A stretch of 64,000 nucleotides of DNA. It comes from Escherichia coli (GTDB lineage Bacteria; Pseudomonadota; Gammaproteobacteria; Enterobacterales; Enterobacteriaceae). Positions 1-64,000 of the stretch are shown here, one piece after another. The DNA lies in the NCBI RefSeq assembly GCF_003334385.1, contig NZ_QOWN01000024.1, one strand, 5' to 3'. The position numbers were made by a program, and so were the translations under genes. Below the pieces are notes generated by a model. That model made no database searches. It saw nothing but the letters and a program-made list of their open reading frames with translations, and had not been told where the DNA came from. Every line of letters starts with the position of its first letter. Within the stretch, counting starts at the first letter, position 1.

Positions 1-91
1 CCGCCGGGAGCGGATTTGAACGTTGCGAAGCAACGGCCCGGAGGGTGGCGGGCAGGACGCCCGCCATAAACTGCCAGGCATCAAATTAAGC

Positions 92-122
92 AGAAGGCCA
101 TCCTGACGGATGGCCTTTTTGC
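92..122 (+). terminator. rrn operon distal terminator hairpin (T2-like), GC stem plus T-run
   Basis: Sequence 1-122 matches from memory the rrnB T2 terminator region used in expression vectors; hairpin aaggccatcc-tgac-ggatggcctt followed by ttttt. The chromosomal context (mobB follows) suggests the rrnA operon 3' end. Confidence 0.7.
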
Positions 123-182
123 ATTGGTGCAGAAAAAAATGCCGGATGCGACGCTGGCGCGTCTTATCCAGCCTACTCTTGC

Positions 183-710
183 TTATCCGTTCTGCTTTTG
201 CATCCACTCCACCACAAAATCAGCCAGCCCCTCAACATCATTAATATCCAGTAATGCGACATCAAGATTAAGCGGCACATCACTGGCTACAGCAATAACA
301 TGCCTGTCTATCACTAATTCTTCAGGTCGATGTCCGGCTCCATCGCGAAACAGCACAATCTTTGCGATCTCTTCATGCTTAAACCCTTCGACCAGAATCA
401 AATCCAGCTTTGAGGTATCCATTCGACTTGCGAGAAACTGTAGATCCAGCTCTTCTTCGTCTGGTGTTTCCGTCATCAAGGCCCATCGTTGCTGGCTGGC
501 AACGATGGTTTGTGCCGCGCCAGCCTTGCGCAGCTCATAGCTATCTTTGCCTGGCTTATCGACATCCATATCATGGTGCGTATGCTTAATCAGCCCTGGA
601 CGGATCCCTCTGGCGCATAATGCCGGGATCAGTTTTTTCAAAAGCGTAGTTTTTCCGGTACCACTCCACGCGGCAAAGGCGAGTAACGGTATCATCGTTT
701 TTCCTGCCAT
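183..710 (-). CDS. mobB: molybdopterin-guanine dinucleotide biosynthesis adapter protein MobB
   Basis: 175 aa ORF with Walker A motif GTGKTT; overlaps the mobA stop as in a mobAB operon. Confidence 0.9.
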
Positions 711-1276
711 CGGGCAAGCTCCTCTGGCGTATTCACGTTAACAAATGCATCTTTATGATCGCTGAAATCAACCGCATGACCGCCAGCCAGACGCATAAAT
801 GCCATTACCCGGCGTTCTCCTGCTTGCAGATATTCCAGTAATAAAGGCTCAATAGCGCGGTTTACCAGAGCAATAGTCGGGTGATCGCGTTCACCGTCAT
901 GGACCCACACGACAGGCGCATCTTTGCGCTGATGATTAAGCCTTGCTGCTAAATCAGGGGGAATGTAAGGCGTATCGCACGGGCAAAACAAAAACCACTC
1001 ACCAGCTTCCTGCTGCATTACTGAAAGCATTCCTGCCAGAGGGCCTGGGTAATCCGCCAGTGAATCTTCAATCACTTTCAGACCGCCTGCCTGATAGATT
1101 TCCTGATGACGATTAGCATTAACCACGACGTGAGAGAGCTGCGTCATAAGCGCGTCAGCGACATGTTGCCATAATGGTTTGCCGTTTAATTCAAGCAATC
1201 CTTTATCTACGCCGCCCATTCGTCTGGCTTTACCGCCTGCCAGCACAACGCCTGTTATCGTCGTCATCAGATTCAC
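692..1276 (-). CDS. mobA: molybdenum cofactor guanylyltransferase MobA
   Basis: 194 aa ORF with N-terminal [11 protein letters not shown] nucleotide-binding motif; recognised sequence. Confidence 0.9.
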
Positions 1277-1345
1277 CGATATCGCCTCTTTTATTGTGGG
1301 ATTGACCCTGCTAACGTGTCTGTCTCAAGAGTAAGGAGCATCACT

Positions 1346-1615
1346 ATGAAATGTAAACGTCTGAATGAAGTTATTGAACTCCTCCAGCCAGCCTGGCAAA
1401 AAGAGCCAGACCTTAACCTGTTGCAATTTTTGCAGAAATTGGCGAAAGAGTCAGGTTTTGACGGCGAACTGGCGGATTTGACGGATGACATTCTGATCTA
1501 TCACCTGAAAATGCGTGATTCCGCGAAAGATGCGGTGATCCCGGGTTTGCAGAAAGATTATGAAGAAGACTTCAAAACGGCGCTGTTACGCGCTCGCGGC
1601 GTAATTAAAGAGTAA
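1346..1615 (+). CDS. yihD: DUF1040 family protein YihD
   Basis: 89 aa from internal Met MKCKRLNEV, preceded by aggagc RBS; position between mobA and srkA. Confidence 0.8.
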
Positions 1616-1691
1616 AAGCTTGTAAGCGGCGCCACCAAAATCATCGTGAAATGATATCCTTCATCATTCGTAATGTTTTCCGGATGATGGG

Positions 1692-2678
1692 ATGAACAAC
1701 AGCGCTTTTACTTTCCAGACACTACACCCGGATACCATCATGGACGCTCTGTTTGAGCAAGGGATCCGGGTGGATTCCGGTCTTACCCCGCTTAACAGCT
1801 ATGAAAACCGTGTCTATCAATTTCAGGACGAAGATCGTCGACGTTTTGTCGTCAAATTTTATCGTCCTGAACGTTGGACAGCCGATCAAATCCTCGAAGA
1901 ACATCAATTTGCGTTGCAGCTGGTAAATGATGAAGTTCCGGTCGCAGCACCTGTGGCTTTTAACGGTCAGACTTTATTGAATCATCAGGGATTTTATTTC
2001 GCTGTTTTTCCAAGCGTCGGTGGTCGCCAGTTCGAAGCTGATAATATCGATCAGATGGAAGCGGTTGGGCGTTATTTAGGGCGTATGCACCAGACGGGGC
2101 GCAAACAGCTTTTTATCCATCGCCCGACCATCGGTCTGAATGAATATCTCATTGAGCCACGCAAGCTGTTTGAGGACGCTACACTGATACCTTCCGGGTT
2201 GAAAGCGGCATTCCTGAAAGCGACAGATGAGCTGATCGCCGCCGTTACAGCACACTGGCGGGAAGATTTCACCGTTCTGCGGCTACATGGAGACTGCCAC
2301 GCCGGGAATATTCTCTGGCGCGATGGTCCAATGTTTGTTGATCTGGATGATGCACGTAATGGTCCAGCTATTCAGGATTTGTGGATGTTGCTCAATGGCG
2401 ATAAAGCCGAGCAGCGGATGCAACTGGAAACTATTATTGAAGCTTATGAAGAATTTAGCGAGTTCGACACCGCTGAAATCGGACTGATTGAACCTTTACG
2501 CGCCATGCGTTTGGTTTATTATCTTGCCTGGCTAATGCGGCGTTGGGCTGATCCCGCGTTCCCGAAAAATTTCCCGTGGTTAACCGGGGAAGATTACTGG
2601 CTACGACAGACGGCGACTTTTATAGAACAGGCAAAAGTTCTACAAGAACCCCCTTTGCAATTAACACCAATGTATTAA
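1692..2678 (+). CDS. srkA: stress response Ser/Thr protein kinase SrkA (YihE/RdoA)
   Basis: 328 aa ORF, kinase-like motifs (HGDCHAGNILW, DLDD); immediately upstream of dsbA as in K-12. Confidence 0.9.
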   Translation: MNNSAFTFQTLHPDTIMDALFEQGIRVDSGLTPLNSYENRVYQFQDEDRRRFVVKFYRPERWTADQILEEHQFALQLVNDEVPVAAPVAFNGQTLLNHQGFYFAVFPSVGGRQFEADNIDQMEAVGRYLGRMHQTGRKQLFIHRPTIGLNEYLIEPRKLFEDATLIPSGLKAAFLKATDELIAAVTAHWREDFTVLRLHGDCHAGNILWRDGPMFVDLDDARNGPAIQDLWMLLNGDKAEQRMQLETIIEAYEEFSEFDTAEIGLIEPLRAMRLVYYLAWLMRRWADPAFPKNFPWLTGEDYWLRQTATFIEQAKVLQEPPLQLTPMY

Positions 2679-2694
2679 TCGGAGAGAGTAGATC

Positions 2695-3321
2695 ATGAAA
2701 AAGATTTGGCTGGCGCTGGCTGGTTTAGTTTTAGCGTTTAGCGCATCGGCGGCGCAGTATGAAGATGGTAAACAGTACACTACCCTGGAAAAACCGGTAG
2801 CTGGCGCGCCGCAAGTGCTGGAGTTTTTCTCTTTCTTCTGCCCGCACTGCTATCAGTTTGAAGAAGTTCTGCATATTTCTGATAACGTGAAGAAAAAACT
2901 GCCGGAAGGCGTGAAGATGACTAAATACCACGTCAACTTCATGGGGGGGGACGTCGGCAAAGATCTGACTCAGGCATGGGCTGTGGCGATGGCGCTGGGC
3001 GTGGAAGACAAAGTCACTGTTCCGCTGTTTGAAGGCGTACAGAAAACCCAGACCATTCGTTCAGCATCTGATATCCGCGATGTATTTATCAACGCAGGTA
3101 TTAAAGGTGAAGAGTACGACGCGGCCTGGAACAGCTTCGTGGTCAAATCTCTGGTCGCTCAGCAGGAAAAAGCTGCAGCTGACGTGCAATTGCGTGGTGT
3201 TCCGGCGATGTTTGTTAACGGTAAATATCAGCTGAATCCGCAGGGTATGGATACCAGCAATATGGATGTTTTTGTTCAGCAGTATGCTAATACAGTGAAA
3301 TATCTGTCCGAGAAAAAATAA
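2695..3321 (+). CDS. dsbA: periplasmic thiol:disulfide oxidoreductase DsbA
   Basis: 208 aa ORF with signal peptide and CPHC active site (FFCPHCYQF). Confidence 0.95.
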
Positions 3322-3340
3322 TTCAATGTAAATTACATAA

Positions 3341-3369
3341 AGCCCGTGAATATTCACGGGCTTTTTTTA
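3341..3369 (+). terminator. rho-independent terminator after dsbA
   Basis: Hairpin agcccgtgaatattcacgggct followed by ttttttt. Confidence 0.75.
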
Positions 3370-3475
3370 TTATTTAATAAATATAAATACATTCTGATAA
3401 TGCATCCTGCCGCTGGACATTATTTCAGCATAAGTGGATATTCAAAGTTTTGCTGTTTTATCAGGGAATATTTAT

Positions 3476-4906
3476 ATGATACGTAAGTCAGTTACAGGTG
3501 TTATTGTTGCGTTAGCCGTAATCTGGGGTGGTGGCACATGGTACACAGGTACGCAAATTCAGCCTGGTGTCGAAAAATTTATTAAAGATTTTAACGATGC
3601 TAAAAAGAAAGGTGAACATGCCTACGATATGACGTTAAGTTATCAAAATTTTGACAAAGGCTTTTTTAATTCCCGTTTTCAAATGCAAATGACATTCGAT
3701 AACGGTGCACCCGATCTCAATATCAAGCCAGGCCAGAAAGTTGTATTTGATGTGGATGTTGAGCACGGTCCGTTGCCCATCACAATGTTAATGCATGGTA
3801 ATGTCATCCCAGCACTGGCAGCGGCAAAAGTGAACTTAGTGAATAATGAACTGACACAACCGCTATTTATCGCCGCGAAAAATAAATCGCCCGTGGAAGC
3901 GACATTGCGATTCGCGTTTGGTGGCTCATTCTCTACGACATTAGATGTTGCCCCTGCAGAGTATGGAAAGTTTTCTTTTGGTGAGGGCCAGTTTACTTTT
4001 AATGGTGATGGTAGTTCATTGTCTAACCTGGATATTGAAGGCAAAGTCGAAGATATTGTTCTGCAATTATCACCAATGAACAAAGTAACGGCAAAAAGTT
4101 TTACCATTGATTCTCTGGCGCGATTAGAAGAAAAGAAATTTCCGGTTGGTGAAAGCGAGTCGAAATTTAATCAGATTAACATTATCAATCACGGGGAAGA
4201 CGTTGCCCAAATCGATGCTTTCGTTGCAAAAACCAGGCTGGATCGCGTTAAAGACAAAGATTATATCAATGTCAATCTGACCTACGAACTTGATAAGTTA
4301 ACAAAAGGGAATCAGCAACTCGGTAGTGGTGAGTGGTCATTGATTGCTGAATCTATTGATCCCTCAGCAGTGCGCCAATTTATCATCCAGTATAACATTG
4401 CGATGCAGAAGCAGCTTGCTGCACATCCTGAGTTAGCAAACGATGAAGTTGCTCTGCAAGAAGTGAATGCTGCATTGTTCAAAGAGTATTTACCGTTATT
4501 ACAACAAAGTGAGCCGGCCATTAAACAACCGGTAAGATGGAAGAACGCACTCGGCGAACTAAATGCCAATCTGGATATCAGTATTGCCGACCCAGCCAAA
4601 TCTTCATCATCCACAAACAAAGATATCAAATCGCTCAATTTTGATGTGAAGTTACCGCTTAATGTCGCCACAGAAACCGCAAAACAGCTTAATTTATCTG
4701 AAGGAATGGATGCGGAAAAAGCGCAAAAGCAGGCTGATAAACAAATCAGCGGGATGATGACATTAGGTCAGATGTTTCAGTTAATCACGATTGACAACAA
4801 TACCGCCTCGCTGCAGCTGCGTTATACACCGGGTAAAGTTGTTTTTAACGGACAGGAGATGAGCGAAGAAGAATTTATGTCTCGTGCCGGACGTTTTGTT
4901 CATTAA
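3476..4906 (+). CDS. yihF: DUF945 family protein YihF
   Basis: 476 aa from Met MIRKSVTG with N-terminal hydrophobic segment; the six-frame ORF extends 14 codons upstream (3434). Confidence 0.8.
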   Translation: MIRKSVTGVIVALAVIWGGGTWYTGTQIQPGVEKFIKDFNDAKKKGEHAYDMTLSYQNFDKGFFNSRFQMQMTFDNGAPDLNIKPGQKVVFDVDVEHGPLPITMLMHGNVIPALAAAKVNLVNNELTQPLFIAAKNKSPVEATLRFAFGGSFSTTLDVAPAEYGKFSFGEGQFTFNGDGSSLSNLDIEGKVEDIVLQLSPMNKVTAKSFTIDSLARLEEKKFPVGESESKFNQINIINHGEDVAQIDAFVAKTRLDRVKDKDYINVNLTYELDKLTKGNQQLGSGEWSLIAESIDPSAVRQFIIQYNIAMQKQLAAHPELANDEVALQEVNAALFKEYLPLLQQSEPAIKQPVRWKNALGELNANLDISIADPAKSSSSTNKDIKSLNFDVKLPLNVATETAKQLNLSEGMDAEKAQKQADKQISGMMTLGQMFQLITIDNNTASLQLRYTPGKVVFNGQEMSEEEFMSRAGRFVH

Positions 4907-4912
4907 AATACT

Positions 4913-4940
4913 CACTCGCCTCTGCTCATTCAGAGGCGAG
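4913..4940. terminator. bidirectional terminator hairpin between convergent yihF and yihG
   Basis: Palindrome actcgcctctgctcattcagaggcgagt between two convergent stop codons. Confidence 0.6.
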
Positions 4941-4946
4941 TAAAAC

Positions 4947-5879
4947 TTACTTATTCTGACGCTGTGATGACATGAGAGACGTCAGAAGCCGGTCTTTTTC
5001 CTGCCACAATGAGTTCAGCCATTGCTGAAAATGGCGCTTAAAGCTTTTGTCATTGATGTAGTCGCCATGTAACTCATCGGCAATAGGCTGTAAATCCACA
5101 TGTACGACAATCCGCGTCAGTTTACCGCTTAACATATCGAAGAACGGCTGACGGTTATTGTCCGGATAACACAGCGTAACATTAAGCAGTTTATCGAATT
5201 GTTTACCCAGTACATTTAGCGCCATCGCAATGCCTGCCGCCTTTGGTGGCAACAAGTTTTGAAAAGTGGAGTGGGTTTGCTGATGTTTTTCTTGCGTGAA
5301 ACGGGAGCCTTCAACGAAATTGACAATGGTGGTGGGATGCAGGCGAAACTTTTCACAAGAACGCCGAGTGGTTTCAACATCTTTACCACGTCGCTCCGGA
5401 TGACGTAATAAATAAGCGTGGGAATAACGCTTCATAAACGGCATATCCAGCGCCCAGCACGCCAGGCCAAGAAATGGCACCCAGGCCAGCTGTTGCTTGA
5501 GGAAATATTTATTCATCGGAATGTGCTTACGAAACAGCACGCACAGTACGACAATATCTGCCCAACTACGGTGGTTACAAATAAGCAGATACCAGTTCTT
5601 CTTACTTAACCCTTCCAGCCCGTGAACTTCCCATTGCAGGTGTGGGTTCAGATGCAGTAATACCGCCAGACCTTCACACCAGCAATACATCATAAAATCA
5701 CAAAAACGCGAAACCTTTCGCCAAATGACTGGCACAGGTAGCAATAGTTTTACAATCCCGGCAATGATGATCGGGACGGAACAAAAAATAGTGACCAAAA
5801 TGGTCAATACGATACTCAGCAAAAGGGTTATCGCAGCGAGTATTCTCGTCATAATGAATTTATTCAAAAGGTTAGCCAT
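4947..5879 (-). CDS. yihG: PlsC-family acyltransferase YihG
   Basis: 310 aa from Met MANLLNKF (ORF extends to 5903); HxxxxD-type acyltransferase motif (CNHRSWAD) and transmembrane N-terminus. Confidence 0.85.
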
Positions 5880-6109
5880 AGACAGTGCGCTAAAGAAGCG
5901 CAAGGCGCAGATTTTAGCAGAAAACGACCCAAATAACGGATGATCCTTAAGGAGAAAAATAATTCATATCTATCCACATTAGAAAAAATCCCATTATCTC
6001 AATTATCAGGGATGGCTTTACTTTTAACTGCATGAAAAACAAAGACAAGCATCATGCTGTAAAAAGCATGATAATAAATTAAAAGCGATGTAAATAATTT
6101 ATGCACAAA

Positions 6110-6118
6110 GTTATCCAC
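6110..6118 (+). promoter_or_regulatory. DnaA box (TTATCCACA) in polA promoter region; second near-match CTATCCACA at 5970-5978
   Basis: Exact 9-mer consensus upstream of the polA start; polA is reported to be DnaA-regulated. Confidence 0.5.
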
Positions 6119-6242
6119 ATGACGATTTGCGAGCGATCCAGAAGATCTACAAAAGATTTTCACGAAAAGCGGTGAAAAACTCATGTTTTTATCCTGTCTG
6201 TGGCATCCTTTACCCATAATCTGATAAACAGGCACGGACATT

Positions 6243-9029
6243 ATGGTTCAGATCCCCCAAAATCCACTTATCCTTGTAGATGGTTCATCTTATCTTTATC
6301 GCGCATATCACGCGTTTCCTCCGCTGACTAACAGCGCAGGCGAGCCGACCGGTGCGATGTATGGTGTCCTCAACATGCTGCGCAGTCTGATCATGCAATA
6401 TAAACCGACGCATGCAGCGGTGGTCTTTGACGCCAAGGGAAAAACCTTTCGTGATGAACTGTTTGAACATTACAAATCACATCGCCCGCCAATGCCGGAC
6501 GATCTGCGTGCACAAATCGAACCCTTGCACGCGATGGTTAAAGCGATGGGACTGCCGCTGCTGGCGGTTTCTGGCGTAGAAGCGGACGACGTTATCGGTA
6601 CTCTGGCGCGCGAAGCCGAAAAAGCCGGGCGTCCGGTGCTGATCAGCACTGGCGATAAAGATATGGCGCAGCTGGTGACGCCAAATATTACGCTTATCAA
6701 TACCATGACGAATACCATCCTCGGACCGGAAGAGGTGGTGAATAAGTACGGCGTGCCGCCAGAACTGATCATCGATTTCCTGGCGCTGATGGGTGACTCC
6801 TCTGATAACATTCCTGGCGTACCGGGCGTCGGTGAAAAAACCGCGCAGGCATTGCTGCAAGGTCTTGGCGGGCTGGATACGCTGTATGCCGAGCCAGAAA
6901 AAATTGCTGGGTTGAGCTTCCGTGGCGCGAAAACAATGGCAGCGAAGCTCGAGCAAAACAAAGAAGTTGCTTATCTCTCATACCAGCTGGCGACGATTAA
7001 AACCGACGTTGAACTGGAGCTGACCTGTGAACAACTGGAAGTGCAGCAACCGGCAGCGGAAGAGTTGTTGGGGCTGTTCAAAAAGTATGAGTTCAAACGC
7101 TGGACTGCTGATGTCGAAGCGGGCAAATGGTTACAGGCCAAAGGGGCAAAACCCGCCGCGAAGCCACAGGAAACCAGTGTTGCAGACGAAGCACCAGAAG
7201 TGACGGCAACGGTGATTTCTTATGACAACTACGTCACCATCCTTGATGAAGAAACACTGAAAGCGTGGATTGCGAAGCTGGAAAAAGCGCCGGTATTTGC
7301 ATTTGATACCGAAACCGACAGCCTTGATAACATCTCTGCTAACCTGGTCGGGCTTTCTTTTGCTATCGAGCCAGGCGTAGCGGCATATATTCCGGTTGCT
7401 CATGATTATCTTGATGCGCCCGATCAAATCTCTCGCGAGCGTGCACTCGAGTTGCTAAAACCGCTGCTGGAAGATGAAAAGGCGCTGAAGGTCGGGCAAA
7501 ACCTGAAATACGATCGCGGTATTCTGGCGAATTACGGCATTGAGCTGCGTGGGATTGCGTTTGATACCATGCTGGAGTCCTACATTCTCAATAGCGTTGC
7601 CGGGCGTCACGATATGGACAGCCTCGCGGAACGTTGGTTGAAGCACAAAACCATCACTTTTGAAGAGATTGCGGGTAAAGGCAAAAATCAACTGACCTTT
7701 AACCAGATTGCCCTCGAAGAGGCCGGACGTTACGCCGCCGAAGATGCGGATGTCACCTTGCAGTTGCATCTGAAAATGTGGCCAGATCTGCAAAAACACA
7801 AAGGGCCGTTGAACGTCTTCGAGAATATCGAAATGCCGCTGGTGCCGGTGCTTTCACGCATTGAACGTAACGGTGTGAAGATCGATCCGAAAGTGCTGCA
7901 CAATCATTCTGAAGAGCTTACCTTGCGTCTGGCTGAGCTGGAAAAGAAAGCGCATGAAATTGCAGGTGAGGAATTTAACCTTTCTTCCACCAAGCAGTTA
8001 CAAACCATTCTATTTGAAAAACAGGGCATTAAACCGCTGAAGAAAACGCCGGGTGGCGCGCCGTCAACGTCGGAAGAGGTACTGGAAGAACTGGCGCTGG
8101 ACTATCCGTTGCCAAAAGTGATTCTGGAGTATCGTGGTCTGGCGAAGCTGAAATCGACCTACACCGACAAGCTGCCGCTGATGATCAACCCGAAAACCGG
8201 GCGTGTGCATACCTCTTATCACCAGGCAGTAACTGCAACGGGACGTTTATCGTCAACCGATCCTAACCTGCAAAACATTCCGGTACGTAACGAAGAAGGT
8301 CGCCGTATCCGCCAGGCGTTTATTGCGCCAGAGGATTATGTGATTGTCTCAGCGGACTACTCGCAGATTGAACTGCGCATTATGGCGCATCTCTCGCGTG
8401 ACAAAGGCTTGCTGACCGCATTCGCGGAAGGAAAAGATATCCACCGGGCAACGGCGGCAGAAGTGTTTGGTTTGCCACTGGAAACCGTCACCAGCGAGCA
8501 ACGCCGTAGCGCGAAAGCGATCAACTTTGGTCTGATTTATGGCATGAGTGCTTTCGGTCTGGCGCGGCAATTGAACATTCCACGTAAAGAAGCGCAGAAG
8601 TACATGGACCTTTACTTCGAACGCTACCCTGGCGTGCCGGAGTATATGGAACGCACCCGTGCTCAGGCGAAAGAGCAGGGCTACGTTGAAACGCTGGACG
8701 GACGCCGTCTGTATCTGCCGGATATCAAATCCAGCAATGGTGCTCGTCGTGCAGCGGCTGAACGTGCAGCCATTAACGCGCCAATGCAGGGAACCGCCGC
8801 CGACATTATCAAACGGGCGATGATTGCCGTTGATGCGTGGTTACAGGCTGAGCAACCGCGTGTACGTATGATCATGCAGGTACACGATGAACTGGTATTT
8901 GAAGTTCATAGAGATGATGTCGATGCCGTTGCGAAGCAGATTCATCAACTGATGGAAAACTGTACCCGTCTGGATGTGCCGTTGCTGGTGGAAGTGGGGA
9001 GTGGCGAAAACTGGGATCAGGCGCACTAA
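6243..9029 (+). CDS. polA: DNA polymerase I
   Basis: 928 aa ORF; 5'-3' exonuclease, 3'-5' exonuclease and polymerase domains (e.g. [23 protein letters not shown]). Confidence 0.97.
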
Positions 9030-9176
9030 GATTCGCCTGAACATGCCCTTTTTTCGTAAGTAAGCAACATAAGCTGTCACGTTTTGTGATGGCTATTAGA
9101 AATTCCTATGCAACAACTGAAAAAAAATTACAAAAAGTGCTTTCTGAACTGAACAAAAAAGAGTAAAGTTAGTCGC

Positions 9177-9285
9177 GTAGGGTACAGAGGTAAGATGTTC
9201 TATCTTTCAGACCTTTTACTTCACGTAATCGGATTTGGCTGAATATTTTAGCCGCCCCAGTCAGTAATGACTGGGGCGTTTTTTA
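9177..9285 (+). ncRNA. spf: Spot 42 small RNA
   Basis: Recognised sequence gtagggtacagaggtaagatgttctatc... ending in terminator hairpin ccccagtcagtaatgactgggg plus T-run; located between polA and engB. Confidence 0.9.
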
Positions 9286-9410
9286 TTGAGCGAAAGAAAA
9301 AATCCGCAATGCCTGATGCGCCATGTTTATCAGGCCAACGGTAGAATTGTAATCTATTGAATTTACGGGCCGGATACGCCACATCCGGCACAAGCATTAA
9401 GGCAAGAAAA

Positions 9411-10043
9411 TTATTCGCCGTCCTGCGTTTCTTCTACAGGCTGCATCTCGCTAAACCAGGTATCCAGTTTCTGCCGCAGCTTGTCCACGCCTTGTTTCTT
9501 CAACGAAGAAAACGTTTCAACCTGCACATCACCGTTAAACGCCAGTACAGCTTCACGCACCATATTCAATTGCGCTTTACGTGCGCCGCTTGCCAGTTTG
9601 TCCGCTTTGGTCAGCAACACCAGCACGGCGATATTGCTGTCTACCGCCCACTCAATCATCTGCTGATCCAAATCTTTCAGCGGATGGCGAATATCCATTA
9701 GCACCACCAGACCTTGCAGGCTCTGACGTTTTTCGAGGTACTCGCCGAGCGCGCGCTGCCATTTGCGCTTCATCTCTTCCGGGACTTCCGCATAACCGTA
9801 CCCAGGCAAGTCAACCAGACGCTTGCCGTCAGCCACTTCAAACAGGTTGATAAGCTGGGTGCGTCCAGGGGTTTTTGAGGTACGAGCCAGGCTTTTCTGG
9901 TTAGTCAGCGTGTTCAGCGCGCTGGATTTACCTGCGTTGGAACGGCCTGCAAAAGCCACTTCAATTCCGGTATCGGAAGGTAGGTGGCGAATATCAGGCG
10001 CACTCATCACAAAATGCGTCTGTTGATAATTCAAATTAGTCAA
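9411..10043 (-). CDS. engB: ribosome biogenesis GTPase EngB (YihA)
   Basis: 210 aa ORF with G1 motif GRSNAGKSS and G4 LLTKADK. Confidence 0.93.
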
Positions 10044-10313
10044 AGCGGTCGTCTCCGTCAGTCAAAGCTTTGTGGCGATTATACCTGAACCATAATAAAA
10101 GGCGGATTTTTCGGCGTGAGCGTTGTAAGTAAAAGCCATACGCTTTGTGAGACATTGCCGATAGTCTTTATGCGAAATAGCAGAGAAAATTCTGCGATGC
10201 ATGTCAAATAAGCTATATAAATCAGTGAATTGCTTTTATATAAAACTCTGAAAATGTGCAAATACTGATGGCGGTTGATTGTTTGTTTAAAGCAAAGGCG
10301 TAAAGTAACACCC

Positions 10314-10556
10314 ATAGAGCGAGGACGCTAACAGGAACAATGACTCAGGATGAGGGTCAGGAGCGCCAGGAGGCGAAGACAGAGGATTGTCAGGAAGACA
10401 AACGTCCGGAGACGTAATTAAACGGAAATGGAATCAACACGGATTGTTCCGGCTAATGGAAAAACAGGGTGTGTTGGCGGCCTGCAAGGATTGTAAGACC
10501 CGTTAAGGGTTATGAGTCAGGAAAAAAGGCGACAGAGTAATCTGTCGCCTTTTTTC
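10314..10556 (+). ncRNA. csrC: CsrC small RNA (CsrA-sequestering)
   Basis: About 245 nt non-coding stretch rich in GGA-containing motifs (aggacg, caggaa, caggat, caggag, ccagga, ggagac), ending in hairpin ggcgacagagtaatctgtcgcc plus T-run; sits between engB and yihI. Confidence 0.85.
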
Positions 10557-10624
10557 TTTGCTTGCTTTCTGTTAGATTCCGCCGCAAATCTATACTGAAT
10601 AAAACGGCTAAAAGACGAACCATT

Positions 10625-11131
10625 ATGAAACCATCTTCACCATCACGCAGCAAAGGTCATGCAAAAGCGCGTCGCAAAACGCGCGAAGAGCTGAATCAGG
10701 AAGCTCGTGACCGCAAGCGTCAGAAAAAACGTCGTGGTCATGCGCCGGGCAGCCGCGCAGCGGGCGGTAACACCACGTCAGGCAGCAAAGGCCAGAACGT
10801 ACCAAAAGATCCACGTATTGGCAGTAAAACCCCTATTCCATTGGGCGTGACTGAAAAAGTCACCAAACAGCACAAACCGAAGAGTGAGAAACCTATGCTT
10901 TCACCGCAGGCGGAGTTGGAGTTACTGGAAACGGATGAGCGTCTGGATGCGCTGCTGGAACGTCTGGAAGCAGGCGAAACCCTGAGTGCCGAAGAGCAAT
11001 CCTGGGTGGATGCTAAACTGGATCGTATTGATGAGTTGATGCAGAAACTCGGCCTCTCTTATGACGATGACGAAGAAGAGGAAGAAGACGAGAAGCAAGA
11101 AGACATGATGCGTCTGCTGCGGGGCAACTAA
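10625..11131 (+). CDS. yihI: Der GTPase-activating protein YihI
   Basis: 169 aa from Met [11 protein letters not shown]; basic N-terminus and acidic [11 protein letters not shown]-terminus. Confidence 0.88.
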
Positions 11132-11319
11132 CGGATTGCCGCCGTGGGCCTTCCCGTTCTGCTGATAACCCTTCCGGTTATATGTTATCTGGTGTGGTTA
11201 TTCGTTAAACTACAGCGGTTGTCGCGGCGACAAAAGTGGCTGCGCAACCGGCTGATGACCCGAAACGGGCATCCGCCGGTACGCCGTAGCCGCCAGAGAC
11301 GCCATCGGAAGGAGTGAGC

Positions 11320-12693
11320 ATGTCTGTACAGCAAATCGACTGGGATCTGGCCCTGATCCAGAAATATAACTATTCCGGGCCACGATACACCTCGTACCCG
11401 ACCGCGCTGGAGTTTTCAGAAGACTTCGGCGAACAGGCGTTTTTACAAGCCGTGGCGCGCTATCCTGAGCGTCCATTATCTCTCTACGTACATATCCCGT
11501 TCTGCCATAAGCTTTGTTACTTCTGCGGTTGCAATAAGATTGTTACTCGCCAGCAGCACAAGGCCGATCAGTATCTGGACGCGCTGGAGCAAGAAATCGT
11601 CCATCGTGCACCGCTGTTCGCCGGGCGTCACGTCAGCCAATTGCACTGGGGCGGCGGAACGCCGACGTATCTGAATAAAGCGCAAATCAGCCGCCTGATG
11701 AAGCTGCTGCGCGAAAACTTCCAGTTCAATGCCGATGCGGAGATTTCGATCGAAGTCGATCCGCGGGAAATCGAACTGGATGTACTCGATCATTTACGCG
11801 CCGAAGGCTTTAATCGCCTGAGCATGGGCGTGCAGGACTTCAACAAAGAAGTGCAACGTCTGGTTAACCGCGAGCAGGATGAAGAGTTCATCTTTGCACT
11901 GCTTAACCATGCGCGTGAGATTGGTTTTACCTCCACCAACATCGACCTGATTTACGGCCTGCCGAAACAGACGCCGGAGAGTTTCGCCTTTACCCTGAAA
12001 CGTGTGGCGGAGCTGAACCCCGATCGTCTGAGTGTCTTTAACTACGCGCATCTGCCGACCATTTTTGCTGCTCAGCGCAAAATCAAAGATGCTGACCTGC
12101 CGAGTCCGCAGCAAAAACTCGATATCCTGCAGGAAACCATCGCCTTCCTGACGCAATCGGGCTATCAGTTTATCGGTATGGATCACTTTGCCCGTCCGGA
12201 TGACGAGCTGGCGGTGGCCCAGCGTGAAGGCGTGCTGCATCGTAACTTCCAGGGCTACACCACTCAGGGCGATACCGATCTGCTGGGGATGGGCGTTTCC
12301 GCCATCAGCATGATTGGCGACTGCTACGCGCAGAACCAGAAAGAGTTGAAGCAGTACTATCAGCAAGTGGATGAACAAGGCAATGCGCTGTGGCGTGGTA
12401 TTGCGCTAACGCGTGATGACTGTATTCGCCGCGATGTGATTAAGTCGCTCATCTGCAACTTCCGTCTGGATTACGCCCCTATTGAGAAACAGTGGGATTT
12501 GCACTTCGCTGATTACTTTGCGGAAGATCTCAAGCTGCTCGCCCCGTTAGCAAAAGATGGGCTGGTGGATGTGGATGAGAAGGGAATACAGGTGACGGCG
12601 AAAGGTCGCTTGCTGATCCGCAACATTTGCATGTGCTTTGATACCTATCTGCGCCAGAAAGCGCGGATGCAGCAGTTCTCTCGGGTGATTTAA
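11320..12693 (+). CDS. hemN: oxygen-independent coproporphyrinogen III oxidase HemN (radical SAM)
   Basis: 457 aa; radical-SAM cysteine motif CHKLCYFCGC. Confidence 0.95.
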   Translation: MSVQQIDWDLALIQKYNYSGPRYTSYPTALEFSEDFGEQAFLQAVARYPERPLSLYVHIPFCHKLCYFCGCNKIVTRQQHKADQYLDALEQEIVHRAPLFAGRHVSQLHWGGGTPTYLNKAQISRLMKLLRENFQFNADAEISIEVDPREIELDVLDHLRAEGFNRLSMGVQDFNKEVQRLVNREQDEEFIFALLNHAREIGFTSTNIDLIYGLPKQTPESFAFTLKRVAELNPDRLSVFNYAHLPTIFAAQRKIKDADLPSPQQKLDILQETIAFLTQSGYQFIGMDHFARPDDELAVAQREGVLHRNFQGYTTQGDTDLLGMGVSAISMIGDCYAQNQKELKQYYQQVDEQGNALWRGIALTRDDCIRRDVIKSLICNFRLDYAPIEKQWDLHFADYFAEDLKLLAPLAKDGLVDVDEKGIQVTAKGRLLIRNICMCFDTYLRQKARMQQFSRVI

Positions 12694-12805
12694 ATAGTGA
12701 ATGGCGCTTCGTTTACAAAGTAGAAAACGAAAGCGCCATCAATGTGCTGAGAACAAGATTGCCTGATGCGCTGGGCAACAAAACCTGTTGAAATTATTGC
12801 TTTTG

Positions 12806-12888
12806 TAGGCCGGATAAGGCGTTTACGCCGCATCAGGCATCTGAGCATGATGCCTGATGCGGCGCTGGTCGCGTCTTATCAGGCCTAC
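12806..12888. repeat. REP/BIME palindromic element
   Basis: gccggataaggcgtttacgccgcatcaggc ... gcgtcttatcaggcctac inverted REP pair. Confidence 0.85.
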
Positions 12889-12921
12889 GACTTTCTCCGC
12901 ATCCGGCATAAACAACGAGCT

Positions 12922-13032
12922 TCAGCTAAACAGCCCAATCATCGCGGCACACAGCACGGCAGCAACGGCAGTTTGCGGTGTGTGGCTGTCAACTGCGCCA
13001 CTCGATACCAGATTAATTATTGATTCCAGCAT
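12922..13032 (-). CDS. yshB: small protein YshB (36 aa)
   Basis: Short ORF MLESIINLVSSGAVDSHTPQTAVAAVLCAAMIGLFS between hemN and glnG, below the ORF-track length cutoff; recalled as the annotated K-12 small protein. Confidence 0.6.
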   Translation of the reverse strand: MLESIINLVSSGAVDSHTPQTAVAAVLCAAMIGLFS

Positions 13033-13143
13033 AATGACTCTCCCCGTTTTCCGGGCAAGATCATACTGAACTTATCGGAACAGTAAAGCGCAAAATACCA
13101 GCAATTTGCGCTCAATAATCAATCTTTACACACAAGCCGTGAA

Positions 13144-14553
13144 TCACTCCATCCCCAGCTCTTTTAACTTACGCGTCAGAGTGTTGCGGCCCCAGCCGAG
13201 TAGCCGCGCCGCTTCCTGTTTATGCCCCTGCGTATGTCGCAACGCGGTCGTCAGTAACGTCCGCTCCAGCTCTGGCTGCGCTTCGGAAAGCAGATTTTGA
13301 TGACCGGAACGTAGCGCTCTGTCTGCCCACTGCGCAAGAAGCGTCGCCCAACTGTCCGGTTGCATTTGCGAAGTACTCTCCGCAACCGTTGATTCAAACA
13401 GTTCGCCAGGCAAATCCTGAATCAACACTTCCTGTCCGGCAGCCATTACCGTTAGCCAGCGGCAGGTGTTTTCCAGCTGGCGCACGTTGCCTGGCCACGC
13501 CAGACGCGTCAACGCGGCTTCGGTTTCCGGATGCAGCAACTTCGCTTCTACGCCCAGTTCTCGCGCGGCAACCTGTAAAAAATGGCGCGCCAGGCGGGGA
13601 ATATCTTCCCGACGCTCACGCAGCGGCGGCAGATGAACGCGGATAACGTTCAGGCGGTGGAACAGATCCTCACGGAACTTACCTTCCTGCACCCGCTGTT
13701 CGAGATTCTGGTGAGTGGCAGCGATAATCCGCACATCCACTTTCACCGGCGCATAGCCGCCAACGCGGTAAAACTGGCCGTCTGCCAGCACGCGCAGCAA
13801 ACGCGTCTGCACATCCAGCGGCATATCGCCAATTTCATCGAGAAATAATGTACCGCCATCAGCCTGTTCAAAACGCCCCTGACGAATGGTATTCGCGCCG
13901 GTAAACGCGCCTTTCTCGTGACCAAACAGTTCTGATTCGATCAAATCCTTCGGGATAGCCGCCATATTCAGAGCGATAAATGGCGCTTTGGCTCGCGGAC
14001 TGTGGCGATGCAGGGCATGAGCGACCAGTTCTTTACCGGTGCCGGATTCGCCGTTAATCAGCACGCTAATAGAAGAACGCGAAAGCCGACCGATAATACG
14101 GAACACGTCCTGCATGGCTGGCGCTTCGCCGATGATATCGGTCGTTGGGCCGTTAAGCTGAACATTACGCGGCTGCTGCTGTTCCTGGTAATGACTGATG
14201 GCGCGCTCAACCAGCGCCACGGCTTCGTCGATATCAAACGGTTTGGGCAGATAATCAAACGCCCCTTGTTGATAGGCGCTGACGGCAGCATCCAGATCGG
14301 AATGTGCGGTCATAATGATGACCGGAAGCATCGGATGGCGCTGTTTAATCTGCTTGAGCAGCGCCAGCCCGTCCATTCCCGGCATACGGATATCTGAAAG
14401 CAGCACATCCGGCGTTTTGCTCGCCAGCGCCTCCAGTACCTCCGCGCCGTTCTCAAATGTCGTACAGGTTAAACCCGCTCCAGCGAGCGCACGTTCAAGC
14501 ACCCAACGGATGGAACTATCGTCATCGACTACCCAGACTATCCCTCGTTGCAT
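13144..14553 (-). CDS. glnG: nitrogen regulation response regulator NtrC (sigma54 enhancer-binding protein)
   Basis: 469 aa from Met [12 protein letters not shown]; receiver domain, AAA+ sigma54-interaction domain ([14 protein letters not shown]), C-terminal HTH. Confidence 0.95.
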
Positions 14554-14564
14554 AAACGTCACCT

Positions 14565-15614
14565 TTATTTCCTGATAGGCAGGTAAACCGAGAACTCGGT
14601 ATGCCCTGGCCAACTGGTAAATTCAATTTTGCCTGAATGCTGATCAATCAAATTACGAGCGATGGATAAGCCAAGCCCGGTGCCACCTTCGCGGCCGCTG
14701 ACCATCGGGTAAAACAGCGTATCCTGCAAATGAGGCGGAATGCCTGGCCCGTTATCTTCCACATCAATCCGCGCCGCCAGCCGGTAGCGTTCGCCGTGTA
14801 AGGTCAGTTGAAACGCGGTGCGGGTACGCAGAATGATTTCACCGCCTTCCGGCCCCAGCGCCTGTAGCGCATTGCGCACAATATTCAGCAAGACCTGTTC
14901 AATTTGATCCGGGTCGTGCGCCAGTTCTGGCAGGCTGGGGTCGTAATCACGAATCAACCGCACGTTGTCCGGCAGTTCCATCGACACCAGCGTTACCACG
15001 CGTTCAGCCACTTTGTGAATACTTTCGGTAACGCGCGTACCGGGCAGCTGCGGCCCCAACAGACGGTCGACCAGATTTCGCAGCCGGTCCGCCTGTTCGA
15101 TAATCACTTTGGTATATTCGAGTAGTGATGGGTCAGGTAACGCTTTGCTGAGCAGCTGCGCCGCGCCACGTAAACCGCCAAGCGGATTTTTAATCTCATG
15201 TGCCAGGCCGCGCACTAAATCACGGGCAGCAACCTGCTGGGCGTGCTGTAGCTGTTCCTGACTTAAGCGGCGCTGGTTATCCATCGGAGCCATCTCCAGC
15301 AGGATCATGCCGTCCGGCATACGCTGGGCCGTCACAGAAAGGATATGCGAGCGCCCGTCGATGACCAGCGTCACTTCGTTATCGGTAAAACCTTGCCCCG
15401 CCTCCAGACTTTCTTGCATCAGCTCGATATTTAATGAGAAGTAGCTCAACAGTTCCGGTAACGGTGTACCAAACAATTTGCGGGAGCTTTGGGCGAGCAG
15501 TTGTTGCGCGGCGGGGTTGGCGTAATGGATCGCCAGGTTGTCATCGATTAACAAAATACTGTTAATCAGCGAGTTGAGGATCTGCCCAGCATCGGGCTGC
15601 GTGCCTGTTGCCAT
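14565..15614 (-). CDS. glnL: nitrogen regulation sensor histidine kinase NtrB
   Basis: 349 aa; H-box (LAHEIKNPL) and ATPase G-box motifs; upstream of glnG. Confidence 0.95.
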
Positions 15615-15701
15615 AAAGCAGTCTCCTGAACAGGTTGCACCATTTTAGTGCATTATAGCTTTTTACGGATAAAAAGCGCGAAGCATCAGAGAATTGACGG
15701 A

Positions 15702-15899
15702 GAAAAAAGCCCATGCAGAGATGGGCTACAGATAGCTGACAAACTTCACGTTGGAGAGCGACTCACCTGCTCCGGCCTACCACATCATCACCGTGTAGGC
15801 CGGATAAGACGCATTTGCGTCGCATCCGGCGTGATGTGCTTGCCACCGATCCCAGGCCTGCCAGAGACAGGCGAAAAGTTTCCACGGCAACTAAAACAC
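15702..15899 (-). ncRNA. glnZ: glnA 3' UTR (candidate GlnZ-type 3'UTR-derived sRNA) ending in rho-independent terminator
   Basis: About 200 nt between the glnA stop and hairpin gcccatctctgcatgggc plus T-run (minus strand); contains a REP element. Assignment as an sRNA is from the literature, not from the sequence. Confidence 0.4.
15773..15832. repeat. REP element within the glnA-glnL intergenic region
   Basis: gcctaccacatcatcaccgtgtaggccggataagacgcatttgcgtcgcatccggc palindromic REP. Confidence 0.8.
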
Positions 15900-17309
15900 T
15901 TAGACGCTGTAGTACAGCTCAAACTCTACCGGATGCGGAGTCATACGCACGCGGTCATCTTCTTCGCGACGCAGTGCGATGTACGCATCAATTGCTTCGT
16001 CAGTGAACACGCCACCGGCTTTCAGGAACTCGCGGTCCAGATCCAGTTCGTTCAGTGCTTCTTCCAGAGAGCCTGCAACCTGTGGGATCTCTTTCGCTTC
16101 TTCTGGCGGCAGGTCATACAGGTTTTTGTCCATGGCTTCGCCCGGATGGATCTTGTTCTTGATACCATCAAGACCGGCCATCAGCAGGGCAGCAAAGCAC
16201 AGGTACGGGTTAGCTGCCGGATCCGGGAAACGTACTTCGATACGACGTGCTTTCGGAGAAGAAACCACCGGAATACGGATAGACGCAGAACGGTTACGCG
16301 CAGAGTAAGCCAGCATTACCGGTGCTTCATAGCCCGGGACCAGACGCTTATAAGAGTTGGTGGTCGGGTTTGCCAGGGCGTTAATCGCTTTAGCGTGTTT
16401 GATTACGCCGCCAATGTAGTACAGCGCCTGCTCAGACAGACCTGCGTATTTGTCGCCTGCGAACAGGTTAACGCCGTTTTTAGACAGAGACATGTGGCAG
16501 TGCATACCGGAGCCGTTATCACCGAACATCGGTTTTGGCATAAAGGTCGCGGTTTTACCGAAGCGGTGCGCTACGTTGTGCACAACATATTTGTAGATCT
16601 GAATTTCGTCAGCTTTTTTGGTCATGGTATTGAAGCGGGTAGCCACTTCGTTCTGACCAGCAGTCGCTACTTCGTGGTGATGGGCTTCAACCACCAGGCC
16701 CATCTGTTCCATCACCAGACACATTTCAGAACGAATATCCTGAGCAGAGTCTACCGGCGGAACCGGGAAGTAACCGCCTTTCACTGCCGGACGGTGACCT
16801 TTGTTACCACCTTCATATTGGGTGGAGGAGTTCCATGCGCCTTCGATATCGTCGATAGCAACGTGAGAACCGGAGATAGATGATCCGAAACGGATGTCAT
16901 CGAACAGGAAGAATTCAGGTTCTGGCCCGAACAGTACGGTGTCGGCAATGCCAGTGGAACGCAGGTAATCTTCGGCGCGCTTCGCAATGGAGCGCGGGTC
17001 ACGGTCATAGCCTTGCAGGGTGCCAGGTTCAAGGATGTCGCAACGGATAATCAGGGTGGAGTCGGCGAAGAACGGGTCAATCACTGCGGTGGATGCGTCT
17101 GGCATCAGCACCATGTCGGACTCGTTAATGCCTTTCCAGCCGCCAATCGAGGAGCCGTCAAACATTTTGCCTTCTTCGAAGAATTCAGCATTCACCTGAT
17201 GAGCAGGGATAGTGACGTGCTGTTCTTTACCTTTAGTATCGGTGAAGCGCAAATCAACAAACTTCACTTCGTGCTCGTTCAGCATCGTCAGTACGTGTTC
17301 AGCGGACAT
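15900..17309 (-). CDS. glnA: glutamine synthetase
   Basis: 469 aa, [24 protein letters not shown]...; adenylylation-site region NLYDLP present. Confidence 0.97.
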
Positions 17310-17390
17310 ACTTTAACTCTCCTGGATTGGTCATGGTCGTCGTGGTAACGAAATCTGCAATTATTTTGGCCGTGTCGCCGTAAAAAAGAT

Positions 17391-17409
17391 AAAGCGAAAT
17401 CTGTGCCAA
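17391..17409 (-). promoter_or_regulatory. glnAp2 sigma54 promoter (-24 GG / -12 GC)
   Basis: Minus-strand TTGGCACAGATTTCGCTTT matches the TGGCAC-N5-TCGCT sigma54 consensus upstream of glnA. Confidence 0.8.
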
Positions 17410-17482
17410 CTTTTAAATTGCCCCTAAAAGGCGTTATCATGCGCACCATCGTGCAAAAGGGCTGCACCACGATGTGAACGTT

Positions 17483-17537
17483 GCACCAATATAGTGCTTC
17501 AATGGAAACATTAAGCACCATGTTGGTGCAATGACCT
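17483..17537 (-). promoter_or_regulatory. NtrC enhancer binding sites upstream of glnA
   Basis: Two dyad elements on the minus strand: tgcaccaacatggtgct and gcactatattggtgcaac (TGCACC-N5-GGTGCA type). Confidence 0.75.
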
Positions 17538-17681
17538 TTGGATAACCCTTTTTATGCTCCGTGAAAGCGATCACAAAGGGACTCTGCAATACTTGTTTGC
17601 GGAGGATGTTTGTGATCCTGTTTTGTAGTGCGATTAATCCGTGTACAATAACGCGCTATTTCTAATGCCTGAGGCAAAGTT

Positions 17682-19505
17682 GTGATCGAAAAATTGCGTA
17701 ATATCGCCATCATCGCGCACGTAGACCATGGTAAAACTACCCTGGTAGACAAGCTGCTCCAACAATCCGGTACGTTCGACTCTCGTGCCGAAACCCAAGA
17801 GCGCGTGATGGACTCCAACGATTTGGAGAAAGAGCGTGGGATTACCATCCTCGCGAAAAACACCGCTATCAAATGGAATGATTACCGTATCAACATCGTT
17901 GATACCCCGGGGCACGCCGACTTCGGTGGTGAAGTTGAACGTGTAATGTCCATGGTAGACTCAGTGCTGCTGGTGGTTGACGCATTTGACGGCCCGATGC
18001 CGCAAACGCGCTTCGTAACCAAAAAAGCGTTTGCTTACGGCCTGAAGCCGATTGTTGTTATCAACAAAGTTGACCGCCCTGGCGCGCGTCCTGATTGGGT
18101 TGTGGATCAGGTATTCGATCTGTTCGTTAACCTCGACGCGACCGACGAGCAGCTGGACTTCCCGATCGTTTACGCTTCTGCGCTGAACGGTATCGCGGGT
18201 CTGGACCACGAAGATATGGCGGAAGACATGACCCCGCTGTACCAGGCGATTGTTGACCACGTTCCTGCGCCGGACGTTGACCTTGACGGTCCGTTCCAGA
18301 TGCAGATTTCTCAGCTCGATTACAACAGCTATGTTGGCGTTATCGGCATTGGCCGCATCAAGCGCGGTAAAGTGAAGCCGAACCAGCAGGTCACTATCAT
18401 CGATAGCGAAGGCAAAACCCGCAACGCGAAAGTCGGTAAAGTGCTGGGCCACCTCGGTCTGGAACGTATCGAAACCGACCTGGCGGAAGCTGGCGATATC
18501 GTGGCGATCACGGGCCTGGGCGAACTGAACATTTCTGACACCGTTTGCGACACGCAAAACGTTGAAGCGCTGCCGGCACTCTCCGTTGATGAGCCGACCG
18601 TTTCTATGTTCTTCTGCGTTAACACCTCGCCGTTCTGCGGTAAAGAAGGTAAGTTCGTAACGTCTCGTCAGATCCTGGATCGTCTGAACAAAGAACTGGT
18701 ACACAACGTTGCGCTGCGCGTAGAAGAAACCGAAGACGCCGATGCGTTCCGCGTTTCTGGTCGTGGCGAACTGCACCTGTCTGTTCTGATCGAAAACATG
18801 CGTCGTGAAGGTTTCGAACTGGCGGTATCCCGTCCGAAAGTAATCTTCCGTGAAATCGACGGTCGTAAACAAGAGCCGTATGAAAACGTGACGCTGGACG
18901 TTGAAGAACAGCATCAGGGTTCTGTGATGCAGGCGCTGGGCGAACGTAAAGGCGACCTGAAAAACATGAATCCAGACGGTAAAGGCCGCGTACGTCTCGA
19001 CTACGTGATCCCAAGCCGTGGTCTGATTGGCTTCCGTTCTGAGTTCATGACCATGACTTCCGGTACTGGTCTGCTGTACTCCACCTTCAGCCACTACGAC
19101 GACGTACGTCCGGGTGAAGTGGGCCAGCGTCAGAACGGCGTACTGATCTCTAACGGTCAGGGTAAAGCGGTCGCGTTCGCGCTGTTCGGTCTGCAGGATC
19201 GCGGTAAGCTGTTCCTCGGTCACGGTGCAGAAGTTTACGAAGGTCAGATTATCGGTATTCATAGCCGCTCTAACGACCTGACGGTAAACTGCCTGACCGG
19301 TAAGAAACTGACCAACATGCGTGCTTCCGGTACTGACGAAGCCGTTGTTCTGGTTCCGCCTATCCGCATGACTCTGGAACAAGCTCTGGAGTTCATCGAT
19401 GATGACGAACTGGTAGAAGTGACTCCAACCTCTATCCGTATTCGTAAACGTCACCTGACGGAAAACGATCGTCGTCGCGCTAACCGCGCACCGAAAGACG
19501 ATTAA
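17682..19505 (+). CDS. typA: ribosome-dependent translational GTPase TypA/BipA
   Basis: 607 aa, GTG start; G-domain motifs [21 protein letters not shown]. Confidence 0.95.
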
Positions 19506-19526
19506 TTTCGTTTTTTAGTTATAAAA

Positions 19527-19555
19527 AACCTGCCATCGCTGGCAGGTTTTTTTTT
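19527..19555 (+). terminator. rho-independent terminator after typA
   Basis: Hairpin cctgccatcgctggcagg followed by a T-run. Confidence 0.8.
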
Positions 19556-19721
19556 ACCTGTCGTGAGCGCACACCAATGCGAGTATCTCCCTTATAAGTC
19601 TGTGATTACGTCAATAGAGAGCTTTGTCACAATTATCTGCAAAGTCATACACCGTTAATTGCTTTCTTTTTTGGCGTAAGCGTAAGATGCTTCATCTGGT
19701 TTAAACCAAAAGGATTAAACA

Positions 19722-20432
19722 ATGGCGGAGAATCAATCCACCGTAGAAAATGCAAAAGAGAAACTGGATCGGTGGTTGAAAGATGGCATCACCACGCCGG
19801 GTGGAAAACTCCCTTCAGAAAGAGAGCTGGGAGAACTGCTGGGCATTAAACGTATGACGCTGCGCCAGGCGTTGTTGAACCTCGAGGCAGAATCCAAAAT
19901 CTTCCGTAAGGATCGTAAGGGGTGGTTCGTGACCCAGCCGCGATTTAATTACAGTCCGGAGCTGTCAGCGAGCTTTCAGCGGGCCGCAATTGAGCAAGGA
20001 CGAGAGCCTTCCTGGGGGTTTACCGAGAAAAACCGTACCAGCGATATTCCCGAGACGCTCGCGCCACTGATTGCAGTGACACCATCAACTGAACTCTATC
20101 GCATCACCGGCTGGGGGGCGCTGGAAGGACATAAAGTTTTCTATCACGAAACATATATTAATCCTGAAGTTGCTCCGGGTTTTATTGAACAACTTGAAAA
20201 CCACTCATTTTCTGCAGTCTGGGAAAAGTGCTACCAAAAAGAGACGGTAGTAAAAAAATTGATTTTCAAACCCGTCAGAATGCCGGGCGATATCAGCAAG
20301 TATCTTGGCGGTTCTGCGGGTATGCCAGCGATCTTAATTGAAAAGCATCGCGCCGACCAGCAAGGCAATATTGTCCAGATAGATATTGAATATTGGCGAT
20401 TTGAGGCCGTAGACCTCATCATTAATCTGTAG
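19722..20432 (+). CDS. yihL: GntR-family transcriptional regulator YihL (HTH plus UTRA-like effector domain)
   Basis: 236 aa; N-terminal HTH region (LPSERELGELLGIKRMTLRQAL). Confidence 0.8.
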   Translation: MAENQSTVENAKEKLDRWLKDGITTPGGKLPSERELGELLGIKRMTLRQALLNLEAESKIFRKDRKGWFVTQPRFNYSPELSASFQRAAIEQGREPSWGFTEKNRTSDIPETLAPLIAVTPSTELYRITGWGALEGHKVFYHETYINPEVAPGFIEQLENHSFSAVWEKCYQKETVVKKLIFKPVRMPGDISKYLGGSAGMPAILIEKHRADQQGNIVQIDIEYWRFEAVDLIINL

Positions 20433-20439
20433 GTGTTTT

Positions 20440-21420
20440 ATGATGACAATAAATAACGCAAGAAAGATTCTACAACGTGTCGACACTCTTCCTCTTTATT
20501 TACATGCTTATGCCTTTCATTTAAATATGCGGCTGGAAAGAGTGTTGCCTGCTGATTTACTTGATATCGCAAGTGAAAATAATCTACGTGGCGTCAAAAT
20601 CCATGTTCTGGATGGCGAGCGTTTTTCTCTTGGTAATATGGACGATAAAGAACTCTCTGCCTTTGGAGATAAAGCCCGCCGTCTGAACCTTGATATTCAT
20701 ATTGAAACCAGCGCCTCAGATAAGGCATCTATTGACGAAGCCGTCGCCATCGCGTTGAAAACTGGGGCATCGTCCGTACGTTTTTATCCACGTTATGAAG
20801 GTAATTTGCGCGACGTATTATCGATTATCGCTAACGACATTGCCTATGTACGGGAAACGTATCAGGACTGCGGCCTGACTTTTACGATTGAGCAGCATGA
20901 AGATTTAAAAAGTCATGAGCTGGTGTCGCTGGTCAAAGAAAGTGAGATGGAGTCTCTTTCCTTACTGTTTGATTTTGCGAACATGATCAATGCAAATGAG
21001 CATCCCATCGACGCCTTAAAAACGATGGCACCGCATATTACCCAGGTCCATATTAAAGATGCCTTGATCGTTAAAGAACAGGGTGGCCTGGGTCATAAAG
21101 CCTGTATTTCAGGTCAGGGTGATATGCCGTTCAAAGCGTTATTAACGCACCTTATCTGCCTTGGTGATGATGAGCCGCAGGTGACGGCATATGGCCTGGA
21201 AGAAGAGGTTGATTACTATGCGCCGGCGTTCCGCTTTGAAGACGAAGATGATAATCCGTGGATCCCTTATCGCCAGATGAGTGAAACACCCCTACCAGAA
21301 AATCATTTACTGGATGCGCGGTTACGTAAAGAAAAAGAAGATGCAATTAATCAGATAAATCATGTGCGTAACGTACTACAACAAATCAAACAAGAGGCAA
21401 ACCATCTTCTGAACCACTAA
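20440..21420 (+). CDS. yihM: sugar phosphate isomerase/epimerase-like TIM-barrel protein YihM
   Basis: 326 aa ORF immediately downstream of yihL. Confidence 0.75.
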   Translation: MMTINNARKILQRVDTLPLYLHAYAFHLNMRLERVLPADLLDIASENNLRGVKIHVLDGERFSLGNMDDKELSAFGDKARRLNLDIHIETSASDKASIDEAVAIALKTGASSVRFYPRYEGNLRDVLSIIANDIAYVRETYQDCGLTFTIEQHEDLKSHELVSLVKESEMESLSLLFDFANMINANEHPIDALKTMAPHITQVHIKDALIVKEQGGLGHKACISGQGDMPFKALLTHLICLGDDEPQVTAYGLEEEVDYYAPAFRFEDEDDNPWIPYRQMSETPLPENHLLDARLRKEKEDAINQINHVRNVLQQIKQEANHLLNH

Positions 21421-21521
21421 TAAGTTTTAACTCATACGCAGTTAATAAAACCATTCTATATGAATGGTCGGTATCTTATTGCCTTTAAAACAGTGATTTT
21501 AAAAATCGCTTAGGGGATGTT

Positions 21522-22787
21522 ATGCTCACGAAAAAGAAATGGGCGTTATTTAGTCTATTAACACTGTGTGGCGGTACAATTTATAAATTACCGTCGCTGA
21601 AAGATGCGTTTTATATCCCGATGCAGGAATATTTCCATTTGACCAATGGTCAAATTGGTAATGCCATGTCGGTAAACTCATTTGTTACCACAGTGGGCTT
21701 TTTTCTGTCTATTTATTTTGCCGATAAACTACCGCGCAGATACACCATGTCATTCTCACTCATTGCGACAGGATTACTGGGTGTTTATTTGACGACAATG
21801 CCGGGGTATTGGGGCATCCTCTTTGTCTGGGCGCTATTTGGCGTTACTTGCGACATGATGAACTGGCCGGTCTTGCTCAAGTCGGTAAGTCGATTGGGCA
21901 ATAGCGAACAACAAGGTCGGTTGTTTGGCTTCTTCGAAACAGGGCGTGGCATTGTCGATACCGTGGTGGCATTTTCTGCGTTGGCAGTATTTACCTGGTT
22001 TGGCAGTGGCTTATTAGGTTTTAAAGCAGGCATCTGGTTCTATTCCCTTATTGTGATTGCCGTAGGCATTATTATTTTCTTTGTCCTGAATGACAAAGAA
22101 GAGGCACCGTCCGTTGAGGTGAAAAAAGAAGATGGGGCATCGCAACACACCAGTATGACCTCGGTGCTGAAAGACAAAACTATCTGGCTTATCGCTTTCA
22201 ACGTCTTCTTCGTTTACGCGGTTTACTGTGGCCTGACATTCTTCATTCCATTCCTGAAAAACATCTATCTATTGCCCGTTGCGCTGGTGGGGGCTTACGG
22301 CATCATTAACCAATACTGTCTGAAAATGATTGGTGGACCGATTGGTGGCATGATTTCAGATAAGATCCTGAAATCGCCGAGTAAATATCTATGCTACACC
22401 TTTATCATCAGTACCGCTGCGCTCGTACTGTTGATTATGCTGCCGCACGAAAGTATGCCGGTCTATTTAGGGATGGCATGTACGCTGGGCTTTGGCGCGA
22501 TAGTCTTTACACAGCGAGCCGTATTTTTTGCACCTATCGGCGAAGCAAAAATTGCTGAAAATAAAACAGGCGCGGCGATGGCGTTGGGTAGCTTTATTGG
22601 TTACGCCCCGGCGATGTTCTGCTTCAGTCTGTATGGCTACATTCTGGATTTAAATCCGGGGATTATTGGCTACAAAATCGTGTTTGGCATTATGGCCTGC
22701 TTCGCATTCTGTGGTGCGGTGGTTTCCGTAATGCTGGTTAAGCGTATTAGCCAACGTAAGAAAGAGATGCTGGCGGCTGAAGCTTAA
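21522..22787 (+). CDS. yihN: MFS-type transporter YihN
   Basis: 421 aa, 12 predicted hydrophobic helices. Confidence 0.8.
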   Translation: MLTKKKWALFSLLTLCGGTIYKLPSLKDAFYIPMQEYFHLTNGQIGNAMSVNSFVTTVGFFLSIYFADKLPRRYTMSFSLIATGLLGVYLTTMPGYWGILFVWALFGVTCDMMNWPVLLKSVSRLGNSEQQGRLFGFFETGRGIVDTVVAFSALAVFTWFGSGLLGFKAGIWFYSLIVIAVGIIIFFVLNDKEEAPSVEVKKEDGASQHTSMTSVLKDKTIWLIAFNVFFVYAVYCGLTFFIPFLKNIYLLPVALVGAYGIINQYCLKMIGGPIGGMISDKILKSPSKYLCYTFIISTAALVLLIMLPHESMPVYLGMACTLGFGAIVFTQRAVFFAPIGEAKIAENKTGAAMALGSFIGYAPAMFCFSLYGYILDLNPGIIGYKIVFGIMACFAFCGAVVSVMLVKRISQRKKEMLAAEA

Positions 22788-22793
22788 TTAATG

Positions 22794-22870
<77 letters not shown>

Positions 22871-22877
22871 TTTCACA

Positions 22878-23570
22878 TCAGAAGAAATACTTCGTCCCGA
22901 TACGAATCTGGTTTTGCTCGCGGTGGTACGGTTCGACATTACGATCTAACCAGCGTAATTCGAAATAAGGCAGCCAGTGTTCATTAATGCGATAACGGAA
23001 GGTGTTAGTGATTTCCCAGTGATGATCTTTTCCATTGCTGCTATTAAAGTCATTTACGCGTATAAAATAATGTGGCTCAAATGTATAGGAGAACTTATCG
23101 GTGATTTTAAAATTCCAGTAGGTACCAATTTCATAGGTGTCATTATTATCCAGTTCCCCGCTCAAATCTGTTGAACTATAGTTATTATGGTTATAGCGAT
23201 TTCGTACTGTCAGATTAAACCATGGTACAAATTTATAGTTGACGTCCAGATACACTGCACCACCCGAACCGATACTCTTATCATTAATTAAGCCACCGGG
23301 CTGGATGGTTAATTTATCGGTTGGTTTAAATAACGGATACCAACCTTCGATTTCGTTATATCCATGTTTTAGTTCATCTTCTCGCTGAAAGGTGTAGGTA
23401 TTGGTTAACATAATACCCGCGCCCATATCGAAGTTATAACCCACACGTAGCATAACCTCGCCCTGATCGGAGGCGAGATTATATGCCTCCCTGTTTTCGA
23501 CGTATGCGCCAGCGAATACTGAGGCAGAGGTCAGAGAAGATAATAAAATTATTGCATTAATATTTTTCAT
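22878..23570 (-). CDS. ompL: outer membrane porin OmpL
   Basis: 230 aa from Met MKNINAIILLSSLTSASVFA (signal peptide); beta-barrel C-terminal ...RIGTKYFF. Confidence 0.85.
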   Translation of the reverse strand: MKNINAIILLSSLTSASVFAGAYVENREAYNLASDQGEVMLRVGYNFDMGAGIMLTNTYTFQREDELKHGYNEIEGWYPLFKPTDKLTIQPGGLINDKSIGSGGAVYLDVNYKFVPWFNLTVRNRYNHNNYSSTDLSGELDNNDTYEIGTYWNFKITDKFSYTFEPHYFIRVNDFNSSNGKDHHWEITNTFRYRINEHWLPYFELRWLDRNVEPYHREQNQIRIGTKYFF

Positions 23571-23636
23571 AATAAGTCCATTTTTAAACGTAGGGAGGCC
23601 GCCACCCACCAGGATGGAAATAGCGGCTATTGACAT

Positions 23637-25040
23637 TTATAACGTTACGGAAGCCGTTTTTTCTTCTGTCTCAATTTCTTTATTTTTGCGTTGGTTGATT
23701 TCCTCAATAATCAACGCAAACCGTTTTTCATTGAGTGTGTAAAAGAATCCCATCGTCAATGCAGCAATAATTGCCAGTGCACAAGGCCAGATAAAAATGA
23801 GCTGACGCAAACCCTGTAATGTCGCATCACTTTGCGCGATGTTGGGAACATAACCGATTTGCGTCAGCATAATGCCTGGCAAGAAGCCAGCAAGTGCGGC
23901 AGAAATTTTACGAAAGAAGGTATAACCGGTATAAACAGAACCTTCGGCACGAATACCGGTTTTCCATTCACCGTAATCTACGGTATCTGGTACCAGCGCC
24001 CAGTTCAGGCTGTTTACAAAGGCCGTGCCAAAAAAGGCGACACAAGAGAACATGACGAAAGTGAAAGAGTTACTTCCCCAGAAATAATTCAGGATATCAC
24101 CAACCGCCCATAGCACCATGCCAGCTAAATAAACCTGTTTTTTACCAAAACATTTTACAGTTAATGGCACCAGTAATACGCCGACGAGGATGCATCCCAT
24201 ACTGAAGAATCCCATCCACGACAATAAATTAATATCATTCAGCACATACTGGGTGTAATAGACCTGAATCGCCAGTTTGATATTAAATGCCGCCAGGGTA
24301 CACAAGTTAGCAATGCATAAAACCAGCAATGGCGGATTCCGAAATATCGCGCAAAAAGATTTGAGAATACTGGCTTTATGTCCGGTTGGTGCTGTGTCCA
24401 CATAATGCTCTTTGACGCCTCTGTAGCACAGCATCATAAAAATAAAGCCGCCAATGGAGAACATAAGTGCCGCACAGGCATAACCGACGGTTGAGTCAGA
24501 AAAAAGCGACTGCAACGGAATAAACGCCACGGTACAAATCAATAGCCCTATGGTTGCACCACCCTGGCGGTAAGCCGCGAGCTGCGCGCGCTCATTCGGG
24601 TTTTTGGTAATTGCCGGGATCATCGCGCCATACGAGCAGTTCATCAGACTGTATGAAAGCCCAAACATCATAAACAGCGCCGTGGCAATCGTCGTTTTAA
24701 CCGGCAAACTAAAAGTGGTGGCGATAAACTGGAGCGTTGCAATTAACGCCGCCGGAACCGCTGCATATAAAATAAAGGGACGAAATTTGCCTTTAGGCCC
24801 AATATTTTTCCGCGAGTCGAGTAAAAATCCGGTGAGCATATCGGTAAACGCGGTAAAAAACTTCGCCACCAGAAAGATAATCCCGCCATAGTAAGCTGGC
24901 ATCCCTAATTCATCGGTATAAAATTTGAGGAGATACAGAGTACCGATGCTAAGCATTAAATTCGAACCAACGTCGCCCATACCATAGGCGATTTTTTCCC
25001 ACAGATTCAGTTTTAATGTCAGTGGATTATGGTCAGACAT
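23637..25040 (-). CDS. yihO: GPH-family sugar:cation symporter YihO (sulfoquinovose importer)
   Basis: 467 aa polytopic membrane protein; paralogous to the adjacent yihP. Confidence 0.88.
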   Translation of the reverse strand: MSDHNPLTLKLNLWEKIAYGMGDVGSNLMLSIGTLYLLKFYTDELGMPAYYGGIIFLVAKFFTAFTDMLTGFLLDSRKNIGPKGKFRPFILYAAVPAALIATLQFIATTFSLPVKTTIATALFMMFGLSYSLMNCSYGAMIPAITKNPNERAQLAAYRQGGATIGLLICTVAFIPLQSLFSDSTVGYACAALMFSIGGFIFMMLCYRGVKEHYVDTAPTGHKASILKSFCAIFRNPPLLVLCIANLCTLAAFNIKLAIQVYYTQYVLNDINLLSWMGFFSMGCILVGVLLVPLTVKCFGKKQVYLAGMVLWAVGDILNYFWGSNSFTFVMFSCVAFFGTAFVNSLNWALVPDTVDYGEWKTGIRAEGSVYTGYTFFRKISAALAGFLPGIMLTQIGYVPNIAQSDATLQGLRQLIFIWPCALAIIAALTMGFFYTLNEKRFALIIEEINQRKNKEIETEEKTASVTL

Positions 25041-25079
25041 AATCACTCCTTATAACGCCCCGCAGGGCGTCGTTTATTA

Positions 25080-26465
25080 TTACGCCGTGCGTTTACGGGC
25101 TTCTATTTCTTCAACAATGCGGACATACATCTTCTCGTTCAGGCTGTAGAAGCAGCCCATCGCTACAATGGTGACTACCGCCAGTGCGCTTGGGTAGATG
25201 AAGATCAGCTGGCGCAACCCTTCAATGGTGTGGTCAGCCTGTGCGACGTTCGGCACATAGCCAATTTGCGTCAGCATCCAGCCGGGGAAGAAACCTGCCA
25301 GCGCCTGAGAAACTTTGCGAAAGAAGGTGAAGCCGGTGTAGACCGTCCCTTCAGAACGGACACCGGTGCGCCACTCGCCGTACTCGACGGTGTCAGAAAC
25401 CAGCGCCCAGTTCAGGCTGTTAACAAACGCCGAACCAAAGAACGCCAGGCAGGAGAAAGCCACAAAGTTGACCGAGCCGCCGCCGAAGAAATAGTTGAGC
25501 AGATCGCCCAGCACCCAGATCAGCAGACCGCCAATATAGACCTTCTTCTTACCAAAACGCCTGACTGCACCAGGCATCAGGAACACGCCGATGAAAATAC
25601 AGCCCATGCTGAAAAATCCCATATATGACAACAGGATGGGATCGTTAAGCACGTACTGGGTGTAATAGACCTGAATGGCGAGCTTGACGTTAAACGCCCC
25701 TAAGGTACAGAGGTTGGCAATGCACAAAATGAACAGTGGGCGGTTACCGGCAATTGCGCGGAAAGATTGCAACAGGCCTGGCTTTTGCGCCGGATTGGTA
25801 GGTTGGGTTTCGACATAACGCTCTTTCACGCCCGAATAGCAGATCCACATAAACAGCAGGCCAAACAGTGAAAACAGCGTGGCGGCGAAGATATAGCCAA
25901 GTTGCTGATTACCCTCGATAAGATTCATAACCGGCACGAATCCCACCGTGCACAGCAGCAGGCCCAGCGTAGCGCTGCCCTGACGCCATGCTGCCAGCGA
26001 GGCGCGTTCGTTGGGGTTTTTGGTAATGGCGGGAACCATTGCGCCGTAGGAGCAGTTCATCATGCTGAAAAACAGTCCGTAAAGCATAAACAGAATAGTG
26101 GCCATCACCGTTTTACCGGTGACATCGAACGGTGTGCCGATAAAGTTAGCGATTGCCAATAAGGTAACCGGGAATGACGCATACAGAATAAAAGGACGGA
26201 ATTTACCTTTTGGACCGATCTTGCGTCGGGAATCCAACATGATGCCGGTTCCCATATCGGTAAAGGCGGTAAAGAATTTCGAGATCAAAAAGATAATGCC
26301 GCCATAGGTGCCAGGCAGCCCCAGAACGTCGGTATAAAACTTCAAAAGATAAAGCGTACCAATATCCAGCAGGATGTTAGAGGCCAGATCGCCGATACCG
26401 TAAGAGAGTTTCTCTTTAAAGGGCAGGCGCAAAGTTGCCGGATCTTCCGTTGTGATGTGACTCAT
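25080..26465 (-). CDS. yihP: GPH-family transporter YihP
   Basis: 461 aa from Met MSHITTED; clearly similar to YihO along its length (e.g. shared LYLLKFYTD, LCIANLCTL motifs). Confidence 0.88.
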   Translation of the reverse strand: MSHITTEDPATLRLPFKEKLSYGIGDLASNILLDIGTLYLLKFYTDVLGLPGTYGGIIFLISKFFTAFTDMGTGIMLDSRRKIGPKGKFRPFILYASFPVTLLAIANFIGTPFDVTGKTVMATILFMLYGLFFSMMNCSYGAMVPAITKNPNERASLAAWRQGSATLGLLLCTVGFVPVMNLIEGNQQLGYIFAATLFSLFGLLFMWICYSGVKERYVETQPTNPAQKPGLLQSFRAIAGNRPLFILCIANLCTLGAFNVKLAIQVYYTQYVLNDPILLSYMGFFSMGCIFIGVFLMPGAVRRFGKKKVYIGGLLIWVLGDLLNYFFGGGSVNFVAFSCLAFFGSAFVNSLNWALVSDTVEYGEWRTGVRSEGTVYTGFTFFRKVSQALAGFFPGWMLTQIGYVPNVAQADHTIEGLRQLIFIYPSALAVVTIVAMGCFYSLNEKMYVRIVEEIEARKRTA

Positions 26466-26510
26466 CGTTATTCTCCATTTGCCCGTGAGTTTCCCCACGG
26501 GCGGGCATGA

Positions 26511-28547
26511 TTAGATGTTTTTTAACGAGGCGAACAGTGCAGCCCATTCGCTGTCGGCGCGATAAAAGACCGGCGGCTTGCCGATGGGCGCTTCAACAGT
26601 TATTTCTCCACCGTGGAAGGTTTCTCCGGTCCAGGCGTGGACCCAGTTATCCTCTGGCAGATAGAGCGTCCAGTCGCTGCGACCTTCTTCGTGTACCGGA
26701 GCAACCAGAATGTCGCGACCTAACAGGTACTGATATTTCAGGGAATAGGTCTGCGCGTCGTCTTCGTAATGCAGGAACAGCGGGCGCATAACCGGCAGGC
26801 CGGACTTCGCATTCAGCGCGACGGCCTCTTTCAGGTAAGGTTTCAGGGTGGTGAAGACGGTGGTCATACGGGCGAAATGGGCGATGGTTTCCGCGTCGCC
26901 GTCAAACTGCCAGTTGTCGCCAGGACGGTTACCTTCGTGGGTGCGCATCATCGGCGTGAAGGCGCTGAAATCGCACCAGCGCAGCAGCAGCTCTTTGCTG
27001 CGCTTCATCTCAAACAGGGTGGTATAACCGCCAATGTCGCTGTGATGCAGGCCATGTCCGGTCATTGCCAGAGATAGCGCCGCCGGGACAACCGACGCCA
27101 GGCCATCGTCCAGACTCCAGTCCACGTTCTGGTCACCCGCCCACATCATGGTGGAGTATTTCTGGCTACCGGTAGAACCGGCGCGCATAAAGAAGAGGAT
27201 CTCGCCGAGCTTGCCCGTTTCTTCAAGGGCTTCGTAGTTACATTTCGCCCACAGCGCGGGCCAGGCGTTATGCATAATTTCCGCGCTGATGCCGTTATGC
27301 AGGTACGTGTCGGTGGGCAGATACTCGCCGAAGTCAGCCATCCAGCCGCCGCAGCCGAGTTCAATCATGTTCTTTTTGATAACTTCCTTGAACCAGGCGT
27401 AGGCTTCCGGATTGGTGAGATCGACAACGCCGCCGTAGAACTCGCCAAACTCCACCAGATAGTCGCCACCGGCGACATCTTTTGCCAGATAACCGCGCTT
27501 TGCCGCCTCTTCGCAGAGATCTTTATCACTGGCAACATACGGGTTGATATAGGCAAGGAACTGCACGCCCTCTTTGTTCCACTGCTTGATACGCGAATCC
27601 AGTTGCGGGTAGTTTTCGCTGTTCCACTTCCAGTTCCACATCACGCGTTTGCCAAAAGAGGTCATACGAATACCGGACCAGTCCTGCGCCCAGATGCCGT
27701 TGACCTTCACGCCCGCGTTACGCATGGTGTCCAGTTTCTTCTGGCACACTTCCGTCCCGCCCTGAATGCCGAGCGTTACTCCGTCATAAATCCAGTCGGG
27801 CAGTTCTGGCTGGCGTCCCAGCAGGGCGGTTAATTTTTCCAGCAGGGAGATGTATGTGTCAGCACATTCAAAACGCAGCGTTGCTTTGTCTTCCCACAGC
27901 GCCAGTTCATGGTATTCCGGGGCACTAAAGTCGAAGTTCATATAGCAACTGTTATCAACATGGCAGTAATACTTCTGCGTGCTGACAAACGTAGGCTGTG
28001 GGAAGAAAGTCCAGTAATAGTCGCCGCCCGCATTTTCTTTGCAGTCGGCCTGCCAGGTGACATAGGTTTGTTTATTGCGACCAACGCCTTGTTCACTGGT
28101 CCATAGCGGGAACGGTTTGCCACGCAGATCGAAGTAGGAAAACTGTTCGCCGCAGCCGTAGATATGGTCCTCTGGTTGAGCGGCAAGGCGCAGCCAGATA
28201 CGGTTGTGGTTAAGGTTGTCGTTTTGTAGTTCCAGCAATAAACGGCCCTGATCGTCGGCAGAGATATTCAGCGTGGCGCTAATGTCAGAACCACGGCTGA
28301 AATGGATTAACCAACCATCCGGCGACTGGCTGACGATGGCGTCGGTAAGCGCAATTTTCTCCTGTAGTTTATCTTTAATGCTGAAATTGCCGCGGAACAT
28401 ATCGATATCCGCAATACCTGAACCAATCCATAAACAAGGATTATCTTTGCTATGGGTTAAAATAAGACGCTGTTGAAAATGTAGGGTAAAACTGTCGTTA
28501 TTCTGATGAAACTGAAAATCTGGTAATTGTGGGCGTGGCGTATCCAT
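26511..28547 (-). CDS. yihQ: sulfoquinovosidase YihQ (glycoside hydrolase family 31)
   Basis: 678 aa; GH31 catalytic region (WMADFGEYLP). Confidence 0.92.
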   Translation of the reverse strand: MDTPRPQLPDFQFHQNNDSFTLHFQQRLILTHSKDNPCLWIGSGIADIDMFRGNFSIKDKLQEKIALTDAIVSQSPDGWLIHFSRGSDISATLNISADDQGRLLLELQNDNLNHNRIWLRLAAQPEDHIYGCGEQFSYFDLRGKPFPLWTSEQGVGRNKQTYVTWQADCKENAGGDYYWTFFPQPTFVSTQKYYCHVDNSCYMNFDFSAPEYHELALWEDKATLRFECADTYISLLEKLTALLGRQPELPDWIYDGVTLGIQGGTEVCQKKLDTMRNAGVKVNGIWAQDWSGIRMTSFGKRVMWNWKWNSENYPQLDSRIKQWNKEGVQFLAYINPYVASDKDLCEEAAKRGYLAKDVAGGDYLVEFGEFYGGVVDLTNPEAYAWFKEVIKKNMIELGCGGWMADFGEYLPTDTYLHNGISAEIMHNAWPALWAKCNYEALEETGKLGEILFFMRAGSTGSQKYSTMMWAGDQNVDWSLDDGLASVVPAALSLAMTGHGLHHSDIGGYTTLFEMKRSKELLLRWCDFSAFTPMMRTHEGNRPGDNWQFDGDAETIAHFARMTTVFTTLKPYLKEAVALNAKSGLPVMRPLFLHYEDDAQTYSLKYQYLLGRDILVAPVHEEGRSDWTLYLPEDNWVHAWTGETFHGGEITVEAPIGKPPVFYRADSEWAALFASLKNI

Positions 28548-28655
28548 AAATAATCTCCATAGAGTATAAAGCTAATATTTCATGCCATCCTGTTGTTACA
28601 GGTTTCATTAATTAAAGAATGTGGTGCTGGTATAAATTAAAACCCGCATAAGTGA

Positions 28656-29531
28656 TTATTTACTTTCTTCAGCCCGGCGGATTGCCGCCACTTTTTTACC
28701 AAATGCCAGTTGCAGTATAACTAACAAGGTAAAAGGAGGCAGAAGCGCGGCAGCAGCGGGAATTCCCAGCGCGCCTTTTATCAACATAGAACCGGAGGCA
28801 ATCAGCAACAAAAAGACCATCACACGGAACACTTTGACTGAAATGCGTTTATGCACATATTGTCCAACCAGTGAACCGAGGATCATGGTGGGAATACAAA
28901 ACAGCACCAGTTTAAAGATAGAAACAGTCAAAATTCCGCTGGTCGCCAGCCCGCCGATCACCGCGATGTTGTTTGCGGTGAAGAAAGCGTTCAGAGTGCC
29001 ACGAAATGCCGCCGGGCCTAAGTTACGCAGCATACCGTAGATAACCATCGGCGGTCCGTTGGTTGAAAACGCTGCCCCTAACGCTCCTGCCACAGCGCCG
29101 ATAGGTGCGGCGATCCAGTTGCGGTCATAAATCGGCAGGCGTGGAATAAACATACTGTAAAAGGAGTACAGGATAAGGAATCCGCCTAAGCCCACTTTCA
29201 TAAAATGGTCGGGTAAATATGACAGCGCATATAAACCGACGGGTATTCCCAGAAACGAGAAAATAATCAGTACCATTGCCGATCGCCAATCCGTTTCTTT
29301 ACGTGACAGCCAGGTGGCGTACAAGGCGGTCGCGGTGCCGACAATCACCGAGAGCGGAGTTGCCATTTTTACGGGGAGCATTAACGTGACGAGCGGCATG
29401 GTGGTTAAACCACCGCCAAATCCCGCGCATATCCCCACAAAGGTATAAAGAAACATTAACGCGATAACGATACATACCACGTTTGTTTCCAGCATGACCC
29501 CATCCGGTGAAAATAACGTAAAAAAGTCCAT
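28656..29531 (-). CDS. TauE/SafE-family (DUF81) inner membrane protein, putative sulfonate/anion exporter
   Basis: 291 aa ORF with about 8 hydrophobic helices and the family-typical glycine motif GFGGGL near the N-terminus and a second G-rich helix in the C-terminal half; RBS aggaaat 7 nt upstream; same strand and tight spacing with yihR (60 bp) and yihQ (108 bp). Not a gene I recognise at this position in K-12. Confidence 0.7.
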   Translation of the reverse strand: MDFFTLFSPDGVMLETNVVCIVIALMFLYTFVGICAGFGGGLTTMPLVTLMLPVKMATPLSVIVGTATALYATWLSRKETDWRSAMVLIIFSFLGIPVGLYALSYLPDHFMKVGLGGFLILYSFYSMFIPRLPIYDRNWIAAPIGAVAGALGAAFSTNGPPMVIYGMLRNLGPAAFRGTLNAFFTANNIAVIGGLATSGILTVSIFKLVLFCIPTMILGSLVGQYVHKRISVKVFRVMVFLLLIASGSMLIKGALGIPAAAALLPPFTLLVILQLAFGKKVAAIRRAEESK

Positions 29532-29591
29532 GATATTTCCTGTTGTGTAAATACAACCCTAAACAATGATCTCGTTCTTTTCTTAATAAAA

Positions 29592-30494
29592 TTAATTGTG
29601 CTGCCCGTAAATATTAAAAAACAGGCGGTGCGTTTTCCCTGGTTCCAGTAATAATAAGTCGAGACCTGAATTAAAGGCGTTAGGTGGGCAACTCATAGGT
29701 TCAACTGCCAGTCCCTGACGCTGTAATTTTTCGCCGCTATAAATCTGCACCCAGGGTTGATCGGAACAAAGGCTTACCGAAAGCGCCTGTTGTGGATGGG
29801 TAATGGTTATTTCCCACAGATCATTAGCGGTTTTAAAGGTGTGGTCGATTTTTGTCGCGGCTATTTTTTTCGCCTGCGTGAAATTTAAATCCAGCTCATC
29901 AACGTGGTGAAGCGTTGTCGGATTAGCGTGCTCATCGACGGCATAAACCTGGTTTGCCGGAAGCTGGAACAGATATTCATCAACAGATGTTAAGTTGCAG
30001 GTTAAATAAGGATGAATACCCACACCATAGGGTGCGGTCACAGTACCAATATTCTGACTTGCGATCTCAACGGAAAGACCCGTGCGTGCATTGAGCGAAT
30101 AAACAACCTGCGAAGCCAGCATAAACGGATAGCCGTAACTGGGTGGCAGAAAAGCTGTCAGGGTAACGCTGGTGGCGGTTAATTCGCTGATTTGCCAGTC
30201 ACGCCAGGCGAGCAGCCCATGAATAGCGGCTTTTGAACCATGTTCATTAATGGGTAACTGATATTCCTGCCCCTGATAGCGATAACAGCCGTTGGCGATC
30301 CGGTTCGGCCACGGAATAAGGACTTTGCCCAGATGTGCCAGCGGCATCTCTTCGGGTTTATGTGGAATAACTAAATGACAGCCCTGAAAGGTTAATTCAG
30401 CCAGACCTGCACCGACGGTCACAATGGTCGCGTGATAATCCCCCGCGGCAAGTGAAACGGTCTGTCCACTGCAATGCATGTTGGTGATTTGCAT
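29592..30494 (-). CDS. yihR: aldose-1-epimerase-like mutarotase YihR
   Basis: 300 aa ORF; no in-frame upstream start before a stop 21 codons upstream. Confidence 0.85.
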   Translation of the reverse strand: MQITNMHCSGQTVSLAAGDYHATIVTVGAGLAELTFQGCHLVIPHKPEEMPLAHLGKVLIPWPNRIANGCYRYQGQEYQLPINEHGSKAAIHGLLAWRDWQISELTATSVTLTAFLPPSYGYPFMLASQVVYSLNARTGLSVEIASQNIGTVTAPYGVGIHPYLTCNLTSVDEYLFQLPANQVYAVDEHANPTTLHHVDELDLNFTQAKKIAATKIDHTFKTANDLWEITITHPQQALSVSLCSDQPWVQIYSGEKLQRQGLAVEPMSCPPNAFNSGLDLLLLEPGKTHRLFFNIYGQHN

Positions 30495-30562
30495 ACGAGG
30501 TACCTTTATTGAATAACGACATACCCGGCGTGCAGCCTGATATGTCGTTTTTTTTTAGTCAG

Positions 30563-31804
30563 CTATTTCGCGTTAATATCCAGCAGACCCGCCGCAACTG
30601 CCGGAGCCAGGCCTGGCGCTAACGGGATACGCGGGATCACCAGGCAATGCAGCAGGTGATAAATATCCTGTTTACCGTCCCAGACTTTCGTGGTGACTTT
30701 ATTGTCCGCATCCAGCTCCTGCCACCAGGAACCATTTTCATAGTCCATCAGGTACTTAATGCAGTAGTCCCACCATGTCTGATACCAGGTTTCATACTGG
30801 CGATCGCCGGTGACGGTGTAGAGCGCGTAGGCCGTACCCATCGCTTCGACGATAGGCCAACGCACACGTTCGCGGACCACCGGTTTTCCTTCCCAGTCAA
30901 CGGTATAAACAATCCCGTCCGCACCATCGGGTGCCCAGGCATCACGCACGGTGGCGTTAAACAGACCTTTGGCATCTTCTAGCAGCCATGCTGGCGGTTG
31001 TTCGCAACGGGCTTCCAGGGCCGCGTGGATGTGCAGCATTAAACGGCCCCATTCGATCCAGTGGCCTGGTGTACCTCCGAACGCGCGGAAGCGGTGCGCC
31101 GGGTTATCTTTGTTGTAATCCGGCAGCGGATTCCACTGGGTATCGAAGTGTTCGTTAACGCGATAATGATTATTTCTTGCGACGTCGTGGATAATCACGG
31201 AAGCCACGCGAATCGCGCGATCCAGCCATTTTTTGTCATGCGTTACGTCATAAACAATTAAGAAAGCTTCCACTGCGTGCATATTGGCATTGCCGCCGCG
31301 GTACTCTTCGGTTTTGCTGAAGGCTTCGTCCCAGGACTCCAGGCACATCTGCTCTTCTTCGCTCCAGAAGTATTTCTCGATAATTTCAATGGTGTAATCG
31401 AGCAGCTTGCGCGCTTCCGGATGACCGGTAGTGACGGCGCTGGCAGCACCCAGCAGAGCAAAGAAATGTTGATAGCCCTGTTTGGAGGCATCCACCACGC
31501 CCTCGTCATTCACACAGGCATACCAGCCGCCATATTTTTTATCGCGCAGTGCGCCGTTCATGGCTTTAATACCGTGATCAACCAACGAGTAAGCGCCAGG
31601 TCGACCCATCGCCGCAGCAACGGAATAAACGTGCAACATCCGAGCTGTGATCCACAGATGGGTGCCCATCTCTTCTTTGATTTGCCCTTTATTGCCTAAC
31701 CAGCCAAATCCAGTCGGTACTACGGAATTTTTACCAAAATCAAAGATGCGATCGGTTTCCTGTTCCAGCCAACGGTTGTGACTTAAAGTGTTAAACCATT
31801 TCAT
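30563..31804 (-). CDS. yihS: sulfoquinovose isomerase YihS
   Basis: 413 aa. Confidence 0.9.
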
Positions 31805-31819
31805 TTTTGTATCCCCATC

Positions 31820-32698
31820 TTAACGGCGTTTAGCCATCATTTCGTCGACGATATCGCCCAGTTGTTGTAATTTCGGTGCACAAACGTCACGCAGCATCAG
31901 CTCGTTGTCTGGTAAACCGACGACCGATGCCCAGACGGCACGACCAGCCAGGAAGCCCGATGCACCCGCTGTCATTGCCACGCGTACGGCACGCGGGAAC
32001 AGTTTTTCGTCGACACCGGAAGAGAGGATCACCCACGGCATATTGATATGGTCATTCAGACGTTGTGAAGCACTGAGAAGCTCTTGTTGCGGACCTTTAC
32101 CGTAAAGCGGCATTTCAACTTTGTAGAGGTCAGCGCCACTGTCGCCCAGCTCTTTGGCAGCATCGATGATCGCTTGTTCGCGATCGAATTTATCGCCACG
32201 ACGTGGTGGGCGGACGACTGGCTCAATAATGCTTACCAGGCCGTGTGAGTGGCACAGTTCGTTAAACTCTTTCACCATATCCAGGCGTTGCTGCGCATCT
32301 TCATCACTACGCCACAGCACCAGCAGTTTTAAGGCTTTGCCACCGTCTTGTTTGATCTGTAGCGGATTGATTTTGCGGTCAATGACCACGCTATCTACCG
32401 GAATACCGTTGCCAGGAATGAACTCATCGGCGGCGACAATCATGGCGCAACTTTTGGCAATCGCGTTTTGCTCAACCACCTGGCGGTAACAGAATTGTTG
32501 ATCTACCAGAATCGCCGAGGCATAAGGCGAGAGGGTCTTCGCCGCGTTAACTTTGAAATCAGTTAAAACGCTATCGGCTACCGGAGCGGGTGCCCCAGCC
32601 GCGGCAAACATCATGCGCATGGCTTCGCGCTGATCGACCGCCAGCATGGCAAAACCGCCCGATGCGCGCGTAATGTCGTTGATGGTGTACTTATTCAT
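31820..32698 (-). CDS. yihT: 6-deoxy-6-sulfofructose-1-phosphate aldolase YihT
   Basis: 292 aa class I aldolase-like protein. Confidence 0.9.
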
Positions 32699-32721
32699 TC
32701 ATTTATTCCTTTATCCAGTCG

Positions 32722-33618
32722 TTACATTTTTACTTTGGCAGTCATCCCGGCACTGACACGGACCTGTTCCAGAATGGCGGACCAGTCCTGGCGACCGCGA
32801 CCCGCTGCGCGCGCCTGGCTATAAACCTCCCGTGAGGCGGCCCCCAGCGGCATTGGCACATGCAGCTGGTTGGCGACATCAAGGGCGATGCCAAGATCCT
32901 TATGGGCAAGATCGATCATGAAGGCGGGAGAAAGATCTCCGCTGAGGACTTTGTTTGGCCAGGAAGTGGTGAAGTGGCCTTTACCGGCGGCGGTACCGCT
33001 CATCACTTTGACGGCAACATCGAAGGGAAGATTCAGGGCTTCGCACAAAACGGCAGCTTCTGCCGAAAGCGCATTGAGCGCGATGCTCATATAGTTGTTG
33101 ATGAGCTTAACGCGGATCCCCATGCCCGGACCGCCAGCGTTAATCAACTCACTGCCCATCGCCATCAGGATCGGCGTGGCACGTTCAACTTGTTCAGCGG
33201 TGCCGCCAGCCAGCAGTAACAGAGTACCGGTAATGGCATTTGCAGAAGTACGGCCTACCGGAACATCCATCATGCTGAAGCCTTTGGCTTGCATATCGGC
33301 AATCAATTTATCGGTTTGCAGCGGATGGATGGTCGACATATCAATGAGCAGCGCATCGGTAGATAAGCTTTCGCAAACGCCGTTTTCACCGAACAACACG
33401 CTGCGCACCAGATCGCCATTCGGCAACATGGTAATGATAAATTCGGCATCTTTAGCGGCCTGCGCCGGGGTGGCGGCGGGAGTCGCGCCTTTGTCTACCA
33501 GATGCCGCACAGCCTCGGCATTCACATCAAAGACGCGAAGTTGGTGCCCTTGCTGCAATAAATTGCTCGCCATTGGCGAACCCATTTGTCCTAAACCGAT
33601 AAACGCGATTGCTGCCAT
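32722..33618 (-). CDS. yihU: 3-sulfolactaldehyde reductase YihU
   Basis: 298 aa; N-terminal Rossmann motif GLGQMG (beta-hydroxyacid dehydrogenase family). Confidence 0.9.
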
Positions 33619-33641
33619 AACCTTCTCCTGAATACAGCGAT

Positions 33642-33732
33642 GTCACTTTTTGTCATTTATGACACGCTTTGATTGTCTGTTTTTGATCGTATTTGTAATT
33701 TATAGTCAAAAAATTGACAGCCGTCACTTTTT
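33642..33732. promoter_or_regulatory. yihU/yihV divergent promoter region with repeated GTCACTTTTT operator-like motifs (candidate CsqR sites)
   Basis: gtcactttttgtcatttatgacac (33642-33668) and gtcacttttt (33723-33732) in a 161 bp divergent intergenic region. Confidence 0.5.
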
Positions 33733-42818: not shown

Positions 42819-45800
42819 TTACACCTTTTCCACATTCACAAGGAAGGACTTAAACTCCGGCGTCTGCGTGTTCGCATCACCAACGAATGGCGTTAAAGTA
42901 TTGGCAATAAAGCCTTTTTTAGCTACGCCTTCATAGCCCCAGTGAATCGGAATACCGATGGTATCGATATCTTTGCCGTTCGCTTTCAGCGTGCGAATAC
43001 GTTTGGTCACCACCGCTTTGGCTTTGATATAGCCACGGTTGGAGGAGACTTTCACGGTATCGCCCTGGGCAATGCCAAGTTTATTCGCCAGCGACTCCCC
43101 GATTTCCACAAACTGCTCTGGCTGCAAAATCGCGTTCAACAGCGCGTGTTTGGTCCAGTAGTGGAAGTGCTCGGTCAGACGATAGGTGGTTCCGACATAC
43201 GGGAACTTATCGGCTTTACCCAATGCTTCGGCGTCGTCTTTAAAGATACGTGCAGCCGGGTTCGAGATAACGTTTGGATGCAGCGGGTTAGTTCCCAGCG
43301 GCGTTTCAAACGGCTCGTAGTGTTCCGGGAACGGACCTTCCGCCATCTTATCGAGGGCAAACAGACGCCCCATGCCTTCCTGCTGCATGATAAACGGCCC
43401 GACGCCGCTACCCGGAGGCGCTGCGCTGTAGTCCGGAATATCCCAGCCGGTCCACTTAGTGCCGTCCCATTTCAGCAACTGACGCTTCGGATCCCACGGG
43501 TTACCCTGCGGATCTGCGGAGGCGCGGTTATACAGAATGCGGCGGTTAAGCGGCCATGCCCATGCCCAGCCCAGCGTGTTACCGAGGCCAGACGGATCGG
43601 CGTTATCACGGCGTGCCATCTGGTTGCCTTCCGGCGTCCAGCTACCGGCGAAAATCCAGCAGCCACAGGAGGTTGTACCGTCATCGCGCAATTGGGCGAA
43701 CGAACTAAGTTGTTGGCCTTTCTTGACGATAACCGCACCGGTTGCCGGATCGGTAATATCGGCCAGCGCCTTACCGTTGCTCTCCATCGCCACTTCTTCT
43801 GAAGATGGCTCATGCGGAATGGCGTAGTTCCATGTCATGTTCAGCACCTGGTCCGGGTTCGCGCCACCCCGTTCGGCATACATCTTGCGCAAGCGCAGGA
43901 AGATACCGGAGAGGATCTCGCCGTCAGTCAGCGCAATCCCCGGGGCGTCCGCACCTTTCCAGTGCCACTGTAACCAGCGACCTGAGTTAACGATAGAACC
44001 GTTCTCTTCCGCGAAGCAGGTCGATGGCAGACGGAACACTTCGGTCTGGATCTTCGACGAGTCAACTTCGTTCAGCTCACCGTGGTTCTGCCAGAAGTTA
44101 GAGGTTTCAGTGTTCAGTGGGTCGATGGTGACGAGGAACTTCAGTTTCGACAGACAACCGATCACTTTGTTTTTGTTCGGGAATGAGGCAACAGGGTTAA
44201 AGCCCTGGCAGATATAGCCATTGACCTTGCCCTCTTTCATCATCTCGAAGTATTGCAGGACGTCGTAGCCTTTATCCCACTTCGGCAACCAGTCAAAGCC
44301 CCAGCTATTTTCCGCCGTCGCTTTATCACCAAAGAAGGCCTTCATCATAGAGACGAAGAATTTCGGGTAGTTGCCCCAGTAGTTTACCTGGCCTTCCAGC
44401 AGCGGTTTTGGCGTGTTGGCGGTAAGGTAGGTTTGCAGATCGGTCTGCTTCTCGCTTGGCAGCGTCATGTAACCTGGCAGGCTCTGCGACAGCAGCCCCA
44501 GGTCCGTCAGCCCCTGAATATTGGAGTGACCGCGCAGGGCGTTAACGCCGCCGCCTGCCATCCCCATATTGCCGAGCAGCAGCTGGATCATCGCCATCGT
44601 ACGAATGTTTTGCGCACCAACGGAGTGTTGCGTCCAGCCGAGGGCATACAGGAACGAGGCAGTTTTATCGTGAGCACTGGTTTCTGCGATGTATTCGCAG
44701 ACTTTCAGGAACGCGTCTTTTGGCGTACCACAGATGTTTTCAACCACATCTGGCGTGTAGCGGGAAACGTGCTGTTTCAGCAAGTTCCACACGCAGCGCG
44801 GATGTTGCAGCGTGGTATCGCGTTTGGCGAAGCCGTTTTCGTCCAGTTCATAAGTCCAGGAGGATTTATCGTACTTGCGTTTTTCCGCGTCGTAGCCGGT
44901 GAACAGGCCATCTTCAAAGCCGTAATCCTCACGCACGATCAGGCTGGCGTTGGTATAGGCTTCGGTGTATTCGCGGTTGAATTTTTCATTGTTCAGCAGG
45001 TACAGCAATACGCCTGACAGGAAAGCAATGTCAGTACCGGAACGAATAGGGGCATAGTAGTCAGCTACCGCCGCCGTACGCGTAAAGCGAGGATCGATCA
45101 CAATCAGTTTCGCGCCGTTGTGAATTTTGGCTTCCATCGCCCAGCGGAACCCGACCGGGTGAGCTTCAGCGGCGTTACCGCCCATCACCACGACGAGGTT
45201 GGCGTTCTTGATGTCGACCCAGTGGTTGGTCATCGCACCGCGACCAAATGTTGGAGCAAGACTTGCTACCGTTGGTCCGTGTCAGACACGCGCCTGGTTG
45301 TCGACCGCGAGCATACCCAGCGCGCGGGAGAATTTTTGCGTTAAATAGCCGGTTTCGTTACTCGACGCGGAAGCACACAGCATCCCGGTGGAGAGCCAGC
45401 GGTTAACAGTCACGCCTTCGGCGTTTTGCGCAATGTAGTTAGCATCGCGGTCTTCTTTCATCAGTTTGGCGATGCGATCAAACGCCTCTTCCCAACTGAT
45501 TTGCTGCCATTTATCAGAACCTGGCGCACGGTATTCCGGAAACTTCAGACGGCTTTCGGAGTGGATGAAATCCACCAGGCCAGCGCCTTTCGGACAAAGT
45601 GCACCGCGGTTGACCGGGTGATCCGGATCGCCTTCGATATGGAAGATAGATGCTTTGGCGTTTTTTGCTCCGTCACCGAGGCTGTACATCAACAGCCCAC
45701 AGCCTACGGAACAATAGGTGCAGGTATTACGGGTTTCGCGGGTGCGCAGCAGTTTATACTGCCGGGTTTCCGCGAGTGCTACGCTGGGTGCAAAACCCAG

Positions 45801-45869
45801 TGCCGCTGCCGTGGTGCCTGCCATACCGCCAGCGCAGATCTTAAAGAACTGCCTTCTGCTGACCTGCAT
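42819..45869 (-). CDS. fdoG: formate dehydrogenase-O major subunit (selenoprotein, in-frame UGA = Sec at 45282-45284)
   Basis: Two ORF-track pieces (195 aa and 804 aa) in the same frame separated by a single TGA; Tat signal RRQFFK at the N-terminus; molybdopterin oxidoreductase motifs; total 1016 codons. Confidence 0.92.
45235..45281 (-). promoter_or_regulatory. SECIS stem-loop directing selenocysteine insertion in fdoG
   Basis: Sequence immediately 3' of the UGA (cacggaccaacggtagcaagtcttgctccaacatttggtcg) resembles the fdhF SECIS arrangement. Confidence 0.6.
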
Positions 45870-46062
45870 GGATTGCTCCTTGTTTCGACATTGTCACGTC
45901 CCATTTACATTCGCTTGCTGCGTGTGCAGGGAGTGGGAGTTATTTTTCTTTGCGGAAGGGGCCGCAAAGGTCCAGAATTGGCTCAATTTCCCTCCATCCA
46001 GGAAGGGTTTGTAACAGAATACCATAATGTTGGTGTGTGTGTTCTTATCTGGTTAAGAGAAA

Positions 46063-46896
46063 GTGAAAAAAACACAGCGAAAAGAAATCGAAAATGTGAC
46101 AAATATCACAGGTGTTCGTCAAATTGAGTTATGGCGGCGTGATGATTTACAACACCCACGGTTAGATGAGGTCGCGGAAGAAGTTCCCGTTGCGCTGGTC
46201 TACAACGGCATTTCGCATGTGGTGATGATGGCGTCGCCCAAAGACCTTGAGTACTTTGCGCTCGGTTTTTCGCTTTCCGAGGGGATTATCGAAAGTCCGC
46301 GCGATATCTTCGGCATGGATGTCGTTCCTTCCTGTAATGGTCTTGAAGTACAAATTGAGCTTTCCAGCCGCCGCTTTATGGGGTTGAAGGAGCGCCGCCG
46401 GGCGCTGGCGGGACGTACGGGCTGTGGCGTATGCGGCGTGGAGCAACTTAATGACATCGGAAAACCGGTGCAGCCGCTACCGTTCACCCAGACGTTTGAT
46501 CTCAACAAACTGGATGATGCATTACGTCATCTCAACGATTTTCAGCCAGTGGGGCAACTGACTGGTTGTACTCACGCCGCTGCCTGGATGTTGCCATCTG
46601 GCGAACTGGTCGGCGGGCATGAAGACGTGGGTCGCCATGTGGCGCTGGACAAACTGTTAGGCCGCCGGTCACAAGAAGGGGAAAGCTGGCAGCAAGGTGC
46701 GGTACTGGTTTCCAGTCGTGCCAGTTATGAAATGGTGCAAAAGTCGGCGATGTGCGGCGTAGAGATTTTGTTTGCGGTGTCTGCCGCGACCACGCTTGCT
46801 GTAGAAGTGGCTGAGCGCTGTAATCTGACACTGGTAGGTTTTTGTAAACCGGGTCGGGCAACGGTTTATACCCATCCGCAGCGTTTGAGCAATTAA
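46063..46896 (+). CDS. fdhD: formate dehydrogenase sulfurtransferase FdhD
   Basis: 277 aa. Confidence 0.92.
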
Positions 46897-46904
46897 TTAA
46901 AATA

Positions 46905-46945
46905 AGTCCTGCGAAATATATTAAATTGCAGGACTTATTCATTTC
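46905..46945 (+). terminator. terminator hairpin after fdhD
   Basis: aataagtcctgcgaaatatattaaattgcaggacttatt palindrome then T-rich tract. Confidence 0.7.
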
Positions 46946-47048
46946 GTGAATTTTATTATTTTATTTATAAACAAAATGCGTGTAGTGGCGTTTTCTTTTT
47001 TCATTTATTATGTTCACTCTCTTATCTATATATTTATAAGGCAATTAA

Positions 47049-48104
47049 ATGAAAAGGAATTTATTATCTTCCGCTATTATAGTCGCCATCATGTCCCTCG
47101 GTCTGACGGGTTGTGATGATAAAAAAGCCGAAACAGAAACGCTCCCGCCTGCCAATAGTCAACCTGCCGCACCAGCTCCTGAAGCGAAACCTACTGAAGC
47201 TCCCGTTGCAAAAGCAGAAGCTAAACCTGAAACACCTGCGCAACCGGTGGTCGATGAACAAGCGGTTTTCGACGAAAAAATGGATGTCTATATCAAGTGC
47301 TACAACAAGTTACAGATCCCGGTACAGCGCAGTCTGGCGCGTTATGCTGACTGGCTGAAAGATTTTAAACAGGGGCCTACCGGTGAAGAGCGTACTGTTT
47401 ATGGCATCTACGGCATTAGTGAATCCAACCTCGCTGAGTGTGAAAAAGGCGTAAAAAGTGCTGTGGCGTTAACGCCTGCGCTGCAACCAATTGATGGCGT
47501 GGCGGTGAGTTATATCGATGCTGCCGTGGCGTTGGGTAATACCATTAACGAAATGGATAAATATTACACCCAGGAAAATTATAAAGACGATGCGTTTGCG
47601 AAAGGGAAAACGCTGCACCAGACATTCTTAAAAAATCTGGAAGCCTTTGAACCTGTAGCCGAATCTTATCATGCGGCGATTCAGGAAATTAATGATAAGC
47701 GTCAGCTTGCGGAACTGAAAAATATTGAAGAAAGAGAAGGGAAAACATTCCACTACTACTCTCTGGCAGTCATGATTTCAGCGAAACAAATTAATAACCT
47801 GATATCGCAAGATAAGTTTGATGCAGAAGCGGCAATGAAGAAAGTGTCTGAACTGGAAACGCTGGTGGCGCAGGCCAAAGAAGCGGATAAAGGCGGCATG
47901 AATTTCTCGTTTATTAATTCGGCAGGCCAGTATCAACTCGAGGCTAAAAAATACGTTCGCCGCATCAGAGATAAAGTCCCGTACTCTGACTGGGATAAAG
48001 AGCAACTTCAGGACGCAAACTCAAGCTGGATGGTCGAAGACTCTTTCCCGAGAGCATTACGCGAGTACAACGAAATGGTTGATGACTATAATAGCCTGCG
48101 TTAA
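47049..48104 (+). CDS. yiiG: lipoprotein YiiG (DUF3829)
   Basis: 351 aa; lipobox LTGC after the signal peptide. Confidence 0.88.
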   Translation: MKRNLLSSAIIVAIMSLGLTGCDDKKAETETLPPANSQPAAPAPEAKPTEAPVAKAEAKPETPAQPVVDEQAVFDEKMDVYIKCYNKLQIPVQRSLARYADWLKDFKQGPTGEERTVYGIYGISESNLAECEKGVKSAVALTPALQPIDGVAVSYIDAAVALGNTINEMDKYYTQENYKDDAFAKGKTLHQTFLKNLEAFEPVAESYHAAIQEINDKRQLAELKNIEEREGKTFHYYSLAVMISAKQINNLISQDKFDAEAAMKKVSELETLVAQAKEADKGGMNFSFINSAGQYQLEAKKYVRRIRDKVPYSDWDKEQLQDANSSWMVEDSFPRALREYNEMVDDYNSLR

Positions 48105-48127
48105 ACGTTTTTGATGATAAATGCAGT

Positions 48128-48150
48128 GTCGGATGCGGCGCATCCGACAC
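48128..48150. terminator. bidirectional terminator hairpin between yiiG and the convergent frvR-derived ORF
   Basis: gtgtcggatgcggcgcatccgacac palindrome. Confidence 0.6.
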
Positions 48151-48153
48151 AGT

Positions 48154-49659
48154 TCACCCCTTGTGAAGTAACTCCATAAATGCCTCATATCCTGTTAACC
48201 CGGCAATAACCTCTGCCGGATGCTGACACAATACGCTTGCCAGATAGCTGAATATTTTCAACTCGTGACGCGCATCGGCGGCGGCGCAGGCGATCAAGAC
48301 ATGGTTAATGACTTCGTTATTCACCTCAACTGGTTGGGCGAGGGTAATAAAAAATCCACGAAAACGTCGCTCCTGTTCGCTCCAGCAATGTGGGATGGCG
48401 AGGCGATTAACAATCAGGTTTTCACCTTCGCCTTCGCGGGCGATGATCCGTTGCGCTTCATCGGCGGTAATATGGTGTTGTGCCACTAATTGCGCACAAA
48501 TTTGCCGGGTAATATGTTGCCAGCTTTCACCGCGTACATTCGAATAATGAAAACTTCCGGGGGCAGAGAAAAAACGCTCCGGTTGCTGGCGAATAAATGC
48601 CGTCGCCAGAAAATGTTTTATTTGTTCGATACCGGCAGCCGTAATGATATTTTTTACGGTGATGTAATTATTGACCGCGTCATCCAGTAAATAATGGCTG
48701 TTGTTAATGATCAATAACGGCTCAATCTCTTCGCGAATGGCAACAAGTTCGCTTAAGCTACGGGCAATAATCACCCGACAATGTAAAACATCGCGCTCAA
48801 TGGCGAGCTGATTAATGGTGGCAATCGCGTTCTGGTCCGAGAGCAAAATGATCGGCTGGCGTTCGTTTTGATGCCGCTCCAGCGCACAGGCAAAATACAA
48901 ACCGATCAGATCGCTGTCGAAAAGGGGAATATCGAGCTGTTCACGCAGTAGCGTAATAAAGTGCAGACTCATATCAAAGGCCGCAGGCCAGGCGGCTTTC
49001 AGGTTATTCATGCTGCTCTGGCGGTGCTCAGCAATCCACACTGGTGCGGCAAGGCAACGTAATAAATGCCCGGTAATATTCTCAACCAGCTGCGCATCAA
49101 TAATATTCAATGACGCGATGCCCGGCACCCTTTGCAGCAACCCCTGCACATTATCGGCTGAAATTACCTGCGCTTGCTGATGCTGTTTCTCTATCAAACC
49201 CGTCAGGGTTCTTACAGCGTTATCACCAAGAAACAGACCGCTATGTTCAACGATTTGTTTTATCTCGTCACCGGGATATTGCGGCCACTCATCGGTCAGT
49301 TGATTACGCAGGGCGTAAATCGCCAGAATCAGGCTGGAGAGATAATCACCCTGCATGAGCGGCCAGCGGTGTTGGTTGTCGCAGGCCGTGGATAAATGCT
49401 GAAGGTTGTCTCGTGTTATGCCCGCCAGCGGAATTAAAAACGGATCTTTGCGCAGCAAGTTCGCCAGCAAGATAACGCGTTTCTCTTCTTCTACCATGGC
49501 AAACAGCAGATTACGCGCTTTGTCGAGATAGATGGCGTAGTTATGCGCACCGTGAGATTTCAGCACTGCTTCCAGTTCTGGCCAGATGGGATTATGCCGA
49601 CGCTGATACTCTTCGTGGGCGTCGGGGTTTACCTGCATGACAAAGGCTTTGCGGATCAT
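48154..49659 (-). CDS. in-frame fusion ORF: RhaM (L-rhamnose mutarotase) N-terminal ~57 aa joined to the C-terminal ~444 aa of an FrvR-like PTS-operon regulator; marks a deletion of frvA-frvB-frvX
   Basis: 501 aa ORF starting [57 protein letters not shown] (RhaM N-terminus as I recall it), then continuing [12 protein letters not shown]... to a C-terminus next to yiiG, where frvR lies in K-12. Junction near 49480-49495. Confidence 0.65.
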
Positions 49660-49668
49660 GTTTGCTCC

Positions 49669-50494
49669 TTACAGCGCCAGCGCACTGGCGAGTGGCGTAA
49701 CGCCGAAACGCTTGCCGAGCGCTATCAACTCTTCACGGCTGATGGTCTGTTTCATGCCGCCCATCGAATAAACCTTCACTAATACTTGTGCTGATTTTTC
49801 TGCGGTGTCGATTAAACCGAAGATTTCATCCAGCGTCGGTCCGCTGCCGAAGACGCCGTGGAAGGGCCACAACACCAGCGAATGTTTTTGCATCTCTTGT
49901 GCGGTCGCCTGGCCGATTTCGTCCGTGCCGGGCACCATCCACGGCAAAATGCCAACGCCATCCGGGAATACCACCAGACACTCGGTGCTGCCTTCCCACA
50001 GTTGGCGAGTGAAGACCGCGGTGTCGTTTTCAAGTACATAGGTGAGGGCGGATCAGGTTGGTGGCGTGGCAGTGCATGATCACCCGATCTTTGCCGTTGG
50101 TGGCTTTAATGCGCTCGCAGTGGGAAAGGAAGTGAGCCGGAAGTTCGGAAGTGGGGACGGCTTCGTTGGTTAACCCCCAAAGAATGTGGTAGCCCGCGCC
50201 GTCGCTGTCGACTTTTACGATGCCTAAGTTAGCCGCAGGATCAAGCTGGACGTTACGGAAGAATTTGCCCGAGCCGGTGACAATAAACGGTGTATTTGCC
50301 AGTAAAGGCATGGGCTGGCTGAGCGGGATATAGCGCGGTTGTTGGTGGAAATTGTCGTGATATGGTGCGATATCGGCGTCATCCAGGCGTAGCGTCAGGT
50401 TGCCGCCGTTGCGCTCATCCCAGCCTTTCAGCCAGGCGTCGGTGGTGGCTTTGATCATTCCCTGGACAAACCAGGACTGAGTAATGTTTTGCAT
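49669..50494 (-). pseudogene. rhaD: rhamnulose-1-phosphate aldolase rhaD disrupted by a +1 frameshift
   Basis: N-terminal 211 aa ORF (true start [11 protein letters not shown] at 50494) ends NLIRPHLCT* at 50030. The C-terminal part continues in another frame ([33 protein letters not shown]...). Total 826 nt versus 825 expected; the extra base is in gggcGgatc near 50050. Confidence 0.8.
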
Positions 50495-50524
50495 GTTCTG
50501 TGTTCCTGTAAATTCGGTGTTGTC

Positions 50525-50760
50525 GGATGCACGACCCGTAGGCCGGATAAGGCGCTCGCGCCGCATCCGGCAATCAATGCCTGATGCGACGCTGTCGCGT
50601 CTTATCAGGCCTACAACTATTGCCGACCTGTAGGCCGGATAAGGCACTTGTGCCGCATCCGGCAATCAATGCCTGATGCGACGCTGTCGCGTCTTATCAG
50701 GCCTACAACTGTTGCCGACCCGTAGGCCGGATAAGGCGCTCGCGCCGCATCCGGCAGTGT
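50525..50760. repeat. tandem BIME/REP array (about 2.5 copies of a ~95 bp unit) between rhaD and rhaA
   Basis: Repeated unit gtaggccggataaggc...gccgcatccggcaatcaatgcctgatgcgacgctgtcgcgtcttatcaggcctacaact. Confidence 0.9.
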
Positions 50761-53773
<3,013 letters not shown>

Positions 53774-54610
53774 ATGACCGTATTACATAGTGTGGATTTT
53801 TTTCCGTCTGGTAACGCGTCCGTGGCGATAGAACCCCGGCTCCCGCAGGCGGATTTTCCTGAACATCATCATGATTTTCATGAAATTGTGATTGTCGAAC
53901 ATGGCACGGGTATTCATGTGTTTAATGGGCAGCCCTATACCATCACCGGTGGCACGGTCTGTTTCGTACGCGATCATGATCGGCATCTGTATGAACATAC
54001 CGATAATCTGTGTCTGACCAATGTGCTGTATCGCTCGCCGGATCGATTTCAGTTTCTCGCCGGGCTGAATCAGTTGCTGCCACAAGAGCTGGATGGGCAG
54101 TATCCGTCTCACTGGCGCGTTAACCACAGCGTATTGCAGCAGGTGCGACAGCTGGTTGCACAGATGGAACAGCAGGAAGGGGAAAATGATTTACCCTCGA
54201 CCGCCAGTCGCGAGATCTTGTTTATGCAATTACTGCTCTTGCTGCGTAAAAGCAGTTTGCAGGAGAACCTGGAAAACAGCGCATCACGTCTCAACTTGCT
54301 TCTGGCCTGGCTGGAGGACCATTTTGCCGATGAGGTGAATTGGGATGCCGTGGCGGATCAATTTTCTCTTTCACTGCGTACGCTACATCGGCAGCTTAAG
54401 CAGCAAACGGGACTGACGCCTCAGCGATACCTGAACCGCCTGCGACTGATGAAAGCCCGACATCTGCTACGCCACAGCGAGGCCAGCGTTACTGACATCG
54501 CCTATCGCTGTGGATTCAGCGACAGTAACCACTTTTCGACGCTTTTTCGCCGAGAGTTTAACTGGTCACCGCGTGATATTCGCCAGGGACGGGATGGCTT
54601 TCTGCAATAA
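53774..54610 (+). CDS. rhaS: AraC-family activator RhaS
   Basis: 278 aa. Confidence 0.95.
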
Positions 54611-54683
54611 CGCGAATCTTCTCAACGTATTTGTACGCCATATTGCGAATAATCAACTTCGTTCTCTGGCCGAGGTAGCCACG

Positions 54684-55532
54684 GTGGCGCATCAGTTAAA
54701 ACTTCTCAAAGATGATTTTTTTGCCAGCGACCAGCAGGCAGTCGCTGTGGCTGACCGTTATCCGCAAGATGTCTTTGCTGAACATACACATGATTTTTGT
54801 GAGCTGGTGATTGTCTGGCGCGGTAATGGCCTGCATGTACTCAACGATCGCCCTTATCGCATTACCCGTGGCGATCTCTTTTACATTCATGCTGACGATA
54901 AACACTCCTACGCTTCCGTTAACGATCTGGTTTTGCAGAATATTATTTATTGCCCGGAGCGTCTGAAGCTGAATCTTGACTGGCAGGGGGCGATTCCGGG
55001 ATTTAACGCCAGCGCAGGGCAACCACACTGGCGCTTAGGTAGCATGGGGATGGCGCAGGCGCGGCAGGTTATCGGTCAGCTTGAGCATGAAAGTAGTCAG
55101 CATGTGCCGTTTGCTAACGAAATGGCTGAGTTGCTGTTCGGGCAGTTGGTGATGTTGCTGAATCGCCATCGTTACACCAGTGATTCGTTGCCGCCAACAT
55201 CCAGCGAAACGTTGCTGGATAAGCTGATTACCCGGCTGGCGGCTAGCCTGAAAAGTCCCTTTGCGCTGGATAAATTTTGTGATGAGGCATCGTGCAGTGA
55301 GCGCGTTTTGCGTCAGCAATTTCGCCAGCAGACTGGAATGACCATCAATCAATATCTGCGACAGGTCAGAGTGTGTCATGCGCAATATCTTCTCCAGCAT
55401 AGCCGCCTGTTAATCAGTGATATTTCGACCGAATGTGGCTTTGAAGATAGTAACTATTTTTCGGTGGTGTTTACCCGGGAAACCGGGATGACGCCCAGCC
55501 AGTGGCGTCATCTCAATTCGCAGAAAGATTAA
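54684..55532 (+). CDS. rhaR: AraC-family activator RhaR
   Basis: 282 aa from a GTG start ([13 protein letters not shown]); the ORF is open further upstream and overlaps the rhaS 3' end. Confidence 0.85.
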
Positions 55533-56563
55533 TTCGCCATGCCGATGCCGACGATGTTAGCGGCGACAATAATCACCACACAACCGAGGCTCAACACCGT
55601 TACCGGACGGCGTCCTGCATTGTTCCACTCTTTCAGCACCAGCCCGACGATACCGCCGCACAATACATAGAAACTCATATGCAGCATCCAACTGATGTAG
55701 TCATACTGCGCCGGAATGCGGGCGTGGCCCCAGGCATAGAAAAAGAATTGCAGATACCACATCAACCCGCCCAGTGTCGAGAGTAACACATTGTGAATGA
55801 TCAGCGATTTTGCCAGCGAGAAGTCGGCTTTTAGCGACAAATCCTTCACTTTTGCCAGACGAATAAAACAGAAACCGAGGTTAATGATCGCGCCGCCGCC
55901 CATGATGACAACATAGCTTGGCAGAGCGACATACAGTGGATCGACGCCAAGTGCGGCAGCGGCTTCATGCATCGGTTTTGCGGCGTTCATCGCAAAGGAC
56001 ATCCCGGCAGAGAAAATGCCGCACATCACCGCCAGCACCAGCCCTTTTTTCAGATTGAACTCTTCGGCTTTAATGCCCATCTTGCGCTCTTTCAACTGCC
56101 CGGCGCGAGTTACAATCCCTACGCCAATCAGCGCCACCAGAACGCCGAGCAACGTCATGCGTCCGCCTTCGGTGCTAATCAACACATCGAAATTGCCGTT
56201 GATAATTGGCGTCATCAGCGTACCGACAATCAACGTAATGCCAATGGCGATGCCAATTCCCATCGACATGCCGAGATAACGCATGGTCAGGCCGTAGTTG
56301 ATATTACCGATCCCCCACATAGCGCCGAACAGAAAAACAGGCAGTAGCGTAGAGAGACTAAACGAGCTGTAATACGCCCAGAAATTCGGTAGTAACAGGG
56401 CGCTGATGGCCCACGGCAGAATAATCCACGAAACAATCCCACCGACTGACCACATGGTTTCCCATGACCATTTTTTTACTTTTTTGAACGGAGCGTAAAA
56501 ACAGGCTGCACTGGCCGCGCCGATCAAATGCCAAAATATCCCCATCGTAATCGCGTTACTCAT
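55529..56563 (-). CDS. rhaT: L-rhamnose:proton symporter
   Basis: 344 aa polytopic membrane protein. Confidence 0.95.
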
Positions 56564-56754
56564 CTTCTTATCCTCATCATTTTTCGTCGCGTCACATCTC
56601 CGACGAGATGAGTGTAAAAATCGTGCTGTCGATTAACCTTTCGCCTGTTGCCGCTGTTGTCGATTTACTGGCAATCACGGCATTAAGTGGGTGATTTGCT
56701 TCACATCTCGGGCATTTTCCTGCAAAACCATACCCTTACGAAAAGTACGGCATT

Positions 56755-56776
56755 GATAATCATTTTCAATATCATT
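56755..56776 (+). promoter_or_regulatory. Fur box in sodA promoter
   Basis: gataatcattttcaatatcatt upstream of a tataat -10 element. Confidence 0.7.
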
Positions 56777-56847
56777 TAATTAACTATAATGAACCAACTG
56801 CTTACGCGGCATTAACAATCGGCCGCCCGACAATACTGGAGATGAAT

Positions 56848-57468
56848 ATGAGCTATACCCTGCCATCCCTGCCGTATGCTTACGATGCCCTGGAACCGCA
56901 CTTCGATAAGCAGACCATGGAAATCCACCACACCAAACACCATCAGACCTACGTAAACAACGCCAACGCGGCGCTGGAAAGCCTGCCAGAATTTGCCAAC
57001 CTGCCGGTTGAAGAGCTGATCACCAAACTGGACCAGCTGCCAGCAGACAAGAAAACCGTACTGCGCAACAACGCTGGCGGTCACGCTAACCACAGCCTGT
57101 TCTGGAAAGGTCTGAAAAAAGGCACCACCCTGCAGGGTGACCTGAAAGCGGCTATCGAACGTGACTTCGGCTCCGTTGATAACTTCAAAGCAGAATTTGA
57201 AAAAGCGGCAGCTTCCCGCTTTGGTTCCGGCTGGGCATGGCTGGTGCTGAAAGGCGATAAACTGGCGGTGGTTTCTACTGCTAACCAGGATTCTCCGCTG
57301 ATGGGTGAAGCTATTTCTGGCGCTTCCGGCTTCCCGATTATGGGCCTGGATGTGTGGGAACATGCTTACTACCTGAAATTCCAGAACCGCCGTCCGGACT
57401 ACATTAAAGAGTTCTGGAACGTGGTGAACTGGGACGAAGCAGCGGCACGTTTTGCGGCGAAAAAATAA
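56848..57468 (+). CDS. sodA: manganese superoxide dismutase
   Basis: 206 aa, [32 protein letters not shown]... Confidence 0.97.
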
Positions 57469-57520
57469 TCATTTGCCGCCTGCTGCAATGAGGCGTATAG
57501 GCCGCATATCAGCTTAAAAA

Positions 57521-57552
57521 ATGAACCATCGCCAACGGCGGTGGTTTTTTTG
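57521..57552 (+). terminator. sodA rho-independent terminator
   Basis: ccatcgccaacggcggtgg followed by ttttttt. Confidence 0.8.
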
Positions 57553-57587
57553 TGAACAATTTCAAAATAAAAACAATGATCCGATAA

Positions 57588-64000: not shown

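Follow-up and report, generated by a model that had tools for sequence, protein, structure and literature searches.

The region upstream of polA raises the question of whether the DnaA boxes found there serve this gene and, if so, how the site to which they belong is built and how it could act on the polA promoter. The DNA analysed is a stretch of 64,000 nucleotides from Escherichia coli (hereafter the window), in which the annotated gene order is srkA-dsbA-yihF-yihG<>polA, followed by yihA. The intergenic region between yihG and polA spans 363 bp (5880-6242), and both motifs flagged by the first-pass annotation are located in it, upstream of polA as had been stated. The segment from 5677 to 6377 is collinear with positions 4046400-4047100 of MG1655 (NC_000913.3), so that a window coordinate equals the MG1655 coordinate minus 4040723. 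Six substitutions separate the two sequences (6007, 6016, 6021, 6049, 6190 and 6320), and none of them hits a DnaA box. A 901-bp query around the site matched 5426 of 5426 complete E. coli genomes, and the genes annotated in the matched segment were yihG and polA. The features of the region are as follows, with minus positions counted from the polA transcription start.

4947-5879, minus strand: yihG (acyltransferase), the divergent neighbour, annotated with the start codon used in K-12
5970-5978, plus strand: distal single DnaA box CTATCCACA, 8 of 9 positions of the consensus, about -245 to -237
6025-6037, plus strand: central IHF-like motif TAACTGCATGAAA, 7 of the 9 specified positions of YAANNNNTTGATW, followed by an A/T-rich stretch
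6099-6107, plus strand: upstream half of the double DnaA box, TTATGCACA, which fits TTWTNCACA, -116 to -108
6111-6119, plus strand: downstream half of the double DnaA box, a perfect TTATCCACA, -104 to -96
6127-6132, plus strand: TTGCGA, a partly conserved hexamer 7-9 bp past the box (consensus TnTTGCGAG in the Enterobacterales alignment)
6135-6138 and 6144-6147, no strand assigned: pair of GATC sites 9 bp apart, the second inside AGATCT
6199-6209, plus strand: TGTGGCATCCT, interpreted as an extended -10 in which TG is at 6201-6202 and the hexamer CATCCT at 6204-6209, ending 6-7 nt before the transcription start
6215 (+/-1 nt), plus strand: polA transcription start from SMRT-Cappable-seq, 28 nt before the ATG
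6243-9029, plus strand: polA coding sequence (DNA polymerase I, 928 aa), with its ATG at 6243 (4046966 in NC_000913.3)

The comparison across species was made on the best 80 of at least 594 confirmed polA loci (at least 600 stretches matched the pattern), taken from species-representative genomes. This sample ranges from Escherichia to Vibrio, Pasteurellaceae and Alteromonadales, and its members are related sequences, not independent samples. Since yihG was the upstream neighbour in only about 25 of these best 80 loci, the DnaA site belongs to polA, with which the module travels. The start codon of yihG depends on the annotation, being ATG 5879 in K-12 (310 aa) and TTG 5822 in a PGAP-annotated genome, and the true start is uncertain, given that in many genera the alignment of homologues begins only at residue 32-33. 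A 72-aa 'hypothetical protein' is also annotated in some RefSeq E. coli genomes, at 5725-5943 on the plus strand, antisense to the yihG start and promoter; this call is probably spurious.

The first-pass annotation had reported an exact TTATCCACA at 6110-6118. The motif is present, one base further on, at 6111-6119 on the plus strand, and this is its single exact occurrence in the 64-kb window. Taken alone, such a 9-mer is not significant, because 0.43 copies are expected per window and 33 of 100 shuffles contained at least one. The more degenerate TTWTNCACA was found 7 times in the window against 5.75 expected. In addition, matches to TTATCCACA with one mismatch numbered 27 in the window against 12.35 expected, a count reached by 0 of 100 shuffles in which codon usage was uncontrolled.

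What had been overlooked is a second box, TTATGCACA, located 3 bp upstream of the perfect one on the same strand with the spacer aag, and differing from TTATCCACA by one mismatch at a degenerate position. The two boxes at 6099-6107 and 6111-6119 thus have the arrangement that defines a double DnaA box, in which two boxes of the same orientation are 2 or 3 bp apart, and the 'double DnaA box' string tTTATGCACAaagTTATCCACAt corresponds to window positions 6098-6120. The window contains a single tandem pair of this quality, and a control of 349,626 bp, made up of flanking DNA from 80 related loci, likewise gave one. No extra box in register adjoined the E. coli pair at up to 2 mismatches; a third box, with a 2-bp spacer, was present only in some Alteromonadales.

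DnaA occupies this site in vivo. In the ChIP-seq experiment of Stringer, Fitzgerald & Wade (2024, PMC11317965), performed with SPA-tagged DnaA, 16 bound regions were reported, one of which is named 'polA'. Its peak is at MG1655 position 4046831, 123-fold over the control, and is assigned to the string tTTATGCACAaagTTATCCACAt (PMC11317965). The table footnote of that paper names NC_000913.2, and its coordinates fit NC_000913.3, because the oriC peaks (3925806 and 3925943) fall inside oriC at 3925744-3925975. The polA peak centre then converts to window position 6108, in the middle of 6099-6119; the resolution is too low to separate the box at 5970. The DnaA ChIP data that the first pass had named as a check therefore place DnaA on the proximal site. 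At the purH site, mutation of either box, or the addition of 1 bp to the spacer, abolishes DnaA binding, which showed that both halves and a spacing of 2-3 bp are required there, and single DnaA boxes are seldom occupied in vivo (PMC11317965). The conservation of CACA and of the spacer length (see below) suggests that both halves and their spacing would also be needed at polA, where DnaA probably binds the double box in vivo as a dimer.

The polA pair is literally one of the double boxes described in 2024, with a consensus downstream half and a degenerate upstream half (PMC11317965). DnaA has moreover been reported to stimulate polA transcription, notably in stationary phase (Quinones, Wandt, Kleinstauber & Messer 1997, Mol Microbiol 23:1193, as related in reviews). 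The proposal that the boxes fit a reported DnaA-dependent control of polA agrees with both the ChIP-seq peak at the site and the 1997 work as the reviews present it, and is incomplete in that half of the double box was missed. With a ChIP-seq study from 2024 and a regulation report from 1997, the DnaA interpretation is supported and the finding is already known: DnaA binding upstream of polA was first reported in 1997 and was mapped genome-wide in 2024, so that the original observation adds nothing new. PMC11317965 gives the pair only, and not the distal box, the spacing of 141-142 bp, the central motif, the GATC sites or the conservation across species.

The double box was found within 450 bp upstream of polA in 63 of the best 80 loci. 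In this set, the 3-bp spacer was kept in 63 of 63 double-box loci, the downstream box was a perfect TTATCCACA in 60 of 63, and the pair was on the polA strand in 62 of 63, the Ferrimonas pair being on the opposite strand. In these 62 loci, the distance from the end of the pair to the polA ATG varied from 89 to 230 bp and was mostly 100-135 bp. Across genera, the upstream box had an invariant CACA and variable positions 1-5, and one E. coli lineage carries TTATACACA in this box, a change at a degenerate position. The downstream box was invariant in 26 aligned Enterobacterales (-200 to ATG). Within E. coli, a 71-bp segment around the site was at least 99% identical in 5194 of 5426 complete genomes. 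The proximal and distal boxes form invariant islands amid divergent intergenic DNA, which indicates purifying selection on them. The view that the motifs are functionless chance matches in A/T-rich intergenic DNA agrees with the single exact 9-mer per 64 kb and with the 7 against 5.75 copies of TTWTNCACA, both within expectation. It is nevertheless practically ruled out by the in vivo occupancy, by a pair found in 63 of 80 loci against 1 match in 350 kb of control DNA, and by the invariant boxes and their fixed spacing.

To place the boxes relative to the polA promoter, published transcript data were used. In Supplementary Data 1 of the SMRT-Cappable-seq study by Yan et al. (2018, PMC6131387), a single forward transcript covering b3863|b3864 is given, at NC_000913.3 4046938-4050006. 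Its start at 4046938 was supported by 194 reads in M9 and 299 in rich medium, and polA was in one operon per condition (PMC6131387). The transcript also includes the small RNA gene spf (Spot 42, b3864), with which polA is co-transcribed, full-length reads extending to the spf terminator (window 6215 to about 9283). The transcription start supplement of Ettwiller 2016 had no polA entry. The alignment of 26 Enterobacterales (-200 to ATG) contained two invariant islands, the double box and T.TGGCAT.CT at 6199-6209, and the latter block was also found in Alteromonadales. A consensus promoter scan of 5800-6300 returned no sigma-70-like promoter, as would be expected because TGnCATnCT is a weak, non-consensus extended -10.

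The centre of the double box lies at about -106 from the only mapped start (6215, from growing cultures). The mapped promoter, which the first pass had also named as a check, may favour the proposed control, with the site about 106 bp upstream of the start and not beside the promoter. DnaA is not beside the -35 of the mapped promoter, because the boxes are at -104 to -96, -116 to -108 and -245 to -237. In comparison with the stimulation reported by Quinones and co-workers in 1997, as far as the reviews describe it, the gene and the regulator are the same, and the SMRT-Cappable-seq start puts the site near -106 rather than next to the -35. For the hexamer TTGCGA at 6127-6132, two roles are conceivable, that of a spacer element and that of a -35 in a weak second promoter, and a second promoter, nearer to the box and active in stationary phase, could be located there. 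No start fitting TTGCGA was found in the SMRT-Cappable-seq data from growing cultures, and the promoter scan was also negative.

How far the T.TGGCAT.CT block lies from the double box, counted from the end of the latter, was tabulated for 54 loci among the best 80. This distance was 60-61 bp in 5 loci, 68-71 bp in 11, 77 bp in 2 and 79-81 bp in 34, and two loci were out of class, with 126 and 185 bp respectively. Parashewanella, outside this tabulation, has a distance of 36 bp and no distal box. The distance from the box to the -10 is therefore stepped by about 10 bp (60, 70, 80). The 70 and 80 classes both occur within the Enterobacteriaceae, Yersiniaceae, Erwiniaceae and Hafniaceae, and the presence of both classes in the same families points to repeated shifts by roughly a helical turn. 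In most other taxa the TGGCAT block goes with the module, and a different -10 was found in two Aliivibrio and two Photobacterium loci that bear the module. In the nine Pasteurellaceae loci listed, the DnaA module is missing in all its parts and a consensus TATAAT stands some 35 bp ahead of the polA ATG, as if an activator-dependent promoter had been replaced by a constitutive one. The phasing, together with a weak -10 that is tied to the module, suggests that the site works on the polA promoter from one particular helix face. These patterns also argue that the promoter may have been kept weak so as to depend on the DnaA site.

The second flagged box, CTATCCACA, is present exactly at 5970-5978, as had been reported. 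Relative to the high-affinity consensus TTATNCACA / TTWTNCACA, it is mismatched at position 1 and falls outside TTWTNCACA. The sequence TATCCACA is invariant in 10 Enterobacteriaceae whose flanks have diverged. A distal box (up to 1 mismatch, same orientation) and a perfect proximal box were both found in 64 of 81 loci, and the distance between them was 141-142 bp in 54 of these 64, with or without yihG. In detail, the spacing was 141 bp in 15 loci, 142 bp in 39, 143 bp in 2, 145-146 bp in 5 (Alteromonadales), and 129, 132 and 148 bp in one locus each. In enterics the sequence of the distal box is nTATCCACA, and in Vibrionaceae it is TT[TG]TCCACA. Conservation was far stronger for the length of the inter-box DNA than for its sequence or for the distance to the ATG, which ranged from 89 to 239 bp. 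These data suggest that the box at 5970 is a conserved accessory site kept at a fixed distance from the double box. No comparable distal box was found at purH, where a bipartite module was looked for.

The box at 5970 might instead belong to yihG, with DnaA acting about 70 bp upstream of the promoter of this acyltransferase gene. The start codon of yihG in K-12 is 91 bp away from the box, the minus strand has a conserved TGcTAAAAT (5911-5919) that resembles an extended -10 of yihG and would put the box near -70, and YihG has been linked to DnaA-ATP levels in the literature. This explanation is very unlikely, for the spacing of 141-142 bp is kept in about 40 loci, including Vibrionaceae, that do not have yihG as a neighbour, and single boxes are rarely occupied in vivo (PMC11317965). 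A yihG transcription start was not found in the published start data. On the minus strand, the block GATTTTAnCAGAAAA (5910-5924) is conserved in ten Enterobacteriaceae and is a candidate extended -10 of yihG, with a predicted start near 5904. The preferred reading, in which the distal box is an accessory site of the polA double box, is followed below.

Between the two DnaA sites, ungapped columns of the 39 loci with a 142-bp spacing revealed a sole conserved island, at +56 to +68 from the distal box. Its consensus is T-A(97%)-A-NNNN-T-T-G-A-T-W, followed by an A/T-rich stretch. The consensus binding sequence of IHF is WATCAANNNNTTR, of which YAANNNNTTGATW is the reverse complement. At +55/56 from the distal box, 54 of 64 loci matched at least 7 of the 9 specified positions, a score reached at 2.1% of all other inter-box positions, and 27 of 64 loci matched at least 8 of 9, for which the background was 0.45%. 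In Alteromonadales, the best IHF-like motif is on the other strand, at +69/70. The position and composition of the island suggest that it may be a bend site between the DnaA boxes. In the open-access literature, none of the papers joined IHF and DnaA boxes with 'upstream of polA'; subscription papers, including that of 1997, may note the second box.

Other possible functions of the inter-box DNA were considered. A hidden RNA or small gene was rejected, as the region had no Rfam match at E <= 1 and no column conservation except at the central motif. The 80-aa open reading frame at 5999-6241 on the minus strand was likewise rejected as a gene, its sequence being non-conserved. A hairpin with a 9-bp stem, CATCATGCT-N6-AGCATGATa, is located between the DnaA sites at 6050-6073. 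It is present in E. coli and E. albertii and absent from Citrobacter and more distant genera, and with this limited range it was not retained as part of the module.

The region immediately past the proximal box is rich in GATC, the Dam site. Two GATC about one helical turn apart were found at 6135 and 6144. In the 35 bp past the proximal box, the GATC density was 9-fold over that of the control flanks, and 28 of 47 Enterobacterales had two GATC there at a distance of 9-11 bp, an arrangement that was found 11 times in the 207,528 bp of control. Enterobacteriaceae have the pair at +16/+25 and several other families have it at +5/+14, the bases between being variable. In the ten loci of Vibrionaceae and Plesiomonas that were listed, GATC was fixed at +15 and +26, and often at +33/38, after the distal box. 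Overall, at least 2 GATC per module were found in 50 of 64 loci, against 0.9 expected. The module had no GATC in Erwinia, Dickeya, Citrobacter werkmanii and Alteromonadales. The hexamer AGATCT (6143-6148) was considered as a DnaA-ATP box and rejected, other genera having CGATCG, GGATCA and the like; since the bases flanking GATC in AGATCT vary between genera, only GATC is the conserved unit.

SeqA-bound GATC clusters adjoin DnaA boxes at oriC and at the dnaA promoter. The polA sites resemble these in having GATC about one helical turn apart beside DnaA boxes, retained while their neighbours change, and differ in that there are only two or three GATC rather than a dense cluster. It is conceivable, if rather doubtful, that the boxes tie polA to the replication cycle, with SeqA on hemimethylated GATC transiently blocking DnaA; such a control would be compatible with the activator model. 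The 9-fold density, the pairs in 28 of 47 Enterobacterales, the fixed +15/+26 sites in Vibrionaceae and Plesiomonas, the 50 of 64 loci with at least two sites, and the retention of GATC amid varying bases all speak for it. Several module-bearing genera have no GATC in the module, however, and AGATCT, a reported DnaA-ATP hexamer, is not the conserved unit.

The architecture of the module can be compared with that of datA. In MG1655, datA has a double box at 4392732-52, an IHF site matching 9 of 9 positions at 4392809-21 and a single box at 4392906. In the box names reportedly used by Kasho and Katayama in 2013, these parts correspond to datA boxes 7 and 2, the IHF site and box 3, and datA promotes DnaA-ATP hydrolysis. 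Both loci have a double box and, oriented the same way, a single box, with a motif of IHF type in between, and both span 140-160 bp. Measured from the putative bend, the arms are comparable, with 67/79 and 95 bp at datA against 57 and 72/84 bp at polA. The parts are ordered single-IHF-double at polA and double-IHF-single at datA, the IHF match is 7/9 at the E. coli polA and 9/9 at datA, and only the polA module is phased to a promoter. Another relative is the nrdAB promoter, which has a double DnaA box, gTTATCCACAaagTTATGCACTt, with an aag spacer, belongs to a replication-related gene and is bound in vivo (PMC11317965); the order of its consensus and degenerate boxes is the reverse of that at polA. 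DnaA is described as activating nrdA (PMC11317965 and a review) and also as repressing the nrd operon.

These likenesses raise the possibility that the module is mainly a DnaA-handling locus of the datA/DARS type, acting by titration or by a change in nucleotide state, with any effect on polA being secondary. The polA peak is among the strongest ChIP peaks outside the origin (123-fold, compared with 213 for datA and 124 for purH; PMC11317965), its parts resemble those of datA (double box, IHF or IHF-like site and single box), the inter-box DNA has a fixed length of 141-142 bp and a freely varying sequence, and the locus lies in an oriC-proximal zone rich in DnaA boxes. Overproduction of YihG suppresses hyperinitiation in an hda mutant (Babu et al. 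2017, as described in PMC7277886), an effect that might stem from a cloned fragment carrying the module, to which titration of DnaA could then contribute. On the other hand, a fixed orientation to polA and a quantised distance to the -10 would be needless for a pure titration or hydrolysis element, the module goes with a weak -10, and the order of its parts is the mirror of that in datA. A strain without the four known extrinsic DnaA regulators is nearly normal according to one published abstract, a statement that neither requires nor excludes a further element. On balance this explanation is unlikely, and the control of polA remains the preferred function of the module.

Taken together, these features suggest that the interval is very probably a DnaA operator of polA, with a double-box core, a weak promoter, stimulation from one face of the helix, and an accessory distal box and bend. 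The motifs, their conservation and their geometry are direct observations, and the DnaA occupancy and the transcription start were taken from published data. We infer from them activation from -106, the role of the distal box and bending by IHF. In such a mechanism, DnaA bound to the double box would stimulate RNA polymerase at the weak extended -10 (TGgCATCCT) from about -106, in a manner dependent on the helix face, and the synthesis of Pol I would thereby follow how much DnaA, the replication initiator, is present or in which state it is. The central IHF-like motif would bend the DNA so that DnaA on the distal box could reinforce the proximal complex, and the distal box and the bend motif would give rise to a DnaA complex of larger size. 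Through SeqA, the GATC pairs may contribute a control coupled to replication. IHF peaks as cells enter stationary phase, and this would agree with reports that the stimulation of polA by DnaA depends on growth phase. Some observations count against parts of this mechanism. A centre at -106 is far for a simple activator, which weighs against the activator model; the weak 7/9 match of the E. coli IHF motif weighs against the bend; and the deviant -10 in two Aliivibrio and two Photobacterium loci, with the distances of 36, 126 and 185 bp, weighs against a phased promoter.

A broader proposal, which we put forward tentatively and as somewhat short of an even chance, is that the region is an ancient composite element in which a distal box, an IHF-type bend, a double box and GATC pairs are phased to a weak polA promoter, common to Enterobacterales and Vibrionaceae and modified in some Alteromonadales. 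If this were true, IHF would fold the DNA and three DnaA protomers would form one complex. Such an element would explain why the stimulation occurs mainly in stationary phase and would offer a tractable model of activation by DnaA. Like datA, such a folded complex might in addition have an effect on DnaA itself.

The larger, length-conserved module around the known site has apparently not been described. What is new is the comparative architecture, namely the distal box, the fixed spacing, the central motif, the GATC pairs and the phasing to a weak promoter. The mechanism of DnaA-dependent activation has been called 'poorly understood' (PMC11317965), and the fixed geometry, the bend-type motif, the Dam sites and the helical phasing of the polA module may be useful for its study, as a modest lead. 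The module can also be regarded as a candidate for a further DnaA-handling locus in the vicinity of oriC.

Follow-up and report, generated by a model that had tools for sequence, protein, structure and literature searches.

In this stretch of Escherichia coli DNA, the region just past the glnA stop codon is almost certainly the glnA 3' UTR from which the Hfq-dependent small RNA GlnZ derives, here in its K-12 (Class III) form. The element is the already characterised E. coli GlnZ, which makes the finding correct but ordinary and already known. It serves as a positive control, in that the earlier note, made by a reader who saw only the sequence of the window (the whole 64-kb stretch that was analysed), located a genuine sRNA derived from a 3' UTR with an error of no more than 1 nt.

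Identity with K-12 GlnZ and layout of the locus

In the window the operon runs glnA-glnL-glnG on the minus strand, with glnL at 14565-15614 and the end of glnG at 13144 in the ORF list. GlnZ lies between glnA and glnL on this same strand, which the earlier note had left unstated, and glnA is its parental mRNA (Table 1). That note had proposed a candidate GlnZ at 15702-15899, with about 200 nt between the glnA stop and the terminator hairpin; from the sequence and a terminator scan we measured a UTR of 197 nt running from 15899 to 15703, so that the proposed bounds hold to within 1 nt. Over its full 285 nt (15615-15899) the glnA-glnL spacer matches that of E. coli K-12 MG1655 with 100% identity, and among 5426 complete E. 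coli genomes such full identity was found in K-12 strains. The RefSeq record of MG1655, NC_000913.3, carries a 'small regulatory RNA GlnZ' (glnZ, b4836, 194 nt) at 4056428..4056621. All 194 nt of b4836 are found unchanged in the window, and with the seed, the UTR length and the REP as published the candidate reading stands. The host strain does differ from MG1655, by 9 substitutions in the 2.7 kb around glnA, where a few fall in the neighbouring genes; it is not MG1655 itself, and GlnZ is presumably expressed in it as well.

Table 1. Features of the glnA-glnL region (positions refer to the window unless another locus is named)
Feature	Position	Strand	Basis
glnA CDS (glutamine synthetase, 469 aa)	15900..17309	-	ORF list; annotated glnA in K-12 records
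glnA stop codon TAA	15902..15900	-	sequence
glnA 3' UTR, 197 nt, first base past the stop to last terminator U	15703..15899	-	
GlnZ sRNA, main 194-nt form (= MG1655 glnZ b4836)	15703..15896	-	exact identity, coordinate mapping
Wider conserved core UUUAGUUGCCGUGGAAACUUU	15895..15875	-	
GlnZ seed 5'-UUGCCGUGGAAA-3'	15879..15890	-	exact match to published seed
Small stem-loop GCCUGUC-UCU-GGCAGGC, just 3' of the U-run that starts the 174-nt form	15856..15872	-	MFE fold
Insert, window copy	15728-15875	-	
Homologous inserts in other species	L009 4454-4652; L046 6723-6914; L037 6330-6514; L060 324-506; L034 1014-1140		
Long imperfect hairpin from the insert, GlnZ nt 45-167	15730..15852	-	MFE and centroid fold; homologue consensus fold
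Intact REP GCCGGATGCGACGCAAATGCGTCTTATCCGGCCTAC (RNA GCCGGAUGCGACGCAAAUGCGUCUUAUCCGGCCUAC), GlnZ nt 67-102	15795..15830	-	regex scan, inverted repeat I1, naRNA4 sub-threshold match
Decayed second REP, inverted, GUAGGCCGGAGCAGGUGAGUCGCUCUCCAACG (start GTAGGCCGGA)	15780..~15749	-	inverted repeat I2
Rho-independent terminator, AGCCCAU-CUCUGC-AUGGGCU + U-tract	15703..15727	-	terminator scan
Ysr49 sub-threshold pieces	15703-15804, 15850-15988	-	Rfam
glnL promoter region, outside GlnZ	15636..15657	-	-10 TATAAT 15657..15652
glnAp2 sigma-54 promoter core TGGCACAGATTTCGCT	17393..17408	-	pattern search
NtrC sites upstream of glnAp2	17530..17514, 17498..17482	-	pattern search

K-12 GlnZ belongs to Class III of Walling et al. 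2022 and to the 'K-12 type' of Miyakoshi et al. 2022, and the element in the window is identical to it in all tested respects: its position right after glnA, the seed, the REP, the terminator and the flanking glnL promoter are all alike. Class III is defined by the order of a seed near the stop codon, a REP insertion and a terminator (Walling et al., bioRxiv 10.1101/2022.04.01.486790), and for the K-12 type both the same seed and a UTR length of 197 nt have been reported (Miyakoshi et al., PMC9731577). In the window the seed lies 10 nt past the stop and is followed by a 148-nt REP-bearing insert within a UTR of exactly this length. Seed, terminator, identity with b4836 and complementarity to sucA and glnP all agree with GlnZ, and nothing in the sequence speaks against it. 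Three GlnZ forms of 213, 194 and 174 nt are known, all ending at the terminator, with the seed in the stretch from nt 194 to nt 174, counted from the 3' end, and the REP internal to the RNA (bioRxiv 10.1101/2022.04.01.486790). If these published lengths are counted back from the terminator end, the 5' end of the 174-nt form should fall near 15876 and that of the 213-nt form near 15915, within glnA.

The terminator hairpin (AGCCCAT-CTCTGC-ATGGGCT, 15727..15708) is followed by a T-run to 15703 (U6) and is the sole terminator-like site on the minus strand within 15400..16100; the scan returned 2 sites in the region against 0.6 expected. It is the GlnZ 3' end and the presumed Hfq-binding module. 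The glnA terminator is leaky enough to allow glnALG read-through. A sigma-70 promoter scan of 15400-16100 found none, missing the known weak glnL promoter as well, and this result is consistent with GlnZ being processed rather than independently transcribed. The transcript that yields GlnZ is driven by the sigma-54 promoter glnAp2, and Walling et al. (bioRxiv 10.1101/2022.04.01.486790) found that GlnZ depends on NtrC and is induced when nitrogen is limiting. On the glnL side an exact NtrC site (TGCACTAAAATGGTGCA, 15652..15636, minus strand, 0 mismatches) abuts a TATAAT, and the pair sits 35-40 nt before the glnL start codon and is conserved in Salmonella loci. This pair is the autoregulated glnL promoter, glnLp.

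Searches against Rfam 15 gave no GlnZ family, either over the whole window at the gathering threshold or over 15500-16050 at E <= 10, where the only matches were fragments of naRNA4 and Ysr49. Since Rfam 15 returns no GlnZ family even for the reference sequence, the absence of a match, which the earlier note had named as a refuting outcome, carries no weight. The lack of a usable Rfam model leaves the locus unannotated in many RefSeq E. coli genomes, and many PGAP-annotated E. coli records list nothing in the glnA-glnL spacer. The match to Ysr49 (Yersinia sRNA 49, RF02766) reached only 18.5 and 13.4 bits against a gathering threshold of 95 bits, and it falls into two pieces because the insert lies between seed and terminator. 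Of the Ysr49 consensus, the 3' end (GCCGUGGAAACUUUUGGCCCAUCU..GGAUGGGCUUUUUU) corresponds to the GlnZ seed plus terminator, while the 5' two-thirds have no relation to the E. coli sequence. On the glnA 3' end of Y. frederiksenii the model scored 33.3 bits, also below threshold (L063 10537-10660, minus strand), and it stayed below threshold in four Yersinia species with minimal UTRs. Judged from these alignments, Ysr49 is probably the Yersinia GlnZ orthologue under another name.

Processing, fold and target pairing

What we show ourselves is the identity of the sequence, the seed, the terminator, the REP, the fold and the complementarity to the targets; for processing, dependence on Hfq, repression of the targets and the response to nitrogen we rely on published work on the identical K-12 sequence. 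In that work RNase E releases GlnZ from glnA mRNA at sites flanking the stop codon and Hfq is needed, as followed by northern blots, in an RNase E temperature-sensitive mutant and in an hfq mutant (bioRxiv 10.1101/2022.04.01.486790; PMC9731577). The correlate of this processing in the window is a U-run past the stop codon (GU|UUU).

Put together, these elements act as follows. Under nitrogen limitation NtrC activates glnAp2, and glnA mRNA is made up to the terminator at 15727-15703. A cut by RNase E in the U-run just past the stop, at about 15896, frees the 194-nt RNA, whose single-stranded 5' seed pairs with the leaders of sucA, glnP and aceE and represses them, steering 2-oxoglutarate to glutamate and glutamine synthesis. 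The REP insert of about 150 nt folds into a long hairpin that leaves the seed and the terminator/Hfq module close to each other, and this hairpin is also an RNase III substrate. One mRNA thus yields glutamine synthetase together with an sRNA by which 2-oxoglutarate dehydrogenase and the import of glutamine are lowered, and in this way GlnZ links nitrogen assimilation to the TCA cycle, a link that is already established.

The UTR had been called structured, and the calculated fold bears this out: the 194-nt GlnZ folds at -81 kcal/mol compared to -64.7 +/- 4.3 kcal/mol for 200 dinucleotide shuffles (z = -3.8), none of which folded as well. Near the 5' end the small stem-loop at the start of the 174-nt form recurs when five class III homologues are folded to a consensus, and Walling et al. 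(bioRxiv 10.1101/2022.04.01.486790) describe it as a probable guide hairpin for RNase E. The long imperfect hairpin formed by the insert is predicted to bring the seed and the terminator close together, and probing with RNase III has shown that the enzyme cuts this stem (same source). A consensus fold of five homologues, without C. sedlakii, has the same architecture; with n = 5 and an insert that is a palindromic DNA repeat, this may be taken as weak evidence for selection on the RNA structure.

The REP palindrome that the earlier note had placed inside the UTR is indeed present there, as an extragenic, multicopy, imperfect palindrome of about 35 nt that fits the consensus GCCKGATGCGRCGY..RCGYCTTATCMGGCCTAC. 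Its arms of 15 nt are 87% complementary (inverted repeat I1), and a regex search counted 14 REP copies in the window, the one in the UTR and 13 others. Beside it lies a second, decayed REP in inverted orientation, the first 10 nt of which pair perfectly with the tail of the intact one, and which aligns with the intact second REPs of S. enterica arizonae/diarizonae and C. amalonaticus. The presence of a decayed inverted REP next to an intact one indicates that the palindrome is the remnant of a two-REP (BIME-like) unit. Of the insert, nothing but the REP part is repeated at other places in the window.

In the ensemble, the seed core at the 5' end is mostly unpaired, at 70-94% for nt 9-16. The first 24 nt of GlnZ are predicted to form duplexes of -20.5 kcal/mol with the K-12 sucA leader (-48..-27) and of -18.4 kcal/mol with the K-12 glnP leader (-22..-11), both at sites upstream of the start codons of targets that lie outside the window. 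Shuffled-seed controls of these duplex energies were only marginal, at fractions of 0.046 for sucA and 0.073 for glnP, so that target pairing rests mainly on published compensatory mutations. With these, sucA, glnP and aceE were found to be repressed by GlnZ through base pairing (bioRxiv 10.1101/2022.04.01.486790; PMC9731577), and the experiments used a sequence identical to that of the window (Walling et al. 2022; Miyakoshi et al. 2022).

UTR types and alternative readings

Among 5426 complete E. coli genomes the glnA 3' UTR is of the K-12 type in 1571, of the O111 type in 993 and of the O157 type in about 2858, which means that the REP insert is present in 29% and absent from 71% of them. 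The O157-type GlnZ (EsrF, Class I) has an 85-nt UTR without the REP insert, and the O111-type has a 230-nt UTR that likewise lacks the REP insert and has an extra 98-nt insertion. Both share with the K-12 type the seed core TTTAGTTGCCGTGGAAA(C/T)TT, the terminator and the downstream glnL promoter, but in both the seed is located directly in front of the terminator. We compared the three types by eye, since MAFFT misplaced the seed, which is located on opposite sides of the insertions. In one rare O157-type variant (E. coli VTB96929v, L005 590-610) a 6-nt duplication, TCTCTG, is found on the loop side of the GlnZ terminator hairpin. The 98-nt insertion of the O111 type is flanked by AGGTTCAAA repeats (L002 432-540, E. 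coli 2013C-3513) and occurs in extra copies in some genomes, at up to 3 places per genome and 5731 places in the 5426 genomes, which suggests that it is a small mobile repeat.

Beyond E. coli, a scan of a single genome from each species, which required the seed to lie no more than 30 nt from a glnA-like stop codon, retrieved 56 Enterobacterales species with the seed after glnA, in all of which the 12-nt seed is fixed by the search pattern and its presence is not independent. Independent conservation in the 56 loci is found in the flanks of the seed (G before it, CUUU after it) and in the terminator, which are nearly the same throughout. In 50 of the 56 species, of genera that include Yersinia, Erwinia, Pantoea, Sodalis and Mixta, the UTR is a minimal one of 50-69 nt consisting of a U-run, GUUGCCGUGGAAACUUU and the terminator.

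These comparisons bear on what else the UTR could be. It might be a cis-acting tail only, in which the REP hairpin and terminator shield glnA mRNA from 3' exonucleases and tune glnLG read-through, and from which no trans-acting RNA comes; REP hairpins do stabilise mRNA, and the strong fold fits. Deletion of the terminator also slightly lowers GlnA (Miyakoshi et al., PMC9731577). However, the seed with its near-identical flanks is kept across Enterobacterales even in the REP-free short UTRs, which points to a sequence-specific function, and compensatory mutations show that the identical RNA represses sucA, glnP and aceE in trans (PMC9731577; bioRxiv 10.1101/2022.04.01.486790). Moreover, exchanging the UTR types left GlnA and NtrC levels unchanged (PMC9731577). 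A cis role is able to coexist with the sRNA role but unable to replace it, and a tail acting in cis only is highly improbable.

Still more improbable is that the REP/BIME acts at the DNA level, as a site for gyrase, IHF or nucleoid proteins, or as a naRNA-like nucleoid RNA, and is incidental to GlnZ. It is true that BIMEs are protein-binding sites and that the naRNA4 (RF02564, REP325-type) model matches weakly on opposite strands, at 30.4 bits (E = 0.0015) and 26.6 bits. These scores are far under the threshold of 59.5 bits, though, while true naRNA4 copies, of which the window has four, reach 71-77 bits, and the likeness is limited to the REP motif. The second REP, furthermore, is decayed, and the E. 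coli genomes that lack the insert still have a functional GlnZ. The mechanical ORF list also holds a 40-codon GTG ORF at 15885..15763 on the minus strand, which raises the thought that the UTR encodes a small protein, but this is the least probable reading of all. The ORF has no Shine-Dalgarno sequence upstream, starts within the seed and reads across the REP, and its segment is missing from O157- and O111-type strains and most genera; we therefore rejected it. GlnZ in its K-12 form accounts for the UTR better than any of these.

Origin of the inserts and neighbouring RNAs

An insert like that of K-12 is found in 5 other species or subspecies of the cross-species scan: E. albertii, Citrobacter amalonaticus, C. 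sedlakii, S. enterica subsp. arizonae and subsp. diarizonae. At its centre arizonae, diarizonae and C. amalonaticus carry a pair of inverted REPs, the second of which has decayed in E. coli, and in C. sedlakii most of the REP pair is gone and the insert is shortened. As the insert is homologous across genera, it either predates E. coli or has been passed between genera.

The GlnZ of Salmonella enterica (Class II, 185 nt) conserves the seed and terminator and is released from glnA mRNA by RNase E. Its insertion is located upstream of the seed, whereas that of K-12 is downstream. We considered whether the Class II insertion could be the K-12 insert with the seed switched and rejected this, as the two sequences are unrelated and the Class II insertion instead matches an ERIC-like dispersed repeat, of which E. 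coli genomes have a median of 10 copies each. The segment (L069-L074 2611-2752) carries the motifs ATCCCCAGGAGC and GTGACTGGGGTAAGCG, which we take to be ERIC primer motifs. By its sequence this insertion resembles an ERIC/IRU element, a likeness that is not mentioned in the main text of Walling et al. or of Miyakoshi et al.

A tentative reading, which we regard as unlikely, joins these observations: the K-12 insert could be an old two-REP module in a unique scaffold rather than a recent REP hop within E. coli, and insert-bearing and insert-free forms could coexist through a long-lived polymorphism or through repeated recombinational transfer. Its upkeep could then come from the RNase III-sensitive hairpin altering GlnZ stability or the glutamine response. 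If this were true, the glnA 3' UTR would be a hot spot for three unrelated repeat families (REP/BIME, ERIC-like and the 98-nt element), all of which would have inserted there with the seed and the terminator left intact. Next to the identity of the element, the shared two-REP insert, the ERIC-like Class II insert and Ysr49 are minor refinements.

The logic of GlnZ is shared by CpxQ, SdhX, SroC and NarS, for which the parental promoter sets the level, RNase E frees the 3' fragment and the terminator is the Hfq anchor (PMC9731577); they differ from GlnZ in their seeds, targets and parental genes. A large insertion is also found in E. coli NarS (PMC9731577).

Apart from GlnZ, a full-length match to the Rfam sRNA ES222 (135 bits, 17493-17600, plus strand) is located in the glnA-typA/bipA spacer, in the orientation opposite to that of glnA, where it overlaps both NtrC sites of the glnA promoter (17482-17530). 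Rfam matches at the gathering threshold elsewhere in the window were Spot 42, CsrC, STnc370, SECIS_3 (minus strand) and four naRNA4/REP325-type BIME copies, at 9167-9285, 10314-10567, 19490-19558, 45229-45287, 12808-12885, 50541-50703 and 59548-59625.

Follow-up and report, generated by a model that had tools for sequence, protein, structure and literature searches.

The closest known relatives of yihLMN each resemble one part of it. All YihL orthologs score best against the model for PhnR, the regulator of the 2-aminoethylphosphonate regulon of Salmonella (phnR-phnSTUV-phnWX). PhnR and YihL are both effector-released GntR/HutC repressors of a small uptake-plus-catabolism unit, but yihLMN lacks the PhnW transaminase and the PhnX phosphonatase and has a xylose-isomerase-fold enzyme and an MFS importer instead. 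(E. coli handles phosphonates by the C-P lyase.) The best solved relatives of YihL are NagR (YvoA) and DasR (E ~5e-13 and 1e-10, respectively), which have the same winged helix-turn-helix (wHTH) and UTRA build. The TGGTCTAGACCA-like core of their dre-type operator is of the same GT-N-TA-N-AC type as the YihL operator TGGTTTAAACCA. However, NagR and DasR respond to GlcNAc-6-P or GlcN-6-P and have large regulons, whereas YihL has essentially one strong ChIP-exo site, at its own promoter.

The pairing of yihL with yihM also resembles the frl operon of E. coli, which combines the HutC regulator FrlR with FrlC, a xylose-isomerase-fold epimerase that acts on an amino-sugar conjugate. The frl system illustrates that the xylose-isomerase fold can act on aminated compounds. 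In contrast to yihLMN, frl depends in addition on a kinase and a deglycase, and its transporter is of the APC family; genes of these kinds are absent beside yihM.

We analyzed yihLMN within a window of 64 kb, by which we mean the whole stretch of E. coli DNA under study. An earlier, sequence-only reading had placed yihL-yihM-yihN at 19722-22787 and had assigned a regulator, an enzyme, and a transporter; the coordinates proved exact to the base, and our analysis confirmed all three assignments. The genes are indeed co-oriented with short gaps (7 nt between yihL and yihM and 101 nt between yihM and yihN), and this layout, together with the assignments, supports the view of a small regulator/enzyme/transporter module of the catabolic type. 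That reading also held that the substrate is not established. This still stands: full-text literature gave no substrate for yihLMN (we searched for gene names, b-numbers, UniProt ids, ChIP-exo, GlpU/glycerophosphodiester, and Art22), and the current RefSeq annotation of MG1655 has "putative" for all three genes. In PMC4759930, yihL::kan serves merely as a linked marker, and in PMC8228696, PMC7716201, and a 2025 bioRxiv paper, yih genes appear as list entries. The features of the locus are:

19523..19555, plus strand: typA/bipA intrinsic terminator, the upstream boundary of the module, read directly as a G+C-rich hairpin followed by a T9 run
19616..19631, plus strand: CRP-type site AGAGAGCTTTGTCACA (TGnGA-N6-TCACA), centered at about −71.5 from the inferred transcription start
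19659..19664, plus strand: putative −35 hexamer TTGCTT, 18 nt upstream of the −10, in a TTG(c/t) column block conserved in a 12-genus alignment
19683..19688, plus strand: putative −10 hexamer TAAGAT, with TAnnnT invariant or nearly so across the 12 genera (alignment columns T107, A108, and T112)
19697..19708, no strand: YihL operator, the perfect 12-bp palindrome TGGTTTAAACCA, 13 nt upstream of the yihL ATG
19722..20432, plus strand: yihL, repressor of the GntR/HutC subfamily (wHTH and UTRA effector domain), from ortholog domains, HutC-type models, and structure matches
20440..21420, plus strand: yihM, xylose-isomerase-like TIM-barrel enzyme of a rare subfamily, a predicted metalloenzyme (profile and fold)
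21450..21468, plus strand: spacer hairpin 1, ACCATTC-N5-GAATGGT (−12.6 kcal/mol, z = −5.1)
21492..21510, plus strand: spacer hairpin 2, abutting the yihN Shine-Dalgarno sequence on its 5' side; a weak hairpin in E. coli (−5.5 kcal/mol, z = −1.8)
21522..22787, plus strand: yihN, MFS importer, remote kin of the anion-transporting OPA/ACS families but not a canonical member (profiles and GlpT alignment)
22794..22869, no strand: two REP-type palindromic elements between the convergent yihN and ompL, the downstream boundary, read directly

The upstream terminator overlaps a match to the STnc370 sRNA family (RF02064) at 19490-19558, which at 54.9 bits just passes the gathering score of 54. Downstream, the REP-type elements explain a median of 21 matching places per genome, and they coincide with a sub-threshold Rfam match to naRNA4. 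Inside the yihLMN module, the Rfam scan gave no match.

The regulator and its single operator

YihL orthologs carry PF00392 and PF07702 and give full-length matches to HutC-type models and to the NagR and DasR structures. A SUPERFAMILY assignment (PMC8464067 supplement) agrees with the build of a GntR winged helix plus UTRA. The best curated family for YihL is PhnR (TIGR03337), at 183.4 bits versus 143-149 bits for other clades; neither YihL nor its orthologs reach the cut-off for that equivalog (296.75 bits), and no phnSTUV transporter or phnWX catabolic genes lie beside yihL in the window or in any enteric locus.

A GntR/HutC regulator should have a palindromic GT-N-TA-N-AC operator near its own promoter, and TGGTTTAAACCA is of this form. 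The pattern TGGTNTANACCA has a single match in the window (0.02 expected), which is this operator. All 42 loci that carry a yihL ortholog have it, and in 1.40 Mb of related loci, 52 of 52 matches are directly upstream of a yihL ortholog, with none elsewhere. Also, a published YihL ChIP-exo footprint, obtained in glucose M9 medium (signal/noise 60.5, nearest gene yihL), covers the operator after coordinate conversion. Comparative footprinting and published ChIP-exo thus both show that YihL sits on TGGTTTAAACCA. We found no YihL operator in front of yihN in any locus examined.

The operator lies at about +2 to +13 relative to a conserved predicted promoter. (This promoter has 8 of 12 consensus matches and was missed by our consensus scan, for which the threshold was 9/12.) The right half-site of the CRP-type site (TCACA) and the GA of its left half are conserved in an alignment of 12 genera with differing upstream neighbors, and yihLM has been given as Crp-activated (PMC8085971). 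The best reading is that the yihLMN promoter is activated by CRP and repressed by YihL.

We infer that yihN is cotranscribed with yihLM. A single transcript is favored by the conserved gene order, by the absence of any terminator-like site from a terminator scan of the yihM-yihN spacer, and by the absence of a second operator. On the other hand, it is disfavored by the stable conserved hairpin at 21450-21468 and because the unit is written "yihLM" in PMC8085971. The stem of this hairpin is identical in 11 close relatives while the loop varies, and hairpins of unlike sequence occur at the same position in Buttiauxella, Serratia, and Hafnia; it could be a leaky terminator, an RNA stabilizer, or a protein site. 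At the position of the second hairpin, a hairpin of unlike sequence recurs in Yokenella, Pluralibacter, Morganella, Hafnia, and Uruburuella.

The enzyme and the transporter

YihM matches the PF01261 profile and the (beta/alpha)8 fold, and a profile search of a set of 5.8 billion sequences gave at least 13 hits. The predicted metal site is Glu-Asp-His-Glu at the ends of strands 5-8: E151, D178, and H204 are invariant, and E250 is mostly Glu but is Gln in four divergent members. R114 and R265 are also invariant, and R278, K206, S281, and T283 are nearly so. Strand 8 is followed by a conserved Arg-rich segment, and YihM has a long C-terminal helix. (We rejected the idea that YihM is an endonuclease-IV-type phosphodiesterase: the additional His/Asp ligands of the trinuclear zinc site are probably not among its invariant residues, and Asn181, for example, would stand at the position of His182 of endonuclease IV.)

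In a search of solved structures with a YihM-family profile, the best relative was the isomerase Art22 (PDB 8z1i; 1.7e-18) and the second-best was the dehydratase AsbF (1.1e-14). Art22 is 20% identical to YihM and has E-N-Y, without the His of E-x-H. The E151-Q-H153, D178, and H204-I-K206 of YihM align with E-T-H, D, and H-F-K of AsbF, whose His and Lys in these motifs are catalytic. Given the shared fold and motifs, YihM might be a dehydratase for 3-dehydroshikimate or a related cyclic keto-acid, as AsbF and QuiC are, within a module for quinate- or shikimate-like carboxylates. A shikimate-dehydrogenase-like gene follows one distant YihM homolog, and YihN resembles anion (carboxylate) transporters. 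This seems very improbable to us, as YihM and AsbF are just ~15% identical. YihM but not AsbF has an extra conserved C-terminal segment of 70 residues with invariant R265 and E298, and the genomic context of YihM is unrelated to aromatic or siderophore pathways. In ~90 loci, no shikimate/quinate, protocatechuate, or siderophore genes were near YihM except for that one neighbor, and no locus had linked protocatechuate or aromatic catabolic genes. No native dehydroshikimate dehydratase activity is known in E. coli. Furthermore, a dehydratase would leave RidA, MocR, the likeness to PhnR, and the coupled phosphatase (see below) unexplained.

Another explanation is a plain carbohydrate module, in which YihN imports a rare sugar, sugar acid, keto-sugar, or cyclitol (possibly phosphorylated) and YihM epimerizes or isomerizes it to a mainstream sugar, and nitrogen chemistry would play no part. 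Such a role follows the database name "sugar phosphate isomerase/epimerase", and all of the structural neighbors of YihM with known activity are sugar or cyclitol enzymes (Art22, tagatose/allulose 3-epimerases, IolI, IolE, and 3-keto-glycoside enzymes). Sugar operons are typically activated by CRP, sugar phosphates are frequent effectors of HutC regulators (NagR and TreR), and one metagenomic YihM homolog adjoins inositol-catabolism genes. YihM also has weak NCBIfam matches to L-ribulose-5-phosphate 3-epimerase and myo-inosose-2 dehydratase (IolE), but at 17.1 bits, these are far under the cut-offs of 200 and 290. No kinase, aldolase, or dehydrogenase of a sugar route was linked in ~90 loci, and the genes that keep recurring encode amine-type regulators, amine/phosphonate-type importers, RidA, an amino-alcohol-phosphate-type phosphatase, and an amidinohydrolase. 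We consider the carbohydrate explanation to be credible but unlikely.

YihN belongs to the MFS: its orthologs match PF07690, and it aligns with GlpT over its full length, including the D-(R/K)-x-x-(R/K) loop of motif A between TM2 and TM3, in keeping with a 12-helix layout. YihN has the MFS fold in common with GlpT, UhpT, and PgtP and the TM7 motif NVFxVY in common with GlpT. Its nearest curated families are the anion-carrying OPA/ACS groups, of which the OPA model TIGR00881 is the best (full length, E 1.2e-19, but 70.6 bits against a cut-off of 407.75). YihN is 18% identical to GlpT, and four YihN-family sequences have Ser and Tyr in the columns of R45 and R269, the two phosphate-binding arginines of GlpT (TM1 and TM7). 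Because of the OPA score and these substitutions, YihN itself does not support an organophosphate substrate. (Transporter classifications may group YihN with the mycoplasma glycerophosphodiester permease GlpU, but this carries no weight in our argument.) The C-terminal 230 residues of the Arthrobacter YihN ORF resemble read-through, and we rejected them as a fused domain.

Distribution and gene neighbors

The sequence-only reading had proposed a comparison of genomic context and had noted that the module is directly upstream of the sulfoquinovose cluster. The comparison shows a conserved unit with unrelated flanks: yihLMN occurs in at least 10 genera, and the order L-M-N is kept in over 40 species of Enterobacterales, Vibrionaceae, and Neisseriaceae. 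Within E. coli, it has been lost from ~18% of complete genomes (~1,000 of 5,426). The deletion is clean, and the deletion strain that we examined, WB61, retains ompL-yihR. So, although the sulfoquinovose genes are physically next door, the adjacency has no functional weight: the cassette is autonomous elsewhere and is deleted separately in E. coli.

These observations bear on whether yihLMN is an accessory branch of sulfoquinovose or sulfonate metabolism, tied to yihO-yihW and acting on, for example, an amino-sulfonate or a sulfo-sugar derivative. The two gene sets are adjacent in Escherichia and several Citrobacter species, the low G+C content of yihLMN is common to ompL/yihO, and sulfonate anions could bind the invariant arginines. 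MocR-type TauR regulators control taurine genes, and an SsuA-family binding protein is encoded near one Mesorhizobium locus. However, sulfoquinovose genes do not accompany the cassette in Serratia, Hafnia/Obesumbacterium, Morganella, Buttiauxella, Edwardsiella, Uruburuella, Photobacterium, and Arthrobacter, and E. coli strains have lost it independently. The gene sets are convergent, with REP elements between them and different regulators (YihL versus CsqR), and the partners of yihM elsewhere are related to phosphate (HisN-like phosphatase, Na/Pi), not to sulfite. With its own regulator and operator and its occurrence in many genera that lack the yihO-yihW sulfo-EMP cluster, yihLMN is neither coinherited nor coregulated with that cluster, and we strongly doubt a sulfonate role.

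The losses also raise the possibility that in E. coli yihLMN is a remnant, cryptic or decaying and without a present role, and that YihN matters solely by adventitiously letting in cationic dyes and drugs. Some other E. coli genomes have IS4, IS903B, or IS1 insertions in yihLMN, the operon is tightly repressed in laboratory media (as judged from ChIP-exo occupancy in glucose M9), and the sole reported phenotype is that a yihN knockout takes up less dye (PMC8131027). In contrast, 4,238 E. coli genomes have all three ORFs intact, at 98-100% conservation; the proteins, the operator, and the promoter elements are conserved across bacterial families; and a second paralogous cassette is maintained in addition to the first in Citrobacter and Buttiauxella. 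A remnant is hardly likely given this conservation.

Other bacteria have informative genes around yihM. In ~24 alpha-proteobacterial loci and also in Arthrobacter, MocR-type (PLP/amine-sensing) regulators take the place of YihL; Arthrobacter retains YihM together with YihN (YihN is 48% identical). The alpha-proteobacterial loci without YihL have PhnS/PhnT2- or PotD/F-like ABC importers, with the yihM gene following a PhnS/PhnT2-like importer. In Proteus and Photobacterium, an archetypal RidA enamine/imine deaminase is encoded within the operon (6 loci, two lineages). In at least 19 loci, a gene for a HisN-like phosphatase of the IMPase family overlaps yihM at its stop codon, and one MAG encodes this phosphatase fused to YihM; agmatinase-family genes overlap yihM in 4 loci, and Na/Pi-PhoU genes adjoin yihM homologs in some loci. 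A BetA-like neighbor passes the choline dehydrogenase cut-off, but the aldehyde dehydrogenase neighbor is below the betaine-aldehyde dehydrogenase cut-off, and a simple "choline ester" reading therefore lacks a firm footing. The contexts of the distant metagenomic homologs P0122, P0123, P0126, P0271, and P0273 were short or heterogeneous and were uninformative.

The phosphatase, RidA, MocR, and ABC neighbors belong to homologs that are 45-62% identical to E. coli YihM, and their substrate may differ; the E. coli cassette has neither the phosphatase nor RidA. Also, genes for RidA, aldehyde dehydrogenases, and GMC oxidoreductases are common, and some adjacencies may be coincidence.

A proposed role for yihLMN

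Our tentative proposal, which we hold at somewhat less than even confidence, is that yihLMN is a CRP-activated, YihL-repressed module that imports an amino-bearing organic anion, probably phosphorylated, and converts it in one step. It would be an autonomous, horizontally mobile cassette. With no inducer present, YihL would bind the palindrome at about +2 to +13 of the CRP-dependent promoter and shut down its own operon. Binding of the effector to the UTRA domain would permit transcription through yihL-yihM and, by extension, into yihN. YihN would bring the compound in, and YihM, as a divalent-metal enzyme, would isomerize or beta-eliminate it to give a product that general metabolism can use, probably via an imine or enamine and/or by freeing a phosphorylated fragment. 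The substrate would be a small organic anion that carries nitrogen in an amino or guanidino group, and a phosphate ester or something closely analogous is the likeliest form. The evidence for the architecture and the regulation is strong, while the evidence for the substrate class is circumstantial (the likeness to PhnR, RidA, MocR, the ABC importers, the phosphatase, the agmatinase, Na/Pi-PhoU, and the kinship of YihN to OPA/ACS). Simple aminoalkyl phosphates were rejected as direct substrates of YihM, as the fold normally needs a carbonyl beside the reacting carbon.

A more specific and rather improbable version is that the YihM family comprises formerly unrecognized PLP-independent, metal-dependent lyases or deaminating isomerases for amino-acid-type phosphoesters. 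Candidate substrates would be O-phosphoserine-like mono- or diesters such as glycerophosphoserine, serine-ethanolamine phosphate, or lombricine. Beta-elimination would yield 2-aminoacrylate, which RidA would convert to pyruvate and ammonia, and a phosphorylated alcohol. The HisN-like phosphatase would then cleave the phosphorylated alcohol, the BetA-like oxidoreductase and aldehyde dehydrogenase would oxidize it, and the agmatinase-like enzyme would strip the guanidino group. In E. coli, YihM alone might be enough, with both products entering central metabolism. A lyase would cover every recurrent neighbor; the argument is drawn from gene context, and we regard it as a long shot.

As a system, yihLMN is of an ordinary kind; as an orphan, it is of moderate interest. 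The three genes are still among those of E. coli K-12 without an assigned function, and our analysis leaves them as orphans but renders the question tractable. The regulatory switch is defined: one operator, tied to an existing ChIP-exo peak, together with a CRP-dependent promoter provides a ready reporter for inducer screens. The module is set apart from the sulfoquinovose pathway, and the chemical search space narrows from "any sugar" to amino-bearing organic anions, phosphoesters above all. Enteric bacteria have two paralogous cassettes, and about a fifth of E. coli strains lack the module. If the substrate is a host- or diet-derived aminophosphoester, then carriage of yihLMN, which differs from one E. 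coli lineage to another, would help to determine niche, and YihM would bring new chemistry to a fold that is already well studied.

Layout and boundaries of the yihLMN cassette

The three co-oriented ORFs lie exactly where the sequence-only reading had placed them, and its assignments (a regulator, a TIM-barrel enzyme, and an MFS transporter) agree with the RefSeq annotation of identical copies. The genes and the boundaries of the module are as follows.

19722-20432, + strand: yihL, annotated in identical RefSeq copies as GntR family regulator
20440-21420, + strand: yihM, annotated in identical copies as sugar phosphate isomerase/epimerase family protein
21522-22787, + strand: yihN, annotated in identical copies as MFS transporter
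19523-19555: typA/bipA terminator, the upstream boundary, overlapping an Rfam STnc370 match
22794-22869: two REP elements between the convergent yihN and ompL, the downstream boundary

The spacers are 7 nt (yihL-yihM) and 101 nt (yihM-yihN). The window is E. coli chromosomal DNA, and in the RefSeq copies yihLMN is flanked by typA/bipA on one side and by the convergent sulfoquinovose genes (ompL-yihOPQ...yihV-csqR) on the other. The G+C content of yihLMN is 44-49%, as against 50.5% for the window. (By gene, G+C is low in yihM at 0.436, yihN at 0.456, ompL at 0.400, and yihO at 0.446, versus 0.536 in typA and 0.505 in the window.) The low G+C of 19722-25046 is consistent with acquisition of the whole yihL-yihW stretch.

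The 3' end of typA/bipA with its terminator (19490-19558, + strand) matches STnc370, an enterobacterial sRNA, at 54.9 bits (gathering score 54). This may be a 3'-UTR-derived sRNA whose end would lie some 140 nt short of the YihL operator. The REP pair gives a sub-threshold match to naRNA4, and its palindromes account for the wider query's median of 21 matches per E. coli genome.

Our literature search found no substrate assignment for yihL, yihM, or yihN, and all three are still labelled 'putative' in MG1655 RefSeq, which bears out the earlier statement that the substrate is not established. PMC9308461 counts YihL among the E. coli transcription factors whose function is unknown. Deletion of yihN lowers the uptake of many dyes, mostly cationic, and YihN was described as a transporter without an assigned substrate (PMC8131027). 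The remaining mentions of these genes are as markers or list entries.

The YihL operator and the yihL promoter

We aligned the 120 nt upstream of the putative operator across 12 genera with unrelated upstream genes. Besides the operator, there are three conserved blocks: a CRP-type site, a -35, and a -10.

19616-19631 (E. coli): CRP-type site, TGnGA-N6-TCACA, conserved in the 12-genus alignment
19659-19664: putative -35, TTG(c/t)nT, conserved in the same alignment
19683-19688: putative -10, TAnnnT, likewise conserved
19697-19708: YihL operator, the perfect palindrome TGGTTTAAACCA, 13 nt upstream of the yihL ATG

The pattern TGGTNTANACCA matches the window once, at the operator (0.02 matches expected). 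In 1.40 Mb of related loci it matches 52 times, every time directly upstream of a yihL orthologue, and it is absent from those loci that use another regulator. All 42 fetched loci with a yihL orthologue have the operator, and these cover both types of cassette described below. In Marinobacterium and an Oceanospirillaceae MAG, yihL-yihM and a divergent Dpp-type ABC transporter operon have four tandem copies between them, 19-27 bp apart from start to start (L050 7125-7209; L057 7122-7203; L058 7107-7191). We therefore place this Dpp-type importer in the YihL regulon.

In MG1655 (NC_000913.3), yihL starts at 4060447 and the palindrome is at 4060422-4060433. The two MG1655 releases differ in length by 1,977 bp, and conversion with this offset moves the palindrome to 4058445-4058456, inside the dominant YihL ChIP-exo footprint. 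Thus, binding of YihL at the palindrome already has experimental support. The ChIP-exo data, from glucose M9, comprise three sites: two weak ones (signal/noise about 5) and the dominant one at 4058436-4058459 (signal/noise 60.5), whose nearest gene is yihL (PMC8464067 supplement). The paper itself does not discuss binding of YihL to the palindrome (PMC8464067).

If transcription starts about 7 nt past the -10, then the operator would lie at roughly +2 to +13 and the CRP-type site would be centred near -71.5, which is a class I position. This agrees with the report of yihLM among newly assigned Crp-activated units (PMC8085971). We regard this regulatory architecture as nearly certain.

Is yihN part of the same transcript? 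The terminator scan found no terminator-like site in the yihM-yihN spacer, and no fetched locus has a YihL operator before yihN, so substrate-responsive control of yihN by YihL would need read-through. We infer that yihN is co-transcribed with yihL-yihM. The spacer does contain two hairpins.

21450-21468: hairpin 1, CCATTC-N5-GAATGG (-12.6 kcal/mol, z = -5.1)
21492-21510: hairpin 2, abutting the yihN ribosome-binding site

The stem of hairpin 1 is invariant in 11 close relatives while its loop varies; an inverted repeat of this kind might just as well bind a protein. More distant genera have hairpins of unrelated sequence at both positions. The hairpins may act in attenuation, in processing, or in the control of translation.

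Autonomy, paralogy, and loss

YihM orthologues (60-85% identical) are found throughout Enterobacterales. A comparison of genomic context, which the sequence-only reading had suggested as a check, found the same trio of GntR+UTRA regulator, TIM barrel, and MFS transporter with wholly different neighbours in Serratia, Obesumbacterium/Hafnia, and Morganella. Taking one genome per species gave 231 relatives, from which 80 loci were kept; among these, the L-M-N order recurs in Citrobacter, Buttiauxella, Yokenella, Pluralibacter, Pseudocitrobacter, Edwardsiella, Shimwellia, and Photobacterium, and also in the neisseriacean Uruburuella. The confirmed genes and their layout support the view of yihLMN as a small regulator/enzyme/transporter module of catabolic type. 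(In Morganella morganii, L006 1-5014, the ethanolamine-utilisation microcompartment genes EutN, BMC, PTA_PTB, EutQ, and EutP lie about 2 kb from the cassette. This may be coincidence, yet it is noteworthy under an aminoalkyl-phosphate hypothesis.)

There are two paralogous versions of the cassette. Type 1 is E. coli-like (YihN 74-99% identical); in type 2, YihL is about 46%, YihM about 61%, and YihN about 51% identical to the E. coli proteins. Both occur together in Citrobacter sp. R56 (L048 and L082) and in Buttiauxella agrestis (L051 and L067), which suggests two related substrates. A second paralogous cassette is also present in Photobacterium (L060, L068, L072). Serratia, Citrobacter, and Proteus have the type 1, type 2, and RidA variants (the last is described below). 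The paralogous cassettes have either the same operator as the E. coli type or TGGTTTATACCA.

Within E. coli, the region is present in 4,423 of 5,426 complete genomes, and about 1,000 lack it. In strain WB61, typA joins ompL cleanly, only the final 66 bp of yihN being left (L092 7001-7066), and the sulfoquinovose genes are still in place. IS4, IS903B, or IS1 has inserted into the cassette in several strains (E. coli genome hits H1, H2, H3, H34). These losses might bring to mind a decaying remnant, but we consider that very unlikely. As for the sulfoquinovose genes, the earlier reading was right that they are physically adjacent (convergent, from ompL onward), but the adjacency is incidental, as the cassette is autonomous in other genera and was lost from WB61 while the sulfoquinovose genes were kept. 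A functional link to sulfonates is correspondingly a slim prospect.

Proteins, partner genes, and a proposed substrate class

The best curated match of YihL is PhnR, the 2-aminoethylphosphonate regulator, although its score of 183 bits is below the 297 that PhnR requires; the runner-up family reaches 51 bits. PhnR is also the best match for the YihL-like proteins of type 2, Marinobacterium, and Rhodobacterales.

The YihM subfamily is rare (46 cluster representatives with E below 1e-30 among 1.84 billion). The confident AF2 model of YihM (pLDDT 96.5) shows a (beta/alpha)8 barrel in which a 35-residue loop follows strand 8; the C-terminal helix is long. The family profile matches Art22 (1.7e-18) and the 3-dehydroshikimate dehydratase AsbF (1.1e-14). 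E151-x-H153, D178, and H204-x-K206 have aligned counterpart motifs in AsbF, but we consider an AsbF-like role highly improbable. Across 32 diverse sequences, S91, R114, E154, E160, N181, R265, and E298 are also invariant, and H22, Y24, R278, S281, and T283 are nearly so. The presence of several arginines on or close to the catalytic face suggests that the substrate is an anion.

For YihN, the matches to the anion-transporter models OPA (70.6 bits) and ACS (37.6 bits) are weak. Its identity to GlpT is 18%, and it has Ser and Tyr at the positions aligned with GlpT R45 and R269, so YihN is not a canonical phosphate antiporter. Among the conserved residues of YihN are Lys22 and Lys27/Asp28.

What stays constant from lineage to lineage is YihM together with a transporter; the regulator and the accessory genes differ. 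Proteus has a RidA-YihN-YihM operon with a divergent PAS_6/HTH_22 regulator and Photobacterium has YihL-YihM-RidA-YihN, and the RidA proteins score above the archetypal Rid cut-off. About 20 Rhizobiales loci have, in order, a BetA-like oxidoreductase, a divergent MocR-type regulator, ABC genes (a weakly PhnS-like binding protein, permeases, and a PhnT2-like ATPase, 434 bits), YihM, and a HisN-like IMPase-family phosphatase (255 bits; cut-off 275) whose start overlaps the YihM stop. A plasmid copy in RefSeq has the same order with an NCS1 permease ahead. Ensifer adhaerens is one carrier of the alpha-proteobacterial operon. Rhodobacterales loci combine a Na/Pi-PhoU gene, a PotD/F-like ABC system, YihM, the phosphatase, and MocR. 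In an Albidovulum sp. MAG (L037 7980-9812), the YihM homologue and the phosphatase (HisN-like, IMPase family), which are separate overlapping genes in related loci, share one ORF of 610 residues; the fusion may be genuine or may come from a frameshift in the assembly. In four loci an agmatinase-family gene overlaps the YihM stop. Finally, an Arthrobacter plasmid has MocR-YihM-YihN (YihN 48% identical to that of E. coli), with a 2-hydroxyacid dehydrogenase and a glycerate kinase upstream.

Taken together, the partner types are amine-sensing regulators, amine/aminophosphonate-type importers, an imine/enamine deaminase, an amidinohydrolase, and an amino-alcohol-phosphate-type phosphatase. These point to an anion with an amino or guanidino group, probably a phosphoester, from which YihM would yield an imine/enamine and/or a phosphorylated fragment. 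This class is tentative because the partner genes go with homologues that are 45-62% identical to E. coli YihM, and because YihN itself is unlike a phosphate-ester carrier; on its own, we would call it possible but doubtful. The main rival, a nitrogen-free sugar or cyclitol isomerase module, fits the RefSeq family name of YihM and leaves the nitrogen-related partners aside; we think it unlikely, though well ahead of the other alternatives. A more specific proposal, that YihM acts on serine-type phosphoesters as a PLP-independent lyase, seems improbable.

Our combined explanation, a CRP-activated, YihL-repressed module for the uptake and conversion of an amino-bearing and probably phosphorylated organic anion, falls a little short of an even bet. 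In kind, yihLMN is an ordinary system: a repressor-controlled, catabolite-activated uptake and conversion cassette.

What the first reader, a model, noticed from the sequence alone, without database searches (positions are those of the whole stretch)
23637..26465. Tandem paralogous GPH transporters yihO and yihP separated by a 39 bp spacer containing a GC hairpin
Seen in sequence: YihO and YihP are collinear homologs, and the spacer (25041-25079) contains the palindrome acgccccgcagggcgtcgt between the yihP stop and yihO start. Inference: a possible processing or stability element that uncouples expression of the two transporters. Functional division (importer versus DHPS exporter) is only proposed in the literature, and the extra TauE-like gene nearby makes the exporter question more interesting.
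Basis: partly seen in the sequence, partly recalled or inferred. Interest (0 to 1): 0.25.

Follow-up and report, generated by a model that had tools for sequence, protein, structure and literature searches.

The report
Conserved mRNA hairpin between yihP and yihO
The short gap between two sister sugar-transporter genes of the E. coli sulfoquinovose operon holds a small, very stable RNA hairpin that has been kept across many enterobacterial genera, most likely an ordinary "operon punctuation" element that trims how much message each gene retains, with only a mild effect.

Summary
The window is E. coli, and the genes lie on the minus strand. yihP (25080-26465) and yihO (23637-25040) are GPH paralogs, 65% identical, separated by 39 nt. 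The spacer holds the hairpin GACGCCC-UGCG-GGGCGUU (25054-25071).

The hairpin is more than chance:
- It is identical in K-12.
- It occurs in about 40 of 61 yihP-yihO junctions from other Enterobacterales.
- Its stem changes are compensatory: 94.8% of cells pair, against 40-53% for slid controls.
- The inner pairs show 14 G·U and 0 A·C, so the structure belongs to the mRNA strand.
- The loop is UNCG in 24 of 36 species.
- The loop end sits 20±1 nt from the yihO AUG.
- No U-tract follows it, so it is not a canonical terminator. It is not a REP or other dispersed repeat.

It is one of a series. Conserved hairpins also sit in the yihQ|yihP, yihO|ompL and yihS|yihR spacers.

Published K-12 read counts on sulfoquinovose fall at every hairpin junction, but only to 0.72-0.79 at yihP|yihO.

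Best reading: a stem-loop between two cistrons that blocks 3'→5' exonucleases, as the galE E-hairpin does, and gives graded polarity. A role in yihO translation is the main rival. It is a new member of a known kind, of modest interest.

The parts
25054..25071 (-). Hairpin between yihP and yihO on the mRNA: GACGCCC-UGCG-GGGCGUU. It has 7 pairs including one G·U and a cUNCGg tetraloop, with dG about -13 kcal/mol.
   Evidence: for the fold. Conserved with compensatory changes in 36 species. The G·U bias favours the sense strand. E. coli polymorphisms keep the pairing.
25046..25049 (-). Shine-Dalgarno GGAG of yihO, 4 nt after the hairpin and 5 nt before the AUG at 25040.
   Evidence: Read directly. 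The hairpin-to-AUG gap is 11-13 nt in 34 of 39 species.
25074..25082 (-). yihP stop codon followed by an in-frame (UAA)n run: three UAA here, four in K-12. It forms the AU-rich single-stranded lead-in to the hairpin.
25080..26465 (-). yihP, a GPH-family transporter of 461 aa and the proposed DHPS exporter.
   Evidence: RefSeq annotation of the identical strain. TIGR00792 at E 1.7e-160.
23637..25040 (-). yihO, a GPH-family transporter of 467 aa, the sulfoquinovose importer.
   Evidence: 65% identical to YihP. The ATG at 25040 is shared by all orthologs.
26481..26502 (-). Second conserved hairpin, in the 45-nt yihQ|yihP spacer: GCCCGUGGG-GAAA-CUCACGGGC. It has a GNRA loop and the spacer folds at dG about -19. 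It lies 8 nt after the yihQ stop and 4 nt before the yihP SD.
   Evidence: z -3.79; the spacer is 45 nt in most genera; 96.3% of cells pair and 8 of 9 pairs have changes on both sides.
23598..23627 (-). Imperfect long hairpin in the 66-nt yihO|ompL spacer.
   Evidence: A comparable stem is present in most orthologous spacers. No formal covariation test was done.
30515..30549 (-). Hairpin in the yihS|yihR spacer, dG -19.9, with an A-run before it and UUAUU after it.
   Evidence: z -3.98. flags it on the + strand as terminator-like.
28656..29531 (-). TauE/SafE-family membrane protein gene between yihR and yihQ. K-12 lacks it.

Best explanation
The palindrome is a constitutively folded stem-loop in the polycistronic yih mRNA (yihQ-yihP-yihO-ompL).

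Where it sits: it starts about 8 or more nt after the yihP stop codon. From textbook ribosome footprints, that places it just beyond the reach of a terminating ribosome. It ends immediately before the yihO Shine-Dalgarno. It should therefore stay folded whatever the translation state.

Proposed mechanism (inferred, not shown): downstream RNA can be lost in two ways. One is Rho-dependent termination when yihO initiation fails. The other is endonucleolytic cleavage in yihO. In either case 3'→5' exonucleases chew back and stop at the hairpin. The yihP-containing upstream message then outlasts yihO-ompL.

Together with the sister hairpins after yihQ, yihO and yihS, this gives a graded decline in message along the operon. 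The step at yihP|yihO is small, about 25%.

The hairpin is not itself an efficient terminator. Shown here: its existence, conservation, strand, position, lack of a U-tract, and the modest mRNA step.
For: (1) The structure is conserved. 39 of 61 analysable yihP-yihO junctions from other species hold a GC hairpin of 5-10 bp with mean dG -14.4. On 36 species, 94.8% of cells pair against 40-53% for slid controls. Five of 8 pairs have changes on both sides, and 0 of 500 shuffles reach the covariation score. RNAalifold predicts the same hairpin as the only consensus structure.

(2) It is an RNA structure of the sense strand. The inner seven pairs show 14 G·U and 0 A·C. Loops are UGCG, UACG or UUCG in 24 of 36 species and GNRA in 2. 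The O157:H7 variant changes C to U, giving U·G. The antisense copy is weaker (-10.2 against -13.4).

(3) There is no U-tract. The 8 nt after the stem hold 0-1 U in 32 of 39 species.

(4) The architecture recurs across the operon. The yihQ|yihP hairpin is even better conserved, and there are hairpins in yihO|ompL and yihS|yihR.

(5) Published K-12 counts (PMC12608037, Table S3) give these downstream/upstream ratios of reads per kb: 0.33-0.36 for yihS|yihR, 0.44-0.45 for yihQ|yihP, 0.72-0.79 for yihP|yihO and 0.16-0.34 for yihO|ompL. The two junctions without a hairpin rise (1.2-1.9).

(6) There is an experimental precedent in the same organism. The galE 'E-hairpin' has 7 G·C pairs plus 1 G·U, a 4-nt loop and no U-tract. 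It blocks 3'→5' exonucleases after Rho-dependent termination at a cistron junction (PMC9239205).

(7) A preprint reports that only the yihO-ompL part of the operon changed in a ptrR mutant and invokes mRNA degradation.
Against: - No 3' ends have been mapped here.
- The RNA-seq evidence is gene-level, with low counts (about 150-210 reads), two replicates and one condition. A 25% step could be noise, mapping bias or partial termination.
- The yihS|yihR and yihR|yihQ junctions also involve promoters (PMC5816610), so the step pattern is confounded there.
- The tightest positional constraint is the distance to the yihO AUG: 20±1 nt from the loop end in 37 of 39 species.
- In two species where a TauE gene replaces yihP, the hairpin is still flush with the yihO SD. 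Both of these last points fit a role in yihO initiation as well as, or better than, protection of yihP.
- Eleven sampled species lack the hairpin altogether, so it is dispensable.
Confidence: 0.45

Rival explanations
1. The hairpin is part of the yihO translation-initiation region. A rigid stem-loop held directly 5' of the SD stops ribosomes that finish yihP from sliding, scanning or re-initiating. It also defines the standby site. yihO would then be initiated de novo at its own rate, which is translational uncoupling of the two paralogs.
For: The loop end is 19-21 nt from the AUG in 37 of 39 species, while the stop-to-stem gap varies from 3 to 18 nt. The hairpin stays with the yihO SD when yihP is replaced by TauE (L047, L071). 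The yihQ|yihP hairpin likewise sits 4 nt before the next SD. Lineages without the hairpin collapse to spacers of 9-25 nt, the arrangement typical of translational coupling.
Against: Thermodynamic modelling on 39 orthologs shows no gain in SD/AUG accessibility from the hairpin. Deleting it lowers the opening energy by a median 0.6 kcal/mol. The flush position may simply reflect a compact spacer, because SD plus spacing already needs about 11-13 nt. There are no translation data.
Confidence: 0.22
2. It is a weak transcription attenuator. It would work either as a leaky intrinsic terminator with a degenerate U-tract (GGGCGUUAUAA in E. coli) or as a hairpin-stabilised pause at the yihO start codon that favours Rho termination.
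For: There is a 21-28% drop in reads per kb across the junction. The stem is GC-rich with a stable tetraloop, as in terminators. The distant relative L069 has a canonical terminator with a U-run at the same junction. The SD-AUG spacing gives a G-10/Y-1/G+1 pause consensus, read directly from the sequence.
Against: Most orthologs have 0-1 U in the 8 nt after the stem. The consensus scan finds no minus-strand terminator there. The stem ends 3-5 nt before the G-10 position, whereas the his, mgtA and galE pauses show a 1-nt spacing (PMC9239205).
Confidence: 0.1
3. It is a 5' stabiliser of a processed yihO-ompL message. RNase E would cut in the AU-rich (UAA)n lead-in, and the hairpin, now near the new 5' end, would protect the downstream RNA.
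For: An AU-rich single-stranded tract lies directly before a stem-loop. A preprint reports differential behaviour of yihO-ompL alone. The hairpin is associated with the yihO 5' region.
Against: yihO is less abundant than yihP, not more. The AU-rich tract is confined to the Escherichia/Citrobacter group and is absent in Enterobacter and others. Any cut would leave several unpaired 5' nt, which does not protect against RNase E (established knowledge, not tested here).
Confidence: 0.08
4. It has no present function at the RNA level. It would be either a relic of an ancestral terminator or a DNA palindrome serving as a protein operator or an antisense terminator.
For: It has been lost repeatedly (11 species). 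The scanner flags the + strand copy as terminator-like, ACGCCCCGCAGGGCGT followed by CGTTTATTAT.
Against: Compensatory changes and the 14:0 G·U to A·C asymmetry argue for selection on sense-strand pairing. The stem sequence varies, which argues against a sequence-specific operator. The + strand T-run is just the complement of the (UAA)n stops and is not conserved outside one clade. Palindromes delete easily, so retention across about 25 genera implies selection (inference).
Confidence: 0.07

Closest known systems
galE 'E-hairpin' and the cistron-end mRNAs of the E. coli gal operon (Jeon et al. 2022, PMC9239205)
   Same: Both are GC-rich stems of 7-8 pairs with a 4-nt loop and no U-tract at a cistron junction of a sugar-catabolic operon. 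The galE hairpin is experimentally shown to block 3'→5' exonucleases after Rho-dependent termination, which produces natural polarity.
   Different: The E-hairpin lies about 130 nt past the galE stop, inside galT. The yih hairpin lies between the stop and the next SD. Nothing has been mapped for yih. The his-type pause spacing reported for galE is not matched here.
Intercistronic REP/stem-loop stabilisers (malE-malF, hisJ-hisQ; Newbury, Higgins and colleagues 1987; cited from my own knowledge)
   Same: Both are stem-loops after an upstream cistron that protect it from 3' exonucleases and set differential expression within an operon.
   Different: REPs are a dispersed repeat family with a consensus sequence. 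The yih hairpin is single-copy: no other copies were found in the window or in 870 kb of related loci. It gave no Rfam match, and its effect appears small.
C(UUCG)G / UNCG hyperstable tetraloop hairpins in intercistronic regions (Tuerk et al. 1988 PNAS; cited from my own knowledge)
   Same: The loop is U-N-C-G with a C-G closing pair. The second loop position varies (G, A or U) while positions 1, 3 and 4 are kept. The location is intercistronic.
   Different: That is a structural motif class, not a mechanism. E. coli has UGCG, not the canonical UUCG.
Intrinsic (Rho-independent) terminators
   Same: Both have a GC-rich stem with a stable tetraloop. In one distant relative (L069) the junction carries a true terminator with a U-run.
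   Different: There is no U-tract in E. coli or in most orthologs. Transcripts clearly continue into yihO.

Membership tests
Intrinsic terminator | GC-rich stem-loop in the nascent RNA | tested here: met
   7-bp stem, dG -13.4.
Intrinsic terminator | U-rich tract (at least about 5 U in 8 nt) directly after the stem | tested here: not met
   E. coli has AUAAGGAG after the 7-bp stem. The count is 0-1 U in 32 of 39 orthologs and never more than 3. The minus-strand scan does not call it.
Intrinsic terminator | Transcripts end at the site | tested here: inconclusive
   Gene-level counts fall only to 0.72-0.79. No nucleotide-resolution data are available.
REP/BIME dispersed repeats | Many dispersed copies sharing a consensus sequence | tested here: not met
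   Outside this junction, the motif CGCYC-N4-GRGCG occurs only as scattered matches inside coding sequence, in the 64-kb window and in 870 kb of loci. The only REP-like Rfam hit in this region is at 22838-22874.
Intercistronic 3'-exonuclease-blocking stem-loop (gal E-hairpin type) | Stable stem-loop on the sense RNA, downstream of the protected cistron | tested here: met
Intercistronic 3'-exonuclease-blocking stem-loop (gal E-hairpin type) | The upstream segment is more abundant than the downstream segment | tested here: inconclusive
   yihO/yihP is 0.72-0.79 in two replicates with low counts. The direction is right and the size is small.
Intercistronic 3'-exonuclease-blocking stem-loop (gal E-hairpin type) | mRNA 3' ends map a few nt downstream of the stem and depend on stem integrity and on PNPase/RNase II | not testable with these tools
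   This needs 3' RACE or Term-seq and mutants.
Hairpin-stabilised (his-type) transcriptional pause | G-10 / Y-1 / G+1 consensus with the hairpin stem ending 1 nt upstream of G-10 | tested here: not met
   The consensus is present trivially (SD G, AUG U and G). The stem ends 3-5 nt before G-10 (sequence; gaps; the rule as quoted in PMC9239205).
cUNCGg tetraloop hairpins | 4-nt loop U-N-C-G closed by a C-G pair | tested here: met
   E. coli has C(UGCG)G. 24 of 36 species have UGCG, UACG or UUCG. The closing pair is C-G in 31 of 36.
GPH (glycoside-pentoside-hexuronide:cation symporter) family, for YihO and YihP | Full-length match to TIGR00792 above the curated cut-off | tested here: met
   529 and 534 bits against a cut-off of 231.
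TauE/SafE family, for the extra gene | Match to Pfam PF01925 | tested here: met
   E 4.7e-35 over residues 23-248. The transported substrate was not tested.

The most novel reading that the evidence does not exclude
The yihQ-yihP-yihO-ompL message is built from conserved 'hyperstable tetraloop hairpin + SD' modules held at a fixed phase: the loop end is 20±1 nt from the next AUG, and the stem begins about 8 nt after the previous stop. In this reading the hairpin is an active part of initiation at the next cistron. It could work, for example, by blocking 70S scanning or re-initiation, or by docking or stacking beside the SD-antiSD helix. It would set the importer : exporter : porin stoichiometry at the level of translation. 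That would be a general design rule for operon junctions, not a decay barrier.
Probability: 0.15. Interest if true: 0.55.

Novelty: new member of a known kind. Interest (0 to 1): 0.3.

Why it matters
If the hairpins work as proposed, they set the relative amounts of sulfoquinovosidase, the two GPH transporters and the OmpL porin made from one transcript. That bears on how enteric bacteria balance import of an abundant plant sulfosugar against export of its sulfonate product.

They are also clean, covariation-supported examples of unannotated structured RNA elements in the best-studied bacterial genome. They are identical in K-12 and therefore immediately testable.

The practical consequence is modest. 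Anyone deleting or re-engineering yihP or yihO should keep or deliberately remove the 18-nt stem-loop, because it abuts the yihO ribosome-binding site.

Tried and rejected
1. Rfam scan of 22500-33500 at permissive thresholds: nothing at the spacer. The only hit of note is a REP-like naRNA4 partial match at 22838-22874.

2. Canonical terminator: rejected because there is no U-tract.

3. Antisense (+ strand) terminator, which the scanner did flag: rejected. The T-run is merely the complement of the (UAA)n stops and is clade-specific. Pairing statistics favour the sense strand, 14 G·U to 0 A·C.

4. Dispersed repeat, REP or mobile hairpin: rejected because the motif is single-copy.

5. 'SD-presenting insulator': in-silico opening energies of the SD-AUG region for 39 orthologs, comparing wild type with 5'-arm mutant, 3'-arm mutant and deletion, showed no benefit from the hairpin.

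6. The alternative long-range fold of the 71-nt context, which pairs the translated end of yihP with the hairpin halves: not conserved. RNAalifold returns only the local hairpin.

7. his-type pause: the spacing is 2-4 nt too long.

8. Literature: no paper in the library links yihP or yihO with a hairpin, stem-loop, terminator or intercistronic element. The promoter-mapping paper does not treat yihO or yihP.

9. Simple TauE-replaces-YihP exclusivity: rejected. TauE and YihP co-occur in 15 of the 17 loci that have TauE.
Full report
**Identity of the region.** The 3.3 kb around the finding is 100% identical to E. coli strain L73, and 3899 of 5426 complete E. coli genomes carry it. RefSeq annotation of that strain gives this order on the minus strand of the window: yihU-yihT-yihS-yihR-[TauE/SafE gene]-yihQ-yihP-yihO-ompL. 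In window coordinates:
- yihQ is 26511-28547.
- yihP is 25080-26465.
- yihO is 23637-25040.
- ompL is 22878-23570.

The ORF lister offers longer GTG starts for both transporters. The annotated ATGs each sit 5-7 nt after a GGAG, and all orthologs share them.

**The observation.** YihO and YihP are 65% identical over 456 residues, and both are full-length GPH-family proteins (TIGR00792, about 530 bits against a cut-off of 231). The spacer 25041-25079 is 39 nt. On the mRNA strand it reads UAAUAAACGACGCCCUGCGGGGCGUUAUAAGGAGUGAUU.
- Two extra in-frame UAA codons follow the yihP stop.
- Then comes the stem-loop GACGCCC-UGCG-GGGCGUU (25054-25071, dG -13.4).
- Four nt later comes the SD GGAG, and then the AUG.

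Taken alone the hairpin is only moderately unusual. The spacer gives z -2.68 and the 26-nt core z -3.54, but the 71-nt context gives z -0.87 with a competing long-range fold.

**Conservation.** One scan of species-representative genomes returned 72 loci, from Escherichia to Yersinia, Serratia, Pantoea and Budvicia. The yihP-yihO tandem is present in nearly all of them.
- I extracted 61 junctions. Thirty-nine have a spacer of 36-47 nt containing a GC hairpin of 5-10 bp with mean dG -14.4.
- Eleven have a spacer of only 9-25 nt with no hairpin.
- The most distant ones (Yersinia, Serratia, Hafnia, Mixta) have longer spacers with other stems.
- Anaerobiospirillum has a textbook terminator with a U-run.
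- Two pairs of close relatives differ by a clean indel of about 20 nt that removes exactly the hairpin: Rahnella perminowiae against R. victoriana, and Pantoea allii or ananatis against P. stewartii.

**Covariation and strand.** On a 36-species alignment the eight stem pairs form standard pairs in 94.8% of cells. When the 3' partner is slid by 1-3 columns this falls to 40-53%. Five pairs show changes on both sides, and no shuffle out of 500 reaches the observed covariation score. Most of the covariation is in the outer pairs, and the core CGCCC/GGGCG is largely conserved in sequence. The shuffle control does not correct for phylogeny. RNAalifold independently returns this hairpin as the only consensus structure.

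The inner seven pairs contain 14 G·U and no A·C cells. The loop is UGCG, UACG or UUCG in 24 of 36 species, so U, C and G are fixed while the second position is free. It is GNRA in two more.

Within E. coli, K-12 has the identical hairpin and one extra UAA. O157:H7 carries a C-to-U change that gives U·G, and other strains turn the basal G·U into A-U. The hairpin plus the yihO start (50 nt) is identical in 2537 complete genomes and has 1-2 differences in 1339 more.

All of this points to a selected structure of the sense-strand RNA. It does not fit a DNA operator, a cruciform or an antisense element.

**Position.** The distance from the stem to the yihO AUG is 11-13 nt in 34 of 39 species, and from the loop end it is 19-21 nt in 37 of 39. 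The distance from the yihP stop to the stem ranges from 3 to 18 nt and that stretch cannot be aligned.

In Lelliottia nimipressuralis and an Enterobacter MAG, the gene upstream of yihO is not yihP. It is a TauE-family gene whose product, in Lelliottia, is 78% identical to the one in this window. The hairpin AUAGCGCUC-UUCG-GAGCGCUAU is still flush with the yihO SD, now about 50 nt from the upstream stop.

The 8 nt after the stem hold 0-1 U in 32 of 39 species.

**The hairpin is one of a series.**
- The 45-nt yihQ|yihP spacer folds into GCCCGUGGG-GAAA-CUCACGGGC (26481-26502, z -3.79).
- That spacer keeps its length of 45 nt in most genera. The stem begins 8 nt after the stop and ends 4 nt before the SD, and the loops are GNRA.
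- The yihO|ompL spacer has a conserved long imperfect stem.
- The yihS|yihR spacer has a -19.9 kcal/mol hairpin.
- The tightly packed yihU|yihT and yihT|yihS junctions have none.

**Experimental data in the literature.** No paper in the library connects yihP or yihO with a hairpin or terminator.

A 2025 study gives raw read counts for MG1655 grown on sulfoquinovose (PMC12608037, Table S3). Converted to reads per kb, the downstream/upstream ratios are as follows:

| Junction | Hairpin in spacer | Ratio |
|---|---|---|
| yihS\|yihR | yes | 0.33-0.36 |
| yihQ\|yihP | yes | 0.44-0.45 |
| yihP\|yihO | yes | 0.72-0.79 |
| yihO\|ompL | yes | 0.16-0.34 |
| yihU\|yihT and yihT\|yihS | no | 1.2-1.9 |
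| yihR\|yihQ | 198-nt spacer, no tetraloop hairpin noted | 2.1 |

Every hairpin junction is a step down, but the one in the finding is the mildest. The counts are low. Promoters have also been reported in the yihS/R spacer.

A preprint on PtrR notes that only the yihO-ompL part of the operon changed in a mutant and suggests mRNA degradation.

In the gal operon of E. coli, a hairpin of very similar build has been shown to stop 3'→5' exonucleases after Rho-dependent termination. That termination is triggered by failed initiation of the next cistron (PMC9239205).

**Mechanism.** The data fit best with a constitutively folded intercistronic stem-loop that acts as a barrier to 3'→5' decay and contributes a small step to graded polarity along yihQ-P-O-ompL (confidence 0.45).

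Its placement would keep it folded at all times: about 8 or more nt after the stop and flush with the next SD. That is beyond the terminating ribosome's helicase and outside the initiating ribosome. This last point is inference from textbook ribosome footprints.

The main rival is a role in yihO initiation or translational uncoupling (0.22). The fixed phase to the AUG and the TauE-replacement loci favour it. My in-silico test found no accessibility benefit.

The minor rivals are weak termination or pausing (0.10), a 5' stabiliser after RNase E cleavage (0.08), and a relic or DNA-level element (0.07).

**Comparison with known kinds, and novelty.** It works like the galE E-hairpin and the classical intercistronic stabilisers, and structurally it is a cUNCGg hairpin. 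It fails the tests for an intrinsic terminator (no U-tract), a REP element (single-copy) and a his-type pause hairpin (wrong spacing).

It is therefore a new, undescribed member of a well-known kind. It is sound and nicely conserved, but its apparent effect is small and its role unsurprising.

Noticed in passing
window 28656-29531 (-): A TauE/SafE-family gene sits between yihR and yihQ. This 'long + TauE' form of the yih cassette is in 1297 of 5426 complete E. coli genomes, including O157:H7 and O55:H7, and is absent from K-12. The 2025 survey of yih cassette variants describes only long and short forms and never mentions TauE.
   Followed up: partly
loci L002-L073 (e.g. L011:3678-4565, L047:4996-5907, L071:4981-5895): Across 72 species loci the TauE gene occurs in 17, at two different positions (yihR-tauE-yihQ and yihQ-tauE-yihP). 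In two loci it sits where yihP normally is (yihQ-tauE-yihO). That is compatible with overlapping exporter roles for TauE and YihP, but they co-occur in the other 15.
   Followed up: partly
window 25074-25082 (-): yihP ends in an in-frame run of UAA codons whose copy number varies: 3 here, 4 in K-12, and UAA UAA UGA UAA UAA in E. whittamii. Similar runs occur in Citrobacter and Klebsiella spallanzanii. The run also reads as (AAU)n, an A-R-N-type repeat just upstream of a ribosome-binding site.
   Followed up: no
window 23637-26465 compared with L002-L073: YihP is much more conserved than YihO across genera: median 90% against 78% identity to the E. coli proteins, with P above O in 53 of 54 loci. 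Yet yihO is the gene known to be required for growth on sulfoquinovose.
   Followed up: no
window 26481-26502 (-), 23598-23627 (-), 30515-30549 (-): Further conserved or strong hairpins lie in the yihQ|yihP, yihO|ompL and yihS|yihR spacers. The yihQ|yihP one has GNRA loops, a spacer length (45 nt) shared by most genera, and stronger covariation than the hairpin in the finding.
   Followed up: yes
window 30495-30562 compared with L074:13254-13390 (K-12): The yihS|yihR spacer is 68 nt here but 137 nt in K-12. K-12 carries an extra GC-rich segment (…CCCUCUCCCUAACCCUCUCCCCAAAGGGGCGAGGGGAC…) that looks like a small repeat-element insertion.
   Followed up: no
window 22838-22874 (+): There is a partial, sub-threshold Rfam match to naRNA4 (REP-derived) in the convergent yihN/ompL spacer, at 40.6 bits against a gathering score of 59.5.
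   Followed up: no

Follow-up and report, generated by a model that had tools for sequence, protein, structure and literature searches.

A TauE/SafE-family gene in the sulfoquinovose operon of Escherichia coli, absent from K-12, encodes a candidate exporter of 2,3-dihydroxypropane-1-sulfonate

The yih genes for sulfoquinovose catabolism lie within the analysed stretch of Escherichia coli DNA (64,000 nucleotides, hereafter the window), and the interval between yihQ and yihR contains an additional open reading frame, referred to here as tauE. The whole yihQ-to-yihR interval (positions 28548-29591) is wider than the coding sequence, which starts with ATG and encodes 291 residues. The initial annotation had described an intact reading frame on the same strand as its neighbours, inside a sulfo-EMP cluster, with spacers of 60 and 108 bp, a ribosome-binding site of its own and a native-looking composition. 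The list of open reading frames, the raw sequence and the neighbouring genes agree with this description on every point: AGGAA stands 5 nt before the ATG, and the gene has a GC content of 49.4% (GC3 54.8%) against 50.5% for the window. The AGGAA element is invariant in an alignment of 7 taxa that includes E. coli, E. whittamii, Salmonella, S. diarizonae, Citrobacter and Superficieibacter. At the DNA level the gene is identical to the coding sequence annotated as WP_000345434.1 in NZ_CP025851.1. PGAP names the protein 'sulfite exporter TauE/SafE family protein', and the orthologue in O157:H7 Sakai, ECs_4801, is annotated 'hypothetical protein'.

The features of the region are collected in Table 1. 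tauE is co-directional with the flanking yih genes and closely spaced with them; neither spacer contains a terminator-like site on the minus strand, and no Rfam match was found in 26000-35600. Its co-transcription with the yih genes is probable; the strains used for the published sulfoquinovose RNA-seq, K-12 and Nissle, are both devoid of tauE (PMC12608037). A palindrome in the tauE-yihQ spacer was considered as a regulatory site and rejected, as it occurs as a single copy in the window and is not above chance expectation.

Table 1. Features of the sulfoquinovose gene region, in the coordinates of the window.
Feature	Position	Strand	Basis or remark
ompL, yihO, yihP (porin and two MFS_2/GPH-type permeases)	22878..26498	-	distal end of the gene string
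yihQ (sulfoquinovosidase)	26511..28547	-	downstream operon neighbour of tauE
tauE-yihQ spacer, 108 bp	28548..28655	-	invariant yihQ ribosome-binding site (ATGGAGA); palindrome CCTGTTGTTACAGG
Escherichia-specific palindrome CCTGTTGTTACAGG	28589-28602		in the tauE-yihQ spacer, upstream of yihQ
Polymorphic segment, 995 bp	28606..29600	none	blastn breakpoints against K-12 MG1655
tauE-like coding sequence	28656..29531	-	ORF list; PF01925 match; TauE/SafE (TSUP) permease, candidate exporter of 2,3-dihydroxypropane-1-sulfonate (DHPS)
yihR-tauE spacer, 60 bp	29532..29591	-	sequence; no terminator-like site on the minus strand
Shine-Dalgarno AGGAA	29537..29541	-	sequence; 5 nt upstream of the tauE ATG
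yihR (sulfoquinovose mutarotase)	29592..30494	-	upstream operon neighbour of tauE
yihS, yihT, yihU (isomerase, aldolase, SLA reductase making DHPS)	30563..33618	-	proximal part of the gene string
yihV (sulfofructose kinase) and csqR (repressor)	33780..35501	+	divergent transcription

The TauE/SafE membership proposed by the initial annotation, with the glycine motif GFGGGL (present at residues 37-42), is borne out by a Pfam search: PF01925 aligns nearly full length, from residue 23 to 248 and over model positions 2-235 of 237 (i-Evalue 4.7e-35, score 121.8). The same domain is carried by all of the 120 homologues listed, and no NCBIfam family matches the protein. Across 133 family members G37 is invariant, and at least 90% of them retain F38, G39, P46, P59, G159 and P160. 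All motifs typical of the family (GFG, MP, ATP, NGPP and FR) are present, the fourth of them within STNGPP at residues 156-161. K55 is invariant in the clade of the protein, and R177 is shared family-wide. Hydropathy and the secondary structure of an AlphaFold model built from 20 close orthologues (pLDDT 42) indicate nine long helices and two short broken ones. Neither pairwise alignment (z = -0.3) nor hhalign of the two halves (E = 0.21, though in register) detected an internal 4+4 repeat, and searches with the single sequence and with a 133-sequence profile found no solved structure of the TauE family. The predicted product would be a polytopic secondary transporter of the inner membrane.

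The founders of the family (PF01925, formerly DUF81; TSUP) are TauE of Cupriavidus necator, associated with sulfite export, and SafE, associated with sulfoacetate export. The protein studied here shares with them the GFG(G)G and NGPP motifs, apparently a set of about eight hydrophobic helices, and the setting of an organosulfonate pathway. Unlike the founders, its clade possesses an N-terminal extension of about 12 residues and a C-terminal extension of about 38 residues, the latter bringing one further hydrophobic helix, the ninth, together with the basic tail GKKVAAIR; the expected substrate is also different, being DHPS rather than sulfite or sulfoacetate. K-12 has a paralogue from the same family, YfcA ('putative transporter YfcA'), whose similarity to the protein spans the glycine-rich motif region and which can be aligned with the family over its length. 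Identity in the N-terminal 117 residues is no more than 26%, however, and YfcA lies in an unrelated housekeeping context between mepA and epmC; it is not the orthologue. Since TSUP includes proposed uptake systems, belonging to the family does not reveal the direction of transport.

The initial annotation took yihQ and yihR to be adjacent in K-12 and proposed a presence/absence polymorphism or an insertion. The adjacency is correct: in MG1655 the two genes are separated by a 198-bp gap without tauE, and 151 bp of unrelated AT-rich DNA stands in place of the 995-bp segment. The polymorphism is equally clear, with tauE present in 1,297 of 5,426 complete E. coli genomes, the K-12 filler in 2,642 and yihR absent altogether from about 1,425, so that tauE is missing from roughly two thirds of the yihR-positive genomes. 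The two haplotypes, which are old, sit in a block of about 7 kb with 3-9% divergence; yihR of the window is 94.7% identical to that of K-12 at the nucleotide level, and its last two residues differ, at the breakpoint. We considered the filler as a deletion scar of tauE and rejected this, because the 151 bp resemble neither tauE, nor the window, nor any of the loci compared. A third allele, with a 'hypothetical protein' between yihQ and yihR in strain MLI104K2, was discarded as an assembly artefact, the insert being a run of poly-A junk, about 650 bp long and confined to a single record.

The second alternative, an insertion, did not hold. The order yihR-tauE-yihQ is common to Salmonella, E. 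whittamii, Citrobacter sp. wls619, Mangrovibacter and Superficieibacter, and the divergence of tauE from Salmonella is on a par with that of the neighbouring genes. No direct or inverted repeats were found flanking the gene. In E. coli genomes the gene was located at 1,299 places, every one of them on the chromosome; the only two matches labelled 'plasmid' are a record of 4.9 Mb and a non-mobilizable one of 194 kb. With these observations and the native GC content, a recent insertion or mobile element was rejected. As judged from sequence comparison, tauE is ancestral in the enterobacterial sulfoquinovose operon. Because its position is shared across genera, its divergence matches that of its neighbours and flanking repeats are absent, the K-12 state is the derived loss or replacement. 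The enterobacterial operon to which tauE is native is organized as yihU-T-S-R-tauE-Q-P-O-ompL.

Orthologues about 75-99% identical occur in Enterobacterales, Vibrio and Aeromonas, and a homologue with 64% identity is found in Craterilacuibacter. Mean column identity of the protein across genera is 85%, and dN/dS within Escherichia is 0.014-0.051. This ratio and the distribution of the orthologues establish that tauE is a real, selected gene and no chance reading frame. In a library of 1.84 billion representatives, a single full-length 50%-identity cluster holds the orthologue group; the next relatives outside it are at most 38% identical, and none of the three that were looked up lies in a sulfoquinovose cluster. 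A scan of 100,044 species genomes placed the tauE orthologue inside a sulfoglycolysis cluster at 28 of 28 loci, and the loci of Salmonella, Hafnia, Enterobacter kobei and Cronobacter are likewise inside such clusters. Three layouts were observed: R-tauE-Q; Q-tauE-P, in which the Hafnia tauE is separated by 2 bp from yihQ upstream and by 13 bp from yihP downstream; and a sulfo-ED set (PF00106/PF13561, PF08450, PF00920, PF03328) ending in tauE. The protein tree tracks the layout of the clusters.

The distribution within E. coli may raise the question of whether tauE is now a dispensable passenger made redundant by YihP or by general anion efflux, in the process of being lost and without a measurable role in sulfoglycolysis today. 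The gene is absent from most yihR-positive E. coli genomes, the full pathway runs in K-12 without it, and sulfo-EMP-type clusters without tauE exist in other genera (Yersinia, Serratia and an Enterobacter cloacae-complex strain). We nevertheless find such a status highly improbable. The low dN/dS and the conservation of the protein across orders indicate strong continuing constraint, and tauE is annotated as a normal coding sequence, not a pseudogene, in every one of 29 carrier genomes taken at even intervals down the ranking. Moreover, at least three rearrangements of cluster architecture have left it within sulfoglycolysis clusters.

The gene content of these clusters bears on the substrate. 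Each of the tauE-bearing clusters examined encodes either YihU itself or a similar NAD_binding_2 reductase, 29% identical to it. A search within 10 kb at 35 loci gave no reading frame that carries the two aldehyde-dehydrogenase PROSITE signatures together. Both results point to DHPS, and not sulfolactate, as the likely substrate. At the same 35 loci no desulfonating enzyme is encoded in or near the clusters. The importers vary from one cluster to another, with two MFS_2 permeases, one MFS_2 permease (Lelliottia, uncultured Enterobacter) or one SSF symporter, whereas TauE stays constant. The best explanation of this pattern, based on gene context, is that the tauE product is probably a DHPS exporter. 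We infer substrate, direction and energy coupling as follows: sulfoquinovose and its glycosides would be taken up by YihO, YihP and OmpL, and the anionic end product DHPS, made in the cytoplasm by the SLA reductase YihU, would be exported by TauE, with the membrane potential as a plausible driving force.

The opposite polarity must be weighed, with TauE as an uptake permease for sulfoquinovose, sulfoquinovosyl-glycerol or another sulfosugar that supplements YihO and YihP. The TSUP family takes its name from a proposed 4-toluenesulfonate uptake permease (PMC8873060), and tauE adjoins the sulfoquinovosidase gene in both sulfo-EMP layouts. However, tauE is never the sole transporter in any cluster examined: each already contains one or more symporters of the sugar type (MFS_2 or SSF), and most also have a KdgM/OmpL porin for uptake. 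The sulfo-ED-type clusters would, by contrast, be left without any other candidate exporter. Furthermore, the presence of tauE follows the product-forming reductase and not the glycosidase, YihQ being missing from most of the sulfo-ED clusters that carry tauE. An uptake function therefore appears rather improbable, and we retain DHPS export as the preferred reading.

An exporter of a different sulfur anion would be compatible with the outward direction. TauE could release sulfolactate, the reactive intermediate sulfolactaldehyde or sulfite, with DHPS leaving through YihP, to which the literature gives this step; TauE and SafE have been linked to the export of sulfite and sulfoacetate, and a TauE has been proposed for sulfolactate export in Cupriavidus. 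Sulfite and sulfolactate are, however, not expected as products, since the 35 clusters lack both a desulfonating enzyme and an aldehyde-dehydrogenase signature. In agreement with this, the Vibrio splendidus cluster, which is of the same type and is described with the same enzyme set, converts sulfoquinovose to near-stoichiometric DHPS and no sulfolactate (PMC13372026). YihP is, in addition, missing from some clusters that keep tauE, namely those of Lelliottia and an uncultured Enterobacter and most of the sulfo-ED type; the sulfo-ED clusters have no YihP homologue except in Aeromonas, and must still export DHPS. Export of another anion by TauE is thus unlikely, and DHPS remains the favoured substrate.

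The relation of TauE to YihP needs closer consideration. The K-12 annotation calls YihP a 'putative 2,3-dihydroxypropane-1-sulfonate export protein'; its gene shares the operon with tauE, and the step proposed for the two proteins is the same, but YihP belongs to an unrelated family and has the Pfam model PF13347 (MFS_2) in common with the importer YihO. The MFS_2 family consists mainly of sugar:cation symporters. YihP has been described as exporting DHPS 'most likely' (PMC6278857), and the assignment is provisional, made by default. K-12, without tauE, grows on sulfoquinovose and excretes DHPS stoichiometrically; therefore tauE is not essential for DHPS export. In strains devoid of the gene, that is, the K-12 lineage and most other yihR-positive E. 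coli, DHPS would leave through YihP or another carrier. Two MFS_2 permeases are kept in all four tauE-less examples (Yersinia, Serratia, the E. cloacae complex and K-12), which would also be expected if YihP exports DHPS and TauE merely duplicates it. A stronger proposal is that gammaproteobacterial sulfo-EMP and DHPS-forming sulfo-ED pathways have their dedicated DHPS exporter in the TauE-clade protein instead of YihP, with YihO and YihP both acting as importers, for example of sulfoquinovose and its glycerol glycoside. We put this forward tentatively, as a possibility that we would not at present favour.

Similar proposals exist for other sulfoglycolytic pathways. TauE-type proteins are predicted exporters of sulfolactate, DHPS or isethionate: SftE in sulfo-TAL, SqwE in sulfo-TK and a protein of the actinobacterial sulfo-EMP pathway (PMC7491151, PMC12890257, PMC8873060). 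Like SftE (Bacillus, Firmicutes), SqwE and the Arthrobacter sulfo-EMP TauE, the protein described here belongs to the TauE family, is encoded inside a sulfoquinovose cluster and is proposed to excrete a C2 or C3 sulfonate, a function that is predicted in every case. Compared with them by description, the tauE-like proteins differ in forming a separate, tight gammaproteobacterial clade linked only to reductase-bearing, DHPS-forming clusters. The gene of E. coli thus adds another member to an already predicted set of TauE-type exporters. No mention of it in E. coli or Salmonella was found in the full-text literature searched, a body that leaves outside the founding Nature 2014 paper, whose figures may show the gene.

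Few organosulfur compounds in nature are as abundant as sulfoquinovose; E. coli converts it to DHPS, from which other gut bacteria produce hydrogen sulfide. Export is the one step of the E. coli pathway with a default assignment only, to YihP, and the conserved, cluster-restricted tauE of Salmonella, O157:H7 and about a quarter of complete E. coli genomes provides a concrete candidate for it. The 'long' yih cassette of recent surveys has two forms, of which the laboratory reference carries the reduced one, and E. coli strains with and without tauE (K-12 among the latter) offer a ready-made natural comparison. The practical import is limited: for this protein the PGAP name 'sulfite exporter' probably misleads, and the role of YihP is worth re-testing. 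If TauE were the dedicated exporter, the database annotation of YihP as DHPS exporter would be wrong and K-12 would be a degenerate variant leaking DHPS through non-dedicated routes. The two E. coli haplotypes would then mark a functional polymorphism in the handling of dietary sulfoquinovose in the gut.

The interval 28548-29591, to which the initial annotation had assigned the permease gene, is the entire gap between yihQ and yihR; the tauE ORF itself occupies only 28656..29531. The other features ascribed to the gene were found as described. It is separated from its neighbours by short spacers, 60 bp from the yihR stop to the tauE ATG and 108 bp from the tauE stop to the yihQ ATG. It has its own ribosome-binding site, and the GFGGGL motif lies at residues 37-42 of the protein. 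Pfam placed the protein in the TauE/SafE family (PF01925, TauE; E 4.7e-35, nearly the full model covered), whereas no NCBIfam model exists for it. The GC content (49.4%; GC3 54.8%) is similar to that of the neighbouring genes and of the window, as for a native gene. Other E. coli genomes have an identical gene, recorded as WP_000345434.1 (PGAP 'sulfite exporter TauE/SafE family protein'), and the O157:H7 Sakai counterpart, ECs_4801, is annotated 'hypothetical protein'.

Features of the yihR-yihQ region in the window and in the K-12 MG1655 locus (L003)
Feature	Coordinates	Strand	Remarks
yihQ	window 26511..28547	-	
tauE	window 28656..29531	-	291 aa, ATG start; from the ORF list
Ribosome-binding site AGGAA	window 29537-29541		5 nt before the tauE ATG
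yihR	window 29592..30494	-	
AT-rich filler, 151 bp	L003 11334-11484		K-12 yihQ-yihR intergenic region

In K-12, yihQ and yihR are adjacent, as the initial annotation stated, with a 198-bp gap between them in MG1655. Homology between the window and K-12 stops at window positions 28605 and 29601. Between these breakpoints the window carries 995 bp and K-12 only the AT-rich filler; at the breakpoint the two C-terminal residues of YihR are not the same. The filler has no detectable similarity to tauE, to the window or to any fetched locus. In 2,370 genomes it is conserved at 99% identity or more. Of 5,426 complete E. coli genomes, 1,297 have the tauE segment (always chromosomal and nearly always single-copy), 2,642 the filler and 4,001 yihR. 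Thus about one third of yihR-positive genomes carry tauE and two thirds are in the K-12 state, which establishes the suspected presence/absence polymorphism. The remaining genomes, roughly 1,425 that lack yihR, are consistent with the 'short' yihTUVW cassette reported in a survey of yih cassette diversity that never mentions the tauE gene (PMC12608037). O157:H7 strains are among the carriers (96.5% nucleotide identity), as are many strains with small genomes, such as ETEC ATCC 43886 and an O25:NM strain, whose sequence is essentially the same as that of the window across 14 kb. Strain MLI104K2 (NZ_CP116925.1; locus L002, 3119-3769) seemed to have a third allele, with most of tauE replaced by about 650 bp of near-pure poly-A annotated 'hypothetical protein'; this occurs in one record only and was rejected as an assembly artefact. 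Strain 510016 (NZ_CP025851.1; locus L001, 2595-4172) has a tauE segment identical to that of the window. In this strain the whole of yihN and ompL and the 3' end of yihM have given way to an IS1A element beside yihO; in the window these genes are intact.

A palindrome, CCTGTTGTTACAGG, precedes the yihQ start by about 42-55 bp and comes within a few bp of the edge of the polymorphism (window 28589-28602; L003 about 11318-11331). K-12 and O157 carry it with one change. Salmonella and Citrobacter are without it and have instead a GC-rich hairpin, GCGCTACTT..AGTAGCGC, directly after the tauE stop. The single occurrence of the palindrome is not above chance expectation.

An insertion had been considered as the origin of tauE. 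The order yihR-tauE-yihQ is, however, shared by Salmonella enterica (two subspecies), Escherichia whittamii, Citrobacter sp. wls619, Mangrovibacter, Superficieibacter and one enterobacterial MAG. The window gene is 73.9% identical to that of Salmonella at the nucleotide level and 87.0% at the amino acid level. The flanking yih genes give 70-84% and 70-97%, respectively, so that tauE falls within their range. No direct or inverted repeats were found flanking tauE. Homologues in the plasmid collection amount to two dubious records, NZ_CP134663.1, a 4.9-Mb E. coli record that is evidently a misfiled chromosome, and NZ_CP051374.1, a 194-kb non-mobilizable Salmonella record. For tauE, comparison with O157 gives a dN/dS of 0.051 and comparison with E. 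whittamii one of 0.014; its ribosome-binding site is invariant across genera. Taken together, these data argue against insertion: the gene is ancestral and the K-12 state derived. Window-to-K-12 identity falls to 91-97% over approximately 25100-32100, compared with 97-99% on both sides. This stretch of about 7 kb, which has the polymorphism at its centre and covers yihP, yihQ, yihR and yihS, shows far more divergence than is usual within E. coli, which suggests two old haplotypes exchanged by recombination.

Close homologues (75-99% identity) are found across Enterobacterales and in Vibrio owensii and Aeromonas cavernicola, and a 64% identical one in Craterilacuibacter. All fetched loci were annotated by tblastn, the queries being the Yih proteins of the window and the enzymes encoded by a neighbouring cluster in Enterobacter kobei. 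As in the window, tauE lies within a sulfoquinovose-degradation cluster at every homologue locus annotated, in one of three layouts. Layout A, that of the window, is yihU-T-S-R-tauE-Q-P-O-ompL. Layout B, yihU-T-S-R-Q-tauE-P-O, occurs in Hafnia, Kluyvera, Pantoea, Atlantibacter, Citrobacter freundii, Lelliottia and Cronobacter. Layout C (E. kobei, Mixta, Leminorella, Edwardsiella, Buttiauxella, C. amalonaticus, Vibrio, Aeromonas and Craterilacuibacter) comprises a LacI regulator, SSF symporter, ILVD_EDD dehydratase, HpcH aldolase, mutarotase, SGL lactonase, NAD_binding_2 reductase and SDR dehydrogenase, with tauE last; its Pfam families are those listed for the sulfo-ED pathway. In a neighbour-joining protein tree layouts A and B form separate clades and C is basal; the tree thus follows the layouts, indicating that tauE and its cluster have co-evolved. 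A search of 1.84 billion representative proteins placed the orthologues in just one full-length cluster at 50% identity. Outside it, identity does not exceed 38%; these next relatives have about 240 aa and are without the N- and C-terminal extensions, and none of the three looked up lies in a sulfoquinovose cluster.

Some genomes carry two clusters. In E. kobei (L008) and Enterobacter sp. ENT03 (L021), two clusters lie about 1.4 kb apart over positions 1000-20800: a DHPS-type sulfo-ED cluster with tauE at its end and a sulfo-EMP cluster that has neither yihR nor tauE. The sole separator is an Hcp/Tlde1 type VI secretion gene pair. These side-by-side pathways apparently share one mutarotase and one TauE. 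In C. amalonaticus (L023, 1000-19500), the tauE sulfo-ED cluster is about 5 kb from a short yihT-U-V-csqR cassette resembling the E. coli 'short' cassette of PMC12608037.

TauE-bearing clusters have in common sulfoquinovose as input, a sulfolactaldehyde (SLA) intermediate and a YihU-type reductase, that of layout C being 29% identical to YihU over its full length. No ORF with both aldehyde-dehydrogenase signatures was present within 10 kb at any of 35 loci, nor was a desulfonating enzyme among the genes identified there. A 2026 study of Vibrio splendidus JLJ25 described a sulfo-ED cluster in which an SLA reductase replaces the dehydrogenase and sulfoquinovose is converted near-stoichiometrically to 2,3-dihydroxypropane-1-sulfonate (DHPS), with no sulfolactate; transporters were not discussed (PMC13372026). 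Importers are variable, a cluster having one or two MFS_2 permeases or one SSF symporter, whereas TauE is constant and never the sole transporter. On the simplest reading of this gene context, TauE would handle the step common to all clusters, DHPS excretion, and is the most likely candidate for the exporter. The PGAP name 'sulfite exporter' is probably misleading, since neither sulfite nor sulfolactate is an expected product. Judging from the family and the charge of DHPS, the anion could leave through TauE driven by the membrane potential.

Against this, K-12 still grows on sulfoquinovose and excretes DHPS without tauE. Export in E. coli has been assigned to YihP in reviews and primary papers, only as 'most likely' (PMC6278857, PMC12890257). 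The K-12 TauE-family paralogue YfcA is only 26% identical to TauE over the N-terminal half. With YihQ as anchor, tauE-less clusters were located in three taxa beyond K-12: Yersinia intermedia, Serratia fonticola and an Enterobacter cloacae-complex strain. The first two (L048 and L049, 2600-14900) have a variant cluster with YihQ, YihU-type and PfkB-type genes, in which class II FBP-aldolase-family and Fucose_iso_C-family genes replace YihT and YihS, accompanied by two MFS_2 permeases, a KdgM porin and no TauE. All four tauE-less clusters, K-12 included, keep two MFS_2 permeases, and two TauE-bearing sulfo-EMP clusters have only one. Redundancy between YihP and TauE fits this pattern as well, although two importers plus TauE are equally compatible with it.

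Sequence and profile searches gave no relative with a solved structure. An AlphaFold model built on 20 close orthologues was of low quality (pLDDT 42) and is informative only for the number of helices, with nine long ones, of which the last spans residues 261-290, and two short ones located at the glycine and proline motifs. Hydropathy analysis is consistent with this count; the expected 4+4 internal repeat was not statistically detected. The C-terminal extension, a hydrophobic helix followed by GKKVAAIR, is present in every orthologue except that of Craterilacuibacter. K55 is invariant in the 20-orthologue alignment but not conserved in distant relatives, and R177 is widely conserved in the family; speculatively, both might bind the sulfonate group.

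TauE-type proteins are the standard predicted product exporters of other sulfoglycolysis clusters. SftE of sulfo-TAL and SqwE of sulfo-TK are like the window TauE in kind, and the Arthrobacter sulfo-EMP variant also has a predicted TauE-type exporter. This kind of gene is therefore already known and will not surprise a specialist. Three points appear unreported: that the enterobacterial sulfo-EMP operon ancestrally contains a TauE-type gene, that the reference strain K-12 lost it, and that the orthologues form a tight clade limited to DHPS-forming clusters. None is mentioned in the literature searched; the comparative figures of the founding 2014 Nature paper may show the gene. As a candidate, tauE calls the annotation of YihP into question and offers a specific, easily tested candidate assignment for the one unassigned step of the E. 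coli pathway.

Follow-up and report, generated by a model that had tools for sequence, protein, structure and literature searches.

A conserved stem-loop between yihS and yihR in the sulfoquinovose cluster of Escherichia coli, a candidate boundary element of the yih operon mRNA

The spacer between the minus-strand genes yihS and yihR of Escherichia coli contains a hairpin that is followed, on the opposite strand, by a long run of T, raising the question of whether it serves to end antisense transcription or belongs to the mRNA of the operon itself. We analysed the element within a 64,000-nt stretch of E. coli DNA (the window), whose interval 30200-30900 is found with 100 % identity in strain 203740 and is matched in 4004 of 5426 complete E. 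coli genomes. The ORF list and the RefSeq annotation of the identical strain 203740 identify yihS (30563..31804, minus strand) as the sulfoquinovose isomerase gene, encoding 413 amino acids, and the ORF list and annotation identify yihR (29592..30494, minus strand) as encoding a sulfoquinovose mutarotase/aldose-1-epimerase of 300 amino acids; from the sequence and ORF list the two are separated by an intercistronic spacer of 68 nt (30495..30562). The yihS stop codon, read from the sequence, is TAG (30563-30565, minus strand) in the window and in strain 203740, and TAA in K-12, O157, CLSC36 and most orthologues. Downstream of yihR lies a TauE/SafE-family gene of 291 amino acids (28656..29531, minus strand; Pfam PF01925, E 4.7e-35), placed between yihR and yihQ where K-12 has a 198-nt gap only. 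Of 5426 complete E. coli genomes ~1288 have it, as do the hairpin-bearing cassettes of Citrobacter, Salmonella and metagenomes, and it belongs to the cassette type with the hairpin, the gene order being the same in related loci; a 2025 survey of yih cassettes distinguishes a long and a short form only (PMC12608037).

The core of the element is a 9-bp perfect inverted repeat, in which AACGACATA at 30515-30523 is answered without mismatch by its reverse complement TATGTCGTT at 30541-30549; the window contains no other copy of that 9-mer. On the plus strand the end of the right arm shares two bases with a run of nine T (30548-30556). An earlier note had described a hairpin followed by a T-run on the plus strand of this 68-nt spacer, as the sequence confirms, although the interval that it gave, 30505-30547, starts ~10 nt too early and stops short of the ends of the right arm and the T-run. 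In the sense (minus-strand) RNA the hairpin begins 13 nt past the yihS stop and lies ~20 nt ahead of the yihR start codon. There its 5′ arm is AACGACATA (30541..30549; the right arm on the plus strand), its 3′ arm is TATGTCGTT (30515..30523; the left arm on the plus strand), and the nine T of the plus strand are nine A (30548..30556). The stem has three G-C pairs and an AU-rich base, and encloses a variable apical region of 17 nt (30524..30540) that is partly paired and is unconserved in the orthologue alignment; in the predicted fold of the sense RNA, U·G and C-G pairs lengthen the stem and are followed by a GGC/GCC upper helix of 3 bp (30527-30529 / 30535-30537) and a 5-nt loop. The AU-rich tail 3′ of the hairpin, AUUCAAUA (30507..30514, minus strand), is single-stranded in the fold; it reads as a weak U-tract and might be cleaved by an RNase E-type enzyme. 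A putative yihR Shine-Dalgarno sequence, AAGG (30503..30506, minus strand), lies 8 nt before the ATG and is unpaired in the predicted fold, with an A/G-rich element also present at this place in orthologues.

Both strands are predicted to fold well beyond expectation. The plus-strand RNA reached -16.9 kcal/mol (z -4.7) and the sense-strand RNA -19.9 kcal/mol (z -7.2), with 0 of 200 shuffles as good in either case, the sense fold gaining U·G and C-G pairs whose plus-strand counterparts are A·C and a weaker arrangement. No structure was seen on folding the neighbouring yihR-tauE (z -1.15) and tauE-yihQ (z -0.34) spacers. A perfect inverted repeat of 9 nt is weak evidence by itself; the window has 29, where shuffled sequence gives 5.2 +/- 2.6. 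The scarcity of long T-runs and the retention of the stem in other genera lift this one above chance. Runs of at least seven T number only 17 across both strands of the 64 kb. A strong hairpin adjoins four others on the plus strand: those at 3362, 19547 and 57545 lie within ~80 nt past a plus-strand ORF of at least 200 amino acids, and the fourth is at 62418. By this signature the yihS-yihR site looks like true terminators, but the hairpins at the other sites are GC-rich and span 19-24 nt, whereas that between yihS and yihR is AU-rich and spans 35 nt. A generic terminator scan flagged here only a sub-optimal inner stem of seven pairs (30526-30547), and over a 2-kb region it found one terminator versus 2.1 expected from shuffles. 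An Rfam scan of 29000-32000 at E ≤ 10 returned nothing of relevance, and a literature search found no description of the hairpin. The hairpin is single-copy, being found at one place per genome in 1678 genomes, once per locus and as one pattern match in the window; a dispersed repeat (REP/BIME or other) is ruled out by this single occurrence per genome and per locus.

Orthologous junctions were collected from 79 yihS loci of species-representative genomes together with 12 contigs encoding YihR relatives (individual loci are cited below by L numbers). Across 18 orthologous spacers, drawn from six genera or more, the arms ACGGCAT(AT)/(AT)ATGCCGT hardly vary. The pattern ACGGCAT(AT)...(AT)ATGCCGT is found in every 55-86-nt spacer that separates yihS from an E. 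coli-type yihR (at least 68 % identity), and also in the spacer of Mangrovibacter plantisponsor, whose yihR is 59 % identical; the loci concerned come from E. albertii, E. whittamii, Citrobacter spp., Salmonella enterica including subsp. diarizonae, Superficieibacter, Mangrovibacter and metagenome contigs. The hairpin is absent from spacers of 0-27 nt that precede a distant yihR (54-63 %) and from loci with another next gene. In the orthologue alignment the arms are invariant or nearly so and the loops (7 to ~20 nt) and flanks are not alignable, while 87.9 % of stem cells are paired versus 24-44 % with a slid partner column. Changes on both sides were seen in only two of 11 stem pairs. Over the final 90 nt of yihS, third codon positions retain a mean identity to the window of ~54 %, which is close to saturation, and the near-invariance of the arms against this divergence points to strong purifying selection on them; to judge from the alignment, selection apparently acts on the arm sequence as well as on pairing.

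Other arrangements of the junction were encountered in relatives. Salmonella enterica subsp. arizonae (L018) has a 3-nt yihS-yihR gap and a YihR 57 % identical, and subsp. diarizonae (L043) has a hairpin spacer and a YihR 71 % identical; such differing junctions, on sequence comparison, suggest that cassette types are exchanged horizontally. In Enterobacteriaceae bacterium 89 (L022 3743-3805) a REP-like palindrome, GCCGGATG...ATCCGGC, occupies the spacer in place of the conserved hairpin. A 2.9-kb contig labelled MAG Bacillota bacterium (L005; JAEWTL010000022.1) encodes a YihS 99.5-100 % identical to that of E. coli and has a K-12-type Box C spacer, and probably, from these identities, came from E. 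coli and was wrongly binned into the Bacillota MAG.

Within E. coli the yihS-yihR spacer exists as at least four alleles. The window-type allele with its T8 and T7 variants (ETEC6, O157:H7), found in 437 genomes at ≥99 % identity and in 683 at 95-99 %, has the T-run directly after the hairpin on the plus strand. The CLSC36-type allele (557 genomes) has the plus-strand tail TTATTTC and a stem pair that is G·U in sense and A·C on the plus strand. In the K-12-type allele (2248 genomes) a Box C element lies between the hairpin and a remnant T-tract, and the hairpin is remodelled in the same place as GACAU-CAGCCUC/GAGGCUG-AUGUC with a new GC-rich upper stem. A rare N96-like allele has Box C and, after the hairpin, UUUUUU on the sense strand; in E. 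coli N96 itself (L089 266-383) the Box C is shorter, and this is the only allele seen that resembles a canonical sense-strand terminator. Because all allele forms keep one, a hairpin is universal at this position in E. coli, the K-12 lineage being without the ACG of the 5′ arm and still retaining the hairpin. The E. coli stem has undergone a G-C to A-U double change, for which CLSC36-type strains and E. whittamii supply sense G·U intermediates. The T-run, as T7, T8 or T9, is present in 1120 genomes, directly following the hairpin in ~28 % of cassette-bearing E. coli genomes and being absent or separated from the stem in ~72 %. Its length at 30548-30556 is nine in the window, eight in ETEC6 (L084) and seven in O157:H7 and others (L004, L085, L086), and such polymorphism among close relatives is typical of slippage.

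The Box C or HPGQ insertion of the K-12 spacer (L001 594-730; NC_000913.3 ~4070378-4070514) is absent from the window. Box C is the HPGQ element, and both the yihS-yihR and the pstA/pstB spacer appear among the HPGQ sites catalogued in PMC5100583. Genomic SELEX with minor-sigma holoenzymes of RNA polymerase gave peaks at yihR/yihS and at pstB/pstA (PMC5493296). Since both of these spacers carry Box C, the polymerase binding may reflect that element and need not apply to the window, and the 'constitutive promoters' reported at yihR/yihS and pstB/pstA may likewise reflect the repeat. Box C adjoins the hairpin in the same spacer of K-12-type strains, but it is a multi-copy G-rich repeat (median four places per genome with a query containing Box C), whereas the hairpin is single-copy and of different sequence.

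The strand was examined through the kinds of change that the stem has accepted, through folding and through the tails. Read in sense, one-sided changes of the core stem are mostly G·U, with ~7 such events versus two that are A·C; the G·U or U·G cases are CLSC36 with E. whittamii, Mangrovibacter, L091, a terminal U·G in several sequences and C. farmeri, and the A·C cases are E. albertii and strain N96. Among 19 distinct sequences, 10 fold more stably in sense, and the mean difference is 1.5 kcal/mol (Wilcoxon p 0.15). Both the mismatch counts and the paired folding energies lean towards the sense strand without reaching significance. T-richness of the 15 nt after the stem does not separate the strands, with mean orthologue scores of 3.2 (sense) and 3.3 (antisense) that are mostly below those of clear terminators. 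The sole outliers are the window (5.86), O157 (5.18) and L099 (5.30) in antisense and N96 in sense; L094 and L043 score 3.59, and several orthologues have ATTTTT or TTTTTT on the antisense side. Sense scores are 3.09 for the window (UAUUCAAU), 4.87 for the UUUUUU of N96 and 4.08 for E. whittamii. C. sedlakii (L096) and locus L100 have no sense U-tract and have a ribosome-binding site directly after the stem, so that intrinsic termination cannot be its universal role.

Judged as a terminator of the plus strand, the window's element has a stable hairpin and nine T where at least ~5 U in 8 would be expected, but has no same-strand unit upstream and a U-tract that is not conserved with the hairpin. 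Such terminators would also have a compact, GC-rich stem and a loop of 3-8 nt; here a 9-bp stem with three G-C pairs surrounds a partly paired interior of 17 nt. The coding strand, as the earlier note had it, does not read as a canonical terminator: no U-rich tract follows the hairpin, UAUUCAAU having only four T in eight. A stabiliser or processing hairpin would be expected as a stable sense stem-loop 3′ of the upstream cistron that is conserved in relatives, and this is what is observed.

Evidence on transcription comes mainly from K-12. Shimada and colleagues (cited in PMC8006165; PMC8249747) describe yihUTS as one operon, and Kaznadzey 2018 reported independent expression of yihR and yihQ together with in vitro binding of RNA polymerase to the K-12 yihS/R spacer. 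Raw reads from K-12 grown on sulfoquinovose were 547/612 for yihS, 142/148 for yihR and 676/699 for yihQ, which with the gene lengths correspond to ~467, ~156 and ~338 reads per kb. This threefold drop in read density from yihS to yihR falls at a K-12 spacer that also carries Box C, and yihR is induced from 0; the drop together with the induction fits a leaky boundary. On the plus strand, Adams 2021 placed a Rho termination region antisense to yihS at 4070730 (Rho score 3.4, p 4e-7; PMC7815308 suppl. 2), where reads upstream/downstream were 61/43 without and 79/188 with bicyclomycin (PMC7815308). This position is ~215 nt past the spacer, inside K-12 yihS (4070515-4071756), so that weak antisense RNA does cross the K-12 junction, where no T-run follows the hairpin. 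A second such K-12 plus-strand region lies at 4063846, antisense to ompL (PMC7815308 suppl. 2), and the pair implies low-level antisense transcription through the silent yih cluster in LB. Between 4070200 and 4070799 the K-12 Term-seq tables list no curated 3′ end for either strand, the operon being repressed under those conditions, and the TERMITe supplements have no yih entry. In the window, a search of 26000-30600 for a plus-strand feeder of the hairpin found no ORF ending before it and no promoter-like site near it. The antisense RNA that crosses the K-12 junction, together with the hairpin-U9 signature, makes plus-strand termination in the window physically plausible, and to this extent the proposal in the earlier note that the element stops plus-strand (antisense) transcription holds up; as the purpose of the element it does not, given that the stem is conserved and the T-run is not.

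The account that we favour, with a confidence evenly balanced between belief and doubt, is that of a conserved sense-strand stem-loop in the yih operon mRNA, acting at the yihUTS/yihR boundary as a leaky terminator and/or a 3′-end protector. We rank the sense strand first because the conserved object is the stem, which the sulfoquinovose-induced sense mRNA contains in quantity. The stem-loop would mark the border between the yihUTS segment and yihR(-tauE-yihQPO). RNA polymerase would terminate partially at it, and/or the AU-rich tail 3′ of the stem would be cleaved, after which the stem would shield the upstream yihUTS RNA from 3′ exonucleases; by either route yihS RNA would come to exceed yihR RNA. 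In the lineage of the window the A-rich stretch 5′ of the stem has grown to nine A, probably via slippage, and this expansion leaves on the opposite strand a hairpin followed by U9, with the look of an intrinsic terminator. The window allele can thus probably end stray antisense transcripts in the manner of an intrinsic terminator, as a by-product and not as the conserved role. This account is favoured by the presence in the same spacer of other structured elements, Box C in K-12 and the REP-like palindrome in L022. Against a plain structural element stands the conservation of the arm sequence itself beyond pairing, which such an element need not show.

We consider it unlikely that the hairpin was selected as an antisense or bidirectional intrinsic terminator, which would stop antisense transcription from yihR into yihS and whose A-tract and weak U-tract may work both ways. 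The U9 directly after a plus-strand hairpin of -16.9 kcal/mol, the location of other strong hairpins with T≥7 in the window just past plus-strand ORFs, the K-12 antisense RNA that crosses the junction and needs Rho to stop at 4070730, and the T-rich antisense side of several orthologues (L099 at 5.30; L094 and L043 at 3.59) all accord with it. Yet the T-run, missing or separated in ~72 % of cassette genomes, varies as T7/T8/T9 in the manner of slippage, the antisense tails of orthologues are no better than the sense ones (3.3 vs 3.2), and there is no plus-strand ORF or promoter-like site upstream. Moreover A·C mismatches destabilise the plus-strand fold, and a stem that is AU-rich at its base, 35 nt long and with a 17-nt interior differs from the compact plus-strand terminators of 19-24 nt elsewhere in the window. 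A neutral relic, a palindrome left over from the junction formed when the yihR-tauE module joined yihS and now functionless, is very improbable: the confinement of the hairpin to the cassette type with E. coli-type yihR would suit it, as would the ~5 chance occurrences expected among the window's 29 inverted repeats of 9 nt, but the stem has been kept in at least six genera while loops, flanks and synonymous sites diverged, pairing has been restored after change, and the yihR-tauE and tauE-yihQ spacers are without structure.

Conservation of the arms far beyond that of neutral sites, with few compensatory changes, would also accord with a sequence-specific site read by a partner, whether in RNA for RNase III-type processing or a binding protein, or in DNA as an operator of a yihR-tauE promoter, any of which would set expression of the downstream genes. 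By analogy with RNase III substrates as generally understood, a total helix of ~13-16 bp with an internal loop could suit the first of these, and RNA polymerase does bind the K-12 yihS/R spacer in vitro; that binding may stem from Box C, however, as the Box C-bearing pstA/pstB spacer scores too. The distance between arms, 7 to ~20 nt, is at odds with a rigid dimeric operator, the K-12 lineage has lost the ACG of its 5′ arm and yet keeps the hairpin, a search of the window's yih regulatory spacers returned no comparable half-sites, and the yihU/yihV spacer is the one target of CsqR, so we regard such a site as improbable. Genomic SELEX of CsqR gave a single strong target at yihU/yihV (PMC8249747), and a CsqR (YihW) operator was rejected on finding no ACGGCATAT-like half-site in 33619-33779; three ACGGCATAT-like sites at 21030-21192 are inside an ORF and look like chance. 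We see only a slender chance that the arms ACGGCATAT/ATATGCCGT constitute an undescribed sequence-specific cis-regulatory RNA motif of yihS-yihR-tauE cassettes that was co-opted in some E. coli as a bidirectional terminator; such a motif could be a processing or protein-binding site setting the ratio of isomerase to mutarotase plus exporter.

The boundary stem-loop that we favour has counterparts in known systems. Intrinsic terminators, among them the bidirectional type in which an A-tract precedes and a U-tract follows the hairpin, are matched on the plus strand by a hairpin that runs straight into U9 and on the opposite strand by an A-run ahead of the stem, and the folding energy here is within the range of the window's other terminators; unlike them, the element lies between co-directional genes of one cluster and not at the end of a unit or a convergent junction, and has a long, AU-rich stem with a 17-nt interior and a U-tract that is not conserved. 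RNase III processing hairpins, of which phage T7 R1.1 and rpsO-pnp are examples, would be similar, going by general knowledge of such substrates, in being intercistronic, with ~1.5 helical turns and an internal loop or bulge, and by the same analogy the helix here would be at the short end for RNase III. Intercistronic stabiliser hairpins such as the malE-malF REP are also stable stem-loops 3′ of the upstream cistron that are followed by an AU-rich stretch. The excess of upstream over downstream gene RNA in K-12 is a further likeness, as is the Box C or REP-like element in the same spacer of other strains and species; unlike REP stabilisers the yihS-yihR hairpin is single-copy with unusually conserved arms, and its processing role is that of a candidate. 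Selective RNA processing and stabilisation has been developed as a genome-wide concept (PMC10667835), and it is within it, or as partial termination, that we infer the mechanism. The hairpin resembles an intrinsic terminator or a stabiliser hairpin and is of an ordinary kind, though not previously described in its own right.

Its modest significance lies in its place and in its variation. Within the sulfoquinovose catabolic cluster it marks the boundary at which the literature splits yihUTS from the downstream genes and names no signal. Its four alleles in E. coli (T-run; no T-run; Box C; Box C with a sense U6) form a natural experiment, and could reveal how flanking sequence decides whether a hairpin terminates transcription, in which direction, or merely stabilises RNA. 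For the scanning of genomes the lesson is that, where a hairpin and T-run face a gene from the opposite strand, this pattern can have arisen in one lineage as a by-product, the conserved feature being a hairpin of the sense strand.

Follow-up and report, generated by a model that had tools for sequence, protein, structure and literature searches.

A stop codon lying inside the gene for the alpha subunit of formate dehydrogenase-O raises the question of whether it is read as selenocysteine or breaks the gene. In the 64-kb stretch of Escherichia coli DNA analysed here (the window), an earlier note had described one TGA (45282-45284, minus strand) within a 1016-codon fdoG frame, and translation confirmed it: the frame running from 45869 to 42819 on the minus strand has 1017 codons including the terminal TAA, and the TGA at codon 196 is its sole internal stop. 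Naive ORF calling had been said to split the gene there and to begin the large piece at an internal Met at 45233; the mechanical ORF list shows exactly that split, into 195 amino acids (45282-45869) and 804 amino acids (42819-45233, with an ATG at 45233). The in-frame TGA of fdoG is a real feature. What follows concerns how it is read.

The fdoG frame and its locus

The family profile joins the two pieces. TIGR01553, the NCBIfam equivalog for the formate dehydrogenase-N subunit alpha, is matched over positions 1-194 by the 195-residue piece (271.4 bits) and over positions 196-1009 by the 804-residue piece, which alone scores 1278.3 bits against a cut-off of 814.2. Since the two pieces take up positions 1-194 and 196-1009, a single profile position is left for the UGA. 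Codon 196 is flanked by NQARV-U-HGPTVASLAPTFGR. The 16 codons that lead from the UGA to Met213 (HGPTVASLAPTFGRGA) keep the frame and are conserved; they match TIGR01553 from position 196 on and the FdnG chain unbroken. By a naive estimate, the chance of 820 open codons in phase past the UGA is (61/64)^820, or about 1e-17.

A 131-residue segment, with a cysteine placeholder at the UGA, aligns without gaps to the FdnG chain 1kqf_A (PDB 1KQF), and the placeholder falls on residue 196 of that chain, a non-standard residue shown as X; Sec196 of FdnG is seen in this crystal structure. The placeholder is likewise matched to the equivalent residue in several chains titled 'selenocysteine-containing' formate dehydrogenases, Desulfovibrio included. 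The product of fdoG belongs to this family, scoring above the TIGR01553 cut-off and having the UGA at the Mo-ligand position equivalent to Sec196 of FdnG. In E. coli, each of the three formate dehydrogenases ligates its Mo cofactor through a selenocysteine (PMC6239281), and FDH-O carries a catalytic selenocysteine (PMC8124441). The proposal that the UGA is a selenocysteine recoding site is upheld by its alignment with Sec196 of FdnG in 1KQF and by the SECIS_3 element that follows it. A sense codon at this site in a reference gene, named beforehand as grounds for rejecting the proposal, was not seen: K-12 fdoG, fdnG and fdhF all have TGA.

The gene itself is fdoG. It matches K-12 fdoG (b3894) at 3049 of 3051 nucleotides, the 2 differences giving one amino acid change (R667 here, Q in K-12), and it lies in the same gene context, fdhD/fdoGHI/fdhE/yiiG/frvR; the note's naming of the gene stands on this match and on the shared locus. 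The features specific to fdoG are all present, namely orthology, a divergent fdhD upstream, fdoH-fdoI-fdhE downstream and a gamma subunit of the FDH-O type. The neighbours and the gamma-subunit score (Table 1) identify the locus as fdo, not fdn. RefSeq/PGAP names the gene at this locus 'fdnG', a label that results from a generic naming model. RefSeq also flags the neighbouring yiiG as a pseudogene; fdoG is not flagged. The N-terminal segment MQVSRRQFFK...SVALA, with its SRRQFFK motif, we take to be a Tat signal from general knowledge of FdnG and FdoG. In the 5' UTR of fdoG, the Rfam model FdoG1_thermometer has a sub-threshold match (36.4 against 50 bits).

Neither the gene nor the site is peculiar to this strain. 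Sequences 100% identical to this fdoG occur in many RefSeq E. coli chromosomes, all 5426 complete E. coli genomes have the gene, and 5420 records show at least 99% identity over the 141 nucleotides around the UGA. In the records inspected, RefSeq annotates a single intact CDS across the TGA. As for the selenium machinery, neither a tRNA gene nor sel genes were found in the 64-kb window. Of 5426 complete E. coli genomes, 5425 carry selC, which encodes tRNA-Sec.

Table 1. Features of the fdoG region, with their coordinates in the window
Feature	Coordinates	Strand	Basis or remarks
fdoG CDS (formate dehydrogenase-O alpha subunit)	42819..45869	minus	1016 codons + TAA, through UGA196; translation, TIGR01553, K-12 match
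UGA codon 196, very probably recoded as selenocysteine (Mo ligand)	45282..45284	minus	sequence and FdnG 1kqf_A alignment
Internal Met213 codon, start of the naive 804-aa ORF	45231..45233	minus	ORF list; motif GRGAMTNHW
SECIS element (Rfam SECIS_3, RF01989)	45229..45287	minus	full-length match, model positions 1-59
Paired part of the SECIS hairpin (lower stem and apical stem-loop)	45239..45281	minus	Rfam consensus structure, model columns 7-49
Apical minihelix, putative SelB-binding part	45253..45270	minus	bulged U17 at 45268; loop G23 at 45262, U24 at 45261
Frozen synonymous block, codons -1 to +21 from the UGA	45219..45287	minus	codon entropy, Enterobacterales-like homologues
N-terminal twin-arginine (Tat) signal peptide (presumed), MQVSRRQFFK...SVALA	45771..45869	minus	read from translation
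fdhD (sulfurtransferase for Mo cofactor)	46063..46896	plus, divergent from fdoG	TIGR00129, 340 bits; annotation
fdoH (beta, Fe-S subunit)	41904..42806	minus	TIGR01582, 478.7 bits; RefSeq annotation in identical genome
fdoI (cytochrome b556 subunit)	41272..41907	minus	NF007924 (FDH-O-specific), 453.3 bits vs 243.6 on FDH-N gamma model
fdhE (accessory protein)	40346..41275	minus	NF002925, 604.5 bits

The SECIS element and its relation to fdnG and fdhF

The segment at 45229-45287 matches the SECIS_3 covariance model with 84.3 bits (gathering score 63, E=1.1e-19) and is the only match to the Rfam SECIS covariance models in the 64-kb window. The UGA falls on model positions 4-6, immediately 5' of the hairpin, and stands in frame as codon 196. 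Counting the U of the UGA as 1, fdoG, fdnG and fdhF all have U at position 17, G at 23 and U at 24, and none of these three nucleotides varies across the 78 distinct homologous 72-nt sequences among the matches listed. Conserved positions described for the SECIS are the bulged U17 and the apical-loop G23 and U24, with U17 and G23 as the SelB contacts, on a 17-nt apical stem-loop placed 11 nt from the UGA (PMC8659212).

The hairpin had been likened to the fdhF SECIS, and this comparison holds in part. The fdhF element, with its UGA at codon 140, is the experimentally defined prototype and belongs to SECIS_2; fdoG shares with it the UGA-CAC-GG start, 22 of the first 26 nucleotides, the distance to U17, G23 and U24, and presumably the SelB-dependent mechanism (PMC8659212). 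Family membership is where the likeness ends: the fdoG element scores only 28.1 bits on SECIS_2 (RF01988, the fdhF type), below the threshold of 70, whereas K-12 fdhF scores 87.1 bits on that model and K-12 fdnG and fdoG score 84.3 bits each on SECIS_3. The architecture differs as well. The apical stem of fdoG has one extra nucleotide on its 3' side, giving 5 bp and a GUC loop as compared with 4 bp and a GGUC loop in fdhF, and both the lower stem and the encoded peptide of fdhF are unlike those of fdoG. Judged from its sequence, the fdoG element is a SECIS of the fdnG/fdoG type, predicted to work like the fdhF SECIS while standing outside that Rfam family.

The alignment to the fdnG and fdhF elements that the earlier note had proposed as a check thus gives 22 of the first 26 nucleotides for fdhF and complete identity (59/59) for fdnG (b1474), where the UGA is likewise codon 196. 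The paralogues otherwise differ considerably, with 77% amino acid and 74.9% nucleotide identity and lengths of 1015 (fdnG) and 1016 (fdoG) residues, and the fdnG locus, yddG-fdnGHI, is without the adjacent fdhD or fdhE of the fdo locus. In K-12 fdoG, the UGA position, the 59-nt SECIS, the operon and the neighbours are all the same; the two strains share one and the same element.

Folding, the other check proposed, gave a divided answer. The minimum free energy fold of the 48 nt after the UGA contains the same apical hairpin as the Rfam structure, so the structure was reproduced, but the energy is indistinguishable from that of shuffled sequences: the 66-nt segment folds with -19.3 kcal/mol (z=-0.60), and 48 of 200 shuffles reach a fold as stable or more so. 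Given this z-score, folding energy alone lends the SECIS no support, and the evidence comes from the covariance model and from the comparisons between sequences. A short hairpin that would include the UGA (CGUGU-CUG-ACACG) was considered and rejected: it is not conserved, and CGC in fdnG breaks one of its pairs.

Conservation across species and a frozen synonymous block

Homologous sites were collected with the pattern TGH-CAY-GGN-CCN-ACN-GTN-GCN-WSN-YTN-GC in one genome per species, which gave at least 121 matches in at least 120 stretches. The matches listed include Enterobacterales, Pasteurellaceae, Pseudomonas, Burkholderiales, Rhizobiales, Acidobacteriota, a Nitrospirae MAG and an Actinomycetota MAG. 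The TGH of the pattern admits TGA, TGC and TGT but demands a Ser-type codon in the loop, which puts Cys homologues bearing Ala there out of its reach. The equivalent of codon 196 is TGA in all 121 loci among the matches listed, a count that is conditional on the required Ser codon and to that extent biased. That Ser codon, which supplies the loop G23 and U24, is AGU in every sequence among the matches listed.

Over 63 distinct 59-mers among the matches listed, the Rfam structure is paired in 89.5% of cells, a share that drops to 26-48% once the 3' partners are slid. Pairing reaches 98.2% of cells in the apical helix and, less consistently, 82.7% in the lower stem. Two column pairs change in a compensatory way and are never unpaired in the 63 sequences listed, namely columns 21/33 (GC in 38, AU in 20, GU in 5) and columns 24/30 (AU in 31, CG in 26, GC in 6). 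The covariation score of 0.201 compares with 0.103 for shuffles, none of which (0/500) reach it, and with 0.03-0.08 when the partners are slid. The covarying columns are third codon positions, pairing Val GUN with Ala GCN and Ala GCN with Leu YUN; since they are synonymous, and are N in the pattern or lie outside it, neither the protein sequence nor the retrieval can account for the covariation. RNAalifold recovers the same helices de novo from 66-118 distinct homologous sequences, depending on flank length, among the matches listed. The SECIS structure is conserved through compensatory changes.

A natural contrast is offered by some E. coli plasmids, which bear an IS-flanked fdnGHI-like operon (25 plasmid places). 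One such gene, on pN96-1, belongs to the same enzyme family and the same type of operon (alpha, beta, gamma) and shares 44 of 59 nucleotides with fdoG over the SECIS-equivalent segment. Where fdoG has TGA it has TGT (Cys); the loop Ser AGU has become Ala GCU, with loss of G23; and 5 of the 7 apical pairs remain. Its segment still scores 44.7 bits on SECIS_3, below the threshold, which means that shared coding sequence makes up roughly half of the Rfam score. The remaining score, which lifts fdoG over the threshold, goes with the UGA in this contrast with a single plasmid gene.

Synonymous sites around the UGA are also held fixed between the paralogues. The longest perfectly identical run between fdoG and fdnG, 71 nt at 45217-45287, lies directly on the SECIS, at a background in which only 58% of codons for the same amino acid are identical between the two genes; over the prespecified degenerate codons, about 19 in number, the chance of such a run is 0.58^19, or about 3e-5. 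In the 43 Enterobacterales-like loci among the matches listed, codon entropy is close to 0 inside a block that extends from codon -1 to codon +21 and rises to 1-2 bits on both sides. This block coincides with the 71-nt run, and in these loci it continues for about 20 nt beyond the point at which the paired region ends on its 3' side. In the Pseudomonas-like group among the matches listed, the freeze stops at codon +14, where the hairpin ends, and in the Rhizobiales- and Burkholderiales-like groups listed synonymous sites vary even within the hairpin. No pairing partner was found for codons +15 to +21, which RNAalifold leaves unpaired and which vary in the broader set. A 3' extension of the recoding signal specific to this lineage, contacting the ribosome or SelB or setting pausing, can be imagined, though we consider it rather unlikely; the freeze past the hairpin may instead reflect a plain codon preference at a few Gly, Ala, Thr, Asn and His codons.

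Reading of UGA196

Taken together, we consider UGA196 and the element behind it to be the site at which E. coli fdoG, the gene for the catalytic subunit of formate dehydrogenase-O, is recoded for selenocysteine in the standard way, with a probability of about 97%. SelB binding, selenocysteine insertion, Mo ligation and Tat export are steps that we infer from established knowledge. As a ribosome nears UGA196, the downstream mRNA would fold into the SECIS hairpin, whose apical minihelix, with its bulged U17 and loop G23 and U24, 11 nt after the UGA, would be bound by SelB carrying Sec-tRNA(Sec), the product of selC. As the complex SelB·GTP·Sec-tRNA(Sec), SelB would then bring the tRNA to the A site, competing with release factor 2. 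Once selenocysteine is inserted, translation could run on for 820 codons, and the hairpin would be unwound and translated as HGPTVASLAPTFGRG. In the enzyme, Sec196 would serve as the protein ligand of the molybdenum bis-MGD cofactor, and the folded protein would presumably be exported via the Tat pathway.

Other readings of the same codon can be proposed. It is very improbable that the TGA is a nonsense mutation or a sequencing error and fdoG a pseudogene in this strain: although a mechanical ORF finder does split the gene at the TGA, the same codon stands in K-12 fdoG, in fdnG, in fdhF (codon 140) and in all 121 of the other-species loci listed. The conservation within E. coli speaks against this reading as well (141 nt at least 99% identical in 5420 records, the gene in 5426 of 5426 genomes), as do the 820 open codons downstream with their family profile of 1278 bits and the lack of a RefSeq pseudogene flag on fdoG, whereas neighbouring yiiG has one. 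A pair of genes, one for a 195-residue N-terminal protein ending at the UGA and one for an 804-residue protein starting at Met213, is suggested by the appearance of both as ORFs. We regard this as extremely unlikely, as the 16 codons from the UGA to Met213 are in frame and conserved, the profile and the FdnG chain run through them unbroken, and such an arrangement would cut a single-chain enzyme between its Fe-S/Tat-signal domain and its Mo-binding domains.

The UGA could also be read mainly by near-cognate tRNAs (Trp or Cys), with the hairpin as a pause site and not a SelB-dependent SECIS. UGA-C is a leaky stop context and is present in all loci among the matches listed, and the hairpin is not exceptionally stable; both would fit such a reading. 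It is nevertheless highly unlikely. The invariant G23, U24 and U17 in the exact register of the fdhF element are specific to SelB recognition (PMC8659212), and in the solved homologues selenocysteine stands at the aligned position. Furthermore, the Cys homologue uses TGT and is without the loop G, and tRNA-Sec is essentially universal in E. coli. All three of these alternatives are contradicted by the conservation data together with the continuous profile and structure alignment; nothing in the evidence contradicts selenocysteine recoding.

The fdoG recoding site is already known: it is textbook material, has a curated Rfam family and carries an annotation in those RefSeq records that were inspected. 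What is mildly non-obvious is that the element is of the fdnG type, that its folding energy is uninformative and that the synonymous freeze in Enterobacterales runs past the hairpin. The value of the locus is practical. The site is one at which gene callers typically go wrong, a naive finder giving fragments of 195 and 804 residues, and it can be used as a positive control for spotting recoding signals from raw sequence. Finally, with Sec196 as the Mo ligand of FDH-O, correct annotation of this codon is needed in order to predict the dependence of FDH-O on selenium and on selABCD.

Identity of the formate dehydrogenase gene and its allele

The gene at 42819-45869 (-) is labelled 'fdnG: formate dehydrogenase-N subunit alpha' by PGAP in RefSeq E. 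coli genomes, and its neighbours carry their correct names there, fdoH and fdoI. From synteny and near-identity to K-12 b3894, we conclude that it is fdoG, the gene for the alpha subunit of formate dehydrogenase-O. It differs from the K-12 gene at 2 of 3051 nt, and the two proteins at a single residue, R667 in the window and Q in K-12 (codon 667, 43870 region). This allele is common to many other E. coli strains (100% identity). In one strain with an identical fdoG, 203740, yiiG is a pseudogene with an internal stop according to RefSeq; in the window it is an intact ORF.

Constraint around the UGA codon and RNA features of the window

Codons -1 to +21 around the selenocysteine UGA, at 45219-45287 (-), form a block in which synonymous choice is frozen across 43 Enterobacterales-like loci; this block overshoots the 3' end of the SECIS recoding hairpin by about 20 nt. 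A pairing partner was sought for this 3' extension and none was found. The freeze stops at codon +14 in the Pseudomonas-like group; the Rhizobiales- and Burkholderiales-like groups show synonymous variation, hairpin included. Upstream, a candidate match to the Rfam FdoG1_thermometer family (RF02778) scores 36.4 bits (E=1.7e-6), short of the gathering score of 50, and aligns best near the Shine-Dalgarno sequence and start codon of fdoG. The other Rfam matches in the window that exceed the gathering score are Spot 42, CsrC, ES222, STnc370 and four copies of naRNA4; no tRNA genes were found within the 64 kb.

Coordinates of RNA features and protein-coding genes
Feature	Position	Strand	Remarks
FdoG1_thermometer, candidate	45840-46076	-	fdoG 5' UTR and first codons
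Spot 42	9167-9285	+	Rfam, above gathering score
CsrC	10314-10567	+	Rfam, above gathering score
ES222	17493-17600	+	Rfam, above gathering score
STnc370	19490-19558	+	Rfam, above gathering score
naRNA4, four copies	12808-12885, 50541-50611, 50633-50703	+	Rfam, above gathering score
	59548-59625	-	
yiiG	47049-48104	+	intact ORF, 351 aa
fdnGHI-like operon with Cys alpha subunit, locus	8449-11499		plasmid pN96-1, NZ_JBXULY010000002.1

selC and a plasmid-borne operon

The tRNA-Sec gene selC is present in 5425 of the 5426 complete E. coli genomes, and one plasmid in the collection bears a copy; for the single genome without a selC match, the prediction would be that none of the three formate dehydrogenases is active.

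A third fdnGHI-like operon, with IS66/IS21 on its flanks, occurs on some E. coli plasmids, and a search of E. coli genomes placed it at about 25 plasmid locations. Its alpha subunit has TGT (Cys) where fdoG has selenocysteine, and its SECIS has decayed (44.7 bits), with the apical-loop nucleotide G23 (counted from the U of UGA as 1) gone. This operon would be a selenium-independent formate dehydrogenase carried by a conjugative plasmid.

Follow-up and report, generated by a model that had tools for sequence, protein, structure and literature searches.

Spontaneous deletion of frvABX joins rhaM to frvR in frame in a rare Escherichia coli lineage, probably leaving an inert chimeric pseudogene

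The L-rhamnose mutarotase RhaM (YiiL) of Escherichia coli K-12 is a protein of 104 residues (PDB 1x8d), encoded directly after rhaD, and FrvR (NF007366; 582 aa) is the putative regulatory protein at the end of the frvABXR operon, adjacent to yiiG. According to Pfam, intact FrvR comprises an HTH_11 domain (residues 5–60; E = 8e-10), a weak second winged-helix match (79–118) and a PTS_EIIA_2 domain (455–560), and a PDB search with the full-length protein gave no meaningful homolog for the part beyond residue 138. Both frvA and frvB have been classed as accessory genes within ST131 (PMC9837563). The closest counterpart of the locus considered here is found in E. coli SCU-104 (NZ_CP053284.1), a human commensal with a finished circular chromosome, isolated in California from a healthy student's rectal swab; a table in PMC11251922, whose extracted text is flattened, appears to list it as phylogroup A, ST8125. 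In SCU-104, loci HHJ22_RS23995 and HHJ22_RS24000 were annotated by PGAP as two side-by-side partial pseudogenes, ‘L-rhamnose mutarotase, missing C-terminus’ and ‘putative frv operon regulatory protein, missing N-terminus’. Literature searches on frvR/rhaM, on the frv genes and on the carrier strain names gave no description of the deletion that separates this arrangement from the norm; a second carrier, KTE14, is likewise undescribed in the literature found, where the matches concerned KTE146.

The window analyzed here (64,000 nt of E. coli contig NZ_QOWN01000024.1) has the same junction, the same 501-aa frame and the same rhaD and yiiG neighbors as SCU-104, but presents the two remnants as one minus-strand ORF (Table 1). 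We infer, with a probability of roughly 0.93, that a spontaneous deletion left this ORF as an inert chimeric pseudogene, which can serve as a lineage marker, and not as a new gene. A single homology-independent loss of 3,826 bp in the ancestor of a rare E. coli lineage would have brought the stumps of rhaM and frvR into frame by chance, such that gene callers give one 501-aa ORF. Any product would plausibly come from a transcript reading through from the rhamnose-induced rhaBAD(M) operon and would be translated from the native rhaM ribosome-binding site (RBS). The operon presumably controlled by FrvR is gone, and the fusion would be best read as an inert remnant, because it has half of the RhaM fold, no FrvR helix-turn-helix (HTH) and no presumed target operon.

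Table 1. Coordinates in the window of the rhaM–frvR fusion and of the neighboring rhaD lesion.
Feature	Position	Strand	Description and basis
Chimeric ORF RhaM 1–57 :: FrvR 139–582	48154..49659	-	ORF listing, tblastn and sequence comparison; 501 aa, ATG start, stop codon included
rhaM-derived 5' segment	49490..49659	-	170 nt: codons 1–56 plus 2 nt of codon 57; native ATG kept; exact-match extension against L002 and L013
frvR-derived 3' segment	48154..49489	-	third base of the T138 codon, codons 139–582 and stop
Deletion junction	49489..49490		blunt; L013 10248..14073 and L002 10591..14416 missing
Native rhaM Shine-Dalgarno GGAG	49665..49668	-	read from the sequence; precedes the ATG by 5 nt and overlaps the rhaD end
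rhaD	49669..50494	-	pseudogene: extra C at 50050-50051, frame shift after ~codon 148; TAA stop 49669-49671

The composition of the ORF agrees with the original prediction, which had described about 57 residues of RhaM followed, after ...LLFAMVE, by a different protein whose C-terminus adjoins yiiG at the frvR position. Fusion residues 1–57 correspond to RhaM 1–57 and residues 58–501 to FrvR 139–582, and all are identical to those of strain 210221272, the closest non-carrier found. With proteins translated from an intact relative as tblastn queries against the window, RhaM 1–59 aligned to 49659..49483 (the identity over RhaM 1–57 covering 49659..49489) and FrvR 139–582 to 49488..48157. Codon 57 still specifies Glu although it is a hybrid: its GA comes from rhaM Glu57, and its final A is the third position of the Thr138 codon in frvR. 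The fusion thus shares with K-12 RhaM residues 1–57, the start codon, the RBS (both kept, as had been proposed) and the position after rhaD, but lacks residues 58–104, the C-terminal half of the fold. It shares with FrvR residues 139–582, including the EIIA type-2 domain, and the adjacency to yiiG, but lacks the N-terminal 138 residues with HTH_11 and the weak winged-helix, along with the presumed targets frvABX. The yiiG gene (47049-48104) is intact in the window and lies just downstream, convergent with the fusion ORF, in the same layout as in intact strains.

The breakpoints were set by exact-match extension, with PSJ-32-1 (L002) and strain 210221272 (L013) as intact references. Both references agree that the left match ends at window position 49489 and the right match begins at 49490, with 3,826 bp of reference sequence absent between them; the loss had been estimated at 3.5–4 kb and the junction at 49480–49495, with rhaM codon ~57 joined to the interior of frvR, and the alignment bears out each of these. 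By the reference annotation, the deletion took out the final 142 nt of rhaM, the rhaM–frvA spacer, the genes frvA, frvB and frvX, and 414 nt from the start of frvR. Searches of the 64-kb window gave no matches to FrvA, FrvB or FrvX (tblastn) or to the deleted DNA (blastn), in keeping with the predicted absence of all three genes; the fusion therefore does not stand at the end of an frvABXR operon, the layout present in both intact references.

Identity across the join is 0 nt in both directions, the base past each breakpoint being a mismatch. The stretches within 30 nt of the two breakpoints have no k-mers of ≥6 nt in common, and when the breakpoint regions were aligned locally the score was 20 against a null of 15.1 ± 2.7, a value equaled by 7% of random pairs. 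The breakpoints thus show no direct repeat with one copy retained, the signature of a repeat- or microhomology-mediated deletion. The two native sequences abut directly, with no inserted or foreign bases and no IS at the join, and no FRT or loxP site was found anywhere in the window with up to 6 substitutions allowed, so that a residual 34-bp recombinase scar is absent from the junction, as originally predicted. Because the join is blunt and shows no repeat, microhomology, FRT/loxP or extra bases, the event looks like a homology-independent (illegitimate) deletion. A deletion has a chance of about 1 in 3 of joining two coding sequences in frame, and the open frame therefore needs no special explanation.

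To establish how widely the junction occurs, window positions 47900-50100 were compared by megablast with 5,426 complete E. coli genomes, of which 5,423 had a match. In 5,422 of these the match is divided at the junction; only SCU-104 is collinear (99.9% identity), giving a frequency for the fusion of 1/5,426 complete genomes. The exact 501-aa protein is nonetheless present on 59 contigs and in 149 index blocks of a 15-billion-protein collection, with sources in NCBI, ENA, JGI and Logan, and includes EOU55586.1 of E. coli KTE14. The 31-nt junction AACGCGTTTCTCTTCTTCTACCATGGCAAAC is present in every carrier locus fetched (L001 and L003–L011), that is, SCU-104 (L001) and nine loci from an encoding-contig look-up covering NCBI isolate and ENA metagenome assemblies, L005 being again SCU-104; these carriers were obtained via exact protein identity, which biases them toward intact copies. 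An exact search for the junction in JGI metagenome contigs gave 0 matches, a weakly informative result given that this collection is mostly environmental; ENA metagenome assemblies do contain the fusion allele. The fusion sequence is thus already in public databases and represents a real but ordinary lineage deletion, for which the 31-nt junction provides a clean marker.

The original prediction had left two origins open, spontaneous deletion or scarless engineering, and the provenance of the carriers decides for the former. Scarless engineering of a laboratory strain, for instance through CRISPR or through lambda-Red plus counter-selection, would account for a clean blunt join with no scar; we consider it extremely unlikely, and the wild provenance of the carriers rules it out, the same junction occurring in unrelated projects (a California rectal swab, the KTE clinical collection and ENA metagenomes). 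FRT and loxP are also absent, and the breakpoints lie inside two genes with no design logic to their positions. An assembly artefact, in which the frv genes are really present and were lost by collapse or mis-joining, has nothing specific in its favor beyond the fact that a single draft assembly could in principle be mis-joined. Such an artefact is extremely improbable, since the identical junction recurs in ten carrier loci that several independent pipelines assembled, one of them a finished circular chromosome, and the breakpoints have no repeat or homology able to cause collapse. The deletion is therefore spontaneous and natural. Across 64 kb, ~15 SNPs separate the window from SCU-104 and ~25 separate it from the non-carrier strain 210221272; the carrier locus L006 (GCA_012504395.1) matches the window at 100% identity across 13.5 kb. 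On these distances all are close relatives, and shared descent from one ancestral event is likely.

Apart from the SNPs, strain 210221272 and the window are collinear over 64 kb except for the 3,826-bp deletion, one extra C in rhaD and an IS1 that, in strain 210221272 (L012 21504-23545), interrupts the annotated MFS transporter gene found at the position of yihN and is absent from the window at ~22000. SCU-104 differs from the window in having an intact rhaD, in a 12-bp indel that its 513-bp cpxP suggests to lie in cpxP, and in having its yiiG interrupted, beside the fusion ORF, by an IS10-type element (ISVsa5 family transposase; L001 3812-6205 / L014 16885-19278). As yiiG is intact in the window, this insertion came later and separately, and did not cause the deletion.

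The reverse polarity, with the fused form ancestral and frvABX inserted in other strains, is effectively excluded. A 104-aa RhaM and a 582-aa FrvR are the norm, with at least 4,188 complete genomes holding at least 80% of the missing segment; the solved RhaM structure has 104 residues; and the fusion spans only halves of both curated family models. Those 4,188 are out of 5,426 complete genomes, and ~23% are without most of the segment through other events, typically retaining only its rhaM end. With so many genomes lacking most of the segment, frv is dispensable and its loss commonplace. In WP8-S17-ESBL-12 (L016 4523-7316), for example, frvABX is missing between yiiG and the rha operon as in the window, but this genome has lost the whole of frvABXR, has a carbohydrate porin gene between a truncated yiiG and an intact rhaM, and shows no fusion. 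Loss of that type is a different and much more widespread event, from which the rhaM–frvR fusion is separate and rare. In other genomes the porin gene appears to lie inside the frv–rhaM interval, and the match there is in two pieces.

Domain scans of the fusion are consistent with loss of the FrvR HTH and of the 3' half of rhaM, both of which had been predicted. Pfam identified only rhaM (residues 3–58, model positions 1–55 of 105) and PTS_EIIA_2 (374–479; E = 3.5e-13); no HTH was matched in the fusion, and its membership of the PTS EIIA type-2 family (PF00359) is upheld by the retained domain. Against the RhaM equivalog model TIGR02625 the fusion scored 94.0 bits, below the cut-off of 99.6 (intact RhaM, 193.6), and the complete fold of ~102–105 positions is not covered (1–58 of 102 in TIGR02625; 1–55 of 105 in PF05336). 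Identity to YiiL (PDB 1x8d) runs through residue 57 and then stops. The FrvR model NF007366 gave 788.9 bits, above the cut-off of 426, but over profile positions 136–586 only. The encoded protein would therefore consist of half of a small single-domain enzyme fold attached to a regulator that has lost its DNA-binding module, and mutarotase activity is very unlikely because half of the fold is missing.

These results bear on the name under which the protein circulates. KTE14 EOU55586.1 and identical GenBank entries match the 501-aa product exactly and differ in name only, being called ‘L-rhamnose mutarotase’. This name is misleading, since the protein scores under the TIGR02625 cut-off and is ~89% FrvR-derived; it could spread to other annotations, and the two partial pseudogenes called by PGAP are correct. 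Among the records of the 501-aa protein (for example EOU55586.1 and CAM6778534.1), one of the names is attributed to Shigella boydii, which may reflect a biochemical misidentification of the carrier.

We also considered whether the chimera is a functional new protein: an FrvR regulatory module, induced by rhamnose and unable to bind DNA, whose EIIA-type phosphoacceptor domain would let it act through PTS phosphorelay cross-talk, or which would titrate a partner. The ORF is in frame behind a native RBS and ATG, its PTS_EIIA_2 domain is complete, and it is identical in many assemblies and intact in every carrier examined, all of which counts against inertness. We give this possibility little weight. 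There has been no sequence change since the deletion, hence nothing that indicates selection; the RhaM stump is half of a ~105-residue single-domain fold and would probably destabilize the N-terminus; intact FrvR itself has no demonstrated function; the allele is very rare, at one complete genome; and the rhaD frameshift upstream in the sub-lineage of the window likely lowers downstream expression via polarity. Intactness of the ORF is itself uninformative on function, because retrieval by exact identity favors undamaged copies and decay would not be expected in so young a lineage. The more specific scenario of a stable rhamnose-induced chimera, in which the orphan FrvR/EIIA module takes PTS phosphate and couples rhamnose availability to PTS signaling, we regard as very unlikely; if true, it would exemplify the very recent birth of a gene, through a deletion fusion, in a wild lineage of E. 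coli.

The inert chimeric pseudogene is thus the reading that we favor. Both parts of the fusion show zero amino-acid changes relative to strain 210221272, and with neither decay nor adaptation since the deletion, the event would be recent. A dN/dS test for selection on the fusion was dropped as powerless, there being no substitutions relative to the nearest intact strain. On this reading the fusion carries little biological weight: it records a rare, recent and lineage-specific loss of a cryptic accessory PTS operon, one that is missing in any case from about a quarter of E. coli.

The rhaD gene, upstream of the fusion in the same operon, carries a second lesion, such that the rha catabolic operon of the window combines a rhaD frameshift with the rhaM truncation. 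Alignment with rhaD of SCU-104 and PSJ-32-1 places the insertion, on the coding strand, as GATCGCC to GATCCGCC; it splits the gene into ORFs at 49669..49974 and 50030..50665, and a Thr-to-Ile change lies further downstream, near 49823. Among the ten carrier loci the frameshift is common to L006 only, and the truncated 154-aa product occurs in one further public contig (Logan/ENA). A rhaD null with intact rhaT, rhaB and rhaA does not grow on rhamnose, and build-up of L-rhamnulose-1-phosphate and inhibition by the sugar tend to follow. From this pathway knowledge the sub-lineage of the window is predicted to be Rha-, and possibly rhamnose-sensitive, a phenotype that could affect biochemical identification; SCU-104, KTE14 and the other carriers should be Rha+, lacking only the non-essential mutarotase.

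The spacer between rhaA and rhaD (~50528-50756) contains a REP/BIME-like array with self-matches offset by ~92 bp; its copy number varies among deletion carriers (L004, L007 and L009 align with shifts), and the 211-aa ORF listed for rhaD begins artificially within it. A scan for promoter and terminator consensus sequences over 47900-50900 gave no excess over shuffled controls and no site in the interval from rhaD to the fusion. Where the fusion ORF and yiiG converge, a perfect GC-rich hairpin (GTGTCGGATGCG/CGCATCCGACAC) separates their stop codons at ~48126-48150; it is likely a bidirectional terminator or REP-like element, which the simple terminator scan did not pick up.

Elsewhere in the window, the gene for the formate dehydrogenase-O alpha subunit (42819-45869, minus strand) is split into ORFs of 195 aa and 804 aa by a TGA at 45282-45284, which we take to encode, in frame, the selenocysteine that this enzyme is expected to contain; since relatives annotate one 1016-aa CDS, the gene is not a pseudogene.
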